Shown: piece after piece, positions 1 to 64,000 of the stretch
Position numbering within the stretch: the stretch's first letter is position 1
How the letters are laid out: every line of letters begins with the position of its first letter
Source of the DNA: Acidimicrobiia bacterium
GTDB lineage: Bacteria; Actinomycetota; Acidimicrobiia; Spongiisociales; ZC4RG35
Length of the DNA: 64,000 nucleotides
NCBI GenBank assembly: GCA_050741975.1
Contig: JBOGET010000120.1
Span: forward strand, 17,156-81,155
Reading direction: 5' to 3'
Translations under genes and position numbers: made by a program
The notes under the pieces: generated by a model
Told to the model about the DNA's origin: nothing
Seen by the model: the letters and a program-made list of their open reading frames with translations, nothing else
Database searches by the model: none

Positions 1-647
1 ACGGTCCCCGCAACCCCGATGTCGGTCAGGGTCGTGATCACCTGGGCCGGTCCGGCCGATGACTCCACCTGATAGCGGATCACGGTCACCAGGCCGTTCT
101 GGATGGTGAGGGAGAAGGGCACACCCTGGGCCGGGCCTGCCGCCGGGCCCAGCAGCCCGGTGAGGACCCCTCCCGTCGCGTCGCCCGACTCGAGTCTCAG
201 GTCATTGGCGTCGACCAGGGCGGCGAGCGGCGGTGATACCGGGGGCTCCCCTTCCAGGGGCACCCATTCGCCGTCGGCTCCGGTGACCCATTCGCCATCC
301 GGTGTCCTCACATAGGAGACGGCGCCCGAACCGGTGGAGATCTCGGCCGCCACTGAACCCCCATCCACGTTCCCTGTGATCGTGGTCAGGGTCTGCTCCC
401 CTACCAACACCACGGACGAGAACCTGTAATTGGCACTGGTTGCAGCGAGACTGTCGCCGACCAAGGAGACGGCATCGGCAGGTTGAGTTGTTGCGGTCGC
501 GTCGGTTGTCGTCGTTGTGCCGGCTTCGCTCATGGTCGGCGCCGACGTGGCGGAAGCCGTTGCCGGCGAGCTGCTCGTCTCGTCGACGGGCTCACCGGTG
601 CAGGCGACGACGAGCACGATGGCGAGGACGGGGAGGACCCTCGTCAA
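1..647 (-). CDS. Putative lipoprotein (5' end in window, C-terminus runs off window start)
   Basis: Reverse-complement reading from a TTG at 647 gives MTRVLPVLAIVLVVAC-TGEP..., a signal peptide with an L-V-V-A-C lipobox, then a Thr/Ser-rich linker. A GGAG-containing stretch lies upstream. It is absent from the ORF track because no stop falls inside the window. Confidence 0.4.
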   Translation of the reverse strand, partial: MTRVLPVLAIVLVVACTGEPVDETSSSPATASATSAPTMSEAGTTTTTDATATTQPADAVSLVGDSLAATSANYRFSSVVLVGEQTLTTITGNVDGGSVAAEISTGSGAVSYVRTPDGEWVTGADGEWVPLEGEPPVSPPLAALVDANDLRLESGDATGGVLTGLLGPAAGPAQGVPFSLTIQNGLVTVIRYQVESSAGPAQVITTLTDIGVAGT

Positions 648-694
648 GGGTCCCCCCCGACTCCGTGGAGACAGTTGATCAACCATTCACCCGG

Positions 695-1573
695 TCAACC
701 TTCGCCATCGCCGCCTTCGCCGTCGCCGCCGTCGTCATCGCCGCCGTCCTTGCGGTCGTCGTCATCGTGATCCCGGTCACTGCTCTTGTCCCCATCACGA
801 TCGTCGTCGTCATCTCGATCCCACTTGTCGCGATGGTCGTCGTCATCGTCCCAATGCTTGTGCCGATCCCGATCCGAGACAGTCACCGACAGACGAACCT
901 TGACCTCGCCGTCGTCGTCGTCGACATAGGTCTTGGCAACGAGTGTCACCTTGGCCTTCTCCTCACCGGAGGTCAGCCGAACCTTGACCTTGTAGGAGGA
1001 CTTGTCGTCGTCGTCGGAGACCCGAGCCTTGGGCTCGCCGACCTCGGCCACCACGCCATCGGGGACGACGACCTCGCCGACGGTGATGATCGGCGCGTTG
1101 CCATCGAAGGACACCGTGTAGGGGATGGTGACCAGACCGTTGCCAAAGATGTCGGCCGACCAGGAGCCCGGACCGGTGATGTCGGCAGTGGCGTCGGCCT
1201 TGACCGTGGTCTTGATCTTGTCGCCTCGAGACTTGACCACGATCTCGGTGTTCCCGTCGCTGAGGAGGAACACAACCTTGTGGTCGTTCTCCTTGATGAT
1301 GGTGGACCCGTCGGCAGGATCGAGTGCGACCGCAGAGATCTCGCCGTCCTCACCCCGTGTGGTGATGGTCACGCTGAGACCGGTCCCCAGGACGGGGAGT
1401 GAGGACAGAACCTCGGTGATCTCGTGCTCCGGGACAGTCGTCTCCGGCTCGCCGACCTCGGTCTCGTCTAGATCGGTGTCCTTGTCCCCGGCCAGGGATG
1501 CGCCCGGCGTCGCTGTCACCAACACCATGGCCAGACACCACATCAGGGCTTTTCGTCTGTATCGGAATCTCAT
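695..1573 (-). CDS. Secreted protein with extremely acidic Asp/His/Arg-rich C-terminal tail
   Basis: N-terminal signal peptide (MRFRYRRKALMWCLAMVLVTATPGASLAG). The C-terminus is ...DDDDDHRDKWDRDDDDDRDGDKSSDRDHDDDD.... It lies immediately downstream of the anti-sigma gene on the same strand. Confidence 0.55.
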   Translation of the reverse strand: MRFRYRRKALMWCLAMVLVTATPGASLAGDKDTDLDETEVGEPETTVPEHEITEVLSSLPVLGTGLSVTITTRGEDGEISAVALDPADGSTIIKENDHKVVFLLSDGNTEIVVKSRGDKIKTTVKADATADITGPGSWSADIFGNGLVTIPYTVSFDGNAPIITVGEVVVPDGVVAEVGEPKARVSDDDDKSSYKVKVRLTSGEEKAKVTLVAKTYVDDDDGEVKVRLSVTVSDRDRHKHWDDDDDHRDKWDRDDDDDRDGDKSSDRDHDDDDRKDGGDDDGGDGEGGDGEG

Positions 1574-1600
1574 TTCTCATGCCTCCTTGTCCGGAGTCGG

Positions 1601-2422
1601 TCAATCGTGACCGTCGCGCCTCTCGTCGTCGGACGACCTGTCGTCGTCCTGCTCGTCCTCGCGTAGCTCCTCCTCTTCGTCGTGATCCATTTCCTTGTGA
1701 TCTCGATGCTCCTCGTCGTCCCGGTCATCCCAATGAGGCCTGCCCTCACCCCCACCATCCCCGAGCCTGGCCCCACCCTCCCGATTACCGGCACGCCCTT
1801 CGTCGTCGGTCTCGGAGCGCCGATCGATGCGATCGGCTACGAGGTCGCGCCACGACCGGGTGCGTTCGTCGCTGTCGAGCTCGCAGCCGGCAGCGGGCCC
1901 TTCGCCGGCTTGCTCGTGCTCGCCGCATTCAGGCCACTCTTCACGCTGGTCGTCCCGTGCGGCGAGGATCGGCTGAGACGAGCTCGGCTCGGCTGACGAT
2001 GTGTGTGGTTCGGCGGTCTCGGCGGTGGCCGAGTCGATGTCGCCCTCGGCCTCACCCTCCTCCGGGGGAGGGGCGAGAGCCGGCTCGGCGCCGTCCGAGG
2101 CGACTCCGACGGCTCCCTCGGGATAGGGAACGGGGATGGGGACAGGCAGGGCCCTGGCAACGTCCGCCACGACATCCTGGATCGGCGCAGGCAGACCCCC
2201 GGCGAGGGCCACGCCTCCCGTCCCCAAGACGGTGCCCAGGATGGCGGCCATCACCGCCAGGCGGACCGCCCGGGCCCGCCGGGCCGTATGGGCAGACCTT
2301 GCGGCCATGGCGGCGGTGGTCACATGGCGTGTTGCGGTCGGCTCGTCCGGTCCGGCCACGAGGTCGTCAGCCAGAGCCGACAGGAAGGCTTCAGGATCTC
2401 GGTACGGCTCTGGCTGGCGCAC
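1601..2422 (-). CDS. Putative membrane-anchored anti-sigma factor (single TM, acidic extracytoplasmic tail)
   Basis: Lies 30 nt downstream of the ECF sigma gene. Short cytoplasmic N-terminus, one TM helix (AVRLAVMAAILGTVLGTGGVALAGGL), and a D/E/H-rich C-terminus. No recognisable zinc-finger anti-sigma motif. Confidence 0.45.
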   Translation of the reverse strand: MRQPEPYRDPEAFLSALADDLVAGPDEPTATRHVTTAAMAARSAHTARRARAVRLAVMAAILGTVLGTGGVALAGGLPAPIQDVVADVARALPVPIPVPYPEGAVGVASDGAEPALAPPPEEGEAEGDIDSATAETAEPHTSSAEPSSSQPILAARDDQREEWPECGEHEQAGEGPAAGCELDSDERTRSWRDLVADRIDRRSETDDEGRAGNREGGARLGDGGGEGRPHWDDRDDEEHRDHKEMDHDEEEELREDEQDDDRSSDDERRDGHD

Positions 2423-2452
2423 GTGAGGGAATCGTCTCCGTGCCCGATTGCC

Positions 2453-3088
2453 TTACGTCTCGTCGAGCATCTCCTGCAGCGCCCTGCGTGCCCGATGCTG
2501 CAGCTGCTCGACCGACCCCGTGGTCCTCCCGGTGATCTCGGCCACCTGCTTCGAGGTCCAGCCACCCAGCGCCCGCAGGATCAGCACCTCGCTCTGGTCG
2601 TCGGTCAGCCGGTCGAGGAGACCGAGCAGGTCACCGAGTGCGACCGTGGCGAGAGCTTCTCCCTCCACGTCGTCGAGGGATGGAACCGCCTCGTGGATGC
2701 CGGTGTCCAACGGGTCCTCACGTCGCCGGGCGCGACGACGTATGTCGTCGACGCGGCGGGCCCTGGCGATGGTGAACACCCATGCCCTGAACCCTGGGGC
2801 ATCTCCGCGAAATCGTCCGATCCCGCGGGCGACGTCCACGAACACATCACCGAGCACGTCTTCGGCGTCGGGGATGCGACTGGCCCGGAGGTAGCCCAAA
2901 ACCTGGGGGGCGAGCCATTGGTAGAGGACGCGCCATGCTTCATCATCTCCGTGCCGGGCGGCACGGAGATGGATGCGAAACTGGCTGTCCGTGATGCCCG
3001 AACTTGGCCTCATGCAGGGTTTTGGGGGGACACGGAGCCTCGTCTTGGGCTCTTCTCGCCTCCCGGCATCGGGCGGAAGGGCAGTCAA
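2453..3088 (-). CDS. ECF-type RNA polymerase sigma-70 factor
   Basis: Sigma-70 region 2 (WRVLYQWLAPQVLGYL...DAEDVLGDVFVDVARGIGRFRG) and a region 4 HTH (SEVLILRALGGWTSKQVAEITGRTTGSVEQLQHRARRAL). The true start may be the internal Met at about 3013. Confidence 0.8.
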   Translation of the reverse strand: MTALPPDAGRREEPKTRLRVPPKPCMRPSSGITDSQFRIHLRAARHGDDEAWRVLYQWLAPQVLGYLRASRIPDAEDVLGDVFVDVARGIGRFRGDAPGFRAWVFTIARARRVDDIRRRARRREDPLDTGIHEAVPSLDDVEGEALATVALGDLLGLLDRLTDDQSEVLILRALGGWTSKQVAEITGRTTGSVEQLQHRARRALQEMLDET

Positions 3089-3165
3089 GAAGCGGGACGG
3101 ACCGGGCGGGTGGGGCTATTGCTCGCCGAGGGAGGCGGGAGCGGGTTCCAGGTCCGTCCCGACGT

Positions 3166-3178
3166 TCTTGACTGTCAA
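3166..3178. promoter_or_regulatory. Perfect palindrome CTTGAC-T-GTCAAG in sigma-factor / BMC-operon intergenic region
   Basis: A 6-1-6 inverted repeat seen directly in the 180-bp gap between the BMC operon end (3272) and the ECF sigma start. Too short a loop for a hairpin, so a possible operator. Confidence 0.2.
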
Positions 3179-3271
3179 GGACGGCGTCTTACCCCGGCAC
3201 CCGGAAGTTGAAACATGGCCGTTCCCGAGCCCTTCTGTAGCCTCCTGGCGCCATATACGGCGCTGCGTACC

Positions 3272-3562
3272 TCAGGTAAGCCGGCGCACCTCGCCGTCCA
3301 CGACGAGCTGGTCGACGATGCCGACCACGACGGCGCGGATCGCTCCCCGGTCCAGGCCCAGGATCTGGCGGGCGGAGCTCCCCTCGTCGAGGATGAGCAC
3401 GGTGTCACCCACCCCGGCGTCGACGACGTCCACGGCAATGGTGTAGCCCGATGGCTTCCCCTCCACGTCCTGGAGGTCGCAGAGGAGGAGTCGGTGCCGG
3501 TCGAGCAGGGGGATGTTGATGGTGGAGATCACCGTCCCCGCCACCCGTCCCACCTTCATCAC
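3272..3562 (-). CDS. BMC vertex (pentamer) shell protein, EutN/CcmL/PduN family (BMC-P)
   Basis: MMKVGRVAGTVISTINIPLLDRHRLLLCDL...GYTIAVDVVDAGVGDTVLILDEGSSAR matches the PF03319 pattern. A 4-nt overlap with the upstream gene. Confidence 0.85.
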   Translation of the reverse strand: MMKVGRVAGTVISTINIPLLDRHRLLLCDLQDVEGKPSGYTIAVDVVDAGVGDTVLILDEGSSARQILGLDRGAIRAVVVGIVDQLVVDGEVRRLT

Positions 3563-3834
3563 TTCTCCTCCAGATGCACGTCATCGACGATCCCCACGAT
3601 GGCATGGTCGACCGGTACGAATCGCTCGGGCAGCGCTTCGGCCGCTTCCCGCGAGGAGACGAAGTAGACCAGCTCACCGGGCCCGGCCATGGACACCGCG
3701 TCGGCGGCGACCAGGGTCTCCCCGGCGGCCTGCTCGAACTTGTCGAGCGGCTGGACGATGAGAAAACGCACCCCTTCCAGACCGAGGACCTTCTCGGTGG
3801 CCACCACACTGCCCAGGACACGGCCTAGTTGCAT
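3559..3834 (-). CDS. BMC vertex shell protein (BMC-P), second paralog
   Basis: MQLGRVLGSVVATEKVLGLEGVRFLIVQPLD...LVAADAVSMAGPGELVYFVSSREA follows the EutN/CcmL fold pattern. Confidence 0.85.
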   Translation of the reverse strand: MQLGRVLGSVVATEKVLGLEGVRFLIVQPLDKFEQAAGETLVAADAVSMAGPGELVYFVSSREAAEALPERFVPVDHAIVGIVDDVHLEEK

Positions 3835-3835
3835 C

Positions 3836-4447
3836 TCACCCGTCCCCGGCGACGGAGGATACCCGGCTCATGAAATGAAGCTCACCACGCAGATTGTCCG
3901 CCATCTCGTCGTGGAGCTGGGCGATGAGATCCGACCGGACGAGCATGCCATGGTCCCGGGCCCGGTCGGTGGCGGCGTCGAGAGCCGCCTCGACCTCGGC
4001 CACCACACCCGAGAACAGCAGGTAGCCTTTGCCCCCGAGCCCGTCGGCGAGACGGATGGCGGCCAGGCCCACATCGGCTGCCTTGACCCCCGCATCGGCG
4101 GCGTCGATGGCGGCGGCGACAGTCGTGGTCTCCACCACTCCCAATGCCTCGTCCCCGACCGGCGCCATGGTGCTGTTCCCGGTCACCGCTTCGACCACGG
4201 ACGGATGGATGTCGGGGAGAAACACCATGTCGGCCAGGGTCTCCGACCCGACCTCGGTGCCCGCCCTGACCGCCTCCTCGACACTGGCGGTGTCCCCGCT
4301 GACGAGGACCAGGTACTTGCCCGGGTGCACCGTGCCGGCGTAGATGGCACCCAGCGGCGCCGTCTTGACCATGGCGTCACCGGCGACGATGCCGGCGCTG
4401 ATCGAGCCGAACTCGAGGAGAGCGATTGCCGGGTCGCGCTCAGACAA
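3836..4447 (-). CDS. BMC-T tandem-domain shell protein (PduT/CcmO-like)
   Basis: Two PF00936-like domains. Domain 1 is ALLEFGSISAGIVAGDAMVKTAP.... Domain 2 is ALGVVETTTVAAAIDAADAGVKAADVGL.... Confidence 0.8.
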   Translation of the reverse strand: MSERDPAIALLEFGSISAGIVAGDAMVKTAPLGAIYAGTVHPGKYLVLVSGDTASVEEAVRAGTEVGSETLADMVFLPDIHPSVVEAVTGNSTMAPVGDEALGVVETTTVAAAIDAADAGVKAADVGLAAIRLADGLGGKGYLLFSGVVAEVEAALDAATDRARDHGMLVRSDLIAQLHDEMADNLRGELHFMSRVSSVAGDG

Positions 4448-5897
4448 TGCGCAGGGCCCCGACCACGGTCACCCTCCGCACCCGGGAGAAGGTGCGGGGC
4501 CGGGTCATCCCCTCCCCGGTCGGGCTGGCGATGGAGAAAGAGGTGAACCCCTCTCCGCCCTGGCCCAGGCCGTTGAAGTTGGAGCCGTTGGCCACGAAGA
4601 TGCTGCAGTTCATGGCCCGGGCCATCCGGGTGATGGTCTCGACGTTGGTGCTGTGGATGGAGGCCGTGTGCCGGAACCCATGCTCGGAGCGCACCGCCAG
4701 ATCGATGGCATCCTCCACGTTGCCCACCCGGACCACCGGCATCACAGGCATCATCTGCTCAGTCCACACCAGGTTGTGCTCCCTGGGCACCTCGGCGACG
4801 ACGAGACGGGTGTCCTCGCCGGTGGTCACACCGATCTCGGCCAGGATCTTGGCAGCGTCCTTGCCGATCCACTCCGGGTTGATCATCCCCGGCTTCCCGG
4901 GTGGCCCCATCTCCCTGAAGATCACCCGCTCCAGACGCTTCAGCTCGTGCTCCTTGAGCCGGTAGGCCCCGGCGGAGACCATGGCTTGGACCAGACGGTC
5001 GGCCACGGTGTCGACCACGATCGTCGTCTTCTCGTCTGTGCAGATCACGTTGTTGTCGAACGACGCCCCCTTGACGATGGCCCGTCCTGCCCCCTCGACG
5101 TCGGCGGTCTGGTCGACGACGGCAGGGGGATTGCCCGGCCCGGCCGTTATCGCCTTCTTGCTGGTCTTCAGGGCCTCCTTGACCACCCCCGGGCCCCCGG
5201 TCACCAGGAGCACGCTGACCTCGGGGTGGTTCATCAGTTCCCTGGCCGACTCCAGGGTCGGCGACGGAACGGCGGTGACCAGGTCGGACGGGCCGCCGGC
5301 GCCGACGATGGCCCGATTCAAGATCTGGACGTTCTCCACCGAGACCAGCCGGGCATTGGGGTGGACGTTGAAGGTGACGGCGTTCCCGGCGGAGACGATG
5401 GCAATGGCGTTGTTGATGATGGTCGAGGTGGGGTTGGTGGTCGGGGTGATCGAACCGATCACGCCGTATGGGGCGTACTCGGTGACCATCATCCCGGCGT
5501 CGCCGGTGACCACCTGGGGCTCCAAGTCCTCGGGCCCAGGGGTGCGGGTCGTCACCAGGCGGTTCTTCATCGCCTTGTCCTCACCCCGCCCCAGACCGGT
5601 CTCCTCGGCGGCCATGTAACCGAGCCGCTCCCCCTCCCGCAACATGGCGGCCCGCATGGCGTCGACGATGCTCTTGCGGGCCTCCAGCCCCATCTCCCGG
5701 TAGCCGAGGAAGGCGGTCCGGGCCGCCGACACCGCCTGCTCGATGTCGGCATGGATCCCGTCGCCGAGTTGGACGTCGGAGACGGCGAGATCGTCTGCGG
5801 CGCGCAGGGCAGGGGCCGCCCGACCCGAGATCTCGGCGGCGGCAACCCGGCCCCTGACCCGCTCGATGATGGCCTGGATCTCTGCGTCGCTCAGCAT
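4440..5897 (-). CDS. CoA-acylating aldehyde dehydrogenase (PduP/EutE family) with N-terminal encapsulation peptide
   Basis: Aligns along its full length with PduP-type AldDH (GVIGSITPTTNPTSTIINNAIAIVSAGNAV, catalytic FDNNVICTDEK, C-terminal SPTGEGMTRPRTFSRVRRV). N-terminal LSDAEIQAIIERVRG is an amphipathic helix ahead of the catalytic core. Confidence 0.9.
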   Translation of the reverse strand: MLSDAEIQAIIERVRGRVAAAEISGRAAPALRAADDLAVSDVQLGDGIHADIEQAVSAARTAFLGYREMGLEARKSIVDAMRAAMLREGERLGYMAAEETGLGRGEDKAMKNRLVTTRTPGPEDLEPQVVTGDAGMMVTEYAPYGVIGSITPTTNPTSTIINNAIAIVSAGNAVTFNVHPNARLVSVENVQILNRAIVGAGGPSDLVTAVPSPTLESARELMNHPEVSVLLVTGGPGVVKEALKTSKKAITAGPGNPPAVVDQTADVEGAGRAIVKGASFDNNVICTDEKTTIVVDTVADRLVQAMVSAGAYRLKEHELKRLERVIFREMGPPGKPGMINPEWIGKDAAKILAEIGVTTGEDTRLVVAEVPREHNLVWTEQMMPVMPVVRVGNVEDAIDLAVRSEHGFRHTASIHSTNVETITRMARAMNCSIFVANGSNFNGLGQGGEGFTSFSIASPTGEGMTRPRTFSRVRRVTVVGALRIV

Positions 5898-5899
5898 CT

Positions 5900-6211
5900 C
5901 TACCCCGTGGGCGCCTCCTCCCGGCCCTTGTGATATCTCTCCTCGCCGCCCACGTCCCAGGAGTCGACGATCGCCATGATCACCGCATCCACGGGGCGGT
6001 CCCGGGTCAGCTCGGTCTGACGGGCAGAGCTGCCCGAGGCGTAGAGCACCACCTCATCGACCCCGGCGCCGACTGCGTCCACCGCCACCACATAGCCACC
6101 GGTGTCGGAATTGTCGGCGTCGAGCTGACGCACCACCAGGAACTTCATACCCTCCATGAGGGCCTCCTTGCGGCTGGCGACCAGTGTCCCCGCAACGCGG
6201 CCTAGATGCAC
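5900..6211 (-). CDS. BMC vertex shell protein (BMC-P), third paralog
   Basis: [31 protein letters not shown]...[27 protein letters not shown] is EutN/CcmL-like. Confidence 0.8.
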
Positions 6212-6238
6212 AGTGCCATCTCCCGCCCTCGCCGCCGG

Positions 6239-6541
<303 letters not shown>

Positions 6542-6576
6542 GAAGCTGCTCCTTTCGTTGACTTCGGTTCATCGAT

Positions 6577-7236
6577 TCAACCCGATCCTGCGTCCCGCCC
6601 GGAGAGCCCCTCGAGCGCCGCCACGGCCGCCTGCCATCCGACGTCGATGTCCCGCTCTTCGCCACCCAGGTAGACCCGGCCCATCGAGCCGAAGCTGCGC
6701 ACCTCGAGGACGTTGATCTCCGCCGCCTTCTCCGCCTCGTTGGCTGCCAGTGAGGCATAGGCGGCAGGCTCGCACTCGAGGACGTAGAGGGTTTGGCCGG
6801 GGATGATCATCTGACCGTGACGGGTCCGGTTGATGAGCTGGGCATGGTGGTCGTCCAGCCGACGAATGATCTGCGAGGATAGGATGCGGGGCTTGATGCG
6901 GTCGTCCTCGGTGCTCTCGATGCCGTCGAGGATTGCCGCCCCGGCCGCCCTGGTCTCGGCCTGGTCGGGAGAGTGCACCTCGAGGACCCCGTAATAGCGC
7001 TCGATGATCTGCAGCCCGGGTTTGACGGAAGTCGCCTTGAGGGCGACATCGGTCAGGCGGTTGATCTCGATCCCGGGGGCCACCTCGACCCAGAGGGAGG
7101 CATCGCCGGCGAGAGGGAGGAAGCCCTGGGCCACGGTCCCGAGGAAGGCGGCGTACTGGGGCTGGAGGCTGTCCAGGAACGCAAACGACCTCAGCTCAAT
7201 ACCTCTCGTCACCACTACCTCCATCCCTCTTGCCAA
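6577..7236 (-). CDS. Permuted tandem BMC-T shell protein (EutL/PduB-like)
   Basis: About 219 aa with two BMC-like domains. ...[20 protein letters not shown] resembles EutL ...PNPAEVRAGLDAMIAHIENG. The second domain [44 protein letters not shown] resembles the AADAMVKAA...GGG...VAAVKAAV core. The start is uncertain (Met at 7236 or 7224) and overlaps the DeoC 3' end by about 30-40 nt. Confidence 0.6.
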
Positions 7237-8029
7237 CGATCTCGATCCCGGCCGAAGCCCCGATTCTGGTCGCCCCTGCGGCGATCATGTCTTCCGCGTC
7301 ACCCGTGGTGCGGACCCCACCCGAGGCCTTCACCCCCATGTTCGGCCCCACCGTCTCCCTCATCAACGCCACGTCGTACACGGTTGCCCCGCCCGGGCCG
7401 AACCCTGTGGAGGTCTTGACGAAGTCGGCCTTGGCCTGTTTGGCCAGGGCCGAGGCGATGACCTTCTCCTCGTCGGTGAGCAAGGCCGTCTCCAGGATCA
7501 CCTTGCACAAGCCGCCGACCTCGTGGGCGGCGTCGACCACCTTCTCCATGTCCTTCAACACCAACTCGTGGTCGCTGGACTTGAGGGCTCCGATGTTGAG
7601 CACCATGTCGACCTCGCGCGCGCCATCCCTCAGGGCCCGGCGTGCCTCCATCGCCTTCACCTCCGGCGTGGTCGCTCCCAGCGGGAACCCGATCACGGTG
7701 CACACCGGGACCGAGGTGCCCCGGAGGTTCTCGGCCGCTCGCTTGACCCAGGTGGGGTTGATGCACACGGAGGCGAAGTGGTACTGCTCCGCCTCACGGC
7801 AGAGTTGGTCGATGTCGGCGGCGGTCGCCTCCGGTTTGAGCAGGGTGTGGTCGATGTATCGGGCCATGTCGAGGGGGACCTCCGCCGCCTCGCCGTGGAA
7901 GGCAACCCGGTCGGCTCCGTTGGCCACGACCTCGCGAACCTTCTCCCCGGTGTCGCAGACGTCGTAGCGGGCGGACAGCGCGGCCAGCACCTCCCGGGTG
8001 ACCATCTCGACGAGAGTCTCCCGGTTCAT
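7196..8029 (-). CDS. deoC: Deoxyribose-5-phosphate aldolase (class I, DeoC) with ~50-aa N-terminal encapsulation-peptide extension
   Basis: [11 protein letters not shown]...[10 protein letters not shown]...[11 protein letters not shown]...[11 protein letters not shown]...[14 protein letters not shown]...[10 protein letters not shown] aligns with B. subtilis-type DeoC. The start ATG at 8029 overlaps the rpiB stop (ATGA). The extension [23 protein letters not shown] is an amphipathic helix plus linker. Confidence 0.9.
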
Positions 8030-8649
8030 CCGGTGTCCTGTCTCATTCCGACTTTGGAGTATTGCTGCTCGATTGCGTCGATCTTGGCAACCCGGCGGGC
8101 GTGCCGGTCGCCGCCCCATTCGACCGAAAGCCACTCTTCGACGATCTGCCAGGCCAGTGCATCGCCGATCAAGCCCGCTCCCAGGGTGAGGACGTTGGCG
8201 TGGTTGTGCTCCCGGCTGTTGCGGGCGGTGGACAGGTCGTGACAGGGTGCGGCGCGGACACCGGGGACCTTGTTGGCCACCATCGCCGAGCCGATGCCGG
8301 CCCCATCGACGATGACTCCGTAGCGGCAGGCGCCCGATGCCACCTCACTGGCGACCGCATGGGCGAAGTCGGGGTAGTCGACCGAGTCGTGCGAATCCGT
8401 GCCACAGTCGAGTACCTCGTAGCCCGCCTCCTTCAGGCGGAAGCCGATCTTCTCCTTGAGCGGGTACCCGCCGTGGTCGGACCCGATGGCGATCCTCGTC
8501 TTCGTGTCGCCGGGCACCGTCGTCTGCGGGGGCGAGCCGGCCTCCGCGCGCGGAGGCTGATCGGATCCGATGACGCCGTCGATGACACGCTCGACGAGCG
8601 AGCGGACTTCCTGCTCTGTGGGTGAGCTCGGGCCGGCGGGAGATGTCAT
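8026..8649 (-). CDS. rpiB: Ribose-5-phosphate isomerase B (RpiB/LacAB family) with ~55-aa N-terminal extension
   Basis: [18 protein letters not shown]...[17 protein letters not shown]...[24 protein letters not shown]...NHANVLTLG is the RpiB fold. N-terminal [17 protein letters not shown] helix followed by a Pro/Thr linker. It is the first gene of the operon. Confidence 0.85.
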
Positions 8650-8671
8650 CGGGCTGGGTGCGGCCTCACCT

Positions 8672-8694
8672 GGCCCATCCTAGGAAGATGGGCC
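8672..8694. promoter_or_regulatory. Inverted repeat GGCCCATC-N7-GATGGGCC in divergent promoter region of BMC operon
   Basis: An 8-7-8 perfect inverted repeat about 25 bp upstream of the rpiB start, between the BMC operon and the divergent HTH gene. Confidence 0.25.
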
Positions 8695-8726
8695 GGCGCC
8701 ACGGTCTTGCCCGGCCTCATGTTCTT

Positions 8727-9398
8727 ATGATGCCTCGCATGGCCGATCGGGACCCTGCCTTTCTCTGGGAGACCGAGGCGCTTCGCACCTCGGCGACGTC
8801 TCCGGGCGGCCCGCCACCCATCGCGCGATCGGCGCCGGCCGACTGGCTGACCTTGCGCCAGGCGAGCGCCGCCACCGGGATCCCGGTGTCGACCCTCCGC
8901 AACTGGGCCCGGAAGGGCAAAGTCGCCAGCTCGCTCGAGGAGACCCCCGCCGGGGCCCGTCGAATGGTCTCGCTGAAGGGGGTTGAGGACCGGGCCCGTC
9001 AGTTGGGACAGAATGTCGACGCGGTGGTCGAGACGATGGGTACGGAAATCCCCCCGACCTCGGTCCGGCAGGATCAGGTCTCACAACCCCCGGGGACGGT
9101 GCTGGTCCCCATCGATGCCTGGGACAAGATGCTGCTCCAACTGGGAAACCTGCACCAGGCCGGTCAACAATTGGCCGAGGCCAGGGAACGGGCTGCCCGG
9201 GCAGAGACCGAGGCCGACTTCCTCCGGGAGCGGTTGGCCGAGCTGAGATCCTCCAAACCCGGCTCCGACCCGGTCCACCCGACGGTGGAGGCGCCGCCTC
9301 CTATCGAGGAGGAGCCCGAGCCGGCCAAACCAACGAGGATGCCCAGCTTCACCGCCTATTTGTGGCGTCTTGCCGTGTCGGACAGGCGCCGGAAGTAG
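8727..9398 (+). CDS. Excisionase/MerR-superfamily helix-turn-helix DNA-binding protein with coiled-coil C-terminus
   Basis: WLTLRQASAATGIPVSTLRNWARKGKV is an excisionase-family HTH. C-terminal AEARERAARAETEADFLRERLAELR is helical. The track ORF starts at 8622; Met at 8727-8739 is more likely because it clears the rpiB start. Confidence 0.5.
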   Translation: MMPRMADRDPAFLWETEALRTSATSPGGPPPIARSAPADWLTLRQASAATGIPVSTLRNWARKGKVASSLEETPAGARRMVSLKGVEDRARQLGQNVDAVVETMGTEIPPTSVRQDQVSQPPGTVLVPIDAWDKMLLQLGNLHQAGQQLAEARERAARAETEADFLRERLAELRSSKPGSDPVHPTVEAPPPIEEEPEPAKPTRMPSFTAYLWRLAVSDRRRK

Positions 9399-9416
9399 AG
9401 GGAGCGAGCGTTTACA

Positions 9417-10106
9417 TCAAGGTCGCGCGGGAGATTCCTCGAAGATCCGCCCGTCGTTGAGGTGGAGCACGCGGTGGGCGTGGTCGGCCAGACCTGGGTC
9501 GTGCGTCGCCACCAGGGCGGCGAGACCGAGGCGGTCGACGAGCTCGCGGATCATCCTCATCAACTTCAGCCCGGTCTCCGAGTCGAGCTGGCCTGTCGGC
9601 TCGTCGGCAAGGAGGATCGACGGCTCGGTGACCAGTGCCCGCGCCAGCGCCACACGCTGCTGTTCTCCGCCCGAGAGCTCCTCCGGCCGATGGTCGGCCC
9701 GGGCGGTCAACCCGACCCGGCTCAGGACCTCGTCCACCAGCCTCGCCCTCTCCACGGGGTCGACCCTGCTCACCCGGAGCGGGAGCTCGACGTTCTCGGC
9801 GGCGGTGAGGATCGGGATCAATCCGCCCGACTGCACCACCAGCGAGACCTTGCTCCTTCGCAGCTCGGAGAGCTCACGCTCGCCGGCGGTGGAGAGATCG
9901 AGCCCATTCAGGCTGATCGAGCCCTCGTCGGGGCGGTCGATCCCGGCCAGCATCGACAAGAGGGTGGTCTTTCCCGCTCCCGACCGGCCCAGCAGGAGAA
10001 CCAGTTCGCCGGGGCGTAGGGCGAGATCGACCCCGTCGATGGCCCTGATCTCAGCGTCTCCCACCTGGAATCGGCGGTGCAGGTCGGTGGCCAGCAATAC
10101 CGTCAC
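9417..10106 (-). CDS. ABC transporter ATP-binding protein (MacB/FtsE-like)
   Basis: Walker A LLGRSGAGKTT, signature LSGGEQQRVALARAL, Walker B LLADEPTGQLD. The likely GTG start overlaps the upstream gene's stop (GTGA). Confidence 0.85.
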   Translation of the reverse strand: MTVLLATDLHRRFQVGDAEIRAIDGVDLALRPGELVLLLGRSGAGKTTLLSMLAGIDRPDEGSISLNGLDLSTAGERELSELRRSKVSLVVQSGGLIPILTAAENVELPLRVSRVDPVERARLVDEVLSRVGLTARADHRPEELSGGEQQRVALARALVTEPSILLADEPTGQLDSETGLKLMRMIRELVDRLGLAALVATHDPGLADHAHRVLHLNDGRIFEESPARP

Positions 10107-11023
10107 GAACCGATGCCTTTGAAGTCCGAAGGCCATACCCGCACGTGGTCCTCCTCCAACGTCAGCTTCACCCGTTTCGCCATCCCCAGCCGCTCCACAT
10201 ACTCGGCGGGCAGCTGGAGCCTCCCGGCGCGATCGAGAACAGCGAACTCCGAGGAGGGAACCCGGCCTTCCTCGTCACGGTGAATGATCTCGGTGGCAGT
10301 CCTCCCGTCGCGAATGGCAACGGTCCGGTCGACGTGCTCGGCTATGAGGGGGTCATGGCTGACCACGACCGCCGACATCCCTAGCTCCTCGTTGAGAGTC
10401 CGGAGCGTGCTGAGGACCTCGTGGCTGGTGGCGCTGTCGAGGTCACCGGTCGGCTCGTCGGCGAGGAGCACCTCGGGATCGTTGGCCAGCGCAACCGCCA
10501 GAGCCACCCGCTGCTGCTCTCCGGGGGAGAGCCGCCCCGGCCGGTGGTCGAGCCGGTGGGACATCCCCACCATCGCGAGCAGCTGGCGGCCTCTGCTCAT
10601 CCTGGCCCACTTGGGGAGACCGGCCAGCGCCGAAGGGAGGTCGACGTTCTCCAGCGCCGTCAGATAAGGAAGGAGATTGCGGGCGCTCTGCTGCCAGACG
10701 AACCCGACCGCTCGCCTCCGGTATTGGACCCGGCGTCGGCGCGACATGCGGAGCAGCTCGAAATCACCTACCCGGACCTTCCCCGCCGTCGGGGTGTCGA
10801 TGGCGCCCAGGATGTTGAGCAAAGTCGACTTCCCGCTTCCCGACGCGCCCACTACCGCCACCATCTCGCCGCGGTCCACCACCAGGTCGAGACCCTGGAG
10901 GGCGACCACCTCGAGCTTCGATGACGAGTAGATCTTGACGAGGTTGTCGCAGACGATGTGGGCGCCCTCGCCAAACCCGGGCGCATGTTGATGGTCGGGG
11001 ATCATCACTGGCTCGATCATCAT
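10103..11023 (-). CDS. ABC transporter ATP-binding protein with ~70-aa C-terminal extension
   Basis: VVGASGSGKSTLL, LSPGEQQRVALAVAL, LLADEPTGDLD. Extra C-terminal domain (...EFAVLDRAGRLQLPAEYVERLGMAKRVKLTLEEDHVRVWP). Confidence 0.85.
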   Translation of the reverse strand: MMIEPVMIPDHQHAPGFGEGAHIVCDNLVKIYSSSKLEVVALQGLDLVVDRGEMVAVVGASGSGKSTLLNILGAIDTPTAGKVRVGDFELLRMSRRRRVQYRRRAVGFVWQQSARNLLPYLTALENVDLPSALAGLPKWARMSRGRQLLAMVGMSHRLDHRPGRLSPGEQQRVALAVALANDPEVLLADEPTGDLDSATSHEVLSTLRTLNEELGMSAVVVSHDPLIAEHVDRTVAIRDGRTATEIIHRDEEGRVPSSEFAVLDRAGRLQLPAEYVERLGMAKRVKLTLEEDHVRVWPSDFKGIGS

Positions 11024-13680
11024 CGCACCTCGCTCCGAAGAGCCTCAACCGCATCGGCCGCGCCCAACCTCCTGCCGGCGACGACGGCGACGACCACTGC
11101 CACGATGACGAGGACCGCCGGCGCCACCAGGAGCCCAAGCGGGTCGACGGTCGGGCCCACCCTCCCCGGGGCCCCGGTGAGCCGGGCGAGGGCGGACGCC
11201 TCCACCCCGAGCCTCACCGCTACGATGCCGGCCAGGACTCCGGCGAGGGTGGCGGGAACCACCGGGACCACGAGCTCCAGCGTCACCAGCGCCGACATCG
11301 ACGGCCGCGGCACCCCGATGAGGTCGAGATGGGCCGCCTCGTTGGCCCGGCGCGACCCAGTGAGCAAGGCAACCAACAAGATGGTGGCGACACCAAAGAT
11401 GAGCGACACCACCGACACCGTCCGGAATCCTCCCGGGACCGCGGCCGAGAAGGGGGAGGCGCTCAGATCGGCGACGACGCCGCGCCGCACCGTCACCGAC
11501 GCCGTGGACTCGACGCCTTCTACCAACTCGGCGATCGCCACGTCCCCGTCGACCGGCGCATCGGGTGTGAGGTCGAGATAGAGGCGGTCGAGGCGCTGCT
11601 CGATCAGCGGCGCGGCTCTGATCGCCTCATCGAGGAAGGTGACGACAAACGGCGCCTGGACCGACGGGAACTCGTCTACTACCCCCTCCACCTCGACCAT
11701 GACCCTTTGGCCGCCAAGGATGAGGGCAATGACGTCGCCCGGCTCACCCACCCCCGGAGAGACCAGGGCGGACAGCCGGGCCCCACGTGAAGGCAACGGA
11801 ACCGGGATCGGCGAACCAGAGCCGATCCTCGACAGGGCGTCGAGGTCGGCGGCGAGAAACCCGACATCTCGGGCCTGTCCCAGGACCTTGACGTTCTCCG
11901 CGTAGGCGAGGGTGGTCTCGCCGACCTCAGCCATCGACTCGAGACCCGCCTCCTCCACGATGGTGGCCACCGCGTCCGACTCGATCATCAGGTCGGCGCC
12001 CACGGTGCGCCACCCCGTGCGCTCTTGCTCGGTGCGAAGTGTGGTCTCGAACACGAAGGCGTAGGTGGCGGTGGTGACGACCAGGACCACGACCACCGGC
12101 AGCGCCAGACCCTGCCGGTCCCGGCTGAACCGCCGGAGCACCAACGCCGCCACCAGCCCACGTCCACGACGGGCGGCGGCGGCCAGGGAAGGGGCCACGA
12201 GCGAGTAGAGCCGTACCAGCACCAAGGCCGCGGCCAGTGCGAGAAGCGGCGGGGCGAGGGCGAGCAAGAGGTCGAACCGCCCGAGCGGCTCCGCCCGTCG
12301 CCGAGCGAGGAGGATGGCGACCACCACGGCGAGGGCCACCACACCCACCTCGACGGCCGCCCTACCCACCCTCTCCAAACGTCCCGTCGCCCGGGGAGCG
12401 TCCCACCACACTGTCACAATCGCCACGATGAGCGTCACGAGGAAGGCGATTGCCCCTGCCTGCCACGCCGACAACCCGTCGAGAGCAGTCAGACGGTCTG
12501 CCACGATGGCGGCCAGCGTCCCTGCCAGGGCCGAGAGTGCCAAGGTCGCCGCGGTCGACGTCGTGATCTGGAGCCCGTTCGCTCCCCGGTCCCGCGCCAG
12601 TTCGGTGGTGTGCCGCCTTCTCTCGGCCAGGAACCGTGCAAGCACGAGGATGGCGGCGAGTGCTGCCAGAGCCGCCGAGATGCCGGCCACCAAGAGGAAG
12701 CTCCGAGTCGCCTCGAGGTCCGCCTCCGCCCGTGTGAAGATGTTGGGGAGCCCGCTCTGGATGAGAAGGCCGTCCCCGGCGGGATGGCTCAGCTCGGAGA
12801 GCCTGGCGAAGCCGAGCGAGAGGGCGTCCCGCCCGGCGGGGTCGTAACGCCCCGGATCGACCAGGAACCGCCAGGTGACCCTGGGTTCGATGACGCCCAA
12901 CCCGACCGCTTCGACGGCAGCCAGCGAACCGTCGTCCACGAGTGCGGTGACGTCGACCAACTTGTTGAGGTTCGCATCGAACGACACCGCCGGGTCGAGA
13001 AGAGCGATATCCCCGCCCCAGAACCTCTCGTCGCGGTCGACGCCCTCGAACAGGCCGGTCACCACGACCTCGAAGGGCATCGCCCGTCGACCAGCGAGGA
13101 ACAGCCTGCGACCATCGCCGGTCAGCCTCACCTCGACCACATCGCCGACGCCAACCTCCGTCGCCGAGGCGGAGGCCGAGCTCAGCGCCACCTCCAAGGG
13201 CTCGGTGCCGACCTTGGGCCTCGGCCAGGAGCCCTCGACGAGGGCGAGGTGGTCCCGTGCGGTTGGCTGAACACGGAAGTTGAAGGTCCGCAGGAGCTCC
13301 CCGGTGGGGGTGGTCGGGCTCGTCATTCCCACTTGCGGAGCCTCCATTTCCACCCGTCGATCGGCGACGAGGGCGGCGACCTGGGGATGGAGCTCCTCAT
13401 CGAGGATCCGCCCGCCCTCGCCGGTGAGGGCACTCAACGACGCCACCGAGGTGAACTGCGTGGCGGTGATGTGACGCGTCAGCGGCGAGGACTGCGACAC
13501 CAGGTAGGGGAACTGGGCCGCCTCGACCGATTGGTAATCGGCACTGAGTGCCGCGGCGGCGTGGGTGAGGGACCCCACCAACACCATGACGGCGAGGCTC
13601 ACCGGGCCGTCCCACCGGGCAAGCAGGGTCACGGGGCGAAGCAGCGACCAGCCCCCCCGACCGACCGGCTCGCTCACCAT
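11020..13680 (-). CDS. ABC transporter permease, double FtsX-domain type (TM-ECD-3TM-TM-ECD-3TM)
   Basis: Two large extracytoplasmic domains, each followed by an FtsX-like TM cluster. The track ORF is extended to 14229; Met at about 13680 abuts the upstream gene's stop. Confidence 0.75.
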   Translation of the reverse strand: MVSEPVGRGGWSLLRPVTLLARWDGPVSLAVMVLVGSLTHAAAALSADYQSVEAAQFPYLVSQSSPLTRHITATQFTSVASLSALTGEGGRILDEELHPQVAALVADRRVEMEAPQVGMTSPTTPTGELLRTFNFRVQPTARDHLALVEGSWPRPKVGTEPLEVALSSASASATEVGVGDVVEVRLTGDGRRLFLAGRRAMPFEVVVTGLFEGVDRDERFWGGDIALLDPAVSFDANLNKLVDVTALVDDGSLAAVEAVGLGVIEPRVTWRFLVDPGRYDPAGRDALSLGFARLSELSHPAGDGLLIQSGLPNIFTRAEADLEATRSFLLVAGISAALAALAAILVLARFLAERRRHTTELARDRGANGLQITTSTAATLALSALAGTLAAIVADRLTALDGLSAWQAGAIAFLVTLIVAIVTVWWDAPRATGRLERVGRAAVEVGVVALAVVVAILLARRRAEPLGRFDLLLALAPPLLALAAALVLVRLYSLVAPSLAAAARRGRGLVAALVLRRFSRDRQGLALPVVVVLVVTTATYAFVFETTLRTEQERTGWRTVGADLMIESDAVATIVEEAGLESMAEVGETTLAYAENVKVLGQARDVGFLAADLDALSRIGSGSPIPVPLPSRGARLSALVSPGVGEPGDVIALILGGQRVMVEVEGVVDEFPSVQAPFVVTFLDEAIRAAPLIEQRLDRLYLDLTPDAPVDGDVAIAELVEGVESTASVTVRRGVVADLSASPFSAAVPGGFRTVSVVSLIFGVATILLVALLTGSRRANEAAHLDLIGVPRPSMSALVTLELVVPVVPATLAGVLAGIVAVRLGVEASALARLTGAPGRVGPTVDPLGLLVAPAVLVIVAVVVAVVAGRRLGAADAVEALRSEVR

Positions 13681-16600
13681 TGCTCCACTCCACGTCGGGC
13701 CGGCGCCGCCCTCATCGTGCGGGCCCGTCCTACCACCGCCAGGAGCATGACCACCAGCACCAGCCCGATCCCGGCAACCACGAGGAGCGCCCGAATCGCC
13801 GGAAGCTCCACGGTGGCGGCAGGCACCGGTTGGCGCCCATCGGACCCGAGCGTCACCGATCCGAGCAGGAGGTAGGAGAGGAGGACCCCCAGCCCCCCAC
13901 CGGCGAGCCCTGAAAAGAGGAGCAAGGCGCCATGCTCGACCGCCAGAGCGGTCGACAGTTGGCGCGAGCTCATCCCGGCCATGATCATGACGATCATCTC
14001 GGAGCGCCGCTCCTCGAGGGCGGAGGCCAGCGCCGTCGCCATGATCACCGCAGCCAGCAAGGCAGCCAGGGCTGCACCGAGATACGACGCCGCCAGAAGG
14101 CCCAGCGGCAGCGGGTCGCCCAAGAGCTCGGCGAGCCGCCCGGCGCGGGTGGTCACCTCGGCGGCGCCGGCCGCCAGCAGCGCCGACCGAGCCGCCGCAG
14201 GGTCGCCTCGATCCAAAGAAGCCCACCACTCGTCAGGGCCGCCCACTCTTCCCGACGCGGCGAACTCCAGCGTCGCAAGAGCAGCGCGGTCCATGACGAT
14301 GATCCCGTCGTCGGGGTCGCCCGTGGGAAAGAGCTCGACCACGCCCACTACCTCGAACTCACGGCGCAGGCCGGCGAAGACGAGCTGGAAATGATCCCCG
14401 TCGCCGACGACCGACGCCGAGGCAAAGGTCTCGTTGACGATCACCGCGATTGGCGCGTCGACCGGAGGGGTGGACGCCAGGTACCTGGTCACGGTGTTGA
14501 CACCGTCCGATTCTCCCGGCAGCGCAACCCAATCGAGGGTCAAGGAGACGGTTCCGGAGTCCGACTCGACGATCACCGCTTCCGGACGCGCATCGGGCGC
14601 ATCCACCACCACCCCGATCACCGTCAGCGGCGTCGAGGCCTCATCGAGGGCTCCTGCGCCCTCCAACCATTCTCTCGGGGCCAGGGCGGGACCTGCCGCG
14701 CCGGAAAGCACATGGAGCACGCCTTGGAAGTCGCGGACCACGAGCTCGACCCGGGCCGGTCGGTCGGTGACGACGGCGACTCGTCGGGGAGCTCCCAGCT
14801 CCACTCCGAGACCGGCCCAGGCCCCTCCCAACTCGTCGGCGCGCAGAATGCCACCAAGGGGACGTCCTCGTACCAGGCCGATGTCCGCCACCCCGGGCCC
14901 CACACCGAGCACGACGCCACCGTCGGTGGCCGAGGCCAGCGACAGGGCCCTCCGGGTGACTGGGACGACCGAACTCACACCTGGCGCCGCTGCGAAGCCG
15001 GTGCCTTCGCCGAAGGGCGCCGGGTCGGTCTCCAGAGCCCTCTCCGGGATGATCAAGGCGTCGGACCCGACCTGGTGCGAGGCGCGATCGGCCTGCGAGT
15101 TGGTCCAGGTGGCGTCAAATGCAAGGGCGAAGACCAGCATCGCCACCGCCAGCACGGTGAGGATCGATGAGTGGGTATGACGCCCAGCACGCGAGCCGAA
15201 GTTCCTCATCCCCAACCACAGCGGGACGGCCTCGGTACCTGAGGTCAGCCTGGCTGTTCCGGCGCTGGCCGCCGGAACGAGACGGGCCGCGACCGAAGGG
15301 GCCAGGAGCAACGCCACCGCCGGAACCGCGAGGAGGGCGGGATCGCCGCCGCTCGCCAGCCGGGGCGGGTTGAAGAGCAGGACCGCCATCGCCACCACAG
15401 CGATCCCAGCCAGAACCAAGTCGATCCGGGTGCGGCGGAGGAGGTCGGGGGCGGGTGACCCGATGCGTGAGGCCATGAGAGCCACCAGCGCCACGGCCAC
15501 GGCGATGGCGCCACCGGCGAAGACGTAGGCGGTGGCGTCGAGTCCCGCTTCGAGGATCAGTCCGGCCTCCACGAAGGTGGGCAGCCTTCCCAGGGCGTCG
15601 ACTGCCCAGGATGCCAACCACGGTCCGGCGACCACTGCCGGGATCCCGAGGAGAGTCGCCTGCAAGGCTCCCGCGATCATCATCTGCCGGCGTGTGCCGC
15701 CCCGCAGCTCGATCGTTTGGTAGTGGCGGCGCAGCGACGCCATCAACGACGCGGCTGCCGACCACATGGCAAAGCCGGCCATCAACGAAAGCTGCACGGA
15801 GGTGGCGTTGATCCCGGCGGAGGAGACCTCCACCTTCCTCCGCAGGTCTGCTTCGAGAGTCGGGAAGTCGGATTCGACGCCGACCTCGAGCGCCGCCAGA
15901 CGCTCGTCGACAGACCGCATGCCGTCGGAGACCCGCCCCAGGTCATCCGAGGTGATCGATCCGAAATCGGGAAAGACCCGCCATTCCTGACGGGCCCCAT
16001 AGCCCTCCACCACGTCGTCGAAGCTCCGGCCTGAGACGACCAGAGGCCCGGTGACGACGAACTCCGCCGTGACCCGGCGCCCGGCCGTCTCCAGGAGCTC
16101 GCCCCACCAGAACGGGTCCTGGGCGTCGACAACCCGGAAGATCCCCGCCACCGACACGGTCAGTCGGTCATGGGAGCCACCGGAGACCTCGATTCCGACA
16201 CTGTCTCCCACAACAAGACCGAGGGCGGCGGCGGCCTGCTCGGAGAGCGCAACCGGAAGCGTTTCTCCCGGTCCGACGTCTCCCGGCCAGGTCCCTTCCA
16301 CCAGCTCGGCGTGCCCCTCGATTCCCTCATGGGCGACGATGACGGTGGTGTCATAGGGCGTGGGATCGTCTTGCCAGGTGAAGGGCGCAGACTGCCGGAT
16401 CTCCGACACGGTCGCACCGGGGAGCCCATCGGAGACGACCCCGGTCACCGCGGCCGACAACTCATCCATGGAGGCAGCCCGGACCGGCGCCGAGCCCCGC
16501 AGGCCGACCGCCTCCACCGGCGCCGCCGCCAGCGCGGCGCGGAGCCCGGCGTCGCCAACAGCAGAGGAGAGGATCGGGCCTACCGACACCGAGACCGCAG

Positions 16601-16691
16601 CGACGAGGAGGATGAGGGCGGCAGAAGCCGACGCCACCGGGCGGGCGCCGATCGCCCTCAGGCTTCGCCCCAGGCTCCCAGAGCCGCTCAC
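13674..16691 (-). CDS. ABC transporter permease, double FtsX-domain type (paralog)
   Basis: 1005 aa with the same architecture as its neighbour: N-terminal TM, large ECD, FtsX TM clusters. Confidence 0.75.
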   Translation of the reverse strand: MSGSGSLGRSLRAIGARPVASASAALILLVAAVSVSVGPILSSAVGDAGLRAALAAAPVEAVGLRGSAPVRAASMDELSAAVTGVVSDGLPGATVSEIRQSAPFTWQDDPTPYDTTVIVAHEGIEGHAELVEGTWPGDVGPGETLPVALSEQAAAALGLVVGDSVGIEVSGGSHDRLTVSVAGIFRVVDAQDPFWWGELLETAGRRVTAEFVVTGPLVVSGRSFDDVVEGYGARQEWRVFPDFGSITSDDLGRVSDGMRSVDERLAALEVGVESDFPTLEADLRRKVEVSSAGINATSVQLSLMAGFAMWSAAASLMASLRRHYQTIELRGGTRRQMMIAGALQATLLGIPAVVAGPWLASWAVDALGRLPTFVEAGLILEAGLDATAYVFAGGAIAVAVALVALMASRIGSPAPDLLRRTRIDLVLAGIAVVAMAVLLFNPPRLASGGDPALLAVPAVALLLAPSVAARLVPAASAGTARLTSGTEAVPLWLGMRNFGSRAGRHTHSSILTVLAVAMLVFALAFDATWTNSQADRASHQVGSDALIIPERALETDPAPFGEGTGFAAAPGVSSVVPVTRRALSLASATDGGVVLGVGPGVADIGLVRGRPLGGILRADELGGAWAGLGVELGAPRRVAVVTDRPARVELVVRDFQGVLHVLSGAAGPALAPREWLEGAGALDEASTPLTVIGVVVDAPDARPEAVIVESDSGTVSLTLDWVALPGESDGVNTVTRYLASTPPVDAPIAVIVNETFASASVVGDGDHFQLVFAGLRREFEVVGVVELFPTGDPDDGIIVMDRAALATLEFAASGRVGGPDEWWASLDRGDPAAARSALLAAGAAEVTTRAGRLAELLGDPLPLGLLAASYLGAALAALLAAVIMATALASALEERRSEMIVMIMAGMSSRQLSTALAVEHGALLLFSGLAGGGLGVLLSYLLLGSVTLGSDGRQPVPAATVELPAIRALLVVAGIGLVLVVMLLAVVGRARTMRAAPARRGVEQW

Positions 16692-16792
16692 CTTGCCGGA
16701 ACGGGGGGGAGCCGCAGCATCACGGCATGATATGAGCGGATCAACGTCTGGAAATCAGGCCGAGCGAGCCTGGTCGCCGGCCGGCTCCGGGT

Positions 16793-17878
16793 TCAGGCGG
16801 TTGGCCCGGAGATGAGCCTGTAGCTGATGTCCTGGTCGAGGTTCATGTCCATCACGAAGCCGACCATCTCACCGGTCTGCTCGTCGGGGATGCTCATGTC
16901 CATCGAGATGTTGGCGCCCGAGGTGGTCTCCGACTGCCGAGCGACCCCGGCCTCGGCGTCGAACCAGGTTCTGCTGTCGGCGGTGGTGCCGTCGACGCTG
17001 ATCAGGAAATGGAGCTGGTCCAGTATCGCCTCGAGCTCGGCCGTCTCCTCCGGCGTGGCCTCCTCGGTGGCGAAACCCTCGAACATCCCGGCGAAGAACT
17101 CGGCCAGGTCGACCTCGATGAGTGAGGTGCTCGAGTTGCTCTCGATGACGAGGACTTCGGTCCCGTCCAGCTCTTCGACACCGGTGACCGTGGTGGTGAT
17201 GCTGGTCACGATGGGCTCCCCGCCGAAACCGGGGGTCTCCACCTCATCGCTCCAGGCGTCGCCCACGGTGACCTCTTGGTCGGAGAAGGGAGGGCCGATG
17301 AACTTGCCGGGGTCGAGGCCGGGAGCGGAGCTGTCGCCCCCGAGTGCGCCCAAGTCTCCGAACATGCCCGCCAGCGGGTCCTCGGCGCCCGTCGCCCCAT
17401 CCTGGATGAGATTTCCCTGCTCGTCCACGACGACCGTGACATCGATCGGATCGAGAGTCGCGAAATCGGGTGCCACATCGGAGTCGACGGGTTGGCCGTC
17501 GATGGTCCCCGTCACGCTGACATCTGTGAACTCCCCGGTGATGTGGACCTCATAGGTGTCGGGCTGGGGACCATCGGAGACGACGTGGGTGAATGTGGCC
17601 GTCCCTGCCAGGTCCAACGCTGCCTCACCGGGCACTTCTTCGCCGCCCATGAGCGAGGGGTCGCCGGAGGCGGTCATCTCGATGTGCTGGTCGAGACCCA
17701 CTTCGTACTCGAACTCATCCCCGGCGGCGAGGGAGTAGCTGAGCAACACGGCCTCCACGGCCGGCGCCGTTGTCGTGGACTCGGGCTCGGGGGCTGTGGT
17801 GGTCGAGTTCCCGGAGGCCCCGCCACAGGCGGCAACCCCGAGAGCCAGCGCTGCGATGAGGATGAGACGACGCTTCAT
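16793..17878 (-). CDS. Acidic lipoprotein, first gene of the FtsX-ABC cluster
   Basis: MKRRLILIAALALGVAACGG is a lipoprotein signal with lipobox, followed by a Thr-rich linker and a highly acidic mature domain. Confidence 0.55.
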   Translation of the reverse strand: MKRRLILIAALALGVAACGGASGNSTTTAPEPESTTTAPAVEAVLLSYSLAAGDEFEYEVGLDQHIEMTASGDPSLMGGEEVPGEAALDLAGTATFTHVVSDGPQPDTYEVHITGEFTDVSVTGTIDGQPVDSDVAPDFATLDPIDVTVVVDEQGNLIQDGATGAEDPLAGMFGDLGALGGDSSAPGLDPGKFIGPPFSDQEVTVGDAWSDEVETPGFGGEPIVTSITTTVTGVEELDGTEVLVIESNSSTSLIEVDLAEFFAGMFEGFATEEATPEETAELEAILDQLHFLISVDGTTADSRTWFDAEAGVARQSETTSGANISMDMSIPDEQTGEMVGFVMDMNLDQDISYRLISGPTA

Positions 17879-17940
17879 ATCGACAGGTTATCGGTATCGG
17901 GGGCCTTTCCTTTGAGCCCATCCTTGCCCTGCGACGACGA

Positions 17941-18066
17941 ACCTCAGCTTGCACGGCCCGGATATGGCACAAACTCTCTCAGGTTCAGAAGGAGGCGGCA
18001 CCCCTCACGAACTCGAGACGGTTTGTGCCACATATGAAACGCAGAAGCTCAGCTTCGACGTCGCGT
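17941..18066. repeat. MITE/REP-like inverted-repeat element, copy A
   Basis: GAACCTCAGCTTGCACGGCCCGGATATGG...CAGGTTCAG ... GAGACGGTTTGTGCCACATATG...AAGCTCAGCTTCG. About 75-80% identical to the element at 51601..51720. Intergenic between the divergent lipoprotein and metG genes. Confidence 0.4.
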
Positions 18067-18082
18067 TTACCCTCCGGAGCCT

Positions 18083-19723
18083 ATGAGCCGACGGATACTC
18101 GTTGCCGTGGCCTGGCCGTATGCGTCGGGGTCGCTTCATCTGGGCCACCTCGGCGGTGCCTATCTCCCATCGGACATCTTCGCCCGCTACCACCGAATCG
18201 TCGGGAACGAGGTGCTCATGGTCTCCGGCTCCGACGCCCACGGCACCCCGATCACGGTCAAGGCCGACGAGGAAGGCATAAGCCCCTCACAAGTCGTCGA
18301 GAGATATCACCCCGAGATCGTGGGCTACTGGGAGTCGCTCGGGATCTCCTTCGACCTGTTCACCACCACCATGACCGAGAACCACGCCACGGTCACCCAA
18401 GACGTCTTCCTCCGGCTGCTGGAGAAGGGATATCTGGTCAAGGGGACCTCGACCCAGTATTACGACCCGGAGGCGGAGCGGTTCCTCCCCGACCGTTACG
18501 TCGAGGGGACCTGCCCGCATTGTGGCTATCCCCAGGCCAGGGGGGACCAATGTGAGAACTGCGGCCGGACCCTGGACGCCACCGACCTGCTCCAACCACG
18601 CTCCCGTCTCACCGGGGCCACGCCGGTGCTCAGGGAGACGGAGCACTACTTCTTCCGGCTCCCCGAGTTCGCCCAGCCGCTCCGGGAGTGGCTGGAGTCG
18701 AAGACCACCTGGCGCCGTCACGTGAAGAACTGGGCACTGGGAATGATCGAGGAGGGGATGCCGGAGCGGGCCATCACCCGGGACATCGAGTGGGGTGTCG
18801 AGGTCCCCGTCGACGACCTGGGCCCGGGGAAGCGGATCTACGTGTGGTTCGACGCCGTGATCGGCTATCTGAGCGCGGCCAAGGAGTGGGCGGCCTCGAC
18901 CGACGACCCCGATGCCTGGAAACGGTGGTGGGAGGACCCCCAAGCCGAGTCGTACTACTTCGTGGGCAAGGACAACATCCCGTTCCACACCGTGATCTGG
19001 CCCGCGATGCTGATGGGCTATGGAGGGCTCAACCTGCCCACCGACGTCCCGGCCAACCAGTACATCACGTTCAAAGGCCAGAAGGCGTCCAAGTCCCAGG
19101 GGGTGGGCAAGTCGATCGGATGGTACGCCGGGCGACTCGAGCCCGACGCGATCCGCTACGCCATCGCCTCGGTGCTCCCCGAGCAGAACGACACCGACCT
19201 CAGCGACGACGAGATCATCCGCAGGGTCAACGAGGAGCTGGTCGCCACCTGGGGCAACCTGGTCAACCGCGTCCTCTCGTTGAGCGAGCGGAACTTCGAC
19301 GGAGGTGTCCCCTCACCGGGCCCGCTGACGGCCACCGACGAGGCTCTCGTGGCCACGGTGGACAAGAGCCTCGAGGCCACGGCCGGCCACATCGAAGCCG
19401 TCGAGCTCCGGGCCGGGCTCCGGGCGGCCGTGGATGCCGCCTCCGAGGTCAACGCCTATCTGAACTCCGAGGAGCCGTGGCATGTCCTCAAGGAGGATAC
19501 CGAGCGTGCGGGGACCATCCTCTGGACCGCCATCCAGGCAATATCCGGGATCAGGGTCGCCCTCGCCCCGTATCTGCCCTGGACCACGGTTCGATTGGGC
19601 GAGATGCTCGGGATCGAGGGCGAGATCGACGGGTGGGAGCGACCCCTGGTCGAGGGTGGGACCAGGCTGGGGCCGGTGACACCCCTGTTCACCAAGCTCG
19701 AGCCGGACGTGCTCGACGACTGA
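18083..19723 (+). CDS. metG: Methionyl-tRNA synthetase
   Basis: HIGH motif (ASGSLHLGHL), Zn knuckle CPHCGY...CENCG, KMSKS-like KASKSQG. Class I aaRS architecture. Confidence 0.9.
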   Translation: MSRRILVAVAWPYASGSLHLGHLGGAYLPSDIFARYHRIVGNEVLMVSGSDAHGTPITVKADEEGISPSQVVERYHPEIVGYWESLGISFDLFTTTMTENHATVTQDVFLRLLEKGYLVKGTSTQYYDPEAERFLPDRYVEGTCPHCGYPQARGDQCENCGRTLDATDLLQPRSRLTGATPVLRETEHYFFRLPEFAQPLREWLESKTTWRRHVKNWALGMIEEGMPERAITRDIEWGVEVPVDDLGPGKRIYVWFDAVIGYLSAAKEWAASTDDPDAWKRWWEDPQAESYYFVGKDNIPFHTVIWPAMLMGYGGLNLPTDVPANQYITFKGQKASKSQGVGKSIGWYAGRLEPDAIRYAIASVLPEQNDTDLSDDEIIRRVNEELVATWGNLVNRVLSLSERNFDGGVPSPGPLTATDEALVATVDKSLEATAGHIEAVELRAGLRAAVDAASEVNAYLNSEEPWHVLKEDTERAGTILWTAIQAISGIRVALAPYLPWTTVRLGEMLGIEGEIDGWERPLVEGGTRLGPVTPLFTKLEPDVLDD

Positions 19724-19726
19724 GAG

Positions 19727-19993
19727 ATGAATCCTCCTCTTCTCTACCCGACCCCGGCCGATACAATCGGCATGATGAGTCGAGTCGCCCGTCTGGCCGG
19801 AGGTTTCACCTTGCTCGGGGCCGGCACCGCGATGCTGGTGTTGCCCGGGCCCGGCGTGCTCGCCATCCTGGGCGGGCTGGCCCTGCTCGAGCGCGACCTG
19901 CCCTGGGCCAAGCGGATAACCGACCGGCTCAGGACGCGATCGGTCGATCGGGCGTCCGGCGACGAGCCGGGCGATCAGGCCGCAGGCGGGTAG
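19727..19993 (+). CDS. Small PGPGW-motif transmembrane protein
   Basis: LLGAGTAMLVLPGPGVLAILGGLALL is the PGPGW family signature, with two TM helices. Confidence 0.5.
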   Translation: MNPPLLYPTPADTIGMMSRVARLAGGFTLLGAGTAMLVLPGPGVLAILGGLALLERDLPWAKRITDRLRTRSVDRASGDEPGDQAAGG

Positions 19994-20388
19994 ACCCCGG
20001 CGCCCTTTCCCTTCTCGGTCTGCCAGAAGATGTCGGCGATCTCGTCGATGAGGTCGATCAGCTTCTTGCCATCCTCCGGGTCCACCGACTTCTTGGCGTT
20101 GCCGGCCTGGAGTATCGCCCGCCAGAACAAATCGTCGAGATCGGGGAACTCCTTGCGATGGTCGGCGGTGAAGAAGTCGACCCAGAGCACCATCAGGTGA
20201 TGCTTGACCAGTTCGGCCCGCTCCTCCTTGATCGAGATGGCACGGGCCCGAAATACCTCGTCATCCGAGGCCTGGTACTTCTCGGCCGACTTGAGGACCG
20301 ACATCGCCTCGATCTTGGCCTGGGCCGGGTCGTACACCCCGCAGAAGAGATCGCAGTGGGCGTGGGCAATGGTCGTCTGCCGCATGGC
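19975..20388 (-). CDS. sodN: Nickel superoxide dismutase (SodN) with short N-terminal propeptide
   Basis: Propeptide MRQTTIAHA followed by Ni-hook HCDLFCGVYDPAQAKIEA, then ...ELVKHHLMVLWVDFF...IDEIADIFWQTEK. The AAGGAG RBS is seen. The track ORF is extended upstream to 20490. Confidence 0.85.
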   Translation of the reverse strand, partial: AMRQTTIAHAHCDLFCGVYDPAQAKIEAMSVLKSAEKYQASDDEVFRARAISIKEERAELVKHHLMVLWVDFFTADHRKEFPDLDDLFWRAILQAGNAKKSVDPEDGKKLIDLIDEIADIFWQTEKGKGAGVYPPAA

Positions 20389-20405
20389 ACTCCTTCGTTG
20401 TCGAT

Positions 20406-20720
20406 GTGCTCGATCGACCATACCCTCCCAGGACGATTCCCATGCGACGGTTCCGAGTGTCCGAAGATTCGATGCGACCGATCCTGGCACCGGGTGACGA
20501 ATTCGTCGCCACAGGCTCCAGACCGGCGGTCGTCGGCGACATCGTCGCCTTCCCCCACCCCGCTCGAACCGACTTCTGGCTGGTAAAGCGTCTCAGCGCT
20601 GGTCCCGGCGACCGGGTCGATGGCCGCCCCCCACTCGGCCCGGATGAGGCCTGGGTCACATCGGACAACCCCCATGTCCCGTCGACCGACTCGCAGAGCT
20701 TCGGCCCGGTGCCGATCGCG
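20406..20720 (+). CDS. sodX: S26-family signal-peptidase-like Ni-SOD maturation protease (SodX-like)
   Basis: SMRPILAPGD (the SM.PTL catalytic Ser motif), ...WLVKRLSAGPGD..., C-terminal box AWVTSDNPHVPSTDSQSFGPVPIASL. Divergent from sodN. No stop before the downstream glycosylase domain. Confidence 0.6.
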
Positions 20721-21401
20721 TCCCTGCAGCCGTTGGTCACCCATCTCGACCAGACCACGTTCCTCGAGGCCGTGTCCTTGCTCGCAGACGAGGAGGAGCC
20801 GTTCGCATCGGTCATCGCCGAACACGGGCTCCCGCCGTTCTGGAGCAGACCCGCCGGGTTCCCCACCCTGGTGTGGCTGATCATGGAGCAGCAGGTGTCG
20901 CTCGAGTCGGGTGCGGCGATGTACCGGAGGCTCCACGGTCTCCTGGGGACGATCACATCCGAGGGGGTGGCCGGGTCGTCCGAAGCCGACCTGCGCGGGA
21001 TCGGGGTGACCAGACAGAAGACGGTCTACCTGCTCCAGCTTGCTCGGGCCATCGTGGAGGGCGATCTCGATCTCGAGGCGATGGCGTCGGCACCGTTCGA
21101 CGCGGCGCGGGACATGCTGCTCGCGGTGAAGGGGATCGGACCCTGGACCGCCGATGCCTACCTCCTCTCCGCACTCCGCTTCCCCGACGTGTTCCCGGTC
21201 GGGGACCGGGCACTCCAGGTGGGGACGGCCGAGGTCCTCGGGATGTCGTCGGTGCCCGATGAGGAGGAGTTGGAGATCCTCTCCCTTCCCTGGCGCCCGA
21301 TCCGGTCGGCGGCGGCGAGGATCATCTGGCACGCCTATCTGAAGACGAGGGGGCGTGTCGAGCCGGCGGACCCGACCGGCGTCGGGCACGCAGTGCCGTG
21401 A
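20721..21401 (+). CDS. HhH-GPD DNA glycosylase (AlkA / 3-methyladenine glycosylase II-like)
   Basis: ...FASVIAEHGLPPFWSRP...FPTLVWLIMEQQVSLESGAAMYRRL...VKGIGPWTADAYLL...GD. HhH-GPD motif with catalytic Asp. In frame with the sodX ORF. In-frame TTG at ~20714 and GTG at ~20774 are candidate independent starts. Confidence 0.55.
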   Translation, partial: SLQPLVTHLDQTTFLEAVSLLADEEEPFASVIAEHGLPPFWSRPAGFPTLVWLIMEQQVSLESGAAMYRRLHGLLGTITSEGVAGSSEADLRGIGVTRQKTVYLLQLARAIVEGDLDLEAMASAPFDAARDMLLAVKGIGPWTADAYLLSALRFPDVFPVGDRALQVGTAEVLGMSSVPDEEELEILSLPWRPIRSAAARIIWHAYLKTRGRVEPADPTGVGHAVP

Positions 21402-21419
21402 CAGGCGTAGAGTCGTGCC

Positions 21420-21821
21420 ATGACCGAGTTCGTCGTCCGGATGGAGAACCGTCCGGGCAGGCTGGCGTCGCTGACCGAGGCACTGGCCGCGTTCGGCGTC
21501 AACATCGAGGCGCTGGCCGCGTACGGTCATGACGGGGAGGGGACCATCCGTCTCATAGTCGACGATGCCGCTACGACGAGGCGGGTGCTCGAGGAAGCCG
21601 CCCTCCACAACGAGGAGCACACGGTGCTCACCGCCCAACTCCCCCACCGCCCCGGCGAGCTGGCTCGGCTGACCAGGCTGCTGGCCGACGCCGGGGTCAA
21701 CATCGACGCCCTCTACGTCCTCCGCTCCAACGCCGAAGGAATCGAGTTCGCGATCTCCATCGATCAGGCCGACGAGGCCATGCCCGAGTTGCCGATCACC
21801 GGCGGGGTATTGGTGGTCTAA
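21420..21821 (+). CDS. Tandem ACT-domain protein
   Basis: Two βαββαβ ACT-like repeats (VVRMENRPGRLASLTEALAAFGVNIEAL; LTAQLPHRPGELARLTRLLADAGVNIDAL). Confidence 0.6.
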   Translation: MTEFVVRMENRPGRLASLTEALAAFGVNIEALAAYGHDGEGTIRLIVDDAATTRRVLEEAALHNEEHTVLTAQLPHRPGELARLTRLLADAGVNIDALYVLRSNAEGIEFAISIDQADEAMPELPITGGVLVV

Positions 21822-21849
21822 GAGCCAGGGGGCGATACTCTGCCGCCCC

Positions 21850-22932
21850 ATGTGGTCAAAAATCTCCGAGTTCGTTCGCACTCGGGCCTTCCTCTCCGTA
21901 GCGGCAGTAGTCGTCCTCCTCGGTGTCGGCACCGCCTTGTTCATGGCGGCGAACGCCGAGCCCGAAGTCACCACCACCGTCGCGGCACCAACCACGAGCA
22001 CGACGACTGTGAACAGCACGACCACCGAGGCACCGACCACGACCGCCGGAGGGGAGATCTCCCAGATCAACGGGCTCCCGGTCGATGACCCCGATCTCCT
22101 CGATCGTCGCCTCCTCGCGGTAAAGATCGACAACCACCCCGATGCCAGGCCCCACTCCGGGATAGAGCATGCCGACGCCGTAATCGAGCTCATGGTCGAA
22201 GGGGTCACCCGCTTCATCTCGATGTGGCAGCAGAGCGATGCCGAGTACCTGGGGCCGATGCGCTCCGGCCGTCCCACCGACCAGACCCTGCTCGCTTTCT
22301 TCAATGAGCCGAGCTTCGCCATCTCAGGCGCTCAGAGCTGGGTCCAGGACATGATCGCCTCCGTGGGCATTCATCTGATCGGCGAGGTGGACCCGGCGAC
22401 CTTCCGGGCACCCGAGCGCCGGGCCCCACACAACCTCTTCACCAACACCGAGCTGCTGCGGGAGTACGCCGACTCCCGGGACTATCCCGATGACCCGATC
22501 TCGGGCCCGATGTGGGAGTTCGGGCCGATGCGCGAGGATGGAGAGCCCGCGAGCAAGGTCTCCTTCGACTTCCTGGGCAACCCTGTCGAATGGACCTGGG
22601 ACGAGACGACTGAGACCTGGCTCCGCACCATCGGAGGGGAAGAGTCGATCACCGTCACCGAGGACGAAGAGGAGAGCCAGATCGGGTTCCCGGTGTTGAT
22701 CGCCCTCTATGTCGAGCAGTACACCGTGGGCGACCTGCCCGCCAGCCGGACCTCCGGGCAGGGCCTGGCCTATATCTTCGCCGACGGCAAGGTGGTCCAG
22801 GGCACGTGGCAGCGAGACGCTCTCGACGCATGGTTCACCCTGGCCGACAACGAGGGGGAGCCCATCCTCGTCCCGCCGGGACAGGTGTGGATCTCGCTGG
22901 TTCCCAACACCACCGGCATCGTCCTCGAGTGA
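21850..22932 (+). CDS. DUF3048-domain membrane-anchored protein (YerB-like)
   Basis: N-terminal TM, Thr-rich linker, LAVKIDNHPDARPHSGIEHADAVIELMVEGVTRF is the DUF3048 N-terminal signature. Confidence 0.6.
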   Translation: MWSKISEFVRTRAFLSVAAVVVLLGVGTALFMAANAEPEVTTTVAAPTTSTTTVNSTTTEAPTTTAGGEISQINGLPVDDPDLLDRRLLAVKIDNHPDARPHSGIEHADAVIELMVEGVTRFISMWQQSDAEYLGPMRSGRPTDQTLLAFFNEPSFAISGAQSWVQDMIASVGIHLIGEVDPATFRAPERRAPHNLFTNTELLREYADSRDYPDDPISGPMWEFGPMREDGEPASKVSFDFLGNPVEWTWDETTETWLRTIGGEESITVTEDEEESQIGFPVLIALYVEQYTVGDLPASRTSGQGLAYIFADGKVVQGTWQRDALDAWFTLADNEGEPILVPPGQVWISLVPNTTGIVLE

Positions 22933-23003
22933 CCGGGCATGCGGGCCGGCAGTCGAGCTCGCCGGCCAGCGGGGCGGGGACAGGACCTCGCTAGGGTCGC
23001 CCG

Positions 23004-24305
23004 ATGTCCATCTCGGCCCGGATCCAGGATTCGCTCGATGCCGCCCACGCCACACAGAGCACACTGAATGCCTTCACCCAGATCGACGGCGAGGCTGCCC
23101 CGACCCGGGCCGCGCAGATCGAGAGCGACATCGAGCGCGGCGGGACACCCGGTCCCATGGCCGGGATGCCGGTGGGGCTCAAGGACCTGATCGACCACCA
23201 GGGCCGGACCACCACCGCCGGCTCCGCCTTCTACCGCCACGACGCCCCGGAGTCGGCGCCGGTGGTCACCCGGCTCGAAGCCGCGGGAGCCGTCATCATC
23301 GGGCGCACCGGTCTCCACGAGTTCGCCTTCGGTTTCTCCTCGGAGAACCCCCACTTCGGCCCGGTTCGAAACCCGTGGGACACCGACACCTCGCCGGGTG
23401 GCTCCTCCGGGGGCTCGGCGGCGGCGGTGGCCGCCGGGATCACCCCGGTCGCCATCGGGACCGACACCGGAGGCTCGGTGCGGGTCCCCGCCGCCTTGTG
23501 CGGGTGCTACGGGCTCAAGGTGACCCGCGGTCGGATCCCGATCGACGGCGTGTTCCCCCTCGTCGCCTCCATAGATACCGTGGGTCCGCTGGCCGACTCG
23601 ATTCGAGCCCTCGACATCTCATACCGGGTGATGTCGGGCGACCTCGGTGACGAGCCACAGTCACGACCGCTCCGACTCGGTGTGCCCCAGCCCTGGACCG
23701 ACGAGGCACCGATGCAGGACACGGTGGGCGCCGTGTTCGAAGACACCCTTCGCGCCCTTGGAGAGCTGGGGCACAATGTCAGCACCGTCGAGATGCCCGG
23801 TGTCGTTCCTTCCCCGCTGCTGATCAACGCCATCGCCGGAGAGGTCGACTCTGTGCACCGGTCGTTCCGGGAGCAAGGGCTGCCCTACGGCGACGACGTG
23901 GCCAAGAGAGTCGACGATTGTCTCGCCAAGGCGACCGACGAGCGCGAGACCGGCCGGGAGTGGCAGATGACGATCAGGAGCCGGTTCGCCGAGGCGTTCG
24001 AAACCATCGACCTGCTGATCACCCCGACCACCCCGGCCATACGCAAGGTGATCGGAGACGACTCGATCGGAGACCGTCACTACCGGGCGGTCCTCTCCTG
24101 GTTCACCGCATTGGTGAACCACGCCCTCCACCCCGCCATTGCCCTCCCCCTGCTCGCTTCCGGGGCCCCGCCGGTGTCAGTTCAGGCCATTGGGTCGCTC
24201 GGCTCAGAGACACGACTCATCGGCTTCGGTAGATCATTGGAGGAAGCCGGATTGGTCGGGTTCACCCCTGCGCCAAAGGCTTCGGGTAGCACGCGACGCC
24301 GATAA
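23004..24305 (+). CDS. Amidase-signature family amidase
   Basis: GGSSGGSAAAVAAG...GTDTGGSVRVPAALCG is the AS-family Ser-cisSer-Lys signature. Confidence 0.8.
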   Translation: MSISARIQDSLDAAHATQSTLNAFTQIDGEAAPTRAAQIESDIERGGTPGPMAGMPVGLKDLIDHQGRTTTAGSAFYRHDAPESAPVVTRLEAAGAVIIGRTGLHEFAFGFSSENPHFGPVRNPWDTDTSPGGSSGGSAAAVAAGITPVAIGTDTGGSVRVPAALCGCYGLKVTRGRIPIDGVFPLVASIDTVGPLADSIRALDISYRVMSGDLGDEPQSRPLRLGVPQPWTDEAPMQDTVGAVFEDTLRALGELGHNVSTVEMPGVVPSPLLINAIAGEVDSVHRSFREQGLPYGDDVAKRVDDCLAKATDERETGREWQMTIRSRFAEAFETIDLLITPTTPAIRKVIGDDSIGDRHYRAVLSWFTALVNHALHPAIALPLLASGAPPVSVQAIGSLGSETRLIGFGRSLEEAGLVGFTPAPKASGSTRRR

Positions 24306-24402
24306 ACTGAGAGCACGCGGCAACCGGGATGCGGTCTTCACACGAAAACCTTCAACAGCCTGGCAAGACGCGTGCCATGACAACACAAGGAAGTGACCCA
24401 AA

Positions 24403-26277
24403 GTGGCCGACGAGATCGCCACAGCTGACCCTTCAACCACAACCACGACCGAGACCCTCGAAAAAGTCGTTGTCCGATTCGCCGGTGACTCCGGCGACGG
24501 GATGCAGGTAGCCGGATCGAGATTCACCGACGCCAGCGCCCTCTTCGGGAACGATTTGGCAACGCTCCCCTCTTTCCCAGCTGAGATCCGTGCCCCGGCC
24601 GGGACCCTCCCCGGGGTCTCCAGCTTCCAGGTCCAGATCGCCGACTTCGACATCCTGACCGCGGGCGACCAGCCCGACTGCCTGGTGGCGATGAACCCGG
24701 CGGCGTTGAAGAAGAACATCAAGGACCTGCGTCAGGGCGGGACCCTGATCGTCAACACCGACACCTTCGACGAGCGCAACCTGGCCAAGGCCGGCTACCA
24801 GGCCGATCCCCTGGAGGACGGAACCCTCGAAGGCTTCAGGGTGATACAAGTGCCCATGGACGAGCTCACCAAGGAGGCCGTCAAGGACACCGGGGTGTCG
24901 GGGCGCAGCGTGCTGCGCTCCAAGAACTTCTTCGCCCTCGGGCTGCTCGCCTGGCTGTTCCACCGCCCCACCGAACCGACCATCGAATGGGCGCAGAAGA
25001 AGTTCTCCCGGACCCCCGAGGTGGCTGCGGCCAACGTCGCAGCCTTCCGGGCCGGGTACACCTTCGGTGTGGCCACCGAGGCGGCCAAGATCACGTTCGA
25101 GGTCAAGCCCGCCGCACTGCGACCGGGCACCTACACCAACGTCAACGGCAACACCGCACTGGCCTGGGGGCTGATCACCGCCTCCAAGCTCTCCGGTCTG
25201 CCCCTGTTCTACGGGAGCTACCCCATCACCCCGGCGTCGGACATCCTCCATGAGCTGGCCCGCCACAAGAACTTCGGGGTGCGGACCTTCCAGGCCGAAG
25301 ACGAGATCGCCGGCGTCGGAACCGCCATCGGCGCCGCCTTCGCCGGGAACCTGGCCGTCACCGGGTCCTCGGGCCCGGGCATCGCCCTCAAGAGCGAGGC
25401 GATCTCAATGGCGTTCATGATGGAACTGCCACTGATCGTGATCAACGTCCAGAGGGGCGGCCCCTCCACCGGTCTCCCCACCAAGCCGGAGCAGTCGGAC
25501 CTGCTGTTCTCCCTCTACGGGCGTCATGGCGAATCACCGATCCCGGTGCTTGCGATCGCATCGCCATCGGACGCCTTCGAGATGACGATCGAAGCGGCGC
25601 GCATCGCACTCACGTACATGACCCCGATCTTGCTCCTAAGCGACAACCAGGTCGCCAACGGCTCCGAGCCGTGGAGACTGCCCGACATCGACGCAATCCC
25701 ACCCATCGACGTCCACTTCGCCAAGCATCCCAACGGGCCCAACGGCACGTTCCTCCCCTACATGCGTGACATCGACACCTTCGCCCGTCCCTGGGCCCTC
25801 CCCGGCACTCCCGGGCTGGAGCACCGGATCGGCGGTCTGGAGAAGGAGGCCATCACCGGCAACGTGTCTTACGACCCGGCCAACCACCAGCTCATGACCG
25901 ACTCGCGTGCCTGGAAGGTGGCCAACATCGTCAACGACATCCCCGATCTCGAGGTGAGCGGCGATGAGGATGCGGCGATCCTGGTGCTGGGCTGGGGCTC
26001 GACCTTCGGCTCGATCCGGGCTGCCGCCCGCAGAGTGAGATTGGAAGGAAAGAAGGTGGCCACCACCCATCTCCGCCATCTCAATCCGCTTCCCCAGAAC
26101 CTGGGCGAGATCGTGCACCGATACGACCAGATCCTGATCCCGGAGTTGAACACGGGTCAGCTGCGGAAGGTGATCAGGGCCGAGTACCTGGTCGACGCCA
26201 AGGGCCTGAACAAGGTCGCCGGTGAGCCGTTCAAGATCTCGGAGATAACAGAGAAGATCCTGGAGATGATGAAGTGA
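24403..26277 (+). CDS. korA: 2-oxoacid (2-oxoglutarate):ferredoxin oxidoreductase alpha subunit
   Basis: 624 aa actinobacterial KorA-like. GTG start with an AAGGAAG RBS. A 4-nt overlap with korB. Confidence 0.8.
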   Translation: MADEIATADPSTTTTTETLEKVVVRFAGDSGDGMQVAGSRFTDASALFGNDLATLPSFPAEIRAPAGTLPGVSSFQVQIADFDILTAGDQPDCLVAMNPAALKKNIKDLRQGGTLIVNTDTFDERNLAKAGYQADPLEDGTLEGFRVIQVPMDELTKEAVKDTGVSGRSVLRSKNFFALGLLAWLFHRPTEPTIEWAQKKFSRTPEVAAANVAAFRAGYTFGVATEAAKITFEVKPAALRPGTYTNVNGNTALAWGLITASKLSGLPLFYGSYPITPASDILHELARHKNFGVRTFQAEDEIAGVGTAIGAAFAGNLAVTGSSGPGIALKSEAISMAFMMELPLIVINVQRGGPSTGLPTKPEQSDLLFSLYGRHGESPIPVLAIASPSDAFEMTIEAARIALTYMTPILLLSDNQVANGSEPWRLPDIDAIPPIDVHFAKHPNGPNGTFLPYMRDIDTFARPWALPGTPGLEHRIGGLEKEAITGNVSYDPANHQLMTDSRAWKVANIVNDIPDLEVSGDEDAAILVLGWGSTFGSIRAAARRVRLEGKKVATTHLRHLNPLPQNLGEIVHRYDQILIPELNTGQLRKVIRAEYLVDAKGLNKVAGEPFKISEITEKILEMMK

Positions 26278-27302
26278 CCGCCCCTACCTACACACGTGCC
26301 GACTTCCAGACGGACCAGGAGGTCCGCTGGTGCCCGGGTTGCGGCGACTACACCATCCTGGCCTCGGTCCAGCAGTTCCTGGCCGGTCTCGGTCGTCCCC
26401 GTGAGGAGTTCGTCTTCGTCTCGGGCATCGGTTGCGCCGCCCGGTTCCCCTATTACATGAACACCTACGGCATGCACTCCATCCATGGTCGGGCCCCGGC
26501 CATCGCCTCGGGCATCGCAGCGACCCGGCCCGAGCTGTCGGTGTGGGTGATCACCGGCGACGGGGATGCCCTCTCCATCGGGGGCAACCATCTGATCCAC
26601 GCCCTGCGGCGCAACATCAACCTGAAGATCCTGCTGTTCAACAACCAGATCTACGGGCTGACCAAGGGCCAGTACTCCCCCACGTCGGAGACGGGCAAGA
26701 CCACCAAGTCCTCGCCCTTCGGGTCCATCGACTACCCGTTCAACCCGGTGTCGCTGGCCCTCGGCGCCGAGGCCACCTTCGTGGCCCGGACCCTCGACAT
26801 GGACCGCAACCACACCCAGGAGCTGCTCCAGGCCGCCTACGAGCACGAGGGCTCGGCCTTCATCGAGATCTACCAGAACTGCAACGTGTTCAACGACAAG
26901 GCGTTCATCCAGCTCAGCGGGAAGGAAGAGAGGGTGCACAACCGCATCGACCTCGAGGCGGGCAAGCCAATCGTGTTCGACGAGGGCTCCAAGGCCATCG
27001 TGCTACGCGACGGGCAGGCCACGATCGTGGACTCGTCCTCGGTCGACCCGGGAGCGATCCTGGTCCACGACCCGACCCGGCCCGATCCGGCGATTGCCTT
27101 CGCCTTGAGCCGGCTCTCCCACGGGCCCTATGGGCCGACGCCACTCGGCATCTTCCGGAACGTGAGCCGCCCCACCTACGAGGGACAGATGAACTCACAG
27201 ATCGAAGCCGCCAAAGAGAAGCAGGGTGAGGGAGAACTCTCCAGCCTCATCGCCAGTCACGGCACCTGGACGGTCAAGGACCCCTCCTCGAACGGGGGTT
27301 GA
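26274..27302 (+). CDS. korB: 2-oxoacid:ferredoxin oxidoreductase beta subunit (TPP-binding)
   Basis: GIGCAARFPYY, TPP motif GDGDALSIGGNHLIHALRRNIN. Confidence 0.8.
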   Translation: MTAPTYTRADFQTDQEVRWCPGCGDYTILASVQQFLAGLGRPREEFVFVSGIGCAARFPYYMNTYGMHSIHGRAPAIASGIAATRPELSVWVITGDGDALSIGGNHLIHALRRNINLKILLFNNQIYGLTKGQYSPTSETGKTTKSSPFGSIDYPFNPVSLALGAEATFVARTLDMDRNHTQELLQAAYEHEGSAFIEIYQNCNVFNDKAFIQLSGKEERVHNRIDLEAGKPIVFDEGSKAIVLRDGQATIVDSSSVDPGAILVHDPTRPDPAIAFALSRLSHGPYGPTPLGIFRNVSRPTYEGQMNSQIEAAKEKQGEGELSSLIASHGTWTVKDPSSNGG

Positions 27303-27313
27303 ACCGCATTCCT

Positions 27314-27349
27314 AATGCAGGGCGTCACGCATGCGTGACGCCCTGCATT
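27314..27349. terminator. Bidirectional intrinsic terminator (36-bp perfect palindrome)
   Basis: AATGCAGGGCGTCACGCATGCGTGACGCCCTGCATT lies between convergent korB (ends 27302) and paaR (ends 27375). Confidence 0.6.
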
Positions 27350-27374
27350 GCGTTTGGGCTGAGGAGGGGCCTTC

Positions 27375-27950
27375 TCAGGCGATGCCGGTCAGGGCGAAGG
27401 CGAGGATGGCGTCGACCAGTCCGTCCCGGTCCAGCTCCCCGTCCGGCCGGTACCAGCGCTGCAATGCGTTGAGGATGGAGAGGGTGAAGATCGAGACGAC
27501 CTTGGGGTCGACGTCGCCCCGAAACGAGCCGTCCCGCACCCCGTCCGCCACGACCTGGCGGAACGCCTGCTCATAGACATCCCGGGCGGCGATCACCCGG
27601 GCCCGATGCTCCTCGTCGAGCATGCGGGCCTCGTTGAGGAAGGTGCGGACGATGTCCTGGTTGGCCAGGACGACATCGACATGACCTGTGACCAGGGCCC
27701 GCAGCCGATCCGAGCCCGACCCCTCGACCGCCAGTGCCGTCTGCGCCGACTCCTGGAAGAGACGGGCCCCCTCCTCGACCACCGCGACCAGAAGGTCCTG
27801 CTTGGACTCGACGTGGGCATAGAGCGAGGAGCCGAGCAGGCCCAGCTCCCGCCCCAGGACGCGCATCGACGTCCCGTGATACCCCTTCTCGGCGAACAAC
27901 CGGCCGGCGGCGGCGACCACGTCGGCACGGCTGTTTCGAGTCGTGACCAT
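27375..27950 (-). CDS. paaR: TetR-family transcriptional regulator, probable PaaR
   Basis: N-terminal TetR HTH (AGRLFAEKGYHGTSMRVLGRELGLLGSSLYAHVESKQDLL). The start codon overlaps the paaE stop by 1 nt. Confidence 0.7.
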   Translation of the reverse strand: MVTTRNSRADVVAAAGRLFAEKGYHGTSMRVLGRELGLLGSSLYAHVESKQDLLVAVVEEGARLFQESAQTALAVEGSGSDRLRALVTGHVDVVLANQDIVRTFLNEARMLDEEHRARVIAARDVYEQAFRQVVADGVRDGSFRGDVDPKVVSIFTLSILNALQRWYRPDGELDRDGLVDAILAFALTGIA

Positions 27951-29056
27951 CAGCGGTGGTCGTAGCGGACGACGACCCGGCCCGAAACGGGATGCGACTG
28001 GCAAGTGAGGACGTATCCGGACTCGAGCTCGGAGTCGACCAGGGCATAGTTCTTGTCCATGCGCACCTCGCCTTCCTCGATCCGCCCCTTGCAACTGGCG
28101 CACATCCCGCCCTTGCAGGAGAAGGGGAGCTCGGACCGCACCCTGAGGGCAGCGTCGAGGATCGAGGTCTCCTCCGTCATCCTGGTCTGCACCGCCCGAC
28201 CGTCGAGGATGACGGTGAGATCGACCGTGCCCTCGCCCGGCGGAGGCTCCGGTGGAAGCGAGGCCGGGTCCAGCGGCCCGGCGAAGAACAGCTCGTCGTG
28301 GATCCGCTCCTCCTCGACACCCAAGTCGCCGAGGGCCCGCCTGGCCATCATCACCATGTCGTAGGGCCCGCACAGGTACCAGGAATCGACCTCCCGGCCC
28401 CCGAGCAGTTGATCGTGGACGACCCGGATCTTCTCCCCGTCGATCCGCCCCGACAACAGCGGCAGGTCCGACCCTTCACGACTGAGGAGATGGAGAAGCT
28501 GGAACCGGTCCGGGTATCGGTCCTTCAACCCCTCCAGCTCTTCGAGGAACATGACCGTGTTGGCCGTCTTGTTGCCATTGAGGAGGGTCCAGGACGAGCC
28601 CGGCTCGGTCTCCAACGTGGTGCTGATCAGGGACAGGACCGGGGTGATCCCCGAGCCGGCGGCGATGGCGACCCGATGGCGCGCCGCGCTCGGATCGGGG
28701 TCGATGGTGAACTCGCCGACAGGGGCCATCACCTCGATCACGTCGCCCGCCTGCAACGATCCGGTGGCAAAACCGGAGAAGGCGCCCCCGGGGAGCCGCT
28801 TGATGCCGACCCGAAGCTTGCCCCCATTCGCGTTGGAACAGATCGAGTAGGACCGGCGGACATCCACCGCGTCGATCATGGCGCGCAGGGTCACATGCTG
28901 GCCGGGCAGATAACGGAAGCTGGCGGCCAGCTCCTCGGGCACGTCGAATGTCACGGCCACCGCCTCGTCGGTGAGTCGAGTCACCTCGAGGACCCGGAGG
29001 GGATGGAAGGCGACGCCCACCTCAGAAGACCTTGAAGTAGTCGAACGGCTCGCCAC
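27950..29056 (-). CDS. paaE: Phenylacetyl-CoA epoxidase reductase subunit (FNR-like + 2Fe-2S ferredoxin)
   Basis: FAD/NAD-binding (RSYSICS, GSGITP) and C-terminal plant-type ferredoxin (CKGGMCASCKG...C). Confidence 0.85.
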   Translation of the reverse strand: MASRSTTSRSSEVGVAFHPLRVLEVTRLTDEAVAVTFDVPEELAASFRYLPGQHVTLRAMIDAVDVRRSYSICSNANGGKLRVGIKRLPGGAFSGFATGSLQAGDVIEVMAPVGEFTIDPDPSAARHRVAIAAGSGITPVLSLISTTLETEPGSSWTLLNGNKTANTVMFLEELEGLKDRYPDRFQLLHLLSREGSDLPLLSGRIDGEKIRVVHDQLLGGREVDSWYLCGPYDMVMMARRALGDLGVEEERIHDELFFAGPLDPASLPPEPPPGEGTVDLTVILDGRAVQTRMTEETSILDAALRVRSELPFSCKGGMCASCKGRIEEGEVRMDKNYALVDSELESGYVLTCQSHPVSGRVVVRYDHR

Positions 29057-29492
29057 ACGACCTGCACACCACGAGCGCCTTGCATGCCGTGGAGCCGAAT
29101 CGAGCCAGCATCCTCGGCGCCGACGACCTGCATCTGGGGCAGAGCACCTCCCCGTCGGGGACCGGGGGGGCGATACCGAACTTCTCCAGCTTCTCCCTGC
29201 CCTCGGCCGTGATCCAATCGCTGCCCCAGGTTGGGCTGTGAGTGACCATCACCTCCACGTCGTCGAATCCAGCGTCATCGAGGGCCGAGCGCAGGTCGTC
29301 CTCTATCTGACGCATGGCGGGACAGCCCGAGTAGGTCGGGGTGATGGTCACCACTATCCGACGCCCCTCGGCTCGGACGTCTCTCAGGATGCCCAGATCG
29401 GCCACTGTGAGGACCGGGATCTCCGGGTCCACGACACCCGAGGCGACAGCCCGGGCCCGATGGATGTCAAGTGCGGGGGCGAGGCTCACCAT
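29022..29492 (-). CDS. paaD: Phenylacetyl-CoA epoxidase subunit PaaD (DUF59/SUF-like)
   Basis: ...VLTVADLGILRDV...ITPTYSGCPA...CPRCRS...CRSCGEPFDYF. The track ORF is over-extended to 30521; start placed at MVSLAP (29492) or MDAAQL (29522). Confidence 0.75.
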   Translation of the reverse strand: MVSLAPALDIHRARAVASGVVDPEIPVLTVADLGILRDVRAEGRRIVVTITPTYSGCPAMRQIEDDLRSALDDAGFDDVEVMVTHSPTWGSDWITAEGREKLEKFGIAPPVPDGEVLCPRCRSSAPRMLARFGSTACKALVVCRSCGEPFDYFKVF

Positions 29493-30208
29493 TCCAATCC
29501 CGGGTAGCTGCGCTGCATCCATTGCATCTCGGCGAGAAGGGGGCCCAGATGCTCCGAGTGGAGTCCGCGACGGCCGCCGCCGCGCTGATAGGGATCCTCG
29601 GGGACGAGGAGCCCCGCCTCGTCGAGCACGGTCTGCACCGATCGGTGCCAGTCGTCCTGATACTTCGCCGCCTCCCCTTCGAACAGCTCGCCCGTGTACC
29701 GCCACAGGGCATCGACCGCCTGTTGGGCCCTCCGGTGGGACTCGTCGGTCCCGTCGCCCAGACGAACCACCCAGGTCGATGAGTGGAGCAGGTGGTATCT
29801 GGCCTCCTTCTCGGCCCGGGCCGCGATGCCGGCCAACGTCTCGCCCTCCGAGCCCGATAGGTCGGCCCAGAGATTCACCTGGTAGGCGTCGAAGAAGAGG
29901 CCCCGCACCATGGTGTGGGCGAAGTCGCCGTTGGACTGCTCGACCAGCAGCACATTGAGGAACTCCCGCTCGGCGCGTCGCATCGCGAAGTCGTCCTCGG
30001 TGCGACCCATCCCCTCGATCCCGGCGGCATGTGTGTAGAGGGCGCGGGCCACACCCAGATGGTCGAGGGCGATGTTGCCCAGGGCGATGTCCTCCTCCAG
30101 CTCGGGGGCATTGGAGATCCACTCCCCCAGCCGCTGGGCCAGGACCATGTTGTCGTCGGCATGCCCGACGAGCCACGACGCATGTGAGGCGAGCTCGGCC
30201 GACCTCAC
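29486..30208 (-). CDS. paaC: Phenylacetyl-CoA epoxidase subunit PaaC
   Basis: ...LVGHADDNMVLAQRLGEWISNAPELEEDIALGNIALDHLGVAR.... GTG start overlapping the paaB stop (GTGA). The Arg-rich N-terminal part of the track ORF was rejected. Confidence 0.75.
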   Translation of the reverse strand: MRSAELASHASWLVGHADDNMVLAQRLGEWISNAPELEEDIALGNIALDHLGVARALYTHAAGIEGMGRTEDDFAMRRAEREFLNVLLVEQSNGDFAHTMVRGLFFDAYQVNLWADLSGSEGETLAGIAARAEKEARYHLLHSSTWVVRLGDGTDESHRRAQQAVDALWRYTGELFEGEAAKYQDDWHRSVQTVLDEAGLLVPEDPYQRGGGRRGLHSEHLGPLLAEMQWMQRSYPGLEW

Positions 30209-30549
30209 ATGCGTCCCACTTCGTCGGGGATGTCGTAGGCGGTGGCGAGCCGGTACACCTTCTCGTTGGCTTCGACGTACTCCGATATGTCCTCGGGATC
30301 GAAGGAATTGATCTCGGTGCTGCGCACCACCCAGAGACTGGCCCCCTCCCCGCGCCTGGTGTAGACGTCGCGGGCGTTCTGCAGGGCGCTCTCGGCGTCG
30401 GCGGCATGAAGACTGCCGATGTGCACGTGTGATATCCCGCGCCGGGCCCGGACGAACACCTCCCACATCGGCCAGGCCTCCCCGGACAGCTCGGTGCTCT
30501 CCTCGATGTGAGAGCTCTCACCGGGGGCGACAGGGACCTCGTACGTCAT
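30205..30549 (-). CDS. paaB: Phenylacetyl-CoA epoxidase subunit PaaB
   Basis: MWEVFVRARRGISHVHIGSLHAADAESALQNARDVYTRR matches PaaB closely. Confidence 0.85.
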   Translation of the reverse strand: MTYEVPVAPGESSHIEESTELSGEAWPMWEVFVRARRGISHVHIGSLHAADAESALQNARDVYTRRGEGASLWVVRSTEINSFDPEDISEYVEANEKVYRLATAYDIPDEVGRM

Positions 30550-30565
30550 CTCGCCTCCCGGGTGC

Positions 30566-31495
30566 TCACGCCGCCGACCGGGCGGTCTTCTTGGCGGCGT
30601 GGGCGGTGGCGGCCTCCCTGACCCAGGCTCCCTCCTCCCAGGCCTTGACCTTGTGCTCGACGCGGTCGCGATTCATCGGTCCGTCGCCCTCGACGACGGC
30701 CCAGAACTCGCCCCAGTCGATCTCGCCGGTGTCGTAATGGCCCCGGTCCTCGTTCCATCGCAGCTCGGGATCGGGCACTGCCAGCCCCAGATAGTCGGCC
30801 TGGGGCACGGTCATGTCGACGAACTGCTGACGAAGGTCGTCGTTGGACACCCGCTTGATCTTCCACTCCATCGACTGCTCGGTGTGGGTGGAGTCGGTGT
30901 CGTGCGGCCCGAACATCATCAACGACGGCCACCACCAACGGTCGAGAGCGTCCTGGGCCATTGCCTTCTGCTCCTCGGAACCGGAGCAGAGCCTGATCAG
31001 GCTCTCGTATCCCTGACGCTGATGGAACGACTCTTCCTTGCAGATGCGCACCATTGCCCGCGCATAGGGACCGTAGGAGCAACGGGTCAGCATCACCTGG
31101 TTGGTGATGGCCGCCCCGTCGACGAGCCAGCCGATGATGCCCATGTCGGCCCAGCTCAGCGTGGGGTAATTGAAGATCGACGAGTACTTGTGCTTGCCCT
31201 GGTGCAACAGCTCCTGGAGCTCGTCCCGATTGACCCCGAGGGTCTCGGCGGCCGAGTAGAGGTAGAGCCCATGCCCGGCCTCGTCCTGGACCTTGGCCAT
31301 GAGAATCGCCTTCCGGTGCAGAGTCGGGGCCCGGCTGATCCAGTTCCCCTCCGGTTGCATCCCGATGATCTCGGAGTGGGCATGCTGGGCGATCTGACGG
31401 ATCAGGGTCTTGCGGTAGGCCTCCGGCATCCAATCCGCCGGCTCGATCTTCTCCTCGGCGGCGACGATCGCCTCAAAACGCTGTTCGGGAGTCAC
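30566..31495 (-). CDS. paaA: Phenylacetyl-CoA 1,2-epoxidase catalytic subunit PaaA
   Basis: Di-iron carboxylate ferritin-like (...[16 protein letters not shown]...[10 protein letters not shown]...). Confidence 0.9.
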
Positions 31496-31508
31496 GACCT
31501 GGAGGATA

Positions 31509-31528
31509 ACAAACGAACGTTCGTTTGT
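31509..31528. promoter_or_regulatory. Putative PaaR operator (20-bp perfect palindrome ACAAACGAACGTTCGTTTGT)
   Basis: Located 14 bp upstream of the paaA start. The core CAAACGAACGTTCG fits the CNAACGNNCGTTNG motif reported for TetR-type PaaR in Thermus. Confidence 0.5.
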
Positions 31529-31761
31529 CGATAGGGTTTCGTTTCCGATCTCGCCGCGTGGTCACGAACACCAACCGCCAGGACCCAAGGACTAGTCAAG
31601 AATGGTGAATCGGGAACGGGCCTGGAGCCGGGGCCGCCACCGGGGAAGATTTCCACGGCGCCGGGAGAGGGCGCCATTTGGGGATTGTCTTGGGGGCTTC
31701 ACCCCTTCGGCATCTTGGCTTGCAGATCGAATGTTGCCCGCAGCGATCCCTGAAATCACCC

Positions 31762-31797
31762 GAAGGGAGGGTCTCGCCACAGGGAGACCCTCCCTTC
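31762..31797. terminator. GC-rich hairpin (14-bp perfect stem, 8-nt loop) downstream of ABC-F gene
   Basis: GAAGGGAGGGTCTC-GCCACAGG-GAGACCCTCCCTTC followed by ACCGTTTTCG on + and GGUGAUUUCA on -. Lies 45 bp past the ABC-F stop. Confidence 0.4.
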
Positions 31798-31841
31798 ACC
31801 GTTTTCGACCGAGATCGGCTTTCAGGGTCCCAGGTGACCGC

Positions 31842-33440
31842 TCAGGCCAATGCCACCAGGTCCAGCAGCTCCTCGTCGAAGAACCGCATCTCCCCCTCGG
31901 GCATCAGCATCGCCCGGTCAGGCATGAGCTGGGCCACGAAGTCGGTGTCATGGCTGACCAGCACAACAGTCCCCTCGTAAAGGGTCAGGGCGTCGAGCAA
32001 CGCTTCTTTGGCCTGGGGATCGAGGTTGTTGGTCGGCTCGTCGAGGAGGAGCACGTTGGGCCGCTCCGCCACCAGCATGGCCAGGGCCAGCTTGGTCTTC
32101 TCACCACCTGACAGCGTCGCCGCGTCCTGGTCCACCTTGTCCGCCAGGAGGAAGTGGCCGAGCAAGGAACGCAGGGTTTGGTCGGTGAGTCCTCCGCCTC
32201 GACGCATGTGATCGAGAACCGAGATACCTGCCCGTATTTGCTCATGCTCCTGGGCGTAGTACCCCAGGCTGGCCTTGTGTCCTAGGTAGACCTCCCCCAG
32301 GTCGGGGGTCTCCACCCCGGCCAGGATGCGGAGCAGGGTCGTCTTCCCCGCGCCATTGAGACCGATGAGCAGCATCCGCTCACCTCGCTCGACGGCGAAC
32401 TCGACATCGACGAAAACCAGATTGTCGCCGAACGACTTGGCCAGACCGAACCCCGAAAGCGGCAGACGGCCCGGCTTCTCGGGTTGGGGGAAGGCGACCT
32501 TCATCTTCTTCCCACCCTTCTGCACATCGACCAGGTCGCGCTTCATCCGGTCCACCCGGCTCTCCCAGCCCCTCGCCGTCTTGGCCATCTTCTCGGTGGT
32601 GCCCTTGAAGCGCCTGATGTTGGCCTCGAGACGTTCGATGGCCTCGTCCTGATGTCTGCGCTCCCGCTCCTTCTGCTGCCGCCGCCGGTCCCGCTCCACC
32701 AGGTAGTTCGTGTAGTTCCCCCGGTAGGCCTCCAGCTCGCCGTGCTCCAGGGCGAGTACAGAGGTGATCGCCTCGTCGAGAAGGGGCAAGTCATGGGAGA
32801 CGACCAGCATCCCTCCCTTGTAGGAGGTGAGCCACTCGATGAGCCAGGCCTTGGCGTCGAGATCGAGATGGTTGGTCGGCTCGTCCAGGAGGAGGATGTC
32901 TGTCTCGGCGAAGAGGATCCTGGCCAGCTCGACCCGTCGTCTCTGCCCACCGGACATGGTCACCACCGATTGCCCCAACTCGTCGTTACCGATTCCGAGG
33001 GCGGCGGCCATGCGCTTGGCTGTGGCCTCGGCGACGAGCCCGCCCTTGGCCTCGAACTCCTCGTGGAGTCGGATGAACCGGGCGATGCCCCGGTCCCGTT
33101 CCTCACCGCTCAGATCGTGCAGCCGTCGGCGGGCCTCTTCGATGTGACGCTGCAGGGCGCCGATCTCCCTGGCCATGAGGATCCGCTCCAGGGCGGTGGC
33201 GTCAGGGTGCTCGAGCTCGGGGAGGGCCGCTTCCTGCGAGAGGTAGCCGATGTGGCCGGACCCGAGAATCGTCCCTTCCACGGGCGTCCGGGCCCCGGTG
33301 AGCGTCCTCATCAGGGTGGTCTTGCCCGCCCCGTTGCGGCCGACGAGACCGATCCGATCCCCTGACTGCACGCTCAACGACGCCCCCTCGAGCAGTTTGC
33401 GGGGGCCGACGTCGATGCGGAGGTCGCGTGCGATCAACAT
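31842..33440 (-). CDS. ABC-F family ATPase (tandem ABC domains, no TMD; EttA/Uup-like)
   Basis: Two Walker A motifs (GRNGAGKTTL, GLNGAGKTTL) and two signature motifs (LSGGQRRRV, LSGGEKTKL). The probable start is MLIARDL at about 33440; the track starts at 33542. Confidence 0.85.
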   Translation of the reverse strand: MLIARDLRIDVGPRKLLEGASLSVQSGDRIGLVGRNGAGKTTLMRTLTGARTPVEGTILGSGHIGYLSQEAALPELEHPDATALERILMAREIGALQRHIEEARRRLHDLSGEERDRGIARFIRLHEEFEAKGGLVAEATAKRMAAALGIGNDELGQSVVTMSGGQRRRVELARILFAETDILLLDEPTNHLDLDAKAWLIEWLTSYKGGMLVVSHDLPLLDEAITSVLALEHGELEAYRGNYTNYLVERDRRRQQKERERRHQDEAIERLEANIRRFKGTTEKMAKTARGWESRVDRMKRDLVDVQKGGKKMKVAFPQPEKPGRLPLSGFGLAKSFGDNLVFVDVEFAVERGERMLLIGLNGAGKTTLLRILAGVETPDLGEVYLGHKASLGYYAQEHEQIRAGISVLDHMRRGGGLTDQTLRSLLGHFLLADKVDQDAATLSGGEKTKLALAMLVAERPNVLLLDEPTNNLDPQAKEALLDALTLYEGTVVLVSHDTDFVAQLMPDRAMLMPEGEMRFFDEELLDLVALA

Positions 33441-33542
33441 CAGGGGTCCTGTGTGCCCCGGACGATAGGAGCCGCCGTCTCGATACCGGGTCGATTTACC
33501 CGGGCGAGCAGATCGGAGCCGACTCGCTTCGACTAACTTCAC

Positions 33543-34631
33543 GGCGGATGTTCGGACGGTTCAAGGCACTGTTCGACTCACCCTTCCTGCGCAGGGTGAG
33601 CTGGCACGTGAAACGGGTGGGCGAGAAGATCGACAGACGGTTCTTCAGCTCGCTTTTGCTCGGTCTAGCACTGTTCCTCGGGTTAACCGCGATCCTGATC
33701 TGGGTGGCGGAGACCGATCGTTCCCTCGACCAGCTGTGACAGTCGTTCTACTGGGCGGGGGCCACCGTGCTCGGACTGGGCGAAGGCGGGTTCGTCTCGG
33801 GCCCGGTGGGCTGGGTGGTGAGTTGGCTGCTCGGTCTCTTCGGTGTGGCCATCGTCGCCACGATCACCGGTGCCTTGGTGGGTTTTGTCATCGATTTCCT
33901 ATTGAAGGAGAGACAGGGGATGGGAGCCTCGGGATATCGGGACCACATCGTGGTCTGTGGGTGGAATGCGACGGCACGAGACCTGATCGGCGAGCTGGCC
34001 AAGGACGAGTACGGGACCAAGATCGTCCTCCTCCACGACAGCGAGCGGAACCCGGCCGACGACTCCGTCTACTTCGTCCGGGGCGACACCACCAACGAGG
34101 GCGATCTGAAGCGAGCCGGGATCGAGAATGCCGTGTCGGCTATCATCTGCCCCGCCGATGGGTCGAACGAAGCCGACATGTCGTCCATCCTCACCGTGCT
34201 CGCCATCGAGTCGCTGGCCCCGAACGTGCGCACCGTGGTCGAGGTGAACAACCCCGATCACGTGCCTCACTTCCGACGCGCCGAGGTCGATGAGGTGATG
34301 GTCACCTCCAAGCTGGCCTCGCATCTCCTGGCCCGGACCGCGCTGTACCCCGGGCTGTCCCAGCTCGTGATCGACATCGTGTCCGGGGGGTGACGGTTCC
34401 GAGCTGTACCGGGTGACCCTGCCCGAGGAATTCGTCGGCCTGTCGATAGACGACGTCGCCTCCAGACTGCGCAAGGACCATCGGGCCACGCTCCTGGCGG
34501 TTGCCCGGAACGGGGCCACCCACACCAACCCGGGTCAGGACTTCCAGCTCGCGCCCGACGACGATCTGGTGGTGGTGGCCGAGTCGCTGGGGGCCTTGCA
34601 GCCGCTGCGGGAGTCGTCGGCCCTGGCCTGA
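33543..34631 (+). pseudogene. Disrupted K+ channel gene (2TM pore + RCK N/C domains) with in-frame TGA and +1 frameshift
   Basis: TM helix ...LLLGLALFLGLTAILIWVAETDRSLDQL, then a TGA at 33737-39, then in the same frame QSFYWAGATVLGLGEGGF (pore/filter). The RCK-N domain (HIVVCGWNATARDLIGEL...) ends ...VIDIVSGG* in a 6-G run. RCK-C continues as GSELYRVTLPEEF... in the +1 frame; removing one G restores VSGGDGSELYRV. Confidence 0.6.
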
Positions 34632-34702
34632 GAGCCGGGCGAAAGACTGCGTTCAGCTTCGGGTTCCATTGAGCGCATGTCGTAGGCTCTCGGACGCTCT
34701 CC

Positions 34703-35890
34703 ATGACCGAGATTTCCCATCGCAGCCCCACGGTGATCATCGGCGGCGGGCCCGCCGGCTCGCTCCTCGCCATCCTGTTGCATCGCCAGGGCATCGACAG
34801 CGTGGTCCTCGAGCTTCGCACCAGAGAGCACGTCATGGGGCGGGTCAGGGCCGGTGTCATCGAGCATGGGAGCGCAGAGATCCTTCGCTCGGCCGGCGTC
34901 GGCGAGCGAATGGACCGGGACGGCTTCGTCCACGAGGGGGTGTCCGTCGCCCATGGCGGGGAGATGCTTCGCATCGACTTCCAGCGCCTCACCGGCAAGC
35001 ACGTGACGATCTATGGCCAGACCGAGCTGCAGAAGGACCTGTACGACGCAATCGACGACACCGGGATAGTCCTCATCGACGAGGCCGAGGAGATCCGGAT
35101 CGAGGGTGTCGAGGGTGAGACCCCGTCGGTGACCTTCATGCTCCACGGCCAGCCGCACACCATCGAATGCGAGCTGATCGCGGGCTGTGACGGTGTCCAC
35201 AGCGTCACCCGCGACTTCATCCCGGAATCGTCGAAGCGCACCTTCGAGCGCAACTATCCCTTCTGCTGGGTGGGGCTGCTCTCGGAGACGCCACCGGTGA
35301 GCGACGAGCTCATATACGTCAACCACGAACATGGTTTTGCCCTCTGCTCGATGCGGAACGAGCACCGCAGTCGTTACTACGTGCAGGCCCCGGCAGACAC
35401 CGCTATCGAGGACTGGCCCGACGACCGATTCTGGCGCGAGCTCACGGCCCGTCTGCCCGAAGCGCCGGCGGACCGGCTGGTGACCGGGCCATCGATCGAG
35501 AAGATCGTCACGCCGCTGCGGAGCTGGGTCTCCGAGCCGATGCGCCATGGGAGGTTGTTCCTCGCCGGCGATGCCGCCCACATCGTGCCGCCCACTGGGG
35601 CCAAGGGCCTCAACCTGGCGATCTCCGACGTTGTCTACCTCAGCCAGGCGTTCACCGATTATTTCTCCACGGGCTCGACCACGGGGCTGGATCATTACTC
35701 CGAGACCGCCCTGGCCCGGGTGTGGAAAGCGGTTCGATTCTCCTGGTGGTGGACAACGACAATGCACCAATTCCCGGGGATGAGCGACGAGTTCGAGCGC
35801 CGACTGCAGAGGACGGAGCTGGAGTACCTGTTCGGATCGGAAGCGGCGCAGCGGGCCATGGCCGAGAACTATGTCGGCCTCCCCCTCTGA
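34703..35890 (+). CDS. pobA: 4-hydroxybenzoate 3-monooxygenase
   Basis: Near full-length match to the PobA pattern (VIIGGGPAGSLLAILLHRQGIDSVVLE...GCDGVHSV...LFLAGDAAHIVPPTGAKGLNLAISDV...AENYVGLPL). Confidence 0.9.
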   Translation: MTEISHRSPTVIIGGGPAGSLLAILLHRQGIDSVVLELRTREHVMGRVRAGVIEHGSAEILRSAGVGERMDRDGFVHEGVSVAHGGEMLRIDFQRLTGKHVTIYGQTELQKDLYDAIDDTGIVLIDEAEEIRIEGVEGETPSVTFMLHGQPHTIECELIAGCDGVHSVTRDFIPESSKRTFERNYPFCWVGLLSETPPVSDELIYVNHEHGFALCSMRNEHRSRYYVQAPADTAIEDWPDDRFWRELTARLPEAPADRLVTGPSIEKIVTPLRSWVSEPMRHGRLFLAGDAAHIVPPTGAKGLNLAISDVVYLSQAFTDYFSTGSTTGLDHYSETALARVWKAVRFSWWWTTTMHQFPGMSDEFERRLQRTELEYLFGSEAAQRAMAENYVGLPL

Positions 35891-35919
35891 ACCCGGACAG
35901 CGAGCAAGGATGAGAGAGC

Positions 35920-36291
35920 ATGGGCACATATGAAGACGGGATGAAGGTCAGACGGGAGGTTCTCGGCGACGAGCACGTCGACCGGGCCATTGCGGCGACC
36001 ACCGATCTCGACGCGGGATTTCAACGGTGGATCACCGAGTCGGTCTGGGGCGGGGTGTGGGCCCGACCCGGGCTCGACCGCCGATCGAGGAGCATGATCA
36101 CCATCGCCATCCTCGGCGCCCTCAACCACGAGGAGTTGGAGATGCACATCCGGGCCGGGAGGAACACCGCGGTCACACCCGAGGACATCAGCGAGGTGCT
36201 GCTCCACGTGGCGGTGTATGCCGGCGTGCCCGCCGCCAATAGAGCGTTCAAGGTGGCCAAGTCGGTGTATGGAGAGGAGACGACGTCTTGA
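35920..36291 (+). CDS. pcaC: 4-carboxymuconolactone decarboxylase
   Basis: Carboxymuconolactone decarboxylase family fold (...ESVWGGVWARPGLDRRSRSMITIAILGALN...HVAVYAGVPAA). Confidence 0.75.
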   Translation: MGTYEDGMKVRREVLGDEHVDRAIAATTDLDAGFQRWITESVWGGVWARPGLDRRSRSMITIAILGALNHEELEMHIRAGRNTAVTPEDISEVLLHVAVYAGVPAANRAFKVAKSVYGEETTS

Positions 36292-36360
36292 CCCGGCCCT
36301 TGGCCCGTCGCCACCGGCCGGAGACCCATCAGGGTGGTGAGCCGGCGGCGAGGGCGAGCC

Positions 36361-37479
36361 ATGTTTGACCCCGGGTTCACCACCCTCGAGATGGGAGCGG
36401 CATTCGCCCCGTCCAGCCGGGTGAGCGCCCTGATGAGATTCGAGGCCGCCCTGGCCCTGGCCCTGGCCGACGTGGGCATCGTCGATGAGGAGGCGGCCGG
36501 GGCCGTGGCCGAGGCCTGCGCCCAACCAGCGGCCGATCCCGATGCCGTCCTCGCCGGCACCTGGACGGAGGGGACGCCGCTCATACCCCTCCTCGCCGAG
36601 ATCCGGGGGCGGCTATCCGAATCCGACGCCAGGTGGGCCCATTTCGGGGCGACCAGCCAGGACGCGGTCGACACCGCGATGATGCTCCAGGCGGCCGCCG
36701 GGCTGGAGATCCTGGAGCACCGGCTGACCGACCTGGCCCGCCTCATCGCCCCGATGGTCGACGAATACCGGGACCAACCCCATGTCGGCCGCACCTTCCT
36801 CCAGCATGCCCGGCCCACGACATTCGGGGTCAGGCTGGCCGGGTGGCTCGAACCGGTCCTGCGGCATGTCGCCGAGCTGAGGGAGACGCGGGCCGCTCTC
36901 GTCGTGCAGCTCGGGGGGCCGGTAGGCGATCTCGCCGGGTACGGCGACCGGGGAGTGGAGGTGATGGCCGCCCTCGCCCGGCGTCTCGATCTGAAGACGC
37001 CCGACCTGCCATGGCACACGGACCGGTCCCGGGTCTCGGCGATGGTATCTGCCATCGAGCGACCGGCCCGCACCATGGCCAAGATCGCCGTGGACGTCGC
37101 CCTGCTCAACCAGAGCGAGATTGCAGAGATCCGGGTGCGGGGCGGAGGCTCGTCGAGCATGACCGAGAAGAGAAACCCGATTGGTGCGATTCGAGCGGTT
37201 GCAGCCGCAGAGGCGTGCAGCGCCGCGGCGGGCATCGTCACCTCCGGGCGACCCCACGAGCTGGACCGGGCGGTGGGGGGATGGCATGCGGAGTGGCTGG
37301 CGATACCGCTCGTGTTCCAGACCGCCGCCGCCGCGGTAGAAGGCGTCACCCGTTGCCTCGAATCGCTCGAGGTCGACCGGGATCGCATGTCGGCCCAGGT
37401 GAAGGATCGCGTCACTCCCGACCCGGCCCTCATCGAAGGGGTCCTGTCCCGGTTCGACGAGGTGATCGGAACCGCATGA
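36361..37479 (+). CDS. pcaB: 3-carboxy-cis,cis-muconate cycloisomerase
   Basis: Fumarase/aspartase lyase-class-I family with signature GGGSSSMTEKRNPIGA. The stop overlaps the pcaD start (ATGA). Confidence 0.8.
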   Translation: MFDPGFTTLEMGAAFAPSSRVSALMRFEAALALALADVGIVDEEAAGAVAEACAQPAADPDAVLAGTWTEGTPLIPLLAEIRGRLSESDARWAHFGATSQDAVDTAMMLQAAAGLEILEHRLTDLARLIAPMVDEYRDQPHVGRTFLQHARPTTFGVRLAGWLEPVLRHVAELRETRAALVVQLGGPVGDLAGYGDRGVEVMAALARRLDLKTPDLPWHTDRSRVSAMVSAIERPARTMAKIAVDVALLNQSEIAEIRVRGGGSSSMTEKRNPIGAIRAVAAAEACSAAAGIVTSGRPHELDRAVGGWHAEWLAIPLVFQTAAAAVEGVTRCLESLEVDRDRMSAQVKDRVTPDPALIEGVLSRFDEVIGTA

Positions 37480-38270
37480 CGGGGTCCCGTCTCCGAACCG
37501 GAGAGCTCTTCTGGTCGGTGAGCGGATCGGCATTGAGCCACCCGCTGGTGATGCTGCACTCCCTCGGGGCGGACAGCACCATGTGGGAGCCGAACCTCGG
37601 TGGGCTCTCCACCATCCGCCGGCTGATCTCGATCGACCTGCCCGGGCACGGGGCCTCCTCCGCCGCCCCGGGCCCCTACTCACTCGACGAGATCGCCCAG
37701 GACGTGATCGATGCCGCCGGTGCCGCCGGTGCCGTCCGATTCGACGTCTGTGGCATCTCTCTCGGGGGCCTGATCGGCCTGTGGCTGGCGATCAACGCCC
37801 CGGACCGGGTCACCGGCCTGGTGGCGGCCAACACCGCCGCCCGGGTCGGGACCGAGGCTCTCTGGCAGGAGCGGATCGATGCGGTCACGGCCGGTGGGAT
37901 GGAGTCGATCAGGGATCGCGTGGTGGCCCGGTTCTTCACCACCCAGTTCGCCCGACGCGACCCCGAGTGGTTCGCCCGGGTCAACGGTCTCTTCGCCGCC
38001 GTCGACCCGGTCGGATATTCCGGGTGTTGTGCCGCCCTGAGAGACGCCGACCTGCGGCAATCGGTCGCCGGCATCCGGTGCCCGACCCTGATCGTCGCGG
38101 GTGACCAGGATGTGGCGACACCGGTATCCGAGTCGGAGTGGCTCCAAGGCCAGATCGCCGGGAGCCATCTGGAGGTCATCGAGGAGGCTGCGCATCTCTC
38201 CAGCCTCGAGCAACCGGACATCTTCACCTCTGTGGTGCACCGCTTCCTCGCCGCGCTCCAGCCCGTCTAG
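37476..38270 (+). CDS. pcaD: 3-oxoadipate enol-lactonase (alpha/beta hydrolase)
   Basis: HPLVMLHSLGADSTMW...CGISLGGLIG is the nucleophile elbow GxSxG. Its position after pcaB is typical. Confidence 0.75.
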   Translation: MTGSRLRTGELFWSVSGSALSHPLVMLHSLGADSTMWEPNLGGLSTIRRLISIDLPGHGASSAAPGPYSLDEIAQDVIDAAGAAGAVRFDVCGISLGGLIGLWLAINAPDRVTGLVAANTAARVGTEALWQERIDAVTAGGMESIRDRVVARFFTTQFARRDPEWFARVNGLFAAVDPVGYSGCCAALRDADLRQSVAGIRCPTLIVAGDQDVATPVSESEWLQGQIAGSHLEVIEEAAHLSSLEQPDIFTSVVHRFLAALQPV

Positions 38271-38279
38271 CTTGCGATC

Positions 38280-38720
38280 GTGCCCAGCGACACCTTCCAA
38301 CACACGTCGAGCACCCCGGCCGGCGTCGAATCGGTGTGGAAGGCCCTCGATGAGCCTTCCACCTGGGAGGCGATCCCCGGTGTCGACAGGGTCGTGGACC
38401 CGATCTTCGACGCCTCGGGTCGTCTCGACGGGTTCTCGTTCGAGACCCTGATCGGCGGCAAGACCTATATGGGTGAGGCGAGGCCTGCCGGTCGCGAGGA
38501 AGGAAAGCTGATGGCCTGGGACATCTCCACCTCCGAGCTCAAGGGGAGGATGACGGTTGCTCTCGGCCCCGCCGGCGACCTGACCAGGGTCCAGGTCCGG
38601 CTCCAGGTCGAAGGTGTCGGAATGCTCGGCGCAATGTTCTTCCCGGTCATCGCCTCGGCGATAGGCAACGGCTTCCCCCAAGCGGTCGAGGAGTTCGTGC
38701 AAGGGTTTGACCCCGCCTGA
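38280..38720 (+). CDS. SRPBCC (polyketide cyclase/dehydrase-like) family protein
   Basis: 146 aa, helix-grip-like composition. Follows pcaD with a 10-nt gap. Confidence 0.45.
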   Translation: MPSDTFQHTSSTPAGVESVWKALDEPSTWEAIPGVDRVVDPIFDASGRLDGFSFETLIGGKTYMGEARPAGREEGKLMAWDISTSELKGRMTVALGPAGDLTRVQVRLQVEGVGMLGAMFFPVIASAIGNGFPQAVEEFVQGFDPA

Positions 38721-38761
38721 TCGGGATCGTCAGGTCCTCGTTCGAGCCCTGAGCGTCCCGA

Positions 38762-40539
<1,778 letters not shown>

Positions 40540-40544
40540 TCATC

Positions 40545-41444
40545 TCAGTGTGGTTTTCCTGTCCGGCCCTCGGCGAGGGCCTCCGCCCCGCCCACGATCT
40601 CGGCGATGGCGGTGGTGATCTCGGCTTGACGGGCCCGGTTGGCCTGGACCCGGAGGATCCTTATCAGCTCCTCGGCGTTGTCGGTAGCGGCCTTCATCGC
40701 CCGCCGTCTCGCACTGTGCTCCGATGCGGAAGCCTCGAGCAGGATGTTGAAGATGGTGGCCTCCACGTACCGGGGAAGGAGACGGTCGAGTATCTCCTCG
40801 GGTGAAGGCTCGTACTCGTAGGAGACCCGCTGTGCCCGCTCCTCATCGGTCATCTCCGGCGGGGTGATGGGCAGCAGGTCGAGCCGGCTGGGCACCTGGG
40901 TCATCGCCGACTGGAAGCTGGTGAAGAACACCTCCAACGAGTCGATGTGGCCCGTGGCGAAAGCGGCCAGCGCCGTATTGGCGACGGCACGGGCGTCACC
41001 GTATCCCGGGGTGTCGGTCACCCCGACGTAGGCGCCTTCGATCCGGTAGCGCCGGTAGCGGAAGTAGGCCTGCGCCTTCTTGCCCACCGCATAGAGGACC
41101 ACGTCCTTGCCCTCGTGATCGAGCTCCCGGATCCGGGATTCGGCGAGTCGTATCACGTTGGAGGAATAGGAACCGGCCAGACCACGGTCCGAGGAGACAA
41201 CGAGCAGACCGACGGTCTCGATGTCCCGCTGCTCGAGCAGGATGTGGGACGACCCGGTGCCGGCAGAGCCTACGTTCTCGATGACCTCGATCAGCTTCGC
41301 CGTGTACGGCTGGGACGCTTTGACGCGAGCCTGCGCCTTGGGGATGCGGCTGGCGGCGATCAGCTCCATGGCGCGGGTGATCTTCTTGATCGCCTCGACG
41401 GATCCGATCCGTCGCCGTGTGTCACGAAGCTGGGCGGAAGCCAT
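40545..41444 (-). CDS. atpG: ATP synthase F1 gamma subunit
   Basis: MASAQLRDTRRRIGSVEAIKKITRAMELIAASR. Confidence 0.9.
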   Translation of the reverse strand: MASAQLRDTRRRIGSVEAIKKITRAMELIAASRIPKAQARVKASQPYTAKLIEVIENVGSAGTGSSHILLEQRDIETVGLLVVSSDRGLAGSYSSNVIRLAESRIRELDHEGKDVVLYAVGKKAQAYFRYRRYRIEGAYVGVTDTPGYGDARAVANTALAAFATGHIDSLEVFFTSFQSAMTQVPSRLDLLPITPPEMTDEERAQRVSYEYEPSPEEILDRLLPRYVEATIFNILLEASASEHSARRRAMKAATDNAEELIRILRVQANRARQAEITTAIAEIVGGAEALAEGRTGKPH

Positions 41445-41454
41445 CGGGCGCCCG

Positions 41455-42996
41455 TCACTCCTCGGTCACGGAGCCCTCGAAGGTCTCCTTGAACTCGGCG
41501 ATGGCCCCATTGATGGTCGCCGCCTCCGGGAGCTTCCCCGTATCCCGCAGCTCGGTCAACAGACCGGGCTGCCGGGTGCGAAAGTACTCACGGAGCCCGG
41601 TCTCGAAACGATGTATGTCGGCGATCTCGACATCGTCCATCTGACCCTCGGTGACAGCGTAGATGACCACGACCTGCTCCTCGATCGGCACCGGCGAGAA
41701 CTGGGGTTGCTTCAGCACCTCCACGACACGACGTCCCCGCTCCAGCTGAGCCAGCGAGGTTGCATCCAACTCCGAGCCGAACTCGGCGAAGGCGGCCAGG
41801 TCGCGGTATTGGGCCAGGTTGAGCCGGAGGGGCCCGGCGATCTTCTTCATGGCGGCGACTTGGGCCGCGCCGCCGACCCGGGACACCGAGGTACCGGCGT
41901 TCAGCGCCGGCCGGATCCCCTGGTAGAAGAGGTCGGTCTCGAGGAAGCACTGACCGTCGGTGATCGAGATCACGTTGGTCGGGATGTAGGCCGAGATGTC
42001 GTTCGACTTGGTCTCGATGACGGGCAGACCGGTCATCGAGCCCGCCCCCAGCTCGTCGGAGAGCTTGGCGCAGCGCTCGAGGAGCCGGCTGTGCAGATAG
42101 AACACGTCACCGGGGTAGGCCTCACGACCTGGCGGGCGACGCAGCAGCAGTGAGATCTCCCGATAGGCCACGGCCTGCTTGGAGAGATCGTCGAACATGA
42201 CAAGGGTGTGCTGCCCCTTGTACATCCAATGCTGGCCGATGGCCGACCCGGCGTAGGGGGCGTACATCTGGAGGGCGGGGGCGGCCGACGCCGGGGCGTT
42301 GACGATCACGGTGTACTCCATGGCGCCGTGTTCTTCGAGAGTGGAGACGATCTCGGCCACCGTCGACGCCTTCTGCCCGATGGCGACGTATATGCACTTG
42401 ACCTCGTCCTTGGTGCCCTGGTTGACCTTCTGGTTGATGATGGTGTCGACCAGGATGGCGGTCTTGCCGGTCTGCCGGTCACCGATGATCAGCTGACGCT
42501 GTCCTCGCCCGATGGGGGTCATCGAGTCGATGGCCTTGATTCCGGTCTGCAGCGGCTCGCTGACCGGCTGTCTCTGCACCACCGACGGTGCTTGTGTCTC
42601 CAGGAGACGGCGCTCGGTGGTGTTGATCGGGCCCTTGCCGTCGACGGGGTTGCCCAGAGGGTCGATGACCCGCCCCAGCAGTGCGTCGCCGACCGGGACG
42701 GAGAGAACCGTGCCGGTCTGCTTGACCGGGTCCCCCTGCTGGATGTGGCTCGCCTCACCGAGGATGACCACACCGAGGTCCTCCTCGTCGATGTTCAGGG
42801 TGACGCCGATCAGACCGCCGGGGAGCTCGAGCAACTCGGAGGCCATGACGTTGGGAAGACCCTCTACCCGGGCCACGCCGTCGGCGATGGAGGTGACATA
42901 GCCGACGGTCTCCTTTTCCACCTCCGGCTCCCAGCCCGAGAGCTGGTCGCGCAGAGTCTCTGTGATCCGGTCGGCGGTGATGGTCAGATCGGACAT
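41455..42996 (-). CDS. atpA: ATP synthase F1 alpha subunit
   Basis: [10 protein letters not shown] Walker A; full-length alpha. Confidence 0.95.
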
Positions 42997-43004
42997 GTTT
43001 CTCC

Positions 43005-43538
43005 TCAGCGGCTGAGAACGGTTTGACGAAGTTCCTCGAGTGAGTTGGCCACGGACCCGTCGATCACCACGTCGCCGACCCTGGCCACGATCCCACCGAT
43101 GACCGACTCGTCGACGATCACCTTCACCTCGACCTTGCGTCCGGTGGCCTTGCCCAGTGCGGCGGCGAGACGTTCGACGGTGGCGTCGTCGAGCGGGACG
43201 GCACTTCGGACCTCGGCCAATGCCCTGGACCGGGACTCGACGGCCTGCTCCAAGAATGATGCGGCAATCGAAGGGAGCTCGGAGGCGCGGCCGACCCCGA
43301 CGATGAACTGGACCAGCCCCACGGTGAGATTGGAGGCCCGGCCACCGATGAGCTCGTCGATGACCGCCCGCTTCTTCTCCAAGGGGAGCTGAGGGTCGGT
43401 GAGGGCGGATCTCAGGTCGGCGGATTTTTCCAGCGCCTGGCTGATGGCGAAGAACTCGGACTCGACGACCTCCAACTCACCCTCGGCCTCGGCGAGGTCG
43501 AGGATGGCGCCGGCGTACCCCGAGACCCGATCGCTCAT
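43005..43538 (-). CDS. atpH: ATP synthase F1 delta subunit
   Basis: OSCP/delta family; its position is between atpF and atpA. Confidence 0.85.
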
Positions 43539-44093
43539 CTACAGGGTCTCCAGCTCGGTGAGGTAGCGCTCGATCAGGTCTTTCTGGATCTTGTCGTCCA
43601 GCGAGCCACCGACGATCTTCTCGGCTAGCCCGACGGAGATCTCGCCCACCTCGCGACGAGCTTCGGCGAGGGCACGGGTCTTCTCGGCCTCCGCCTCCTC
43701 CCGGGCCTTGGCCAGGGTCTGGGCGGCTTCCTCCTCGGCCCGGGCCACGATGTCGGCCTTGAGCTGCTCCCCGGCGGTCCGGGCGTCTTCGATCATCCGG
43801 TTGCCCTCGGCCTTGGCCTCGGCGAGCTGGGCCCGATAGTCGGCGAGAAGGCTCTCCGCCTCCCGCTTCGACTGCTCGGCCTCGGCGAGCTGGCCGGTGA
43901 TGGCCTGCTGGCGGGCCTCGAGGGTCTTGTTGATGGTGGGAAGGGCGTACTTCCAAACGAAGAAGAAGACGATGAGAAAGGCCAGGATGCCGGCGATCAG
44001 CTCGGCGGGCTCGGGCAACACCAGGCTGGCGCCGGAGGCTGCCTCCTCGCCTTCCTCGGTGGCCAGCACGGCCAGCGCGGTCAACAGATGCAT
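43539..44093 (-). CDS. atpF: ATP synthase F0 subunit b
   Basis: N-terminal TM plus a long charged coiled coil. Confidence 0.85.
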   Translation of the reverse strand: MHLLTALAVLATEEGEEAASGASLVLPEPAELIAGILAFLIVFFFVWKYALPTINKTLEARQQAITGQLAEAEQSKREAESLLADYRAQLAEAKAEGNRMIEDARTAGEQLKADIVARAEEEAAQTLAKAREEAEAEKTRALAEARREVGEISVGLAEKIVGGSLDDKIQKDLIERYLTELETL

Positions 44094-44102
44094 CTCCGCC
44101 TC

Positions 44103-45141
<1,039 letters not shown>

Positions 45142-45154
<13 letters not shown>

Positions 45155-45564
45155 CTCGGCTCCCTTTCTCTACGTTTTGACATCGACACCGCCTCCCAGG
45201 TCAAGAGTGTGAGGTAGGCAACCACCGCCGCCACCCCAAACGCCGGCCGGTCCACGTCGACCGCACTTGCGATCAGGTAGATGGCGCCGATGAACAAGCC
45301 AAGACGTAGGAAGAAGCCGACCAGAGCGGCGACATGATAAGCCTGGAGGCCGATCCTTGCCGAAATCGAGAGGATGGCTCCCGACAGCAGGAAGTTGGCG
45401 ATGACCACCGCCACGCCAAGAGCGGCGCTCCAGGCCCCATCCCATCCCCGGAGGAGACCGAAGAGGAGGATCAGCACGGGGCCGACGTAGATACCGCGGC
45501 TGACGGTGCTCCGGGCAAGGTCGGCCTCGATGGCCGGTCCGTGCTCAAGGTTCACGTTGGGCAT
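45142..45564 (-). CDS. Hydrophobic membrane protein in atp operon (AtpI-like)
   Basis: Four predicted TM helices; its position is immediately upstream of atpB. Confidence 0.4.
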
Positions 45565-45781
45565 CCTCGACCTCTCGCGACCACCGCCACATGCTCATGA
45601 ACCCCGAGTACGAGCCGAGGAGGATCCCGGCTACGACCAGCCAGGGGTCGGTGCCCAGCCAGCGGTCGGCGAGATAGCCGAGGAGTGCGCCGGCCAGGAT
45701 CGAGGAGACGAAGGAGCCCCCGTGGAGCCAACCTTCGTCGACGGCGCGCCCGACTTCTTGGTGGATGGTTTGGTGCTTCAT
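45545..45781 (-). CDS. AtpZ/AtpI-family small membrane protein
   Basis: 78 aa with two TM helices (SSILAGALLGYLADRWLG...WLVVAGILLGSYSGF). First gene of the atp operon. Confidence 0.5.
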   Translation of the reverse strand: MKHQTIHQEVGRAVDEGWLHGGSFVSSILAGALLGYLADRWLGTDPWLVVAGILLGSYSGFMSMWRWSREVEDAQREP

Positions 45782-45800
45782 GGGCTCGCTTGCTCCGAGC

Positions 45801-45816
45801 TTGTGAATCTATTCAC
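45801..45816. promoter_or_regulatory. Crp/GlxR-like site TGTGAATCTATTCACA upstream of atp operon
   Basis: Perfect TGTGA-N6-TCACA palindrome 20 bp upstream of the atpZ start, in an AT-richer intergenic region between glyA and the atp operon. Confidence 0.35.
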
Positions 45817-45882
45817 AAAGTGTAGGGCTGGGTTCGGATCGGGCCAAATCGAAGGTATACCTTATTGCGGGCCGACTTCGCC

Positions 45883-47154
45883 TCAGACATGCCCGGCAAA
45901 ATCCCTGGGATAGGGAGGGAAGCCGGAGGCCAGGTCGGAGACACGGGCCGTCACCTTTGACAGCTCCACCTCGTCATCCCGGTTCTGCAGGGCGTGGGCG
46001 ATGAGCGTTGCCACCTCGGCGGCCTGATCTTCCTTCATCCCCTGGGTGGTCATGGCCGGGGTCCCGATCCTGAGCCCTGAGGCCCTGAACGGGGGCCGGG
46101 GATCGAAGGGGATGGTGTTGAAGTTGAGGGTGATGCCCACTTCGTCGAGGAGCCGGGCGGCCCTCTTGCCGTCGAGGTCGTCGTCGATCGACCTCAGGTC
46201 GACTAGGAACAGGTGGTTGTCCGTCCCACCGGAGACCACCCGCACCCCGTGCTCCTGAATGCTCGTGGCCATGGCCCTGGCGTTGGCCACGATCTGCTCG
46301 GTATAGAGGTGGAAGCCGGGCTGCATCGCCTCGTGGAACGACACCGCCTTGGCTGCGATCTGGGACTCGATCGGCCCGCCCTGGGCATTGGGGAAGATCG
46401 CCTTGTCGATGTCCTTGGCATTTCGCTCGGTGCTCAGGATCACCCCGCCCCTGGGCCCCCTCAGAGCCTTGTGGGTGGTGCCGGTGACCACATCGGCATG
46501 GGGCACCGGCGACGGGTGCGACTTGCCGGCCACCAACCCGATGAAGTGGGCGGCGTCGACCATGAAGATGGCGCCGATCTCGTCGGCTATGGAGCGAAAG
46601 CCCTCGTAGTCGAGCACCCGGGAGTAGGCCGAGTAACCGGCGAGCACGATCTTCGGCTCGTACTCGAGGGCGAGGGCATGCACCTGGTCCATGTCGATCA
46701 GCTCGGTCTCCGGATCGACCCCGTAGGCCACGAAGTCGTAGTAGAGACCGGAGAAGTTGACCGGGGAGCCGTGGGTCAGATGCCCACCCTGGTCGAGACG
46801 CATCCCGAGCACGCGGTCACCCGGCTCGAGCAGCGAGAAATAGACGCCCATGTTGGCCTGGGCCCCCGAATGTGCCTGCACATTGGCGTGCTCGGCACCG
46901 AAGAGCTCCTTGGCCCGGTCGATGGCGAGCTGCTCCATCTCGTCCACCACCTGACAGCCCTCGTAGTAACGGCGTCCCGGATAGCCCTCGGCGTATTTGT
47001 TGGTGAACACCGATCCCGAGGCGGCCATCACCGCCGGCGAGGCGAAGTTCTCCGAGGCGATGAGATGGATGTGGGTGTTCTGTCGTTCCAGGTCCTTGCG
47101 AATGAGACCCGCTATCGCCGGGTCGACCTGCTCCAGTGGCTCGATCGAGATCAT
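45883..47154 (-). CDS. glyA: Serine hydroxymethyltransferase
   Basis: LIASENFASPAVMAA...TTHKALRGPRGG (PLP-Lys region). Confidence 0.95.
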   Translation of the reverse strand: MISIEPLEQVDPAIAGLIRKDLERQNTHIHLIASENFASPAVMAASGSVFTNKYAEGYPGRRYYEGCQVVDEMEQLAIDRAKELFGAEHANVQAHSGAQANMGVYFSLLEPGDRVLGMRLDQGGHLTHGSPVNFSGLYYDFVAYGVDPETELIDMDQVHALALEYEPKIVLAGYSAYSRVLDYEGFRSIADEIGAIFMVDAAHFIGLVAGKSHPSPVPHADVVTGTTHKALRGPRGGVILSTERNAKDIDKAIFPNAQGGPIESQIAAKAVSFHEAMQPGFHLYTEQIVANARAMATSIQEHGVRVVSGGTDNHLFLVDLRSIDDDLDGKRAARLLDEVGITLNFNTIPFDPRPPFRASGLRIGTPAMTTQGMKEDQAAEVATLIAHALQNRDDEVELSKVTARVSDLASGFPPYPRDFAGHV

Positions 47155-47168
47155 GACCCCGAGGGTAA

Positions 47169-47729
47169 CTACACGAACACAGGTCCCTGCCGCAGCACCA
47201 TGACCTCTCTCCCGGTGACGTCGACCACCGTCGAGGCCTCCCCACCGGGTGCCCTCCCCTCGACGTACACCGCCACCTGCTCGCCGAACACGGCCCGTGC
47301 CTCCTCGTCGCTCATCGACTCACCACCTCCACTGAGATTGGCCGAGGTCACGGCGAGCGGGCCGACGGCGGTCAGCAGCTCGATGGCTACGGCGTGATCG
47401 GGCACCCTGAGGCCGACGGTCTGCGGCTGGGCATCGCCCACCCAATCGGCCAGGATCACCTTCGGTGTGACCACCAGCGTGAGCGCTCCCGGCCAATGCG
47501 CGGCGGCGAGCTCGGCGGCCACCCCCTCGATCTCGCCGATGACCATTGCCTGCTCCAGCGAGGCGGCCAACAATCCGATCGGCTTGTGCCCGGGCCGGCC
47601 CTTCAGCTCGAACAACCTGGCTACCGCCACCTCGCTCATCGGATCGACCCCTATCCCGTAGACGGTGTCGGTGGGGAGGCCGATCACCTGCCCGGACCTG
47701 ATCGCCGCCACCGCTTCGTCGATGCTCAA
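47169..47729 (-). CDS. tsaC: L-threonylcarbamoyladenylate synthase (YrdC/Sua5 family)
   Basis: GQVIGLPTDTVYGIGVDP is the YrdC signature. Confidence 0.8.
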   Translation of the reverse strand: MSIDEAVAAIRSGQVIGLPTDTVYGIGVDPMSEVAVARLFELKGRPGHKPIGLLAASLEQAMVIGEIEGVAAELAAAHWPGALTLVVTPKVILADWVGDAQPQTVGLRVPDHAVAIELLTAVGPLAVTSANLSGGGESMSDEEARAVFGEQVAVYVEGRAPGGEASTVVDVTGREVMVLRQGPVFV

Positions 47730-48451
47730 GGTTTGACGGCGACGATGTAGCGGTCACGGCCGGTGAGGTCCTGACGGACGATCGCCGGCAGGTCCATGAA
47801 GGAGCTAGTGGCAGACACACCCTGCTTTTCCCCGATCTCACAGATCACGACGCCCCCGGGGCGCAGCCATGCCGCCGCCGAGGCGCCGATCCTCTGGATG
47901 ACCTCGAGCCCGGTCGGCCCCGCCACCAGCGCCACCTTCGGCTCACGCTGGACGTCGACGGGCAGCCGGTCGAAGTCGACTTCGGCCACATAGGGTGGGT
48001 TGGCGACGATGAGATCGACGGATCCGAGTATCGCGGTGGGCAGTGGGTCGAAGAGATTGCCTTCGGCCAGATAGATCTGCAGCCCTGTGCGATAGCGATT
48101 GTCGGTGGCGACCTCGATCGCATCCGCGGAGATGTCGGTGGCGAACACCGCCGCCGCCGGGAAGCGACTCTTGAGGGCCAGCGCCAGAGCACCTGACCCG
48201 GTACACAGGTCGACGATGATCTCCGGGCTGCGCACCATGCGAGACGACAGCTCGAATATCCCTTCGGTCTCCGGTCTGGGAATCAGAACCCGGTCGTCGA
48301 TCATGAGATCCAGCGGGCCAAACGCCGCCGTTCCCTCGATGTATTGCAGTGGCTCGCCCCCGAGCCGGCGGGCGATCAGTGCTTCGAGAGGAGTGTCGGG
48401 CCCGGCCAGCGCTTCGAGTCTGACCCTCTCATGTTCGGGAATCGTGGCCAT
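47726..48451 (-). CDS. prmC: Release-factor glutamine N5-methyltransferase
   Basis: IVANPPY motif; HemK family. Confidence 0.85.
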   Translation of the reverse strand: MATIPEHERVRLEALAGPDTPLEALIARRLGGEPLQYIEGTAAFGPLDLMIDDRVLIPRPETEGIFELSSRMVRSPEIIVDLCTGSGALALALKSRFPAAAVFATDISADAIEVATDNRYRTGLQIYLAEGNLFDPLPTAILGSVDLIVANPPYVAEVDFDRLPVDVQREPKVALVAGPTGLEVIQRIGASAAAWLRPGGVVICEIGEKQGVSATSSFMDLPAIVRQDLTGRDRYIVAVKP

Positions 48452-48604
48452 GCACGCACCAGGGTCTCAATATGGACAGCCGTCAGAAGATACTTCACTT
48501 TCGCGATCTGGCCGGGCACTTCCACGCCGCCATCCGGGGAGCGGCGTCCGTTTCTGCCATGATCAGGGCATATAACCTGCGGGTGGGAGAATTGGAGAGA
48601 GCTC

Positions 48605-48976
48605 TTGAAGAGCGAGATCAAGCGCGTTCTCGTCGCGGATGACTCGGAAACGGTCACCACCGTCCTGGTCACCGCGCTCCAGTTGGAGGGATATGAGGTG
48701 GACACCGCGGTCAACGGGGTCGAGGCGTACGAGAAGGGGTGCACCGGGGAATACGACCTGGTCATCCTCGACCAGCTCATGCCTGGCCTTCTCGGGCTGG
48801 AGATCATCGAGCGCTGGCAGCAGGAAGGCCACGAGATCCAAACCATCATGCTCTCCGGGGTCGATGACGAGCGCACGGTGGTGAGCAGCCTCGAATCGGG
48901 CGCCGTCGATTTCATAAGAAAGCCGTTCCGGCTCCCCGAGCTGCTGGCCCGGGTCCGCCAGCGTTTGCCTGCCTGA
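48605..48976 (+). CDS. Stand-alone response-regulator receiver domain (CheY-like)
   Basis: VLVADDSETV...DLVILDQLMPG...K. Conserved phospho-acceptor Asp, no output domain. TTG start with a GGAGA RBS. Confidence 0.75.
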   Translation: MKSEIKRVLVADDSETVTTVLVTALQLEGYEVDTAVNGVEAYEKGCTGEYDLVILDQLMPGLLGLEIIERWQQEGHEIQTIMLSGVDDERTVVSSLESGAVDFIRKPFRLPELLARVRQRLPA

Positions 48977-49032
48977 ATAACCCACCTTCTCAATACGGTC
49001 CCGTAATGAGCCGATGATTCAGCTGAGATCTC

Positions 49033-50178
49033 ATGAACGGGACAACGATCGGTCTGATCGCGGTCGGGATCGTGTTCATCGTGGACATCGCGCTCCTCTT
49101 GGGGCTGGTCGCGCTGAAGACTGTCCACCGCCGGCGCGCTGAGCGTCATGGGCTGCGCCGCGCCGCCTATGTGGCCGCCCTGAGCCGCCATCTCGCCTCC
49201 AACGCCCCCACCGAACCGATTGGACAGAGCGCCGCCGAGGACGATGCCTTCCTGGACGCCGTGATCGACCTGCGCAACCTCATGTCGGGTCACGAGATCG
49301 AGACTCTCTCCGGCATCGTCGACGGTCTGGGGCTGGCGGAGAGACAGGTGGCGAGGCTACGCAGTCGCTTTCCGTTGGGAAAACGGCTTCGCGCTGCCGT
49401 CTCACTGGCCGAGATGGGTGACGAGAGCACCGCCGGCGTCCTCATCGAACATCTGTCGGACCGGGAGCCGGAGATCCGGATCCAATGTGCCCGGGGCCTG
49501 GGGCGTATGCAGCACACGGCTGCGATCGACGCCATCCTGGAGAGACTCGGTCTCGAGGCCCCCTGGGTACGGGCCCGATTCGCCGACACCCTGGTCGGGT
49601 TCGGGGCCAAGGCAACCTGGCCGTTGGTGGCCTACATCAGGGTCAATCTGCGTCACAACGAGAACCAGGGCGTCATCGAGGCGATTCGGGTGTTGGGGAC
49701 GATCGGAGATCGCGACGTCGGCCCGACCCTGGCCGGAGTGCTCCGAGTGGCCAGTGATCCCGAGATCCAGCTCGCGGCAATCGAGGCCCTGGGGGCGGTG
49801 GGAGGCCCCCTGGCGATAAGACCCATCAAGCACACCTTCCGATCCTCCGACTGGAGGCTGAGGGCGAAGTCGGCCACGTCCCTCGGCCAGATCGGCGACC
49901 CCTCGATCAATGTCGTGCTCGCCGGCGGTCTCGAGGACGCCAACTGGTGGGTCCGTCGCAACAGCGCAGCAGCCCTTGCCTCGCTCCCCGGTGGCGAGGA
50001 GCACCTGTTCAAGGCCGTCGGATCAGATGACCCGTTCGCCCGCGACGCCGCCGCCGAAGCCCTCGCCGACTCGGGCGCCCTGGCCGCGGCCCGGGAACGC
50101 GAAGATCACGGGCAGGCGACGGAAAACGATCGCTTGCTCCTCGACCACGTGGAGGCCGGGGATTCGGTGTTGGCATGA
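49033..50178 (+). CDS. Membrane-anchored HEAT-repeat (PBS-lyase-like) protein
   Basis: N-terminal TM, then multiple HEAT-like repeats (…EIRIQCARGLGRM…, …WWVRRNSAAALASL…, …FARDAAAEALADSG). Confidence 0.6.
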   Translation: MNGTTIGLIAVGIVFIVDIALLLGLVALKTVHRRRAERHGLRRAAYVAALSRHLASNAPTEPIGQSAAEDDAFLDAVIDLRNLMSGHEIETLSGIVDGLGLAERQVARLRSRFPLGKRLRAAVSLAEMGDESTAGVLIEHLSDREPEIRIQCARGLGRMQHTAAIDAILERLGLEAPWVRARFADTLVGFGAKATWPLVAYIRVNLRHNENQGVIEAIRVLGTIGDRDVGPTLAGVLRVASDPEIQLAAIEALGAVGGPLAIRPIKHTFRSSDWRLRAKSATSLGQIGDPSINVVLAGGLEDANWWVRRNSAAALASLPGGEEHLFKAVGSDDPFARDAAAEALADSGALAAAREREDHGQATENDRLLLDHVEAGDSVLA

Positions 50179-51584
50179 TCCATGACATCCTCCTCTGGGC
50201 CGGCTACGCGACGCTGATCTACTTCATTCTCATGCAGGCCTACATGATCGGTCTCGGGCTGCGATCGGCGACGGTCATGCGACGTCACCACCATCTCGAT
50301 CGGTTCGGCCGGGTCTCCGAGATGCTCTCCAGCCAGACCTCGCCACCGGTCTCGATCGTCATCCCTGCCTACAACGAAGCGGCGGGGATCGTCGACTCGG
50401 TCCGGTCGATGTCGATTGTCGGCTATCCCAGGTTCGAGATCGTGATCGTCAACGACGGGTCGAGCGACGAGACCCTGAAGGCACTCATCGAGGCGTTCAA
50501 CCTGGAGCGGGTCCGCATCCCCTATCGGCCTGACATCCCCACGGCATCGATCAAGGGCATCTACCGGGGGCACGGGACAGTGGACTTGACCGTGATCGAC
50601 AAGGAGAACGGGGGGCGGGCCGATGCTCTCAATGCCGGGATCAACGCTGCCCGTTACCCCTATGCCCTGTGCACCGACGCCGACGTCATCCTCGACGCCA
50701 ACTGCTTGGTGGGGGCGATGCGCCGTGTCGTCGAGGACCGCCAGCGGACCGTTGCGGTCGGGGGCAACATCCGACCGCTGAATGGGAGCCAGGTCCGACT
50801 CGGCCATCTGATCAGGGCCGAGGTGCCGAAGAAGTTCGTTCCTCGCATGCAGGTGCTGGAGTATCTCCGCACTTTCCTGGCCAGCCGCCCCGCCTGGTCC
50901 CAGATGGAGGCGCTCCCTCTGGTGTCGGGCGCCTTCGGGGTCTGGAGGCGTTCGGCGGTCATAGCCGTCGGCGGCTTCAGCAGCGGGCACATGGGCGAAG
51001 ACATGGACCTGACCATGCGTCTCCACCGATATCACATGGACCACGGCATCCCTTATCGGATCGTCTACGAGCCTTCTGCGGTGATCTGGACCGAGGTCCC
51101 GGAGACACTCCGTGTCCTCAAACGCCAGCGTATTCGCTGGCATCGGGGCTTGATGACCGCGGTGAAGGACTTCATGCCCATGACCTTCAACCCCAGGTAC
51201 GGGAAGGTGGGGATGGTCACCTGGGCGGCAATGTTCCTCTTCGAGTACCTGGCGCCGATCATCGAGTTCGTCGGCTGGATCACCATCCCGACGGCCCTGC
51301 TGCTCGGGGCTCTGAACACGACGTCGTTGCTCATGCTCCTCGCCCTCGCCCTTGGGGTGGGGCTGCTCAACTCGTTGGTGGCCCTCCTGCTCGACGAGTC
51401 GTACGGCTATTTCAACTCCAAGGCCGACACCGCCCGGCTCATCGTCATGGTCCTCATCGAGAATTTCGGCATGCGCCAGCTCACCGTCGCCTGGCGCATC
51501 CGCGCCATCATCGGAGGCAAGGCGACCCGGGCCTGGGGCAACATGGAGCGCAAGGGCGTCGCCAACCTCGGTGTGGGCGCCTGA
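50175..51584 (+). CDS. Processive family-2 glycosyltransferase (PgaC/IcaA/cellulose-synthase-like)
   Basis: DGSSDET, DAD, and the processive-GT2 motif RQRIRWHRG (Q/RxxRW). N- and C-terminal TM helices. A 4-nt overlap with the HEAT gene. Confidence 0.8.
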   Translation: MIHDILLWAGYATLIYFILMQAYMIGLGLRSATVMRRHHHLDRFGRVSEMLSSQTSPPVSIVIPAYNEAAGIVDSVRSMSIVGYPRFEIVIVNDGSSDETLKALIEAFNLERVRIPYRPDIPTASIKGIYRGHGTVDLTVIDKENGGRADALNAGINAARYPYALCTDADVILDANCLVGAMRRVVEDRQRTVAVGGNIRPLNGSQVRLGHLIRAEVPKKFVPRMQVLEYLRTFLASRPAWSQMEALPLVSGAFGVWRRSAVIAVGGFSSGHMGEDMDLTMRLHRYHMDHGIPYRIVYEPSAVIWTEVPETLRVLKRQRIRWHRGLMTAVKDFMPMTFNPRYGKVGMVTWAAMFLFEYLAPIIEFVGWITIPTALLLGALNTTSLLMLLALALGVGLLNSLVALLLDESYGYFNSKADTARLIVMVLIENFGMRQLTVAWRIRAIIGGKATRAWGNMERKGVANLGVGA

Positions 51585-51600
51585 GGGGGCCCGCGACATC

Positions 51601-51720
51601 GAACCTCAGCTTCCACGGCCCAAATATGGGCCGAATCGTCTCAGATTCAGCTCGAGCGGTTCACGCTCCCGAAGCTGAGACAGTTTGACCCAAATACGGG
51701 CCGAGGAAGCTGAGGTTCAG
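51601..51720. repeat. MITE/REP-like inverted-repeat element, copy B
   Basis: Perfect 12-bp terminal inverted repeats GAACCTCAGCTT ... AAGCTGAGGTTC, with internal imperfect ~45-bp arms. Similar to 17941..18066. Lies between convergent GT2 and prfA. Confidence 0.4.
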
Positions 51721-51759
51721 GTACCGGTCAGGTACCGGTCGGATACCGGTCGACCGGTG
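51719..51759. repeat. Tandem 11-bp repeat (GGTACCGGTCA x3, degenerate) adjacent to MITE copy B
   Basis: aGGTACCGGTCaGGTACCGGTCgGATACCGGTCgACCGGTG seen directly. Each unit contains a palindromic ACCGGT. Confidence 0.5.
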
Positions 51760-51780
51760 CCTGGACCTCGGGTGGCGGGG

Positions 51781-52839
51781 TCAGACCCCTTCTGCCAGTC
51801 GGGAGGCCTGCTCGTCGGCGGTGAGCGCGGTGACGATCTCGTCGAGATCGCCTTCGAGGACCTGGTCGAGACGCTTCAGGGTGAGACCGATGCGATGGTC
51901 GGTCACACGGTTCTCCTTGAAGTTGTAGGTGCGGATCTTCTCGGACCGCCCACCCGATCCCACCTGGGAGCGCCGGGCGCCGGCCAGCTCGGCCTGCTGA
52001 CGCTCCATCTCCATCTGGTGAAGTCTTGCCCGCAGGATGCGCATTGCCTTCTCCTTGTTCTGGAGCTGGCTCTTCTCGTCCTGGCAGGTGACGACGAGAC
52101 CACTGGGGAGATGGGTCAGTCGGACCGCCGAGTCGGTTGTGTTGACCGACTGGCCGCCGGGTCCGGTCGAGCGATAGACGTCGATCTTGACGTCATTGGG
52201 ATCGATCTGGACCTCGACCTCCTCGACCTCGGGGAGGACGGCGACGGTGGCCGTGGAGGTGTGTATCCGGCCCTGGGACTCCGTCTTTGGCACCCGCTGC
52301 ACCCGGTGGACGCCCGCCTCGTACTTCATCTTGGAGTAGGCGCCCCGTCCCTTGATGGCAAAGGTGACCTTGTCGTGGCCGCCGGCCTCTGAGGGTGAGC
52401 TGTCCAAAGGCTCCACCTTGAACCCGCTCCGGTCGGCATAGCGCTCGTACATCCGGAGCAGGTCTCCGGCCCAGATGGCAGCCTCGTCACCGCCGGCGGC
52501 GGAACGGATCTCGACGATCACGTCCTTGGCGTCGGACGGGTCGGTCGGGACCAGGGCCAGCCTGACCCGACTCTCGAGCTCCTCTATCTCGGCCAACAGC
52601 TCCCGGGCGAGACCCGCCATGTCCGGGTCGTCGGCCATGTCCCGGGCGACGTCGAGATCGTCCTGGGCCTTACGGAGACGTCGGACGTCGGCTACGACGT
52701 CGCGGAGATCGGCGTGACGCTTGCCCAACTCGGCGAGAAGGGACGGGTCGGCAAGGGTCTCGGGGTCGGCCAGCGCCGCCTCGGTATCCTCGAACACGGC
52801 CTCGATCTCGGCGAGCTTCGCCGAGAGTGTCTCGTCCAT
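51781..52839 (-). CDS. prfA: Peptide chain release factor 1
   Basis: GGQ motif (RSTGPGGQSVNTT), PxT-type domain. The track ORF is extended to 53364. Confidence 0.9.
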   Translation of the reverse strand: MDETLSAKLAEIEAVFEDTEAALADPETLADPSLLAELGKRHADLRDVVADVRRLRKAQDDLDVARDMADDPDMAGLARELLAEIEELESRVRLALVPTDPSDAKDVIVEIRSAAGGDEAAIWAGDLLRMYERYADRSGFKVEPLDSSPSEAGGHDKVTFAIKGRGAYSKMKYEAGVHRVQRVPKTESQGRIHTSTATVAVLPEVEEVEVQIDPNDVKIDVYRSTGPGGQSVNTTDSAVRLTHLPSGLVVTCQDEKSQLQNKEKAMRILRARLHQMEMERQQAELAGARRSQVGSGGRSEKIRTYNFKENRVTDHRIGLTLKRLDQVLEGDLDEIVTALTADEQASRLAEGV

Positions 52840-53795
52840 CACTCCTCCCGGGCGGGAGGTGTCACTCCCAGGACGGTATCGCGCACTGCCAGCGCCGACG
52901 CGGGCAGGCCCCCTCGCCCGATCACATCGTCCACCATCTCTTCGTCGAGAGCCACGACAAGACTCGAGATCGCCACCTCGATCTGCGACTCGTCGGGCAC
53001 CCGTGTCGTCAACTTCTGCAGCCAGATCCCGGGTGCGGCCAGCACACGCGCCAGCCACCCTGTGCCCCGTGTGCCCGACCATCTCAAGAGCTCGTAGGCG
53101 AATCCGGCGATGATCGGTATGCCGAGGAGACGAGAGACGACGAGGAAGGCCCAGCCGGGCCGCCCGAAGAAAGAGAACAAGATGATCGAGCCGAGGACCA
53201 CGATCAACAGGAAGCTGGTGCCGCAACGGGGGTGCTCGGGCGGGTAACGACGGACCGACTCGATGCTGAGCGGCTCCCCCGCCTCGTAGGCATGAATCGA
53301 CATGTGCTCGGCGCCGTGATACTCGAACACCCTCGCGATCTCGGAGGAGCGTCCGATCGCCCATATGTACCCGATGAAAAGGACGAGGCGGGTGATCCCC
53401 TCGATCACATTGAAGGCAATCCCCGACTCACCGGACAACAGACCGGCGGCCAGCGCCGGGAGCAGGATGAAGATCCCGGCGAACACGACGAAGGCGAGAC
53501 CCATGGTCCACCCGATCTGGGCCTTGCTCAATGGCTCTTCCTCCTCACCGGTGGCCATCTCGGCCGACCAGGAGAGGGCGCGGAACCCGAGACTCAGTGA
53601 CTCCCAGAGCACGACGACGCCACGAACTAAGGGGATGCGGGCGGCTCGGTTCCGGTCGGCGAGACGGCCCAGGATGTCGCGTCGGGCCACGATCGTCTGG
53701 TCGGGGCGACGGACCGCCACCGCCCAGGCCCCAGGGGCGCGCATCATCACACCCTCCATGACCGCCTGGCCCCCGACCGTCTTGGCCGGGTCGAC
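52839..53795 (-). CDS. DUF1385 family membrane protein (YqhQ-like)
   Basis: GGQAVMEGVMMR... is DUF1385. Classic rpmE-DUF1385-prfA arrangement. Start uncertain: GTG at about 53795, or Met at about 53861 overlapping rpmE. Confidence 0.65.
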   Translation of the reverse strand, partial: VDPAKTVGGQAVMEGVMMRAPGAWAVAVRRPDQTIVARRDILGRLADRNRAARIPLVRGVVVLWESLSLGFRALSWSAEMATGEEEEPLSKAQIGWTMGLAFVVFAGIFILLPALAAGLLSGESGIAFNVIEGITRLVLFIGYIWAIGRSSEIARVFEYHGAEHMSIHAYEAGEPLSIESVRRYPPEHPRCGTSFLLIVVLGSIILFSFFGRPGWAFLVVSRLLGIPIIAGFAYELLRWSGTRGTGWLARVLAAPGIWLQKLTTRVPDESQIEVAISSLVVALDEEMVDDVIGRGGLPASALAVRDTVLGVTPPAREE

Positions 53796-53823
53796 CGGAC
53801 CGCTCAGCCGGTGAGCGCCTGAC

Positions 53824-54093
53824 TCATTCCGCGTCAGCGGTTTCCGCCTCCGCGCTCGCATCGGCCGGGTCGCCGGCCTTGGTGAAGACGGTCTTCCCGT
53901 AGCGCTTCTGGAAACGCTCGACCCGCCCCCCGCTGTCCACCAGCTTCTGCTTGCCGGTGAAGAATGGATGGCACTCGTTGCACAACTCGATGTGCATCTC
54001 GCCGGGCTTGGTGCTCCTCGTGGTGAAGACGTTGCCACACGAGCACGTGACGTGCGTCTCGGCGTATGCAGGATGAATGTCGGTCTTCACCAT
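53824..54093 (-). CDS. rpmE: 50S ribosomal protein L31 (Zn-ribbon type)
   Basis: CSCGNVF...[13 protein letters not shown] with an acidic C-terminal tail. Confidence 0.85.
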
Positions 54094-54103
54094 GACTCCT
54101 ATC

Positions 54104-55585
54104 TCAGTTGCCGCTCTTCGCCACCTCGGCGAGGAACTCGGCGTTGGACTTGGTGGTCTTCAAACGGTCGATGAGCAGTTCCAGGGCGGCACCCGGATCC
54201 AACGCCAGCAGCACCCTGCGCAGCTTCCAGACCTGCGTGAGCTCTTTCTGGTCGAACAAGAGCTCTTCCTTTCTTGTTCCCGAGGCCTCGATGTCGATCG
54301 CCGGGTAGATCCGCTTGTCGGCCAGCTTGCGATCGAGGCGGAGCTCCATGTTCCCGGTGCCCTTGAACTCCTCGAAGATGACCTCGTCCATCTTGGACCC
54401 GGTCTCGACGAGGGCAGTCCCGAGGATGGTCAGCGAGCCGCCCTCCTCGATGTTTCGGGCGGCGCCGAAGAACCGCTTCGGCGGGTACAGGGCCTGAGAG
54501 TCCACACCTCCGGAGAGGATTCGGCCCGACGCGGGCGTGGCCAGGTTGTGAGCCCGGGCCAGACGGGTGATCGAGTCGAGGAGGATGACCACATCGGTGC
54601 CCATCTCCACCAGGCGCTTGGCCCGCTCCAGCGCCAGCTCCGAGACCTGGGTGTGCTCCTCGGCGGGACGGTCGAAGGTGGAGTAGATGACCTCGCCCTT
54701 GACCGAGCGCTGCATGTCGGTGACCTCTTCCGGTCGCTCGTCGACCAGGACCACCATCAGATAGCACTCCGGGTTGTTGGTCGTGATCGCCTGGGCGATC
54801 TCCTGGAGCACGGTCGTCTTGCCCGCCTTGGGCGGGGAGACGATGAGGCCACGCTGTCCCTTCCCGATGGGAGCGATTAGGTCGACGATCCGGGTGAGGA
54901 TGCCGTTGGCCTTCCCGTCCACCTCGAGACGGAGCCTCTCATCGGGGAACAACGGGGTGAGGGACTCGAACTTGGGCCGTCTCATCGCCTCTTCGGATGA
55001 CATCCCGTTGACCTTGTCGATGCGGACGACGGCGGGGAACTTCTCCTTGGAGCGAGGGGGGCGGATCGGCCCGGAGACGATGTCGCCCTTCCTGAGACGG
55101 AACTTGCGCACCTGGTTGGCCGAGACGTAGACGTCTTTGTCGCCGGGCAGATACCCGGTGACTCTCAAGAAGCCATAGCCCTCGGGCAGGATGTCGAGCA
55201 GGCCTTCGCGGATCTCCAAGTCCTCCTCGGGGATGAACTCGTCGTCGCGACCCCCGCCCCGACGGCGGCGGTTGCGATTCCGATTGCCGCCCTGACGGTG
55301 ATCCTCGTAGTCGACACGTCCCCCCGGACGCTGCTCGAGGCGCGTGTCATCGGAGTCGTCTGACTCGGGCTCGCCTTCGCCGTCCTGTGCCACTCTCTCG
55401 ATTCGAGGTGTTGCCTGGGGCAGCTCGACGTCCTCGGTCGGGGACGCCGCTGCAACCTGACCGGCGTCCACGAGGGCGGTGATCAGCTTTGATTTCTGGA
55501 GACCGTCGGTCTCGATCCCTACGGCATCGGCGATCTGTCTCAGTTCGTCGATGGACTTGCTCTGGAGTTGAGCTCGTGTGGTCAT
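54104..55585 (-). CDS. rho: Transcription termination factor Rho (with Arg/Gly-rich N-terminal insertion)
   Basis: [16 protein letters not shown] Walker A, RecA-like core, [18 protein letters not shown] insertion. Confidence 0.95.
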
Positions 55586-55764
55586 TGGATCCTTCGCGAT
55601 TCTTCGCTGGCAGGCTCAATTGGACCGGGATACGCACCATTGCCATGCAACGGGGCATGCCTCTGATGAGGACTGTGGGTGGATCGCCGCGGCGTCCCTT
55701 GGCGTCGTCGGCACCCCGTATGGTAGCTGGTCGCCGCGTTTGCGCAAAGCAGCTACGAGGTTGG

Positions 55765-56979
55765 TTATCGGAGCAGACGATCCAGGTCTGAAGGATCGGC
55801 GTCGATGAGCACGGAGCGCTCGGGTCTCCGGAGGAGGTCCTCGAACCCCGTCGGCAGCTCGGGCCGGCGGCCGACCGACTGCTCGACGGCATCGGGGAAC
55901 TTGGCCGGATGAGCGGTGCCCACCACCACCTGGGGCCTCTCACCCAGGACCGAGCTGCCCACGAACCATGCCGTGGCGGTGTGCGGGTCGAGCAGATAAC
56001 CATGACGTCGGTCGACATCGGCCATCGTCTCCCTGATCTGTTGGTCCTCCGCATACCCGGCGTTGAATGCCCGGGTCGGGTCGCCGGTGAATCGCTCCAG
56101 GTTCGAGGGGACCTTCACGTCCATCGCCGGGGCCAGGGTCGGGACCACCTCCATGGTGGCCATCGAGCCCGTGTTGACCAGGGTGGCGACACCCCGGTTG
56201 GCATTGTTGGCGATGGTGATCTGTTCGATGGGGGCTCCCATCTGCTTGGCGACCCAGCAGGAGAGGACGTTGCCGAAATTGCCCGTGGGGACAATGACGT
56301 CGAAGGACTGTGCCATCCGGCCCGCCAGATACACGTAATAGCCGCTCTGGGCCGCCACCCGGGCCCAGTTGATCGAGTTGAGGGCGAGAAGGCCTTCGTG
56401 GCGTCGGAAGGCATCCTTGACCATCGCCTGGCAATCGTCGAAGGTGCCTCTTACCGCCACCGCCACGACGTTCTCGTCCTCGACCGTGGTCATCTGGCGG
56501 CGTTGGAAGTGGGTCACCATCCCGTGGGGAAAGAGGACCACGATCCTCAGGTGGGGACGGCCCCGGCACGCCTCGATCGCCGCCGAGCCGGTATCGCCCG
56601 AGGTGGCTACGAGGACTGTGGCCGGAGCGGTGACCTCGCGGTCGAGCAGTCCTCCCAGCACCTGGAGGGCGTGGTCCTTGAAGGAGAGGGTCGGGCCCCA
56701 GAACAGCTCGAACACGGATCGATCACCGACCTCGACCAGGGGCGCCACCTCGGGAGGAGCGAATCGGGACGCCGCTTGCAGCACCAATGGCCCGACCTGC
56801 TCGGCGCCGAAGAGGGTCAGCGTGGCGGTCACGGCCTGCTGATAGGACCATTCCCGCCATCCCTCGGGCAGGAGCGGGATCCGATCGGGCACGTACAGCC
56901 CGCCATCGGCGGCCAGACCGGCGAGCAAGGTACCCCGAAACCCCAGCTCGGGAGCGTTACCCCTGGTCGAGACGTACAT
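55765..56979 (-). CDS. thrC: Threonine synthase
   Basis: LSFKDHALQVLG is the PLP Lys motif. Start at MYVSTRG; the track ORF is extended to 57312 across the tRNA. Confidence 0.9.
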   Translation of the reverse strand: MYVSTRGNAPELGFRGTLLAGLAADGGLYVPDRIPLLPEGWREWSYQQAVTATLTLFGAEQVGPLVLQAASRFAPPEVAPLVEVGDRSVFELFWGPTLSFKDHALQVLGGLLDREVTAPATVLVATSGDTGSAAIEACRGRPHLRIVVLFPHGMVTHFQRRQMTTVEDENVVAVAVRGTFDDCQAMVKDAFRRHEGLLALNSINWARVAAQSGYYVYLAGRMAQSFDVIVPTGNFGNVLSCWVAKQMGAPIEQITIANNANRGVATLVNTGSMATMEVVPTLAPAMDVKVPSNLERFTGDPTRAFNAGYAEDQQIRETMADVDRRHGYLLDPHTATAWFVGSSVLGERPQVVVGTAHPAKFPDAVEQSVGRRPELPTGFEDLLRRPERSVLIDADPSDLDRLLR

Positions 56980-57029
56980 CACAGGCCGGAGGGTAGGGGT
57001 TGCGGCGTCGGTACAATCCGCGCCATCGA

Positions 57030-57101
<72 letters not shown>

Positions 57102-57284
57102 CCGCTCTCATTGCCGGCCGACTTCGCCCGAGGCCCACCCTCAGCCATCGACATGGAACGGCCCCGCGTCCACACAGCCTCGGGCGAACAGACGCCGGTC
57201 GGCCGGAGCTACCGCCGCGCCACCATGCTGAACCGCCACCCACCACCCACCACCAATTAACCGTTACCCGGTACCATTCAGCCC

Positions 57285-58082
57285 ATGCCAAGAGCCATAT
57301 GGAAGGGTGCAATCAACTTCGGGCTGGTGACCATCCCGGTTGGTCTCTACACCGCTACCGACAACAAGACGCCCAAGTTCAAGCAGCTCCGCAAGACCGA
57401 TCACTCCCCCATCCGCTACAAGCGGGTCGCCGAGGCCGACGGCAAGGAAGTGGAGTGGGACGACATCGTCAAGGGCTACGAGTTCGAGAAGGATCGCTAC
57501 GTCGTCTTCACCGACGAGGAGCTCGACTCGGCCCATCAGGACGGCAACAAACTGGTCGACGTGGTCCAGTTCGTGGACGAGTCGGAGATCGACCCGATGT
57601 ACTACAAGTCGTCCTACTACCTGGCCCCGGAGAAGACTGGCATCAAGGCCTATAAGATCTTGGAGGAGGCGCTGGAGGACAAGGGACGCGTGGCCATCGC
57701 CAAGGTCTCGATCCGGGAGAAGCAGCAGCTCGCCACACTTCGGGCCAGAGACGGTGTGATCGTCATGGAGACCATGTATTGGCCCGACGAGCTGCGCGAC
57801 GCCGAGTTCGAAGAGTTGGATTCGGAGGTCGAGATCCGACCCGAAGAGGTGAAGATGGCTGCCTCGCTCATCGCCAACCTGACCCGCCCCTTCGACGCCG
57901 CCGAGTACGTCGACCGCACCCGGGAGGCGATCGAGGAGCTGGCTGCCAAGAAGGTGGCGGGCGAGGAGATCGTCGCCACCGTCTCGCCGGAGCCAACCAA
58001 GGTCGTCGACCTGCTCGAGGCGCTCAAGGCGTCGGTGGAGGCAACCAAGTCGAAGGAGACCAAGACCGCAAAGGCCGGTTAG
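57285..58082 (+). CDS. ku: Ku DNA end-binding protein (NHEJ)
   Basis: MPRAIWKGAINFGLVTIPVGLY is a canonical bacterial Ku N-terminus. Confidence 0.9.
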   Translation: MPRAIWKGAINFGLVTIPVGLYTATDNKTPKFKQLRKTDHSPIRYKRVAEADGKEVEWDDIVKGYEFEKDRYVVFTDEELDSAHQDGNKLVDVVQFVDESEIDPMYYKSSYYLAPEKTGIKAYKILEEALEDKGRVAIAKVSIREKQQLATLRARDGVIVMETMYWPDELRDAEFEELDSEVEIRPEEVKMAASLIANLTRPFDAAEYVDRTREAIEELAAKKVAGEEIVATVSPEPTKVVDLLEALKASVEATKSKETKTAKAG

Positions 58083-59023
58083 ACAGGCCCCTCCTCGGCC
58101 CAAGTCACCGTCTCCGGGTCTGCCATCTCTATCCCCTTGTACACCGGTGCCCTGAGGTGCTGGTCGTGGGTCCATTCCTTGTACTCCACGTCGACCACGA
58201 TCCCTGGCTCCACCCAGACTGGTCTGGTCGGCTTGGGGAGGATCACCTGGTTGTGGAAGGGTGAAGTCGGACGTTCGATCTGGCGGAGATGGCCGGCAAA
58301 TGCCCGAAGGGAGGCCTCGTCGAAACCCGAACCGACGGCGGCGATCCAGCGCAGCCCCTTCTCGTCGTGGAGCCCCACCAGGATCGAACCGAACGTAGAG
58401 GCCCTTCCCCCCTCGCCGGGCAGGTAGCCGCCCACCACCGCCCGCAGACGCCGTCTCACCGAGACTTTCCGCCAATCGGGCGACCGCCTCCCGGGGAGAT
58501 AGGGGGAGCCGAGTCTCTTCCCGACTATGCCCTCCAGACCACGGGCCCGAGCCACATCGAACAGGTTGGTCCCGCGCTCCGGCGTCGGCTCGGGGACCAC
58601 GATCGGCGATGACAGGCTCAATGCGCCCAGTCGCTCGACCCGCTCTTCGTACGGTCGGGCAAGGAGGCTCTCCCCGTTGTAGAGAAGGTCGAAAGCGACG
58701 AAGTTGACCCCCACATCGGCACCTGTGCCCCGGCCACCGAATCCCGTGCGTCTCTGCAAGTTGGAGAAGGAGGGGCGGCCCTGATCATCGAAGGCCACCA
58801 CCTCCCCATCGATTGCCACCCCATCGGGTATGGGAAGGGCGGACAGCTCGGGGAACGATCCGGTCAGATCCAGCCCACGTCTGGAGCGAGCCCGTATCCG
58901 CCCTCCCTCGGAGGCGACGACCGCCCGGTACCCGTCCCATTTGACCTCGAACCACCAGCCGGGATCGTCGAAGGCAGCCGTCCAGCGTGCGGCCAGCATC
59001 GGCTCGTAGTCGGGCACGCTCAA
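58079..59023 (-). CDS. ATP-dependent DNA ligase (LigD ligase-domain-only / LigC-like)
   Basis: Adenylation motif I EVKWDGYR. 314 aa with no polymerase or nuclease domains. Convergent with ku, with a 4-nt overlap. Confidence 0.85.
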   Translation of the reverse strand: MSVPDYEPMLAARWTAAFDDPGWWFEVKWDGYRAVVASEGGRIRARSRRGLDLTGSFPELSALPIPDGVAIDGEVVAFDDQGRPSFSNLQRRTGFGGRGTGADVGVNFVAFDLLYNGESLLARPYEERVERLGALSLSSPIVVPEPTPERGTNLFDVARARGLEGIVGKRLGSPYLPGRRSPDWRKVSVRRRLRAVVGGYLPGEGGRASTFGSILVGLHDEKGLRWIAAVGSGFDEASLRAFAGHLRQIERPTSPFHNQVILPKPTRPVWVEPGIVVDVEYKEWTHDQHLRAPVYKGIEMADPETVTWAEEGPV

Positions 59024-59484
59024 CCGGCGGAGAGCTCCTCGCGGACCAGACGATTGACCAGGCCCCCGTCGAGGTCCTTGCCGCGACTCTTCATCAATTG
59101 TCCGGTCACCCGGCCGGCAGCCTTCTCGTCACCGCCGACACCCAGCTCGACGATCGCCGCCCGGACCAAGGCGCGGGTGGCTTCCTCGTCCAGCTTCTGG
59201 GGCAGCCAACGGGACAGGTACTCCACCTCGAACCCGAGCTTGGCCGCCATGGCCTCGCCCCGAGCCCCGAGGTCGAGATACTCCTGACGCGACTTGTCCA
59301 TCTTCTTGACGTAGGAGGCGATGACCTGGCGGTACAAGTCGTCGTCGACCTCTCCGGCGAACCCGGGCTGGCTCCGGGCCAGGGAGACCTCGGTCTCGAT
59401 CTGCCGGATGACGTCGCGTCTGGGGCCATCTTTGGACCTCATCGCGTGCCTGAGCTCTACTACCAGCTCCTCCTTGATGCTCAT
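59020..59484 (-). CDS. GatB/YqeY-domain protein
   Basis: MSIKEELVVELRHAMRSKD... is the PF09424 pattern. The track ORF is extended upstream. Confidence 0.65.
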   Translation of the reverse strand: MSIKEELVVELRHAMRSKDGPRRDVIRQIETEVSLARSQPGFAGEVDDDLYRQVIASYVKKMDKSRQEYLDLGARGEAMAAKLGFEVEYLSRWLPQKLDEEATRALVRAAIVELGVGGDEKAAGRVTGQLMKSRGKDLDGGLVNRLVREELSAG

Positions 59485-60176
59485 CGGTCTCTCCCAAGGG
59501 CCGAGCTCACGACGCCCGGGTCGTCGGTAATGATGCCCCACACCCCGAGACCGGCCAACTCGCCGGCGCGCCCCGAGTCGTTCACCACCCAGGGAAACAC
59601 CTGCAGACCGGTCTCGAGTGAGCGCACCAGATCGGTTATGGACAGTTGAATCGAGGGAACCAAAGCGGGGTGGCCGACGTCAAAACACTCGTTGATGGCC
59701 TGGTCTATGTCGCCCGAGTCACCAACCAGCACGCCGGTCGTCACCTCGGGGAACACCCGACGAAGAGCGGCCAACGTGTCCCAATTGAACGAGGTGACCA
59801 TGTCCCCGGGCCGAGCCCGCGCCGCCGTCTCCAAGGCGAGTCGGTGATCGGGCTCGAAACCCGGCTCGTGTGGCTGGTTCTTGACCTCGAACTGAAACGA
59901 CGTGCCCGGGATGGCTGCTATCGCCTCGTCGAGAAGCGCCGGACGATGACCGTCACCCAGATCGAGCTCACCGAGGACGGACCATGGGTGGTCGGCGACA
60001 TCGAGCCCGCCGAGGACCGGGTCGTGGGACAGAACCAGCTTCCCGTCGGCACTGCGCCGGATGTCGGTCTCCACGGCATCGGCGACCGTGGCGGCGGCGA
60101 GGAAGCCGGCCAAGGTGTTGTCGGGGAAACGGGCGGGCCATCCCCTGTGACCGACCACGACGGGAGGGTCCTTCAC
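59481..60176 (-). CDS. Glycerophosphodiester phosphodiesterase
   Basis: VVGHRGWPARFPDNTLAGF...ETDIRRSADGKLVLSHD is the GDPD motif. Confidence 0.8.
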   Translation of the reverse strand: MKDPPVVVGHRGWPARFPDNTLAGFLAAATVADAVETDIRRSADGKLVLSHDPVLGGLDVADHPWSVLGELDLGDGHRPALLDEAIAAIPGTSFQFEVKNQPHEPGFEPDHRLALETAARARPGDMVTSFNWDTLAALRRVFPEVTTGVLVGDSGDIDQAINECFDVGHPALVPSIQLSITDLVRSLETGLQVFPWVVNDSGRAGELAGLGVWGIITDDPGVVSSALGRDR

Positions 60177-60241
60177 TTCGCTCCTAGAAAACCGTTTACA
60201 GGCTGGAATCCGGACTGTATCGTTCGGGCTGGAAATCCATC

Positions 60242-60267
60242 GTTCCCAGCATTTCCCTGCTGGGAAC
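60242..60267. promoter_or_regulatory. Inverted repeat GTTCCCAGCA-N6-TGCTGGGAAC upstream of whiB
   Basis: Perfect 10-bp arms in the divergent intergenic region. Confidence 0.3.
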
Positions 60268-60270
60268 GCT

Positions 60271-60286
60271 TGTGAAAAAGATCACA
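60271..60286. promoter_or_regulatory. Crp/GlxR-like site TGTGAAAAAGATCACA immediately upstream of whiB
   Basis: Perfect TGTGA-N6-TCACA 11 bp before the annotated whiB ATG. WhiB1 is a known CRP target in Mycobacterium tuberculosis. Confidence 0.4.
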
Positions 60287-60296
60287 AAGTTAGGAA

Positions 60297-60575
60297 ATGG
60301 TCTTGCTTACCACCATCACCACAGATTGGCGGGATCTGGCAGCCTGCCGGGACTCCGAGCCGACTCTGTTCTTCCCGGTCGGGACCACCGGTCCGGCGAT
60401 CGAGCAGATCGAGGCCGCCGTCGCCATCTGCTCGACCTGCCCGGTCCAGGAGTCGTGTCTCCAATATGCCCTGGAGACGAATCAGGAGTCCGGGGTCTGG
60501 GGCGGTTACGCCGAGGACGATCGTCGTCGTCTCCGCAAGCGCTGGCTCGCCGAGCGCCGCCGGCGGGCGGTCTGA
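60297..60575 (+). CDS. whiB: WhiB-family (WhiB1-like) [4Fe-4S] transcription factor
   Basis: Four Cys (C..C..C..C), ...DWRDLAACRDSEPTLFFPVG...GVWGG...RRR basic tail. Confidence 0.85.
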   Translation: MVLLTTITTDWRDLAACRDSEPTLFFPVGTTGPAIEQIEAAVAICSTCPVQESCLQYALETNQESGVWGGYAEDDRRRLRKRWLAERRRRAV

Positions 60576-60672
60576 CCGCGGATAGCCGCGCTGACCGACG
60601 CGTCGGTGGACGTAGTCCCCGATGCGAGAGGCTCTTACGTCACGGAGCCAACCGGACAAAGTCGGCCGGCAA

Positions 60673-60900
60673 TCAAACAGCCGGGGCGAAGCCGACCGAG
60701 GGACCGCTGTCCGCGGCTTCTATCTCGACGAAGGCGACGGAGCGGGTGGGGATGCCCACGGTGCGTCCCTTGGTGTCGGTGAACCAAGCGAGGCCACCAT
60801 CGGTCACTCCACGCTCCATCTCCTTCTGAAAAGTCTTGACGTCGTCGATGTCGACCTCGACGACCTTGTTGGTATCGGCGATTCCGATACGGACTTTCAT
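60673..60900 (-). CDS. DUF3107-family small protein
   Basis: MKVRIGIADTNKVVEVDIDDVKTFQKEME.... An actinobacterial family commonly next to whiB. Confidence 0.6.
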   Translation of the reverse strand: MKVRIGIADTNKVVEVDIDDVKTFQKEMERGVTDGGLAWFTDTKGRTVGIPTRSVAFVEIEAADSGPSVGFAPAV

Positions 60901-60972
60901 TCCGGCTCCTGATCGGCTTCCCGGCACTGTAACCCCCTTCCCCTCGCTCCCCTCTTGTCGTATTGATGGGGC

Positions 60973-61311
60973 ATGGCGTGGGGAAGACGACTCGGACTCG
61001 CCACAGCGGTGTGTCTGATCGGCTCGATGGCCGTGGCCGAGCCGGCGGGGCCCAACGTCTTCGTGCCGGTGTCGATCGGTGAGGGTGCCGCCCCGGGTGA
61101 CTCTGTCGTGGTGAAGCCCGGAGACCATTTGTGGAAGATCAGCGATGCCCGCCTCGATCAGGCCCTGGGACGCCCGGCGGGGCCTGAGGAAGTGGCTCCC
61201 TATTGGCGCTCGGTCATCGAGGTCAACCGGGAACGTCTCCTTTCCGGCGACCCCGACCTCATCTACCCGGGCGAGGTGATCTCGCTCCCGCCATCGGATA
61301 ACGGCGGCTGA
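60973..61311 (+). CDS. Secreted LysM-domain protein
   Basis: Signal peptide; VKPGDHLWKISD...YPGEVISLP is LysM. Confidence 0.7.
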   Translation: MAWGRRLGLATAVCLIGSMAVAEPAGPNVFVPVSIGEGAAPGDSVVVKPGDHLWKISDARLDQALGRPAGPEEVAPYWRSVIEVNRERLLSGDPDLIYPGEVISLPPSDNGG

Positions 61312-61336
61312 ACCCGCTGGAAGGACCGAACCCAGG

Positions 61337-62674
61337 CTAACGGTCGGCCACGAAGCGGGCGATGGTGCCCTCCTCGTGGGTGCCCAGGTACAGCTCGCCG
61401 GCATCGTCCAGGCCGAAGGTGTTGATGAACCCGAGCTGGCCCAGGTCGGCCGACCAGTCCCGCTCCTCGGTGACCTGGCCTCCGACGTACTTGAACGACC
61501 GGATCCACTCGGAGCACCAATCGCTGTAGAAGTAGGTGCCGGCGAGCTCGGGAATCGCGCTGCCCCGATAGACGTAGCCGCCGGTCACGGAGCACCCTTC
61601 TTCGTGGGTGTAGGTGAGCACGGGCGAGGTGTAGTTGGCGAGATCGCAGTCCTGGACGTGAAAGCATCGCGTCCCCTCGACGTCCGACCATCCGAGGTTG
61701 AAACCACCCTCGTCGATGGGAAGGACATTTATCTCCTCCTGGTCGGCGTGACCGACGTCGGCGATGTAGATGAGCCGGTCCACCGGGTCGATTGAGAAGC
61801 GCCACGGGTTCCTCAGACCGAAGGCCCACACCTCCTCGGCCCCGCCACCGTCGACGAAGGGGTTCTCGGCCGGGACCCCGTAGGGGTCTCCGCCGTCGAC
61901 GTCGATCCTGGACACCGTGCCGAACAGGGTGTTCGGGTCCTGTCCCTGGTCTCTGGAGTCGGCGCCATCTCCCATCGACATCCACAGGTACCCGTCGGGC
62001 CCGAAGGCGAGCTGGCCGCCGTAGTGACGGATGTCGGTGGCGTCCGGCGGCTGCTCCAGCTCGATCAGCACCCGCTCGGTGTCGGGCGACGCGATGTTGG
62101 GGTCGGACACCGACACCTGGAACTCGGAGAGTTGGCGTCGTCCCCCTTGGTCGGTGTAGTAGACGTAGAAGCGGCCGTTGTTGGCGTAGTCGGGGTGGAA
62201 GGCGAGACCGAGCAGCCCCTGTTCGATCCCGTTGGCCAGGACCCTGTCCGTGAGATCGAGGAAGGTCGTGTCGAGCAGCTCACGATTGGCATCGAGGACC
62301 CGGATCACACCGAATCGCTCCACCACGAAGAGACGCTCGTCACCCGGTGGGGTGGTTATCGATGTGGGCTGCCTGAGGTCCTGGGCGACCGTCTCCAATC
62401 TCACCCCCTGCAGGGCGGGCAGATTGCCGCTGGTGCTGGTCTGTCCCCCGGGGAGGGTGGTGGAACCTCCGGGCGAGGTGGTCACCGAGCCGGACGGCGT
62501 CGAAGTGGTGGTGGACCCGGCGGCCGCAGGGGGATTCGTCCCCTGGGGGCCATCCCCTTCGCCCGAGCCGCGCAGGAAGAAGAAGGCGATGATGAAGATG
62601 GCCACGAGTGCGATGACGAGGGAGCGCAGCCGAGCCTGGGCCGTGGAGACAGGTTGGCGATGGCGCGCACTCAC
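61337..62674 (-). CDS. PQQ-dependent soluble sugar dehydrogenase (GSDH/sorbosone dehydrogenase family), membrane-anchored
   Basis: N-terminal TM, Thr/Ser-rich linker, LLGLAFHPDYANNGRFYVYYT and β-propeller repeats. Confidence 0.75.
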   Translation of the reverse strand: MSARHRQPVSTAQARLRSLVIALVAIFIIAFFFLRGSGEGDGPQGTNPPAAAGSTTTSTPSGSVTTSPGGSTTLPGGQTSTSGNLPALQGVRLETVAQDLRQPTSITTPPGDERLFVVERFGVIRVLDANRELLDTTFLDLTDRVLANGIEQGLLGLAFHPDYANNGRFYVYYTDQGGRRQLSEFQVSVSDPNIASPDTERVLIELEQPPDATDIRHYGGQLAFGPDGYLWMSMGDGADSRDQGQDPNTLFGTVSRIDVDGGDPYGVPAENPFVDGGGAEEVWAFGLRNPWRFSIDPVDRLIYIADVGHADQEEINVLPIDEGGFNLGWSDVEGTRCFHVQDCDLANYTSPVLTYTHEEGCSVTGGYVYRGSAIPELAGTYFYSDWCSEWIRSFKYVGGQVTEERDWSADLGQLGFINTFGLDDAGELYLGTHEEGTIARFVADR

Positions 62675-62716
62675 GAGGCGAGGAGTGTAGGAACCACGGC
62701 GCCGGACGTTGCCGAG

Positions 62717-63688
62717 CTAGGCGTTCTCGCCGAGGAAGATCTCCGAAACAGAGGAATCCATGAAGATCGCCTGGAGGGTCTCGGCCAGGATCGGGGCGAT
62801 CGAAAGCACATGCACCTTGTCGAGCTCTAGGACCTCAGCCGAAACCGGCAGGGTGTTGGTCACGATCACCTCCTCCACCGGTGCGTTCTTGAGCAGGTCC
62901 AGCGCAGGCTCGGAGAACACGCCGTGGGTGGCTGCGATCCGGACGCTGGCCGCCCCTTGGTCTTGCACCATCTCCGCGGCGTTGGCGACCGTGCCCGCGG
63001 TGTCGATTATGTCGTCGACGATGACGACGTGCCGGCCCGCCACCGATCCGGCCATCTCCAGGGCCTCGGAGACGTTGTGATGCATTGGGTCGCGTCTCTT
63101 GTAGACGAAGGCCACGGAGGCGTCGAGGAAGCGGGCATAGCGCTCGGCCCGCTTCACGCCGCCGGCATCGGGCGAGACCACAGTGGTCGGCCCGTCGAGC
63201 CGCTCCGACAGATACTCGGTGATGATGGGCAATGCGGTGAGAGAGTCGAACGGCTTGGTGATGAATCCCTGGAGCTGTCCGGTGTGGAGGTCGACCGAAA
63301 CCAGGCGGTCGGCGCCTGCGGTCATGAAGAGATCACCCACCAATCGGGCTGTGATCGGCTCCCGCGGCCGCACCTTCTTGTCCTGTCTCGAGTAGCCGAA
63401 GAACGGCATCACCGCGGTGATCCGGCGGGCGGACGCCCGATTGAGGGCGTCGATGGTGATCAACTGCTCCATGATGTGGTCGTTGATCGGACGGCAGTGG
63501 CTCTGGATCACGTAGCAGTCGGCGCCACGGACGCTTTCCCCGGGCCGGACATAGATCTCGCCGTTGGCGAACCGGGAGCGCTCGAGCTCACCCAGGGAGA
63601 TGCCCATCACCTCCGCCACCTCTTCGGCCAGGGGGATGTTGGCACTCCCGGTGAAGAGCATCATTCGGTTGCGGGAGACAATGTCCAA
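62717..63688 (-). CDS. prs: Ribose-phosphate pyrophosphokinase
   Basis: ...LFTGSANIPLAEEVA...VVSPDAGGVKRA...DDIIDTAGT is the PRPP-binding motif. Confidence 0.9.
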   Translation of the reverse strand: MDIVSRNRMMLFTGSANIPLAEEVAEVMGISLGELERSRFANGEIYVRPGESVRGADCYVIQSHCRPINDHIMEQLITIDALNRASARRITAVMPFFGYSRQDKKVRPREPITARLVGDLFMTAGADRLVSVDLHTGQLQGFITKPFDSLTALPIITEYLSERLDGPTTVVSPDAGGVKRAERYARFLDASVAFVYKRRDPMHHNVSEALEMAGSVAGRHVVIVDDIIDTAGTVANAAEMVQDQGAASVRIAATHGVFSEPALDLLKNAPVEEVIVTNTLPVSAEVLELDKVHVLSIAPILAETLQAIFMDSSVSEIFLGENA

Positions 63689-63689
63689 C

Positions 63690-64000
63690 TCAGTCCTCGG
63701 TTTCCTTGGCGGCCTGTCTCTCTGCTCGACGTTGAGAGTAGCCGGGGATCACCACCTGCTTGTTGCGCTCTATGGCGAGGGCTCCTTCCTCGACGTCATC
63801 GGTGATCGCCGAGCCGGCTCCCGTGACTGCGCGGTCGCCGACGGTGAGGGGGGCGACGAGCATTGTGTCCGACCCGATGAAGGCGTCCTCTCCGATCACA
63901 GTGTGGTGCTTTTCATAGCCGTCGTAGTTGCAGGTGATCGACCCGGCCCCGATGTTGGACCTGGCTCCGACGGTCGCATCGCCCAGATAGCTGAGGTGGG
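63690..64000 (-). CDS. glmU: Bifunctional GlmU C-terminal acetyltransferase domain (partial, N-terminus beyond window)
   Basis: Left-handed β-helix hexapeptide repeats (...[25 protein letters not shown]...). The classic glmU-prs adjacency. Confidence 0.7.

Follow-up and report, generated by a model that had tools for sequence, protein, structure and literature searches.

The window analyzed here, a 64-kb stretch of DNA, carries nine tightly packed genes on its minus strand between positions 3272 and 8649 (Table 1). In operon order, these genes encode an RpiB-like protein, a DeoC-type aldolase (DeoC/DERA), a BMC-T, a BMC-H, a BMC-P, a CoA-acylating aldehyde dehydrogenase (AldDH), a second BMC-T, and two further BMC-P proteins. 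The junctions between consecutive genes are -4, -29, +35, +27, +2, -8, +1, and -4 nt. All nine reading frames are intact, and third-position GC is high. The source genome is from an uncultured, Acidimicrobiia-like bacterium. The nine proteins were searched against Pfam and NCBIfam, and solved relatives were taken from PDB. The ORFs and family matches confirmed all nine genes at the positions given by the original prediction, and both overlaps that it described (ATGA between rpiB and deoC, and 4 nt between the last two BMC-P genes) are real. Its account of the shell set as one hexamer, two kinds of trimer, and three pentamer paralogs is also supported by the family matches. Of the six shell genes that it expected to match the shell-protein families, the three BMC-P genes match PF03319, and the BMC-H and second BMC-T genes match PF00936, whereas the first BMC-T scores just under the PF00936 cutoff (23.1 vs. 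24.5 bits). No further shell, DeoC, RpiB-like, or AldDH paralogs are present in the 64-kb window.

Table 1. Features of the microcompartment locus and its divergent flank.
Feature	Position	Strand	Family match or support
BMC-P paralog 3 (P3), 96 aa, last gene of the operon	3272..3562	-	PF03319, E 1e-19
BMC-P paralog 2 (P2), 91 aa, adjoins P3	3559..3834	-	PF03319, E 2e-24
BMC-Ts, PduT-like tandem trimer, 203 aa	3836..4447	-	tandem PF00936, E 2e-33
CoA-acylating aldehyde dehydrogenase (AldDH), 485 aa	4440..5897	-	NF011927 / PRK15398, 603 bits
BMC-P paralog 1 (P1), 103 aa, apart from P2/P3, beside BMC-H	5900..6211	-	PF03319, E 9e-28
BMC-H hexamer, 100 aa	6239..6541	-	PF00936, E 5e-29
BMC-Tdp, CcmP-like tandem permuted trimer	6577..7236	-	NF053796 CcmP, 340.9 bits (cutoff 340); PDB 4HT5, E 4e-85
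DeoC/DERA, 277 aa, signature enzyme	7196..8029	-	PF01791; TIGR00126, 285 bits
RpiB-like protein, 207 aa	8026..8649	-	Pfam PF02502, E 1.6e-52; NCBIfam PRK05571, 173 bits
Divergent intergenic region, 89 bp	8650..8738		alignment of 16 intergenic regions
HTH (MerR/HTH_17-like) protein with C-terminal coiled coil, 219 aa from the conserved ATG	8739..9398	+ (divergent)	weak Pfam MerR and HTH_17, below cutoffs

For comparison, 80 related loci were fetched from Acidimicrobiia and Gaiellaceae MAGs. The same gene order is found in all 80 as far as each contig extends, and order and sequence are kept at 54–99% identity across the 80 genomes.

The DERA barrel has 68% sequence identity to structure 8QPS and contains the catalytic motifs EVDMV, FVKTSTG, and GVKASGGVR; the D/K/K motifs are present in 69, 70, and 58 of 72 sequences, respectively. 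About 52 extra N-terminal residues, an extension of the kind missing from housekeeping DERAs, precede the region that aligns to solved DERAs and begin with a conserved amphipathic motif. The start codon was set by conservation in relatives and by the sequence, in which ATGA spans the rpiB stop. AF2 modeling gave high confidence for the TIM barrel and low confidence for a helix at residues 3–21 (pLDDT below 50), so the predicted fold of the extension is tentative. For AldDH, an N-terminal encapsulation peptide (LSDAEIQAIIERVRGRV) is conserved in all aligned relatives, and the catalytic Cys motif FDNNVIC occurs in 81 of 81 sequences. Among solved structures, it best matches the aldehyde dehydrogenase chain 5JFL (E 8e-120), which is Rhodopseudomonas palustris PduP.

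Among the shell proteins, the first BMC-T had been predicted to be EutL-like. This identity was rejected, as EutL models match only at E 4e-4 compared with 340.9 bits for the CcmP model. Because the protein reaches the CcmP model and matches CcmP 4HT5 with 64% identity over 205 residues, it is classified as a CcmP-like BMC-Tdp. It also matches HO-5816 (E 2e-71) and has the gating Glu-Arg pair (IIERYYG), the ER motif being found in 73 of 74 loci. Conservation in relatives suggests that ATG 7224 (215 aa) is more likely to be its start than TTG 7236. The second trimer, BMC-Ts, matches PDB 3PAC and PduT chains (E 1e-36) and, less closely, HO BMC-T1 5DIH (E 4e-23); its score against the TIGR02526 PduT model (100 bits) is below the cutoff. 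In the pore, a His replaces the Fe-S Cys (TVHPGKY vs. TICPGKF in PduT). This pore motif was found in 70 of 79 loci, and all 70 have His at that position. The BMC-H is 77% identical to Haliangium ochraceum HO-5815 (5DJB, 5V74); its interface motifs are KAAK and ARPH, and its pore sequence is KTGGGY. The three BMC-P proteins share approximately 40–43% mutual identity (about 42% between P2 and P1). P1 shares 65% identity with the shell pentamer of HO (5V74), P2 has 63–89% identity across related loci, and P3, which starts with GTG in a 4-nt overlap with the P2 stop, is conserved in position in every locus reaching that far.

The RpiB-like protein consists of an N-terminal encapsulation-peptide motif, a Pro/Ala-rich linker, and an RpiB domain with 53.5% identity to the solved RpiB chain 3PH3. 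Its gene lies directly upstream of the DERA gene. The catalytic loop is DGAG (D115 and A117; IVDGAGIG) instead of the CGTG (ICGTG) of solved RpiB chains, such that the catalytic Cys/Thr pair is missing, with Asp in place of Cys66 and Ala117 in place of Thr68. This DGAG loop is present in 66 of 68 related RpiB-like proteins, and the equivalents of D9/H10, H99/N100, and R133/R137 are kept in the related loci. The N-terminal motif is conserved across relatives; one close relative, L001, lacks it in frame. Similarly, the N-terminal motifs of DERA and AldDH are conserved, and in all three proteins the motif is followed by a variable linker.

These patterns bear on whether the locus encodes a compartment at all, or only a relic or loosely linked set of genes in which the enzymes are cytosolic and the shell genes are decaying. 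The lack of the RpiB N-terminal motif in frame in L001 would fit such decay. However, the intact frames with high third-position GC, the preservation of order and sequence across 80 genomes, the retention of interface, pore, and gate motifs, and the conservation of encapsulation-peptide motifs next to linkers that vary all argue against it, and we consider a relic highly unlikely.

Upstream of the operon, a divergent gene encodes an HTH/coiled-coil protein, which occupies the same position in 57 related loci and for which the start was assigned from conservation. This protein has about 1280 homologues of 215–232 aa that are unnamed or called HTH/MerR, and searches of NCBIfam and PDB gave no match. 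It is probably a regulator that controls the operon. The alignment of 16 intergenic regions revealed a conserved TATGAT located 7 nt before the ATG of this candidate regulator and, on the operon strand, a TAGGAT/TAGAGT that is likewise conserved and precedes GGAGG. The TAGGAT is overlapped by an inverted repeat of 8 bp (8672–8679/8687–8694). A sigma-70 consensus scan found no promoter; these elements may represent promoters or an operator.

Regarding the type of microcompartment, the combination of DERA, RpiB, acylating AldDH, and the shell set supports the original assignment to the SPU type, which can be refined to SPU3. The DeoC-type aldolase (pfam01791) is flanked by shell genes within one operon. 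Roughly 40 of the longer ORFs in the 64-kb window were scanned against Pfam for signature enzymes. A clean fit to the PDU, EUT, GRM, or RMM types was looked for, and no diol dehydratase, ethanolamine ammonia-lyase, glycyl-radical enzyme, or RMM enzyme set was found among these ORFs. PTAC, PduS, ADH, and TPI were found neither among these ORFs nor among the recurrent neighbors scanned from the 80 loci. We judge it likely that the locus is an SPU3-type metabolosome operon on the chromosome of an uncultured, Acidimicrobiia-like actinobacterium and that it operates by the mechanism proposed below.

The assignment to SPU3 is by match to the published description, in which 31 loci are distributed in phyla including Actinobacteria (Sutter et al., 2021, Supplementary Data 2). 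The agreement covers the enzymes, the shell set, the residues of the pores, and the encapsulation peptides at the N-termini. As in SPU3, RPI precedes DERA, the only enzymes are AldDH, pfam01791, and pfam02502 proteins, and both AldDH and DERA have N-terminal encapsulation peptides. [quoted passage not shown] The catalog also lists an Actinobacteria SPU3 BMC-Tdp (A0A1F2Y269) as Tdp_bland_ccmPlike (Sutter et al., 2021). Several differences were found. RPI and DERA are separate genes here, whereas they are fused in 12–20 SPU3 loci; at the BMC-H interface, ARPH takes the place of PRPH; and the conserved divergent HTH gene is absent from the catalog text. In addition, the Acidimicrobiia lineage (with some Gaiellaceae) is now far more populated, with at least 80 species-level genomes in the present comparison.

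The sequence similarities of the shell raise the alternative of an HO-type compartment, the function of which is unknown, or a carboxysome-like one. [quoted passage not shown] However, HO shells have two BMC-Tdp proteins compared with one in this operon, and our BMC-Ts is closer to PduT than to HO BMC-T1. CcmP-like BMC-Tdp proteins occur in SPU2 and SPU3 as well as in HO (Sutter et al., 2021). The DERA and RPI genes within the operon contradict this alternative, as both are absent from the main HO loci, which hold shell proteins and AldDH. For a beta-carboxysome, the CcmP-like shell protein is the only resemblance. It keeps the gating Glu-Arg pair of CcmP (4HT5, 5LSR), and its presumed role is to let larger phosphorylated metabolites or cofactors through a gated pore. 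However, its context is catabolic with no carboxysome cargo or organizing proteins, and the Pfam scan of the longer window ORFs yielded no RuBisCO, carbonic anhydrase, CcmM/CcmN, or CsoS2. An HO-type or carboxysome-like compartment is thus extremely unlikely.

For the proposed mechanism, N-terminal amphipathic encapsulation peptides would draw DERA, the RpiB-like protein, and AldDH into the shell. Deoxyribose-5-phosphate, the presumed substrate in vivo, may derive from deoxynucleoside or DNA breakdown and enter the shell, where DERA would cleave it; the glyceraldehyde-3-phosphate formed would leave, and the acetaldehyde would stay inside. AldDH would then use CoA and NAD+ to convert acetaldehyde to acetyl-CoA and NADH. 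Because no PTAC, alcohol dehydrogenase, or PduS gene was found, acetyl-CoA/CoA and NADH/NAD+ would have to cross the shell, for which the wide gated pore of BMC-Tdp is the likely route. The RpiB-like protein, in which Asp and Ala replace the catalytic Cys and Thr while the phosphate- and sugar-binding residues are intact, would most likely act as a DERA-binding packaging partner, and the divergent HTH protein probably controls the operon. Genes for deoxyribose-5-phosphate supply (phosphopentomutase, nucleoside phosphorylase, or deoxyribokinase) and for a nucleoside transporter were found neither in the window nor among conserved neighbors, which counts against this proposal.

The only SPU enzymes characterized in vitro are those from the SPU6 locus of Chloroflexi bacterium GWB2_54_36 (PMC11585597). 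A working isomerase, as implied by the original prediction, is not supported, since the DGAG loop represents the Cys-to-Asp change at Cys66 that is carried by all SPU RPIs (PMC11585597). The most likely role of the RpiB-like protein is that of a packaging partner that binds DERA. Nevertheless, a ligand-dependent function that has been retained would explain the strict DGAG loop and the intact binding residues as well as a pure scaffold would. Within the same organelle, the protein may be a working enzyme that uses Asp115 as the base, or a sugar-phosphate sensor, and the compartment would then handle a different sugar phosphate, or a further one alongside deoxyribose-5-phosphate. The invariance of DGAG and the preserved binding residues suggest that the ligand-binding site is under selection. 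Moreover, activity on other, rare sugar phosphates was left open for SPU RPI (PMC11585597), and in 17 relatives a canonical Cys-containing RpiB adjoins the locus, such that the BMC copy is not simply redundant. On the other hand, the SPU6 homologue has negligible activity on ribose-5-phosphate and forms a stable complex with DERA (PMC11585597), the Thr68 equivalent is lost as well, no pathway joins an RPI product to DERA or AldDH within the shell, and the RPI-DERA fusion in some SPU3 loci fits a structural partnership. An enzyme or sensor role is therefore rather unlikely, and the packaging role is preferred. A broader version of this idea, in which the RpiB-like protein is not a dead scaffold but a ligand-dependent component (an Asp-base isomerase acting on an unrecognized sugar phosphate, or a sensor through which substrate would govern cargo packing or DERA activity) and the HTH/coiled-coil protein is a lineage-specific regulator of the organelle, also appears improbable. 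If true, it would give the actinobacterial SPU3 organelle an undescribed substrate range or control logic.

Compared with the SPU6 system (PMC11585597), the locus shares the DERA N-terminal extension and D/K/K residues, an RPI with Asp for Cys66 and an encapsulation peptide, a BMC-P triplet, a BMC-Tdp, and the lack of PTAC. In contrast, the encapsulation peptide of the SPU6 AldDH is C-terminal, this enzyme belongs to another AldDH branch, the SPU6 BMC-Tdp is from a different clade, the operon studied has no BMC-Ts, and its regulator is GntR/UTRA rather than an HTH/coiled-coil protein. The SPU-type archaeal microcompartments of Hodarchaeales (PMC12747264) also have the DERA and AldDH core, RPI, and a BMC-P triplet, and the substrate proposed for them is DNA-derived deoxyribose-5-phosphate, as proposed here. 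Those shells were assembled in vitro. In addition, the archaeal systems have PTAC and PduS/MNdh, their DERA is fused to a flavoprotein, and one of their pentamers carries a disordered tail that binds DNA; none of these features occurs here.

The original prediction also described SPU as known only from comparative genomics, with no purified compartment and no proven substrate. This description no longer holds. A total of 206 SPU loci were curated by Dwyer, Sutter, and Kerfeld in 2024, and an SPU6 DERA and RPI were purified; the DERA was found to cleave deoxyribose-5-phosphate, and the RPI was inactive (Cys to Asp) and bound DERA (PMC11585597). Furthermore, SPU-type shells were reconstituted in vitro in a 2025 preprint (PMC12747264). 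What stands is that the literature searched contains no report of native SPU compartment isolation or of the substrate being demonstrated in vivo. Since the type is already cataloged and partly characterized, the locus is an ordinary, good example of SPU subtype 3 rather than a discovery. Earlier publications already cover both type and subtype, the in vitro signature reaction, and the RPI anomaly, and the locus opens no new question. The additions made here are small, namely the conserved divergent HTH/coiled-coil gene, the conserved promoter-like motifs, and the corrected start codons.

Few bacterial microcompartments are as widespread as those of the SPU type, and their proposed use is to feed on DNA debris while containing acetaldehyde. 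This locus is an intact and minimal SPU3 case, in which six shell proteins accompany three enzymes, and its shell is close to that of HO, the best-understood model shell. It belongs to soil Acidimicrobiia, where the operon seems to be stably kept and widely inherited. Taken together, these features make it a reasonable test construct for shell assembly, for cofactor traffic without recycling enzymes, and for the RPI partner.

All nine minus-strand ORFs assigned to the operon by the original prediction (3272-8649) were found where it had placed them. The third-position GC bias is strong in each of these ORFs, as is typical of real genes, in a sequence of 67% GC, and the operon has the same GC content as its flanks. 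From rpiB onward, the gene junctions are -4, -29, +35, +27, +2, -8, +1, and -4 nt; the first of these is the predicted ATGA overlap between rpiB and deoC, which is visible in the sequence. Alignment with relatives upheld the DeoC start at 8029 and set the start of the first BMC-T gene to ATG 7224.

Features of the operon and its divergent neighbor
Feature	Coordinates	Strand	Basis
RpiB family (RPI)	8026-8649	-	Pfam/NCBIfam
Deoxyribose-phosphate aldolase (DeoC/DERA)	7196-8029	-	TIGR00126, 285 bits
CcmP-type shell protein (BMC-T^dp)	6577-7236	-	Pfam/NCBIfam
BMC-H	6239-6541	-	Pfam/NCBIfam
BMC-P (P1)	5900-6211	-	Pfam/NCBIfam
Acylating aldehyde dehydrogenase (AldDH)	4440-5897	-	NF011927, 603 bits
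Tandem-BMC PduT-like protein (BMC-T^s)	3836-4447	-	Pfam/NCBIfam
BMC-P (P2)	3559-3834	-	Pfam/NCBIfam
BMC-P (P3)	3272-3562	-	Pfam/NCBIfam
HTH protein, divergent, upstream of operon	8739-9398	+	Conserved start ATG 8739, 219 aa

For the shell proteins, the first BMC-T had been described as EutL-like. This identity was rejected because EutL models match it with an E-value of only 4e-4, whereas CcmP crystal structures match at 4e-85 (64% identity over 205 residues). The protein also scores 340.9 bits against the CcmP model (cutoff 340) and 23.1 bits against PF00936, slightly under the threshold of 24.5 bits. Judged by sequence, it belongs to the double-stacking, permuted class BMC-T^dp and retains the Glu-Arg pair (IIERYYG) involved in gating. 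The second BMC-T is PduT-like. An Fe-S function of the PduT kind was ruled out for this protein, as the pore Cys is replaced by His both here and in all 70 related loci in which the motif was found. The counterparts of BMC-H and BMC-P1 in the Haliangium ochraceum model shell are HO-5815 (77% identity) and the pentamer (65% identity), respectively. At its interface, BMC-H retains the KAAK and xRPH motifs. The P2 and P3 genes are adjacent and P1 is separate, as has been reported for the pentamer triplet of SPU loci.

The assignment to the sugar-phosphate-utilising (SPU) type made in the original prediction is correct. This type was defined in 2014 and widened in 2021 to seven subtypes, with more than 280 loci between them. 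According to the 2021 catalogue, the enzymes of SPU3 are only AldDH, pfam01791, and pfam02502, with RPI first, and AldDH and DERA carry N-terminal encapsulation peptides. The SPU3 shell comprises one BMC-H, a BMC-P triplet, a CcmP-like BMC-T^dp, and a BMC-T^s without PduS and the pore Cys. The phyla listed for SPU3 include Actinobacteria, and an Actinobacteria SPU3 CcmP-like protein is listed in the catalogue's BMC-T^dp tree. The operon agrees with this published description feature by feature, and on the strength of that match the locus can be placed in SPU3. In contrast, SPU2 has a fourth BMC-P and a BMC-T^s that mostly contains the Cys, and is found in other phyla, whereas SPU6 has a C-terminal encapsulation peptide on AldDH and a BMC-T^dp of another clade. 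The statement that knowledge of SPU compartments comes solely from genomics has been overtaken: cleavage of deoxyribose-5-phosphate by the SPU6 DERA was demonstrated in 2024 (PMC11585597), and SPU-type shells were assembled from Hodarchaeales proteins in a 2025 preprint (PMC12747264). The literature search turned up no subsequent experimental work on SPU and nothing on compartments of Acidimicrobiia.

AldDH relatives are encoded in 540 stretches in a scan with one genome per species, and the best 80 of these (71–93% AldDH identity) were compared. Almost all of these 80 are from Acidimicrobiia MAGs, with a few from Gaiellaceae. All 80 loci share the order RPI-DERA-T^dp-H-P-AldDH-T^s-P-P, as far as the contig reaches. 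In 17 more distant loci (including L035, L038, L040, L041, L044, L047, L054, L058, L061, and L065), a second RpiB, which has the canonical Cys loop (VCGSGAG) and lacks an N-terminal extension, is encoded on the opposite strand downstream of the last BMC-P, an arrangement absent from the window. Recurrent neighbors are genes for NUDIX/His-phosphatase, EamA, a hydrolase, PPK1, and ABC proteins, together with a 6-phosphogluconolactonase-family gene downstream; these were regarded as housekeeping, and no conserved deoxynucleoside genes were found among them. The closest relatives (L001, L003, L005, and L007) include MAGs titled 'uncultured Acidobacteriota bacterium'. The AldDHs of these loci are 92–93% identical to those of Acidimicrobiia MAGs, and the bins are probably mislabelled.

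Regarding the enzymes, the DERA domain shares 68% identity with a DERA of known structure, and its Asp and two Lys motifs are retained. The solved chain closest to AldDH is 5JFL (R. palustris PduP), and AldDH retains the catalytic Cys. Alignment of the RpiB-like protein with solved RpiBs is good, but DGAG (D115, A117) takes the place of CGTG in the catalytic loop; the positions that bind substrate (Asp/His, His/Asn, and Arg/Arg) are still present. Each of the three enzymes has about 45–55 extra N-terminal residues that open with a short amphipathic motif, LSDAEIQAIIERVRGRV being among the three. These motifs are conserved across relatives and the linkers behind them are variable, a pattern that matches encapsulation peptides. 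In the AF2 model of DeoC, the TIM barrel is confident and a helix at residues 3–21 has low confidence because the alignment is shallow. In the close relative L001, the RpiB-like gene (about 7135-7383) lacks an in-frame motif and the tblastn match starts at query residue 48, which may reflect a frameshift or assembly error. In the 2024 study of SPU6, RPI was essentially inactive and formed a complex with DERA, and RPI has Asp for Cys66 in all SPU loci (PMC11585597).

The divergent HTH gene occupies the same position in 57 related loci. In its product, a conserved N-terminal motif (DPAFLWETEALR) is combined with a C-terminal coiled coil; the protein belongs to a family of about 1280 members (215–232 aa) that are unnamed or called HTH/MerR; no match was found in NCBIfam or PDB. 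In the 89-bp intergenic region (8650-8738), a conserved TATGAT lies 7 nt ahead of the HTH gene ATG and may point to a leaderless transcript. The operon strand carries a conserved TAGGAT/TAGAGT with GGAGG after it, and a perfect 8-bp inverted repeat (8672-8679/8687-8694) overlaps TAGGAT. These elements may represent back-to-back promoters with an operator. A consensus scan found no sigma-70 promoters or intrinsic terminators, and no Rfam families (riboswitch or other RNA) were found near the operon in 1-20000.

Downstream of the operon are an ECF sigma-factor gene (2453-3088), which was rejected as a locus member because it is linked in only two of 80 loci, and then unknown ORFs. A near-palindrome with 13-nt arms (3160-3186; CGACGTTCTTGAC/GTCAAGGACGGCG) lies in the 183 nt that separate the ECF sigma-factor gene from the last BMC-P; it lacks a T-run and is thus unlike a typical intrinsic terminator. 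ORFs 695-1573 (-), 1601-2422 (-), and 16793-17887 (-) have coding-like composition and no Pfam/NCBIfam match. Counterparts of the first two also follow the ECF sigma gene in the related locus L012 and partly in L008, suggesting that they may be anti-sigma or partner proteins. Beyond the HTH gene, 9417-16691 (-) contains a pair of ABC ATPase genes together with two FtsX-type permease ORFs of great length, listed at 1069 and 1005 aa. As the boundaries listed for these permease ORFs would make them overlap by over 500 nt, 11020-14229 probably begins further downstream than its listed start. The remaining genes are housekeeping (MetRS, 2-oxoacid:ferredoxin oxidoreductase, paa genes, ATP synthase, and SHMT). 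No further BMC genes, PTAC, PduS, ADH, or TPI were found among the ORFs scanned elsewhere in the 64-kb window.

Taken together, the data are best explained by the published SPU scheme, here carried by a minimal locus. Deoxyribose-5-phosphate would enter the shell and be cleaved by DERA into glyceraldehyde-3-phosphate and acetaldehyde, the latter being trapped by AldDH as acetyl-CoA. Because PTAC, ADH, and PduS are lacking, cofactors would have to pass in and out of the shell, with the gated BMC-T^dp as a plausible route; the same argument has been made for PTAC-less subtypes (PMC11585597). The RpiB-like protein most likely aids DERA packing, and a ligand-dependent role is also possible given that its altered but otherwise intact site is strictly conserved. 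The operon belongs to an already known type and may be of use as a compact test construct.

Follow-up and report, generated by a model that had tools for sequence, protein, structure and literature searches.

The nine-gene operon on the minus strand between positions 3272 and 8649 of the window (the entire 64,000-nucleotide stretch of DNA that was analyzed) probably encodes a sugar-phosphate-utilizing BMC of the SPU3 type, with a CoA-acylating aldehyde dehydrogenase (AldDH) as its core enzyme and cofactor traffic through a BMC-Tdp shell protein; this reading was assigned a probability of roughly 75%. The genes encode, in order, an RpiB-like protein, deoxyribose-5-phosphate aldolase (DERA), a CcmP-like BMC-Tdp, BMC-H, BMC-P, AldDH, BMC-Ts, and two further BMC-P proteins, and all nine products had strong full-length family assignments in Pfam and NCBIfam (Table 1). 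The operon is self-contained, and its host is an Acidimicrobiia-like actinobacterium. The locus was recognized as SPU because DERA and the RpiB-like protein are encoded upstream in the operon, and the SPU3 label was taken from gene content and features rather than from the shell-protein color clades or the AldDH tree of Sutter 2021. Acidimicrobiia entries that might confirm the subtype label were sought in the supplement text of that study, and none were found there.

Published SPU3 loci contain AldDH, PF01791, and PF02502 as their only enzymes, together with N-terminal encapsulation peptides (EPs), one BMC-H, a BMC-P triplet, a CcmP-like Tdp, and a BMC-Ts with neither a pore cysteine nor a co-occurring PduS (Sutter 2021 Supp. 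Data 2). Features of SPU loci found in the operon were DERA (PF01791) beside shell genes, with a BMC-specific N-terminal extension and intact D/K/K residues; an acylating BMC-type aldehyde dehydrogenase (PF00171) bearing an EP; and a BMC-P triplet (three PF03319 genes). Those specific to SPU3 were an enzyme set restricted to AldDH, PF01791, and PF02502, with no PTAC, ADH, or TPI in the window or in relatives; a CcmP-like Tdp (phmmer against the PDB, CcmP structure 4HT5, E = 4e-85; NF053796 CcmP, 340.9 bits); and a BMC-Ts without a pore cysteine or a co-occurring PduS. In the shell set, BMC-H, the PduT-like Ts lacking the pore cysteine, and the gated CcmP-like Tdp were each present once and BMC-P three times; all three cargo proteins carried an N-terminal extension, consisting of an EP helix and linker in the RpiB-like protein and AldDH and of about 52 conserved residues in DERA. 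Because the locus fits published SPU3, the missing PduL and ADH were interpreted as a type-defining trait and not as a gap. A preliminary description of this DNA, which drew its comparison with PDU and EUT systems and did not weigh DERA and the RpiB-like protein, had presented the missing recycling partners as anomalous. The absence of recycling enzymes, the BMC-P triplet, and the N-terminal EP were correctly observed in it and are already explained in the literature; as an anomaly they carry little weight, since these traits are the published SPU3 signature.

Table 1. Positions in the window of the operon genes, their subregions, and the divergent neighboring gene
Feature	Position	Strand	Basis
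RpiB-like protein, 207 aa	8026..8649	-	PF02502, E = 1.6e-52; NF004051, 173 bits
RpiB-like N-terminal EP helix, residues ~10-28	nt ~8566-8622	-	
RpiB-like hypervariable linker, residues 31-50	within 8026..8649	-	
DERA, signature enzyme, 277 aa	7196..8029	-	TIGR00126
DERA N-terminal extension, ~52 residues, conserved	nt ~7874-8029	-	
CcmP-like double-stacking permuted tandem-BMC trimer (BMC-Tdp)	6577..7236, likely start ATG at 7224	-	phmmer vs PDB, NF053796
BMC-H hexamer shell protein, 100 aa	6239..6541	-	PF00936, E = 5.3e-29
BMC-P pentamer (vertex) paralog 1, 103 aa	5900..6211	-	PF03319, E = 8.8e-28
CoA-acylating AldDH, 485 aa	4440..5897	-	PF00171, NF011927, PDB relatives
AldDH EP helix, residues ~3-25	nt ~5823-5891	-	Family consensus, HMM, AlphaFold2
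AldDH flexible linker, residues ~26-46	nt ~5760-5822	-	Conservation, AlphaFold2
AldDH catalytic domain from residue ~47; catalytic Cys286	within 4440..5897	-	
PduT-like tandem BMC-Ts, 203 aa	3836..4447	-	PF00936 x2, E = 2.3e-33
BMC-P paralog 2, 91 aa, adjoins paralog 3	3559..3834	-	PF03319, E = 2.2e-24
BMC-P paralog 3, 96 aa, last operon gene	3272..3562	-	PF03319, E = 1.1e-19
Conserved divergent gene, 219 aa from MADRDPAFLWETEAL	8739..9398	+	Synteny, sub-threshold MerR/HTH_17

AldDH matched PF00171 (E = 4.9e-38) and scored 602.8 bits against NCBIfam NF011927, the EutE/PduP-type subfamily (cutoff, 403), with far lower scores on every non-acylating ALDH model. The best solved relatives were CoA-acylating BMC aldehyde dehydrogenases (5JFL, E = 7.8e-120) and AdhE aldehyde domains. 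Cys286 was invariant among orthologs, and an AGPGNPP consensus was found where hydrolytic ALDHs carry the ELGGK general-base motif. The subfamily score, the closest structures, and the motif all argue against an AldDH without CoA-acylating activity or with a different acceptor, in which case acetaldehyde would be converted to acetate and CoA recycling would be needless; nothing in the analysis favored this explanation, which is very unlikely. An exact-sequence lookup of AldDH returned no record, and the best relative was 93% identical.

Diverse AldDH representatives (≤50% identity) shared the N-terminal consensus (I/L)(D/S)Exx(I/V)xx(I/V)VxxV(V/L)xxL, followed by an Ala/Pro-rich linker. The AldDH N terminus did not stand out in an Eisenberg hydrophobic-moment scan (rank 85 of 472), which was likewise not discriminating as an EP test for DERA; for this reason an EP HMM built from AldDH-family N termini was adopted together with a shuffle control. 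The first 24 residues of the window AldDH scored 12.1 bits on this HMM, a value reached by none of 2,000 shuffles (best, 10.4), and internal 24-mers scored no higher than 4.9. AlphaFold2 predicted a helix at residues 4 to 25, a low-confidence segment at residues 18 to 40, and, beginning near residue 45, a confidently modeled domain, and mean identity to the window protein across 79 orthologs was 0.73 in the EP, 0.58 in the linker, and 0.82 in the domain. Consensus, HMM score, conservation, and predicted helix together bear out the N-terminal EP reported in the preliminary description. The alignment with the PduP EP proposed there holds for the hydrophobic pattern but not for the sequence, as the Klebsiella PduP EP scored 3.6 bits on the AldDH-family HMM; judged by these scores, "PduP-like" is true of the EP class and not of the EP sequence, and the hydrophobic pattern alone matches.

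DERA scored 284.8 bits against the TIGR00126 deoC equivalog (cutoff, 117.3), and its ATG overlaps the stop codon of the RpiB-like gene (ATGA). The catalytic residues D141, K205, and K234 corresponded to D102, K167, and K201 of Escherichia coli DeoC (BLASTP) and were invariant in 68 orthologs. Solved DERA structures aligned to the window protein only from residue 51 or later, most of them from residues 53 to 59, and identity among orthologs in the N-terminal extension was 0.64 to 0.76. Activity on deoxyribose-5-phosphate and compartment formation have been shown solely for one DERA of Chloroflexi SPU6 (Dwyer 2024). Genes for deoxyribose-5-phosphate supply (deoA and deoB) were sought near the cassette, and none were found there. 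For the RpiB-like protein, every alignment to a solved RpiB structure began only at residues 45 to 52. Residues 52 to 196 matched an equally long span, residues 3 to 147, in E. coli RpiB (2VVR); with the alignment read as ungapped (offset, 49), Asp115 is located at the position of Cys66 and Ala117 at that of Thr68, and both residues were invariant in 68 orthologs. The EP helix had the highest hydrophobic moment of the protein (rank 1 of 194), and identity among orthologs was 0.14 in the linker versus 0.73 in the domain. One SPU RPI without the catalytic Cys was found to be inactive and to form a complex with DERA (Dwyer 2024). With no equivalents of Cys66 and Thr68 in its sequence, the RpiB-like protein is probably a packaging partner of DERA rather than an isomerase.

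Besides CcmP, phmmer matched the Tdp to BMC-T of HO (5V74 and 5V76, E ~1e-71) and to CsoS1D (3F56, E = 2e-54). Its gating pair, Glu79-Arg80 in the motif IIERYYG, was invariant in 73 orthologs, and orthologous Tdp genes bear PF27545 (CsoS1D_N). The standard BMC-H interface motifs (K25 and R78-P79-H80) were invariant in 77 orthologs. The BMC-P proteins shared 32 to 43% pairwise identity (41 to 43% between paralog 1 and the other two). Three BMC-P paralogs had been described for this locus as unusual; they are present, but a BMC-P triplet is the minimum in every SPU locus (Dwyer 2024). The BMC-Ts scored 100 bits against TIGR02526 (eut_PduT), under the cutoff. It contains no cysteine, and alignment with Klebsiella PduT placed His41 at the position of the Fe-S ligand Cys38, which was occupied by His in 77 and by Gln in 2 of 79 orthologs.

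Pfam scans of the nine locus genes and 55 other GC3-supported ORFs in the 64-kb window (two ORFs of ~1,000 aa at 11020 to 16691 were left out) detected no PF06130, PF01515, PF00465, Zn-ADH, PF00871, or PduS-type domains. In two gene-call gaps outside the Pfam scans, inspection by eye alone suggested a release-factor-like ORF in one and an alpha/beta hydrolase in the other. No match at E < 0.01 was obtained in the window when six-frame tblastn was run with PduL, PduQ, PduS, and PduW from Klebsiella and EutD from E. coli. The same queries gave no tblastn match across 80 to 82 related loci (~1.2 Mb, the cassette ±10 kb), where very divergent homologs could escape because the seeds were single enterobacterial sequences. 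Neither the PTAC (PF06130 or PF01515) that recycles CoA in canonical metabolosomes nor the ADH (PF00465 or Zn-ADH) or PduS/MNdh that recycles NAD+ was found in the window or the related loci, and both searches upheld the earlier statement that neither the locus nor the window flanks encode PduL, PTA, ADH, or acetate kinase. A PduS homolog has been reported in all SPU subtypes except SPU6 (Dwyer 2024), which is awkward given its absence here. Carboxysome cargo was likewise not detected in the window, in which the CcmP-like protein was the only member of the beta-carboxysome set (CcmP, RuBisCO, CcmM/N, and carbonic anhydrase), and the operon was not considered a carboxysome because it has no RuBisCO or carbonic anhydrase. 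When the window was scanned with Rfam for a riboswitch that might precede the operon, the only match was a single tRNA located elsewhere.

The missing partners could be encoded at a satellite site, as an EP-tagged PduL/PTAC with an ADH or a PduS-type NADH dehydrogenase, and be co-packaged so that CoA and NAD+ pools are private, as in PDU and EUT. Satellite loci are common in BMC biology, some SPU types house PduS/T pairs or DERA in them, and the searches covered ~64 kb of the source genome and ±10 kb in relatives. Such loci are, however, not common for SPU3, a type with three enzymes only (Sutter 2021), and none of the 80 related loci had a nearby recycling gene, despite their differing flanks. 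A satellite PduS/MNdh would meet a Ts without the Fe-S ligand cysteine needed for pairing, and a satellite PTAC would run against the correlation of Tdp presence with PTAC absence across SPU types (Dwyer 2024; PMC12747264). Partners elsewhere are therefore considered unlikely.

Whether one of the listed genes might be a cryptic PTAC was also considered, and this possibility was rejected, as all nine genes had strong full-length assignments and the extensions span only ~50 residues. A broader idea is that a locus protein recycles cofactors cryptically, through redox or acyl transfer, the candidates being the RpiB-like protein, the extension of DERA, and the Ts pore with its His lining. It would accommodate the strict conservation of the RpiB-like protein despite its lost canonical catalytic residues, as well as the Ts pore His in 77 of 79 orthologs. 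No locus protein showed similarity to PTAC, ADH, or flavoproteins, however, the extensions are below PduL domain size, and the DERA-RPI complex is structural only (Dwyer 2024), which makes this reading highly improbable.

The same cassette was found in at least 80 related Acidimicrobiia/Actinomycetota genomes (one genome per species), with identical gene order in all 80 related loci where the contig was long enough and with AldDH identities of 71 to 93%. The nine operon ORFs were intact, with GC3 values of 0.77 to 0.93. Although so small a set of enzymes and a seemingly dead isomerase might be expected of a decaying remnant of a fuller metabolosome with no functional compartment, the intact ORFs, their GC3, the conserved order and AldDH identity, and the invariance of catalytic and shell-interface residues leave that explanation hardly any credence. 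Flanks of the cassette varied among relatives, and the recurrent Pfam-labeled neighbors were housekeeping families. EamA, Glucosamine_iso, DLH, NUDIX/His_Phos, polyphosphate kinase, MurJ, EPSP synthase, glutamine synthetase, and ABC transporters were rejected on this ground as hidden partners. Three other recurrent flank families (188 to 297 aa) had no Pfam match. The gene at 8739..9398, separated from the operon by 89 bp (8650 to 8738), had an upstream, divergent homolog in 58 related loci. Its product combines a helix-turn-helix resembling MerR/HTH_17 with a coiled-coil segment that is highly conserved; the family matched Pfam MerR/HTH_17 below threshold, recurrently in three members (E = 6e-5 to 0.1), and the product had no NCBIfam match. 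This product may regulate the operon.

Under the SPU3 reading, deoxyribose-5-phosphate would pass into the shell, as suggested by the enzyme families and the published SPU model, and DERA would cleave it to glyceraldehyde-3-phosphate, which would exit, and acetaldehyde, which would be kept inside. AldDH would convert acetaldehyde, NAD+, and CoA to acetyl-CoA. Because no internal recycling enzymes are present, cofactor exchange may take place via the Tdp trimer, whose gated pore is large, with acetyl-CoA and NADH leaving and CoA and NAD+ entering. PTAC is nearly confined to SPU1, SPU4, and SPU7, SPU loci without PTAC typically have a Tdp, and acetyl-CoA exit through the Tdp has been proposed (Dwyer 2024); archaeal SPU-like loci show the same pattern of Tdp without PTAC (PMC12747264). 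Of the three alternatives raised in the preliminary description, passage of cofactors across the shell is most likely the correct one; it is the best supported here and coincides with a hypothesis already published for the Tdp, the transport step itself being inferred.

A stronger version, given slightly less than even odds, is that the operon specifies a minimal, "open-cofactor" metabolosome with two active enzymes, a dead RpiB-like scaffold, no private CoA/NAD+ pool, and Tdp-dependent exchange, in which the Ts His ring may have an extra role. If this is true, the new part would be that Tdp exchange is obligatory and that NAD(H) also uses it, in a clade that numbers 80 or more genomes and has no known recycling devices. 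It would bear on how CoA and NAD+ are supplied to AldDH in a metabolosome with no PTAC, ADH, or PduS. Since the cassette is compact, self-contained, and conserved and its gate is invariant, it lends itself, as a natural system, to testing whether cofactors travel via the Tdp and whether an inactive RpiB-like protein serves as a scaffold.

Several known systems share parts of this organization. The HO BMC of Haliangium ochraceum also has a BMC-P triplet, and its BMC-T2/T3, like beta-carboxysome CcmP, are closely related to the Tdp, with the E-R gate conserved; the main HO loci differ in having a class II aldolase and no DERA or RpiB. Like PDU and EUT, the operon has a BMC-H/P/T shell and an N-terminal amphipathic EP; its AldDH is CoA-acylating and belongs to one family with theirs, being 44% identical to Klebsiella PduP over residues 26 to 461. 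In contrast to those systems, it has no PduL/EutD, PduQ/EutG, PduS, or B12-dependent signature enzyme, its Ts lacks the Fe-S Cys (CPGK cysteine), its EP consensus differs, and it has the Tdp that is missing from nearly all PDU/EUT loci. SPU6 of Chloroflexi, which alone among SPU types has been studied biochemically (Dwyer 2024), resembles the operon in the DERA N-terminal extension and conserved D/K/K, the lack of PTAC, the presence of a Tdp, and an RPI with an EP and with Asp instead of the catalytic Cys. SPU6 differs in its AldDH, which belongs to another branch and has a C-terminal EP, whereas the window AldDH has an N-terminal one; in its Tdp, which is from the "blue" clade and not CcmP-like; and in having a EutQ-like protein. 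The closest counterpart is SPU3 (Axen 2014; Sutter 2021; Dwyer 2024). Here RpiB and DERA are separate genes, whereas they are fused in 12 to 20 published SPU3 loci, and the Acidimicrobiia clade (at least 80 genomes), the divergent MerR-like gene, and the Ts pore His find no mention in the portions of the published SPU3 text available to us. Shared with SPU3 are the same three enzymes with RpiB upstream of DERA; N-terminal EPs on AldDH and DERA; a BMC-H with standard motifs; a BMC-P triplet, two of whose genes are adjacent; a CcmP-like Tdp; a Ts without the pore Cys; the absence of PduS, PTAC, and ADH; and a host from Actinobacteria, which are among the listed SPU3 host phyla.

The flagged aldehyde dehydrogenase gene (AldDH) belongs to an operon of nine close-packed genes on the minus strand, from 3272 to 8649, in a window with a GC content of 65-70%. 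At the three junctions examined, neighboring genes overlapped or lay 2 nt apart: the ATG of the deoxyribose-phosphate aldolase (DERA) gene overlaps the RpiB stop codon (ATGA), 2 nt separate a vertex protein (BMC-P) stop codon from the AldDH ATG, and the start of the gene for the tandem shell protein Ts overlaps the end of AldDH by 8 nt. Locus genes were assigned by Pfam and NCBIfam. The presence of DERA and RpiB-like genes, neither of which was weighed in the preliminary description, identified the locus as a sugar-phosphate-utilizing (SPU) BMC, a type named in 2014 and comprising >280 loci in 26 phyla after Sutter et al. 2021. In the part of Supplementary Data 2 of that study describing subtype SPU3, AldDH, PF01791, and PF02502 are the sole enzymes, AldDH and PF01791 bear N-terminal encapsulation peptides (EPs), the shell includes a BMC-P triplet, a single standard hexamer protein (BMC-H), a tandem protein (Tdp) of the CcmP-like clade, and a Ts with neither a pore cysteine nor an accompanying PduS, and host phyla include Actinobacteria. 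This description matches the gene inventory of the window operon, and the locus was assigned to SPU3 with a probability of about 0.9.

Features of the window, and orthologues of the divergent gene in two related loci (L001 and L002)
Feature	Position	Strand	Evidence
RpiB-type isomerase	8026-8649	-	PF02502, E=1.6e-52
Deoxyribose-phosphate aldolase (DERA)	7196-8029	-	TIGR00126 equivalog, 284.8 bits (cutoff 117)
CcmP-like tandem BMC protein (Tdp)	6577-7236	-	NF053796, 340.9 bits
BMC-H	6239-6541	-	PF00936
BMC-P	5900-6211	-	PF03319
AldDH (flagged gene)	4440-5897	-	PF00171; NF011927, 602.8 bits
PduT-like tandem BMC-Ts	3836-4447	-	PF00936 x2
BMC-P	3559-3834	-	PF03319
BMC-P	3272-3562	-	PF03319
ECF-type sigma factor and two ORFs	695-1573, 1601-2422, 2453-3088	-	Sigma70_r2/r4
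Divergent gene	8739-9398	+	
Orthologue of divergent gene, L001	6424-7080		
Orthologue of divergent gene, L002	6355-7107		
Two ABC ATPase genes, then two ~1000-aa ORFs	9417-16691 (ORFs 11020-14229, 13674-16691)	-	
Oxidoreductase and PaaA/PaaC-family cluster	24403-31495		POR, POR_N, TPP_enzyme_C
tRNA gene	57030-57101	+	Rfam, 67.9 bits
Ku and LigD-like ligase genes	57285-59023		

Among solved structures, AldDH lay nearest to the CoA-acylating aldehyde dehydrogenases of BMCs (5JFL, E=7.8e-120; 4C3S) and the aldehyde domains of AdhE, and its active site was intact, with an invariant Cys286; the alternative of a non-acylating AldDH was poorly supported. A PduP-like EP had been proposed at the AldDH N terminus, and four lines of evidence supported the presence of an EP. 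AldDH representatives at ≤50% identity shared the N-terminal consensus (I/L)(D/S)Exx(I/V)xx(I/V)VxxV(V/L)xxL, followed by an Ala/Pro/Ser-rich linker and the domain start GVF..(D/E)EA, and the window sequence MLSDAEIQAIIERVRGRV was in register with this consensus. An HMM made solely from these distant N termini scored the window N terminus at 12.1 bits, a value reached by 0 of 2000 composition-preserving shuffles (maximum, 10.4 bits), and all internal AldDH 24-mers scored ≤4.9 bits. The AlphaFold2 model (mean pLDDT, 90.5) placed a helix at residues 4 to 25, with pLDDT of <50 at residues 18 to 40 and a confident fold from approximately residue 45. Mean identity to the window AldDH among 79 orthologues was 0.73 in the EP, 0.58 in the linker, and 0.82 in the domain. 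A plain hydrophobic-moment scan of AldDH did not pick out the N terminus. The Klebsiella PduP EP scored only 3.6 bits on the AldDH-family HMM, so the resemblance to PduP holds for class and hydrophobic pattern and not for sequence.

In DERA, the equivalents of the E. coli catalytic triad (D102, K167, and K201) were intact and invariant in orthologues, and an N-terminal extension of ~52 residues had a counterpart in no solved DERA. The RpiB-like protein carried a conserved helix at approximately residues 10 to 28, with the highest hydrophobic moment of the whole protein, and then a hypervariable linker (identity, 0.14). Its catalytic site was altered, with Asp115 and Ala117 (invariant in 68 orthologues) at the positions of E. 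coli RpiB catalytic Cys66 and Thr68. The RpiB-type isomerase of SPU6 presents the same catalytic-site situation and is inactive and DERA binding (Dwyer 2024).

The preliminary description had also found no recycling partner for AldDH. Among 66 ORFs called in the window by third-position GC, Pfam scans of the nine locus genes and 55 others, leaving out the two ~1000-aa ORFs, detected no PduL-type phosphotransacylase (PTAC), Pta, Fe- or Zn-ADH, acetate kinase, or PduS-type domains. Of the two gene-call gaps, assessed by eye only, one resembled a release-factor ORF and the other an alpha/beta hydrolase. Six-frame tblastn of the window with Klebsiella PduL, PduQ, PduS, and PduW and E. coli EutD, sourced from annotated plasmid records, gave no match at E<0.01, and matches to these queries occurred in 0 of 82 loci, which were covered to ±10 kb (~1.2 Mb in total). 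A cryptic activity within one of the locus proteins was poorly supported as an alternative to this absence. The main rival explanation, that EP-tagged partners may be encoded at another genomic site, is opposed by the published statement that satellite loci are uncommon in SPU3 (Sutter 2021 Supplementary Data 2, in the part on this subtype), by a Ts without the cysteine that a PduS partner would require, and by the correlation of PTAC absence with Tdp presence across SPU types. Local absence of PduL and ADH is a known SPU feature (Sutter 2021; Dwyer 2024): PTAC is almost confined to SPU1, SPU4, and SPU7, ADH is limited to some SPU2, SPU4, and SPU6 loci, a BMC-P triplet is the minimum in all SPU loci, and SPU loci without PTAC typically have a Tdp (Dwyer et al. 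2024). The earlier interpretation was thus partly supported, correct in its facts and wrong in labeling the missing enzymes and the BMC-P triplet unusual.

Tdp matched CcmP (E=4e-85), and its gating Glu-Arg pair (E79/R80, in IIERYYG) was invariant in 73 orthologues. Its score lies just over the cutoff (340) of the NCBIfam equivalog "beta-carboxysome protein CcmP," so automatic annotation would name a carboxysome protein; no carboxysome genes were found around Tdp in the genome region of the window. The BMC-H interface residues K25 and RPH were invariant in orthologues. Ts contained zero cysteines and had His41 (His in 77 of 79 orthologues) at the position of PduT Cys38, the PduT 4Fe-4S-binding site, and the Ts trimer pore would be lined by three His residues.

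On the basis of enzyme families and the published SPU model, deoxyribose-5-phosphate would enter the shell, DERA would yield glyceraldehyde-3-phosphate and acetaldehyde, and AldDH would trap the acetaldehyde as acetyl-CoA with reduction of NAD+; the RpiB-like protein may aid DERA packaging. Tdp, for which a gated pore of ~14 Å was proposed as the acetyl-CoA exit (Dwyer et al. 2024), would be the cytosol exchange route for CoA, acetyl-CoA, NAD+, and NADH, with roughly even odds that this traffic is obligatory.

Related loci were obtained by scanning one genome per species. The best 80 of 540 relatives (AldDH identity, 71 to 93%) were mostly labeled Acidimicrobiia, with the rest labeled Actinomycetota, Gaiellaceae, Acidobacteriota, or otherwise, and gene order was identical in every one with a long enough contig. 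Flanks varied by lineage; the recurrent Pfam-labeled flank families were housekeeping, and three other recurrent families had no Pfam match. The same gene order, together with differing flanks without recycling-enzyme matches, indicates that the cassette is a self-contained unit under purifying selection and not a fragment, and a decaying locus was poorly supported. The window locus adds a further member to a known, recently characterized BMC type, together with a sizeable clade from Acidimicrobiia. Four of the closest loci, with 92 to 93% AldDH identity (L003, L005, L007, and L009), are recorded as "uncultured Acidobacteriota" yet have the Acidimicrobiia-type cassette of the window in common with it, as well as the neighboring genes that carry Pfam labels; these taxonomic labels look wrong.

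The sole conserved neighbor, a gene transcribed divergently from the operon (the divergent gene), occurred in 58 related loci. It contained the N-terminal motif RDPAFLWETEALR, a MerR/HTH_17-like helix-turn-helix scoring below threshold, and the near-invariant coiled-coil segment PPGTM(I/L)VPIDAWDKML.QLGNLH.AGQQLAEARERAA.AETEA.FLRERLAELR; curated families gave no match, and the gene is a possible regulator of the SPU3 operon. The ECF-type sigma factor gene directly downstream of the operon adjoins the cassette in few relatives only (L006, L010, and L014), and the two ORFs after it, neither with a Pfam match, have C-terminal tails that are extremely rich in Asp, Glu, Arg, and His. The window flanks were ordinary actinobacterial chromosome, with an ECF sigma factor, ABC transporter, MetRS, Ni-SOD, paa genes, ATP synthase operon, WhiB, and Ku/LigD. 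The two ~1000-aa ORFs look like large membrane permeases, and their Arg/Gly-rich N-terminal regions may be mis-called. Genes for 2-oxoacid:ferredoxin oxidoreductase subunits adjoin a PaaA/PaaC-family cluster that includes a ferredoxin reductase; these genes belong to aromatic-acid catabolism and have no relation to the BMC. The sole tRNA gene lies beside the genes for Ku and a LigD-like ATP-dependent DNA ligase.

How PTAC-less metabolosomes may handle cofactors is a question that earlier papers have raised and for which they propose a provisional answer. An alternative route is described in a 2025 preprint dealing with SPU-like compartments of archaea (PMC12747264), in which PduS/MNdh docked on a CPGK-motif Ts exports electrons; the window Ts has HPGK, and the window holds no PduS. 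The preprint also notes that the archaeal compartments, like the window locus, have a Tdp and no PTAC.

Follow-up and report, generated by a model that had tools for sequence, protein, structure and literature searches.

The window examined here, a 64,000-nt stretch of DNA, contains a microcompartment operon of nine genes (3272-8649, minus strand) from an Acidimicrobiia MAG, recognized by Pfam and tblastn searches. The genes are arranged in the order RpiB-like protein, DeoC, CcmP-like BMC-Tdp, BMC-H, BMC-P, AldDh, BMC-Ts, BMC-P, and BMC-P. The RpiB-like gene (8026..8649, minus strand) encodes a 207-aa protein with a PF02502 (LacAB_rpiB) domain at aa 53-190 (E = 1.6e-52), and an identical protein carries the name RpiB in an Acidimicrobiia MAG. 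Its stop codon overlaps the start of the adjacent gene in the form ATGA; this second gene (7196..8029, minus strand) encodes a 277-aa DeoC, or deoxyribose-phosphate aldolase (DERA), with PF01791 at aa 56-261. The initial annotation had correctly placed the pair at 7196-8649. A second (housekeeping) RpiB or DeoC was not found within the window.

The other seven genes, also on the minus strand, encode shell components and one further enzyme. The CcmP/CsoS1D-like BMC-Tdp gene (6577..7236; likely start GTG 7212 or ATG 7224) has a weak PF00936 match, and we take its product to be CcmP-like partly on sequence similarity. The BMC-H hexamer protein (6239..6541, 100 aa) is 55 to 60% identical to PduA and CcmK2 by tblastn (E = 1e-21 to 1e-23). 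Three BMC-P pentamer proteins match PF03319 (5900..6211, E = 8.8e-28; 3559..3834, E = 2.2e-24; 3272..3562, E = 1.1e-19), and the BMC-Ts tandem-domain protein (3836..4447, 203 aa) matches PF00936 in two stretches (E = 2.3e-33). The enzyme is an acylating aldehyde dehydrogenase, AldDh (4440..5897, 485 aa, PF00171). The Pfam domain begins at aa 48; the N-terminus before it, SDAEIQAIIERVRGRV, includes a helix, read from the sequence, that resembles an encapsulation peptide (EP) (aa 3-19, nt 5841-5891, minus strand; SDAEIQAIIERVRGRVA); there is no C-terminal extension. Divergent from the operon on the plus strand is a putative HTH regulator (8730..9398) with weak MerR and HTH_17 matches; its in-frame ATG at 8730, a start read from the sequence, leaves an 80-bp intergenic gap to the RpiB-like gene.

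The same organization is seen in relatives. Locus L001, a syntenic relative reached through the related protein P0120, has the identical nine genes in identical order, with a 219-aa HTH_17 gene syntenic to the regulator and likewise divergent from RpiB, and its BMC-Tdp ortholog, which shares a 17-nt overlap with DeoC, has a PF27545 (CsoS1D_N) domain. L002 and L003 gave tblastn matches to the same gene set. In the window and in those Acidimicrobiia relatives with enough contig (L001 to L003), the RpiB/DeoC pair lies inside a complete shell operon.

The window locus fits the published SPU3 subtype. Its gene set matches the description in Supplementary Data 2 of PMC8217296, where Actinobacteria are among the hosts. 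SPU3 loci have the same enzymes (AldDh, pfam01791, and pfam02502), with RpiB before DeoC, and the same shell set of one BMC-H, a BMC-P triplet, a CcmP-like BMC-Tdp, and a BMC-Ts without PduS (PMC8217296, PMC11585597). They share the absence of PTAC and PduS from the operon, neither of which was detected by Pfam scans of the window operon and its flanks, as well as N-terminal EPs on AldDh, DERA, and RPI and an Asp in place of Cys66 in RPI. SPU6 had been a first guess from the lack of PTAC and PduS; it was ruled out by the CcmP-like BMC-Tdp and by the position of the AldDh helix, which is C-terminal in SPU6 and N-terminal both here and in published SPU3 loci (PMC8217296, Supplementary Data 2).

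The RpiB-like protein and its altered active site

Solved RpiBs align with the window protein only from about query residue 45-52, with nothing before. The Pfam domain starts at aa 53 and the alignments at about 50-52, and so the N-terminal extension is real and measures about 51 aa, slightly less than the 55 aa first assigned to it. It has two parts. An amphipathic helix (aa 11-27; 8569..8619, minus strand) is as conserved as the core across 23 homologs (alignment A1; majority fraction 0.92, no indels), and prolines stand on both sides of it. Its hydrophobic moment of 0.58, which bears out the amphipathicity noted initially, ranks third among the 193 windows of the protein and was reached by 387 of 10,000 shuffles (3.9%), and its hydrophobic residues are paired (V..LV..VI..VI). 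The Pro/Thr-rich linker that follows (aa 28-51; 8497..8568, minus strand) varies in both sequence and length, with a majority fraction of 0.43 and 13 insertion columns in the same homologs. AF2 placed a helix at aa 12-27 (pLDDT <50) followed by low-pLDDT coil; the underlying alignment was shallow (23 sequences, 70 to 100% identity) and the model is poor even in parts of the core (mean pLDDT, 57.6), so this secondary-structure call lends weak support only. Taken together, the helix and the Pro-rich variable linker have textbook EP architecture by every sequence-level criterion tested. At about 24 aa, the linker is short compared with the length of roughly 75 aa given in the literature on SPU RPI.

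The catalytic region departs from that of characterized RpiBs. In the alignment to solved structures, the window motif ivDgagig lies opposite viCgtGlG, so that Asp (D115) replaces the catalytic Cys66 and Ala (A117) replaces Thr68 (E. coli numbering); the protein has neither the Cys66 and Thr68 of a competent RpiB (EC 5.3.1.6) nor the Glu75 of the M. tuberculosis type. With these substitutions it is probably not an R5P isomerase. Cys66 is replaced by Asp in all SPU RPIs (PMC11585597), and among the 126 Asp-type representatives that we compared, the Cys66-to-Asp change is universal (126/126) and the Thr68-to-Ala change is frequent (110/126). The rest of the pocket is retained: at least 94% of these representatives have the equivalents of E. 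coli D9, H10, Y43, H99, N100, R133, H134, and R137, a degree of retention that would not be expected of a decayed pseudoenzyme. A phosphate-binding and ring-opening pocket so conserved argues, at the level of sequence, against a simple pseudoenzyme in the Asp-type RPI clade.

This conservation favors an alternative in which the RpiB-like protein would be catalytically active rather than a scaffold, isomerizing another sugar phosphate with Asp115 as the base while its N-terminal peptide still serves as an EP. RpiBs are promiscuous (PMC4207490), and Dwyer et al. left this option open (PMC11585597). However, the single RPI assayed, from a Chloroflexi SPU6 locus, isomerized R5P little if at all, the reaction of RPI is not joined to that of DERA by any pathway inside a shell, and LacA, another protein with Asp in place of the Cys, needs LacB to supply the catalytic Cys (PMC11585597). 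We therefore regard an active isomerase as possible but rather unlikely. CcmM and the inactive, EP-bearing AldDh paralogs of GRM loci, enzyme homologs with an altered catalytic residue that organize BMC cores (PMC11585597), offer a precedent for the role proposed for SPU RPI, with unrelated folds; loss of function is less certain for SPU RPI than for these proteins because its pocket is otherwise highly conserved.

The DeoC extension

The most likely start of DeoC is ATG 8029. A mechanical ORF list had instead run the frame upstream to GTG 8134, a start ruled out by the length of the homologs and the conservation of their starts: all 23 homologs in alignment A2 share this start (M in all but one, which has V from GTG) and measure 276-277 aa, a length also found in nearly all of the 120 DeoC homologs listed. 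The best Foldseek matches are DERAs (64% identity), and solved DERAs, at 64 to 67% identity, match from query residue 53-59 onward (E = 6.7e-83 from residue 53). Most of these have few residues before that point; the exceptions are 4xbs, 5h91, 4xbk, and 3r12, with about 40 unaligned N-terminal residues, and 3oa3, with about 55. Measured against the Pfam domain and the solved structures, the extension is thus about 52-55 aa long, in agreement with the 50 aa given for it at the outset. The catalytic residues of a class I DERA, D141, K205, and K234, are intact and are invariant in A2; we take them to correspond to E. coli D102, K167, and K201 through the motifs EVDMV, VKTSTG, and VKASGG. This correspondence also draws on Dwyer 2024 (PMC11585597).

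Like its RpiB counterpart, the DeoC extension begins with an EP-like helix (aa 3-20; 7970..8023, minus strand), recognized from the AF2 model (helix at 3-18, pLDDT 43-61, from a shallow alignment) and from a motif, LVExITREVLAxL, that recurs in the DERA extensions of Chloroflexota, Acidobacteriota, Spirochaetota, and Bacteroidota loci. Both helices are present as the initial annotation quoted them, and the AF2 runs support the helical propensity that it ascribed to them, with pLDDT values of only about 40-60. What follows the DeoC helix is different from what had been described. The segment from helix to barrel (aa 21-52; 7874..7969, minus strand) had been called a linker, but its conservation of 0.88, without indels, is close to the 0.91 of the catalytic core, and it is therefore not a loose linker; AF2 predicts a helix at 27-36 and a strand at 42-44 in it (pLDDT 49-73). 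The resemblance to EPs noted for both proteins consequently holds in full for RpiB and, in DeoC, for the helix; for want of a poorly conserved linker, DeoC in this lineage departs from the canonical EP layout.

Comparison across phyla places the difference in one part of the extension. Most other DERA lineages have a variable linker after the first helix and a C-x2-3-C-x3-5-C-x3-C motif, followed by a KVRxVVxxGAxRV segment that is kept across phyla. Unlike these, the window (over about 25 columns) and L002 lack the variable linker and the Cys4 motif before KVRxVVxxGAxRV. The Cys4 motif of most SPU DERA extensions has not been discussed before, and it is deleted in this lineage.

Such features could be read to mean that the DeoC extension serves chiefly as a structured accessory domain, with a part in oligomerization, regulation, or the binding of a metal, and not to target the enzyme to the shell. 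The core-like conservation and predicted structure of aa 21-52 and the Cys4 motif of other lineages point in that direction, as does the model of Dwyer et al., in which the extension is a helix and two strands, not a helix and a linker (PMC11585597). Against it, the first helix is a distinct module, set off in most phyla by the variable linker, and shows the hydrophobic-pair pattern of EPs. All SPU DERA carry an extension, and that of the SPU6 enzyme causes insolubility that is relieved by its deletion, typical EP behavior; the stable complex formed by SPU6 RPI and DERA still forms without the extension (PMC11585597). An accessory domain as the main function of the extension seems to us unlikely.

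No significant docking motif common to the three helices was found: a profile HMM built from 46 RpiB helices and run against the 698 ORFs of the window matched only RpiB (28 bits), with 1.8 bits (domain E = 11) for the N-terminus of AldDh and no match to DeoC.

Asp-type RpiB at other loci

We surveyed 80 GTDB loci, 45 with an Asp-type RpiB and 35 with other types (Cys or Gly). An adjacent DeoC is present in 34/45 of the former and 0/35 of the latter, and shell genes in 24/45 and 0/35, respectively (Fisher p = 3e-8). Among the loci scored for it, an N-terminal extension or an RpiB-DeoC fusion occurs in the Asp-type class only. Among the closest 50%-identity cluster representatives, 96 of 150 are extended at the N-terminus by 30 aa or more, and 87 of these 96 are Asp-type. 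Another 23 Asp-type representatives have no N-terminal extension and a long C-terminal one, and are probably RPI-DERA fusions, judging from this layout. The initial annotation had named as contrary evidence the same extension in RpiBs that are not BMC-associated. The Cys- and Gly-type proteins, presumably housekeeping and including those of Acidimicrobiia (L043, L047, L053, and L057), have no conserved EP-like extension, and the EP reading is not refuted on this count. One exception is L075, where the frame stays open for 115 codons upstream without anything resembling an EP motif; in a GC-rich genome this stretch is probably untranslated.

The extension is thus found with shell genes, as in the window operon, and is specific to BMC-associated homologs, with the caveat that 8 of the 20 Asp-type loci whose flanks extend the full 10 kb lack a shell gene over that distance and keep their extensions; in three of the eight (L014, L042, and L048), DeoC is still adjacent. 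For a substantial share of EP-bearing RPI/DERA pairs, the nearest shell gene is over 10 kb away, and the extensions do not strictly depend on a shell locus nearby. Such loci, together with the ability of EPs to drive condensation by themselves (PMC12339742), would suit a scheme in which the assembly driven by the helices needs no shell and yields enzyme condensates or an RPI-DERA super-complex, and the link to microcompartments is secondary. We consider this improbable: the genes of the window and of L001 to L003 sit within a complete shell operon, and the shell-less loci may be satellite loci, which are documented for the HO, FRAG, and SPU7 types (PMC8217296).

Both extensions are translated and under purifying selection. 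In the closest comparison, to L001, synonymous changes exceed nonsynonymous ones in both (10 and 3, the latter conservative, in the RpiB helix codons; 9 and 1 in DeoC aa 27-52), and the ratio drops in the more distant L002 and L003. That the extensions are annotation artifacts, upstream stretches that go untranslated in a GC-rich genome prone to spurious long ORFs, is scarcely credible: the ORF list does contain many overlapping frames besides the stretched DeoC, but the start codon and helix are conserved in every aligned homolog (23 in A1 and 23 in A2), the RpiB/DeoC junction is ATGA-coupled, and the same helices recur across phyla, in addition to the synonymous excess in L001.

A putative SPU3 metabolosome in Acidimicrobiia

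We consider it likely that the locus encodes a sugar-phosphate-utilizing (SPU) metabolosome of type SPU3 in which the N-terminal amphipathic helices of the RpiB-like protein, DERA, and AldDh are EPs and the RpiB-like protein is a probable partner of DERA. In this scheme the helices would drive co-aggregation of the cargo and its docking to the inner face of the shell. AldDh would convert acetaldehyde to acetyl-CoA, which, as no PTAC is encoded in the operon, would presumably exit through the pore of the CcmP-like BMC-Tdp. The RpiB-like protein would most likely enter the organelle with DERA, as a scaffold or adaptor, or possibly as a sugar-phosphate-binding subunit.

The window peptides resemble canonical EPs in architecture. 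As described in PMC11585597 and PMC12339742, which cite Fan 2010, Kinney 2012, and Aussignargues 2015, the EPs of PduP, PduD, EutC, and CcmN are likewise amphipathic helices at a protein terminus, about 18 residues long, with hydrophobic residues in pairs and a poorly conserved linker; they are absent from non-BMC homologs, and their proteins are encoded next to shell genes. The DeoC helix differs in being followed by a conserved structured segment instead of a linker. The Chloroflexi SPU6 pair of Dwyer et al. 2024 likewise has adjacent genes, an RPI with an EP helix and the Asp substitution, and a DERA whose extension shares the helix motif (compare L005, L008, and L010). That extension is about 70 aa long and includes Cys4, whereas that of the window has neither this length nor the motif; the SPU6 BMC-Tdp belongs to a different clade, and the SPU6 regulator is GntR-like rather than HTH_17/MerR-like.

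The initial annotation had regarded an encapsulated RpiB as new biology, a claim that the literature does not support. SPU loci were reported to contain RpiB in 2014 (PMC4207490). Descriptions of EPs on SPU AldDh and pfam01791 followed in 2021 (Sutter et al., PMC8217296, Supplementary Data 2), and that of a "typical N-terminal EP" on SPU RPI, with the Asp change and the complex, in 2024 (Dwyer, Sutter, and Kerfeld, PMC11585597). Neither PMC11585597 nor PMC8217296 reports EP-driven loading of SPU enzymes into shells, and the examined portion of the 2021 supplementary files of PMC8217296 has no "Acidimicrob" entries. The interpretation of EP-like tags on SPU RpiB and DeoC is supported and already known, and with these tags published in 2021 and 2024 the window finding is a rediscovery.

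A more tentative proposal, which we hold doubtful as a whole, is that the RpiB-like protein is a sugar-phosphate-binding sensor or gate for DERA, or an Asp-based isomerase, and that the DERA extension is modular, with the window carrying a minimal version. If this were true, the modules would run from an EP helix and a linker through a Cys4 unit for metal binding or redox chemistry to a beta segment, and the Acidimicrobiia lineage without the linker and Cys4 module would be a natural minimal DERA extension.

The intact RPI pocket, the deleted Cys4 motif, and the shell-distant pairs may be of help to those working on SPU loci and leave the current picture unchanged. The value of the analysis is confirmatory: a reading from the sequence only recovered the published SPU EP architecture in an Acidimicrobiia MAG, which supports the generality of the model.

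Operon and its SPU subtype

The RpiB-like protein and DeoC are the first two products of a compact nine-gene operon on the minus strand (8649 to 3272), delineated by Pfam scans and tblastn in DNA of about 65 to 70% GC. RpiB (8649..8026) and DeoC (8029..7196) are followed by a CcmP/CsoS1D-like BMC-Tdp (about 7212..6577), BMC-H (6541..6239), a first BMC-P (6211..5900), an acylating AldDh (5897..4440), BMC-Ts (4447..3836), and a second and a third BMC-P (3834..3559 and 3562..3272). Opposite RpiB, a divergent HTH gene starts at about 8730 on the plus strand. The identical nine-gene order recurs on L001, a related Acidimicrobiia contig, where the HTH gene is again divergent and MetRS is again a neighbour, and an identical copy of the RpiB-like protein is annotated in an Acidimicrobiia MAG. 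Pfam revealed no PTAC or PduS in the operon or the scanned flanking ORFs, and RpiB and DeoC are each encoded only once in the 64-kb window.

Sugar-phosphate-utilising (SPU) loci were defined by DeoC, RpiB, and AldDh (Axen et al. 2014, PMC4207490), a set since enlarged to >280 loci in seven subtypes (Sutter et al. 2021, PMC8217296). In the latter report, SPU3 has Actinobacteria among its hosts, the enzymes AldDh, pfam01791, and pfam02502, N-terminal encapsulation peptides (EPs) on AldDh and pfam01791, and a shell of BMC-H, a P triplet, a CcmP-like Tdp, and Ts, without PduS. The window operon agrees with this description feature for feature.

Directly 3′ of the last BMC-P is an ECF-type sigma-70 gene (Sigma70_r2/r4; 2453-3088, minus strand), followed by a 273-aa ORF without a Pfam match (1601-2422, minus strand) that is possibly an anti-sigma factor; this pair is missing from the equivalent position in L001. 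Also absent from L001 is a minus-strand cluster (9417-16691) between the operon and metG, consisting of two ABC ATPase genes and then two FtsX-like permease ORFs of ~1000 aa. As listed, the latter (11020-14229 and 13674-16691) overlap by ~550 nt, and so the true start of the downstream one, 11020-14229, probably lies further in.

N-terminal extensions of RpiB, DeoC, and AldDh

The initial annotation described N-terminal helix-plus-linker extensions resembling EPs on RpiB (55 aa) and DeoC (50 aa), and both quoted helices are found as written in the sequence. The RpiB extension is real but shorter, ~51 aa, since the Pfam domain spans aa 53-190 and all solved RpiBs begin aligning at about residue 50-52. 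Among 23 homologues (74-100% identity), helix aa 11-27 is conserved as well as the core (majority fraction 0.92 versus 0.93), with a paired hydrophobic pattern, V..LV..VI..VI, whereas the Pro/Thr-rich segment at aa 28-51 scores 0.43 and carries 13 insertion columns. The hydrophobic moment of the helix, 0.58, ranks third of the 193 windows of the protein and is reached by 3.9% of shuffles. AF2 gave a helix at 12-27 and then coil, in a low-quality model from a shallow alignment (pLDDT <50). This is the textbook EP layout (PMC12339742).

For DeoC, a mechanical ORF list offered a GTG start at 8134, which we rejected on homologue lengths and aligned starts. The start is most likely ATG 8029, which forms an ATGA overlap with the RpiB stop codon: of the 120 closest homologues, nearly all have a length of 276-277 aa, and 23/23 aligned homologues begin at this position. 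With this start, solved DERAs (DeoC) align from residue 53-59, giving an extension of about 52-55 aa. Its helix stands, but the "linker" does not, because what follows the first helix is conserved like the barrel (0.88 versus 0.91) and free of indels. AF2 placed helices at 3-18 and 27-36 and a strand at 42-44 (pLDDT 43-73).

Both extensions are translated: the start codon and helices are conserved among the aligned homologues, and codon changes against L001 are mostly synonymous (10 synonymous and 3 conservative in the RpiB helix; 9 and 1 in DeoC aa 27-52). AldDh, too, has an EP-like helix, SDAEIQAIIERVRGRV, at its start, before the Pfam domain; a profile of the RpiB EP helix had no significant match to the AldDh or DeoC N-termini.

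Aligned across 16 loci of Actinomycetota, Chloroflexota, Acidobacteriota, Spirochaetota, and Bacteroidota, the DERA extensions proved modular: the helix LVExITREVLAxL is conserved and is followed by a variable linker, usually by C-x2-3-C-x3-5-C-x3-C, and then by a conserved KVRxVVxxGAxRV. The Cys4 motif, a possible metal or Fe-S site, lies between the EP-like helix and KVRxVVxxGAxRV in most SPU-type DERA extensions (L003, L004, L005, L008, L010, L012, L014, L020/L023, L029, L030, and L042 among the fetched GTDB loci). In the window lineage, linker and motif have been deleted (about 25 columns; counterpart at 7874-7969, minus strand), leaving one Cys; L002 likewise has no Cys4 motif. Dwyer, Sutter, and Kerfeld (2024, PMC11585597) do not mention these cysteines in their main text.

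Distribution of Asp-type RpiB

The window RpiB has Asp115 at the position of catalytic Cys66 (E. coli numbering) and Ala117 at that of Thr68, changes present in 126/126 and 110/126 Asp-type representatives, respectively. In the same 126, the equivalents of D9, H10, Y43, H99, N100, R133, H134, and R137 are each ≥94% kept. Judged from the alignment, the catalytic base of Asp-type RpiB is gone, yet its sugar-phosphate pocket looks selected.

When 50%-identity cluster representatives were searched exhaustively and the closest 150 taken, N-terminal extensions of at least 30 aa were found in 96, of which 87 are Asp-type. Another 23 Asp-type proteins have a long C-terminal extension and none N-terminally, and are probably RpiB-DeoC fusions. 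The few Cys-type RpiBs with extensions are mostly fusions to low-molecular-weight phosphatase.

We also scored 80 loci from GTDB species representatives for catalytic residue, upstream frame, DeoC, and shell genes. Shell genes occur in 24/45 Asp-type and 0/35 Cys- or Gly-type loci (Fisher p = 3e-8), or in 12/20 versus 0/17 where ≥8 kb was available on both sides; DeoC is adjacent or fused in 34/45 versus 0/35. The initial annotation would have been undermined by the same extensions in non-BMC orthologues of related genomes, but an EP-like extension is missing from the RpiBs of Gly or Cys type, presumably housekeeping enzymes, in other Acidimicrobiia (L043, L047, L053, and L057). In L075, the open frame continues far upstream, but this stretch is probably untranslated and contains no EP-like motif.

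RpiB-DeoC fusion genes (L007, L013, L017, L018, L024, L026, L027, L028, L031, L044, L054, L059, and L065) carry the DERA helix, e.g., EDIERIAERVGELV or EDLARVAARIAELMGG, between the two domains, and their RpiB has no N-terminal EP, in agreement with the published SPU3 chimera. No shell gene lies within 10 kb in eight Asp-type loci with full flanks (L014, L016, L022, L036, L040, L042, L048, and L064), three of which (L014, L042, and L048) also encode an EP-bearing DeoC next to RpiB. These eight may be satellites, a kind of locus known from several BMC types (PMC8217296), or they could reflect shell-independent use of RpiB/DeoC.

In other phyla, a second conserved module, VITExDV...G...L.V...AIVTPLArD.A...GI, recurs in many Asp-type RpiB extensions, whether or not the EP helix is present (representatives P0254, P0261, P0271, and others; loci L009, L014, L016, L019, L022, L036, L040, and L064). 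It resembles the C-terminal part of Pfam PDU_like PF15953 only weakly (E about 0.01) and is missing from the window RpiB.

Probable mechanism and relation to published SPU work

The most likely mechanism for the locus is an SPU3 metabolosome with helix-docked cargo and an RpiB partner without R5P isomerase activity. Deoxyribose 5-phosphate would enter the shell and be cleaved by DERA to G3P and acetaldehyde, which AldDh would capture as acetyl-CoA; because no PTAC is encoded, acetyl-CoA would exit through the Tdp pore. The window DERA should be active, since it retains D141, K205, and K234 and shares 64-67% identity with solved Bacillus and Geobacillus DERAs. The three N-terminal helices would serve cargo co-aggregation and shell docking, with the RpiB-like protein as DERA's travelling partner, performing no R5P isomerisation. 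Gene content, architecture, conservation, and co-occurrence were observed here; the pathway and the peptide role we infer.

Much of this has precedent in PMC11585597. An N-terminal extension (an amphipathic helix and two strands) is present in all SPU DERAs and absent in non-BMC DERAs, and SPU RpiB-like proteins (RPIs) have "a typical N-terminal EP" and an unstructured linker; both extensions are often missed by automated annotation. Removing the extension from the SPU6 DERA makes that protein soluble. Asp replaces Cys66 in all SPU RPIs, the SPU6 RPI has little or no R5P activity, and a stable RPI-DERA complex led to a scaffold hypothesis. The conserved ligand pocket would fit poorly with a purely inert scaffold role for Asp-type RpiB.

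The observation of the initial annotation is confirmed and its EP reading is supported apart from the DeoC linker, but its view of encapsulated RpiB as new biology is out of date, EPs on SPU RPIs having been reported in 2024 (PMC11585597). The EP-like extensions are a correct rediscovery of a known feature, because the 2021 and 2024 papers already describe SPU EPs, the Asp substitution, and the RPI-DERA complex. Of remaining interest are the conserved pocket of Asp-type RpiB, the undiscussed Cys4 module in DERA extensions elsewhere, and EP-bearing RpiB/DeoC pairs located away from shell genes.
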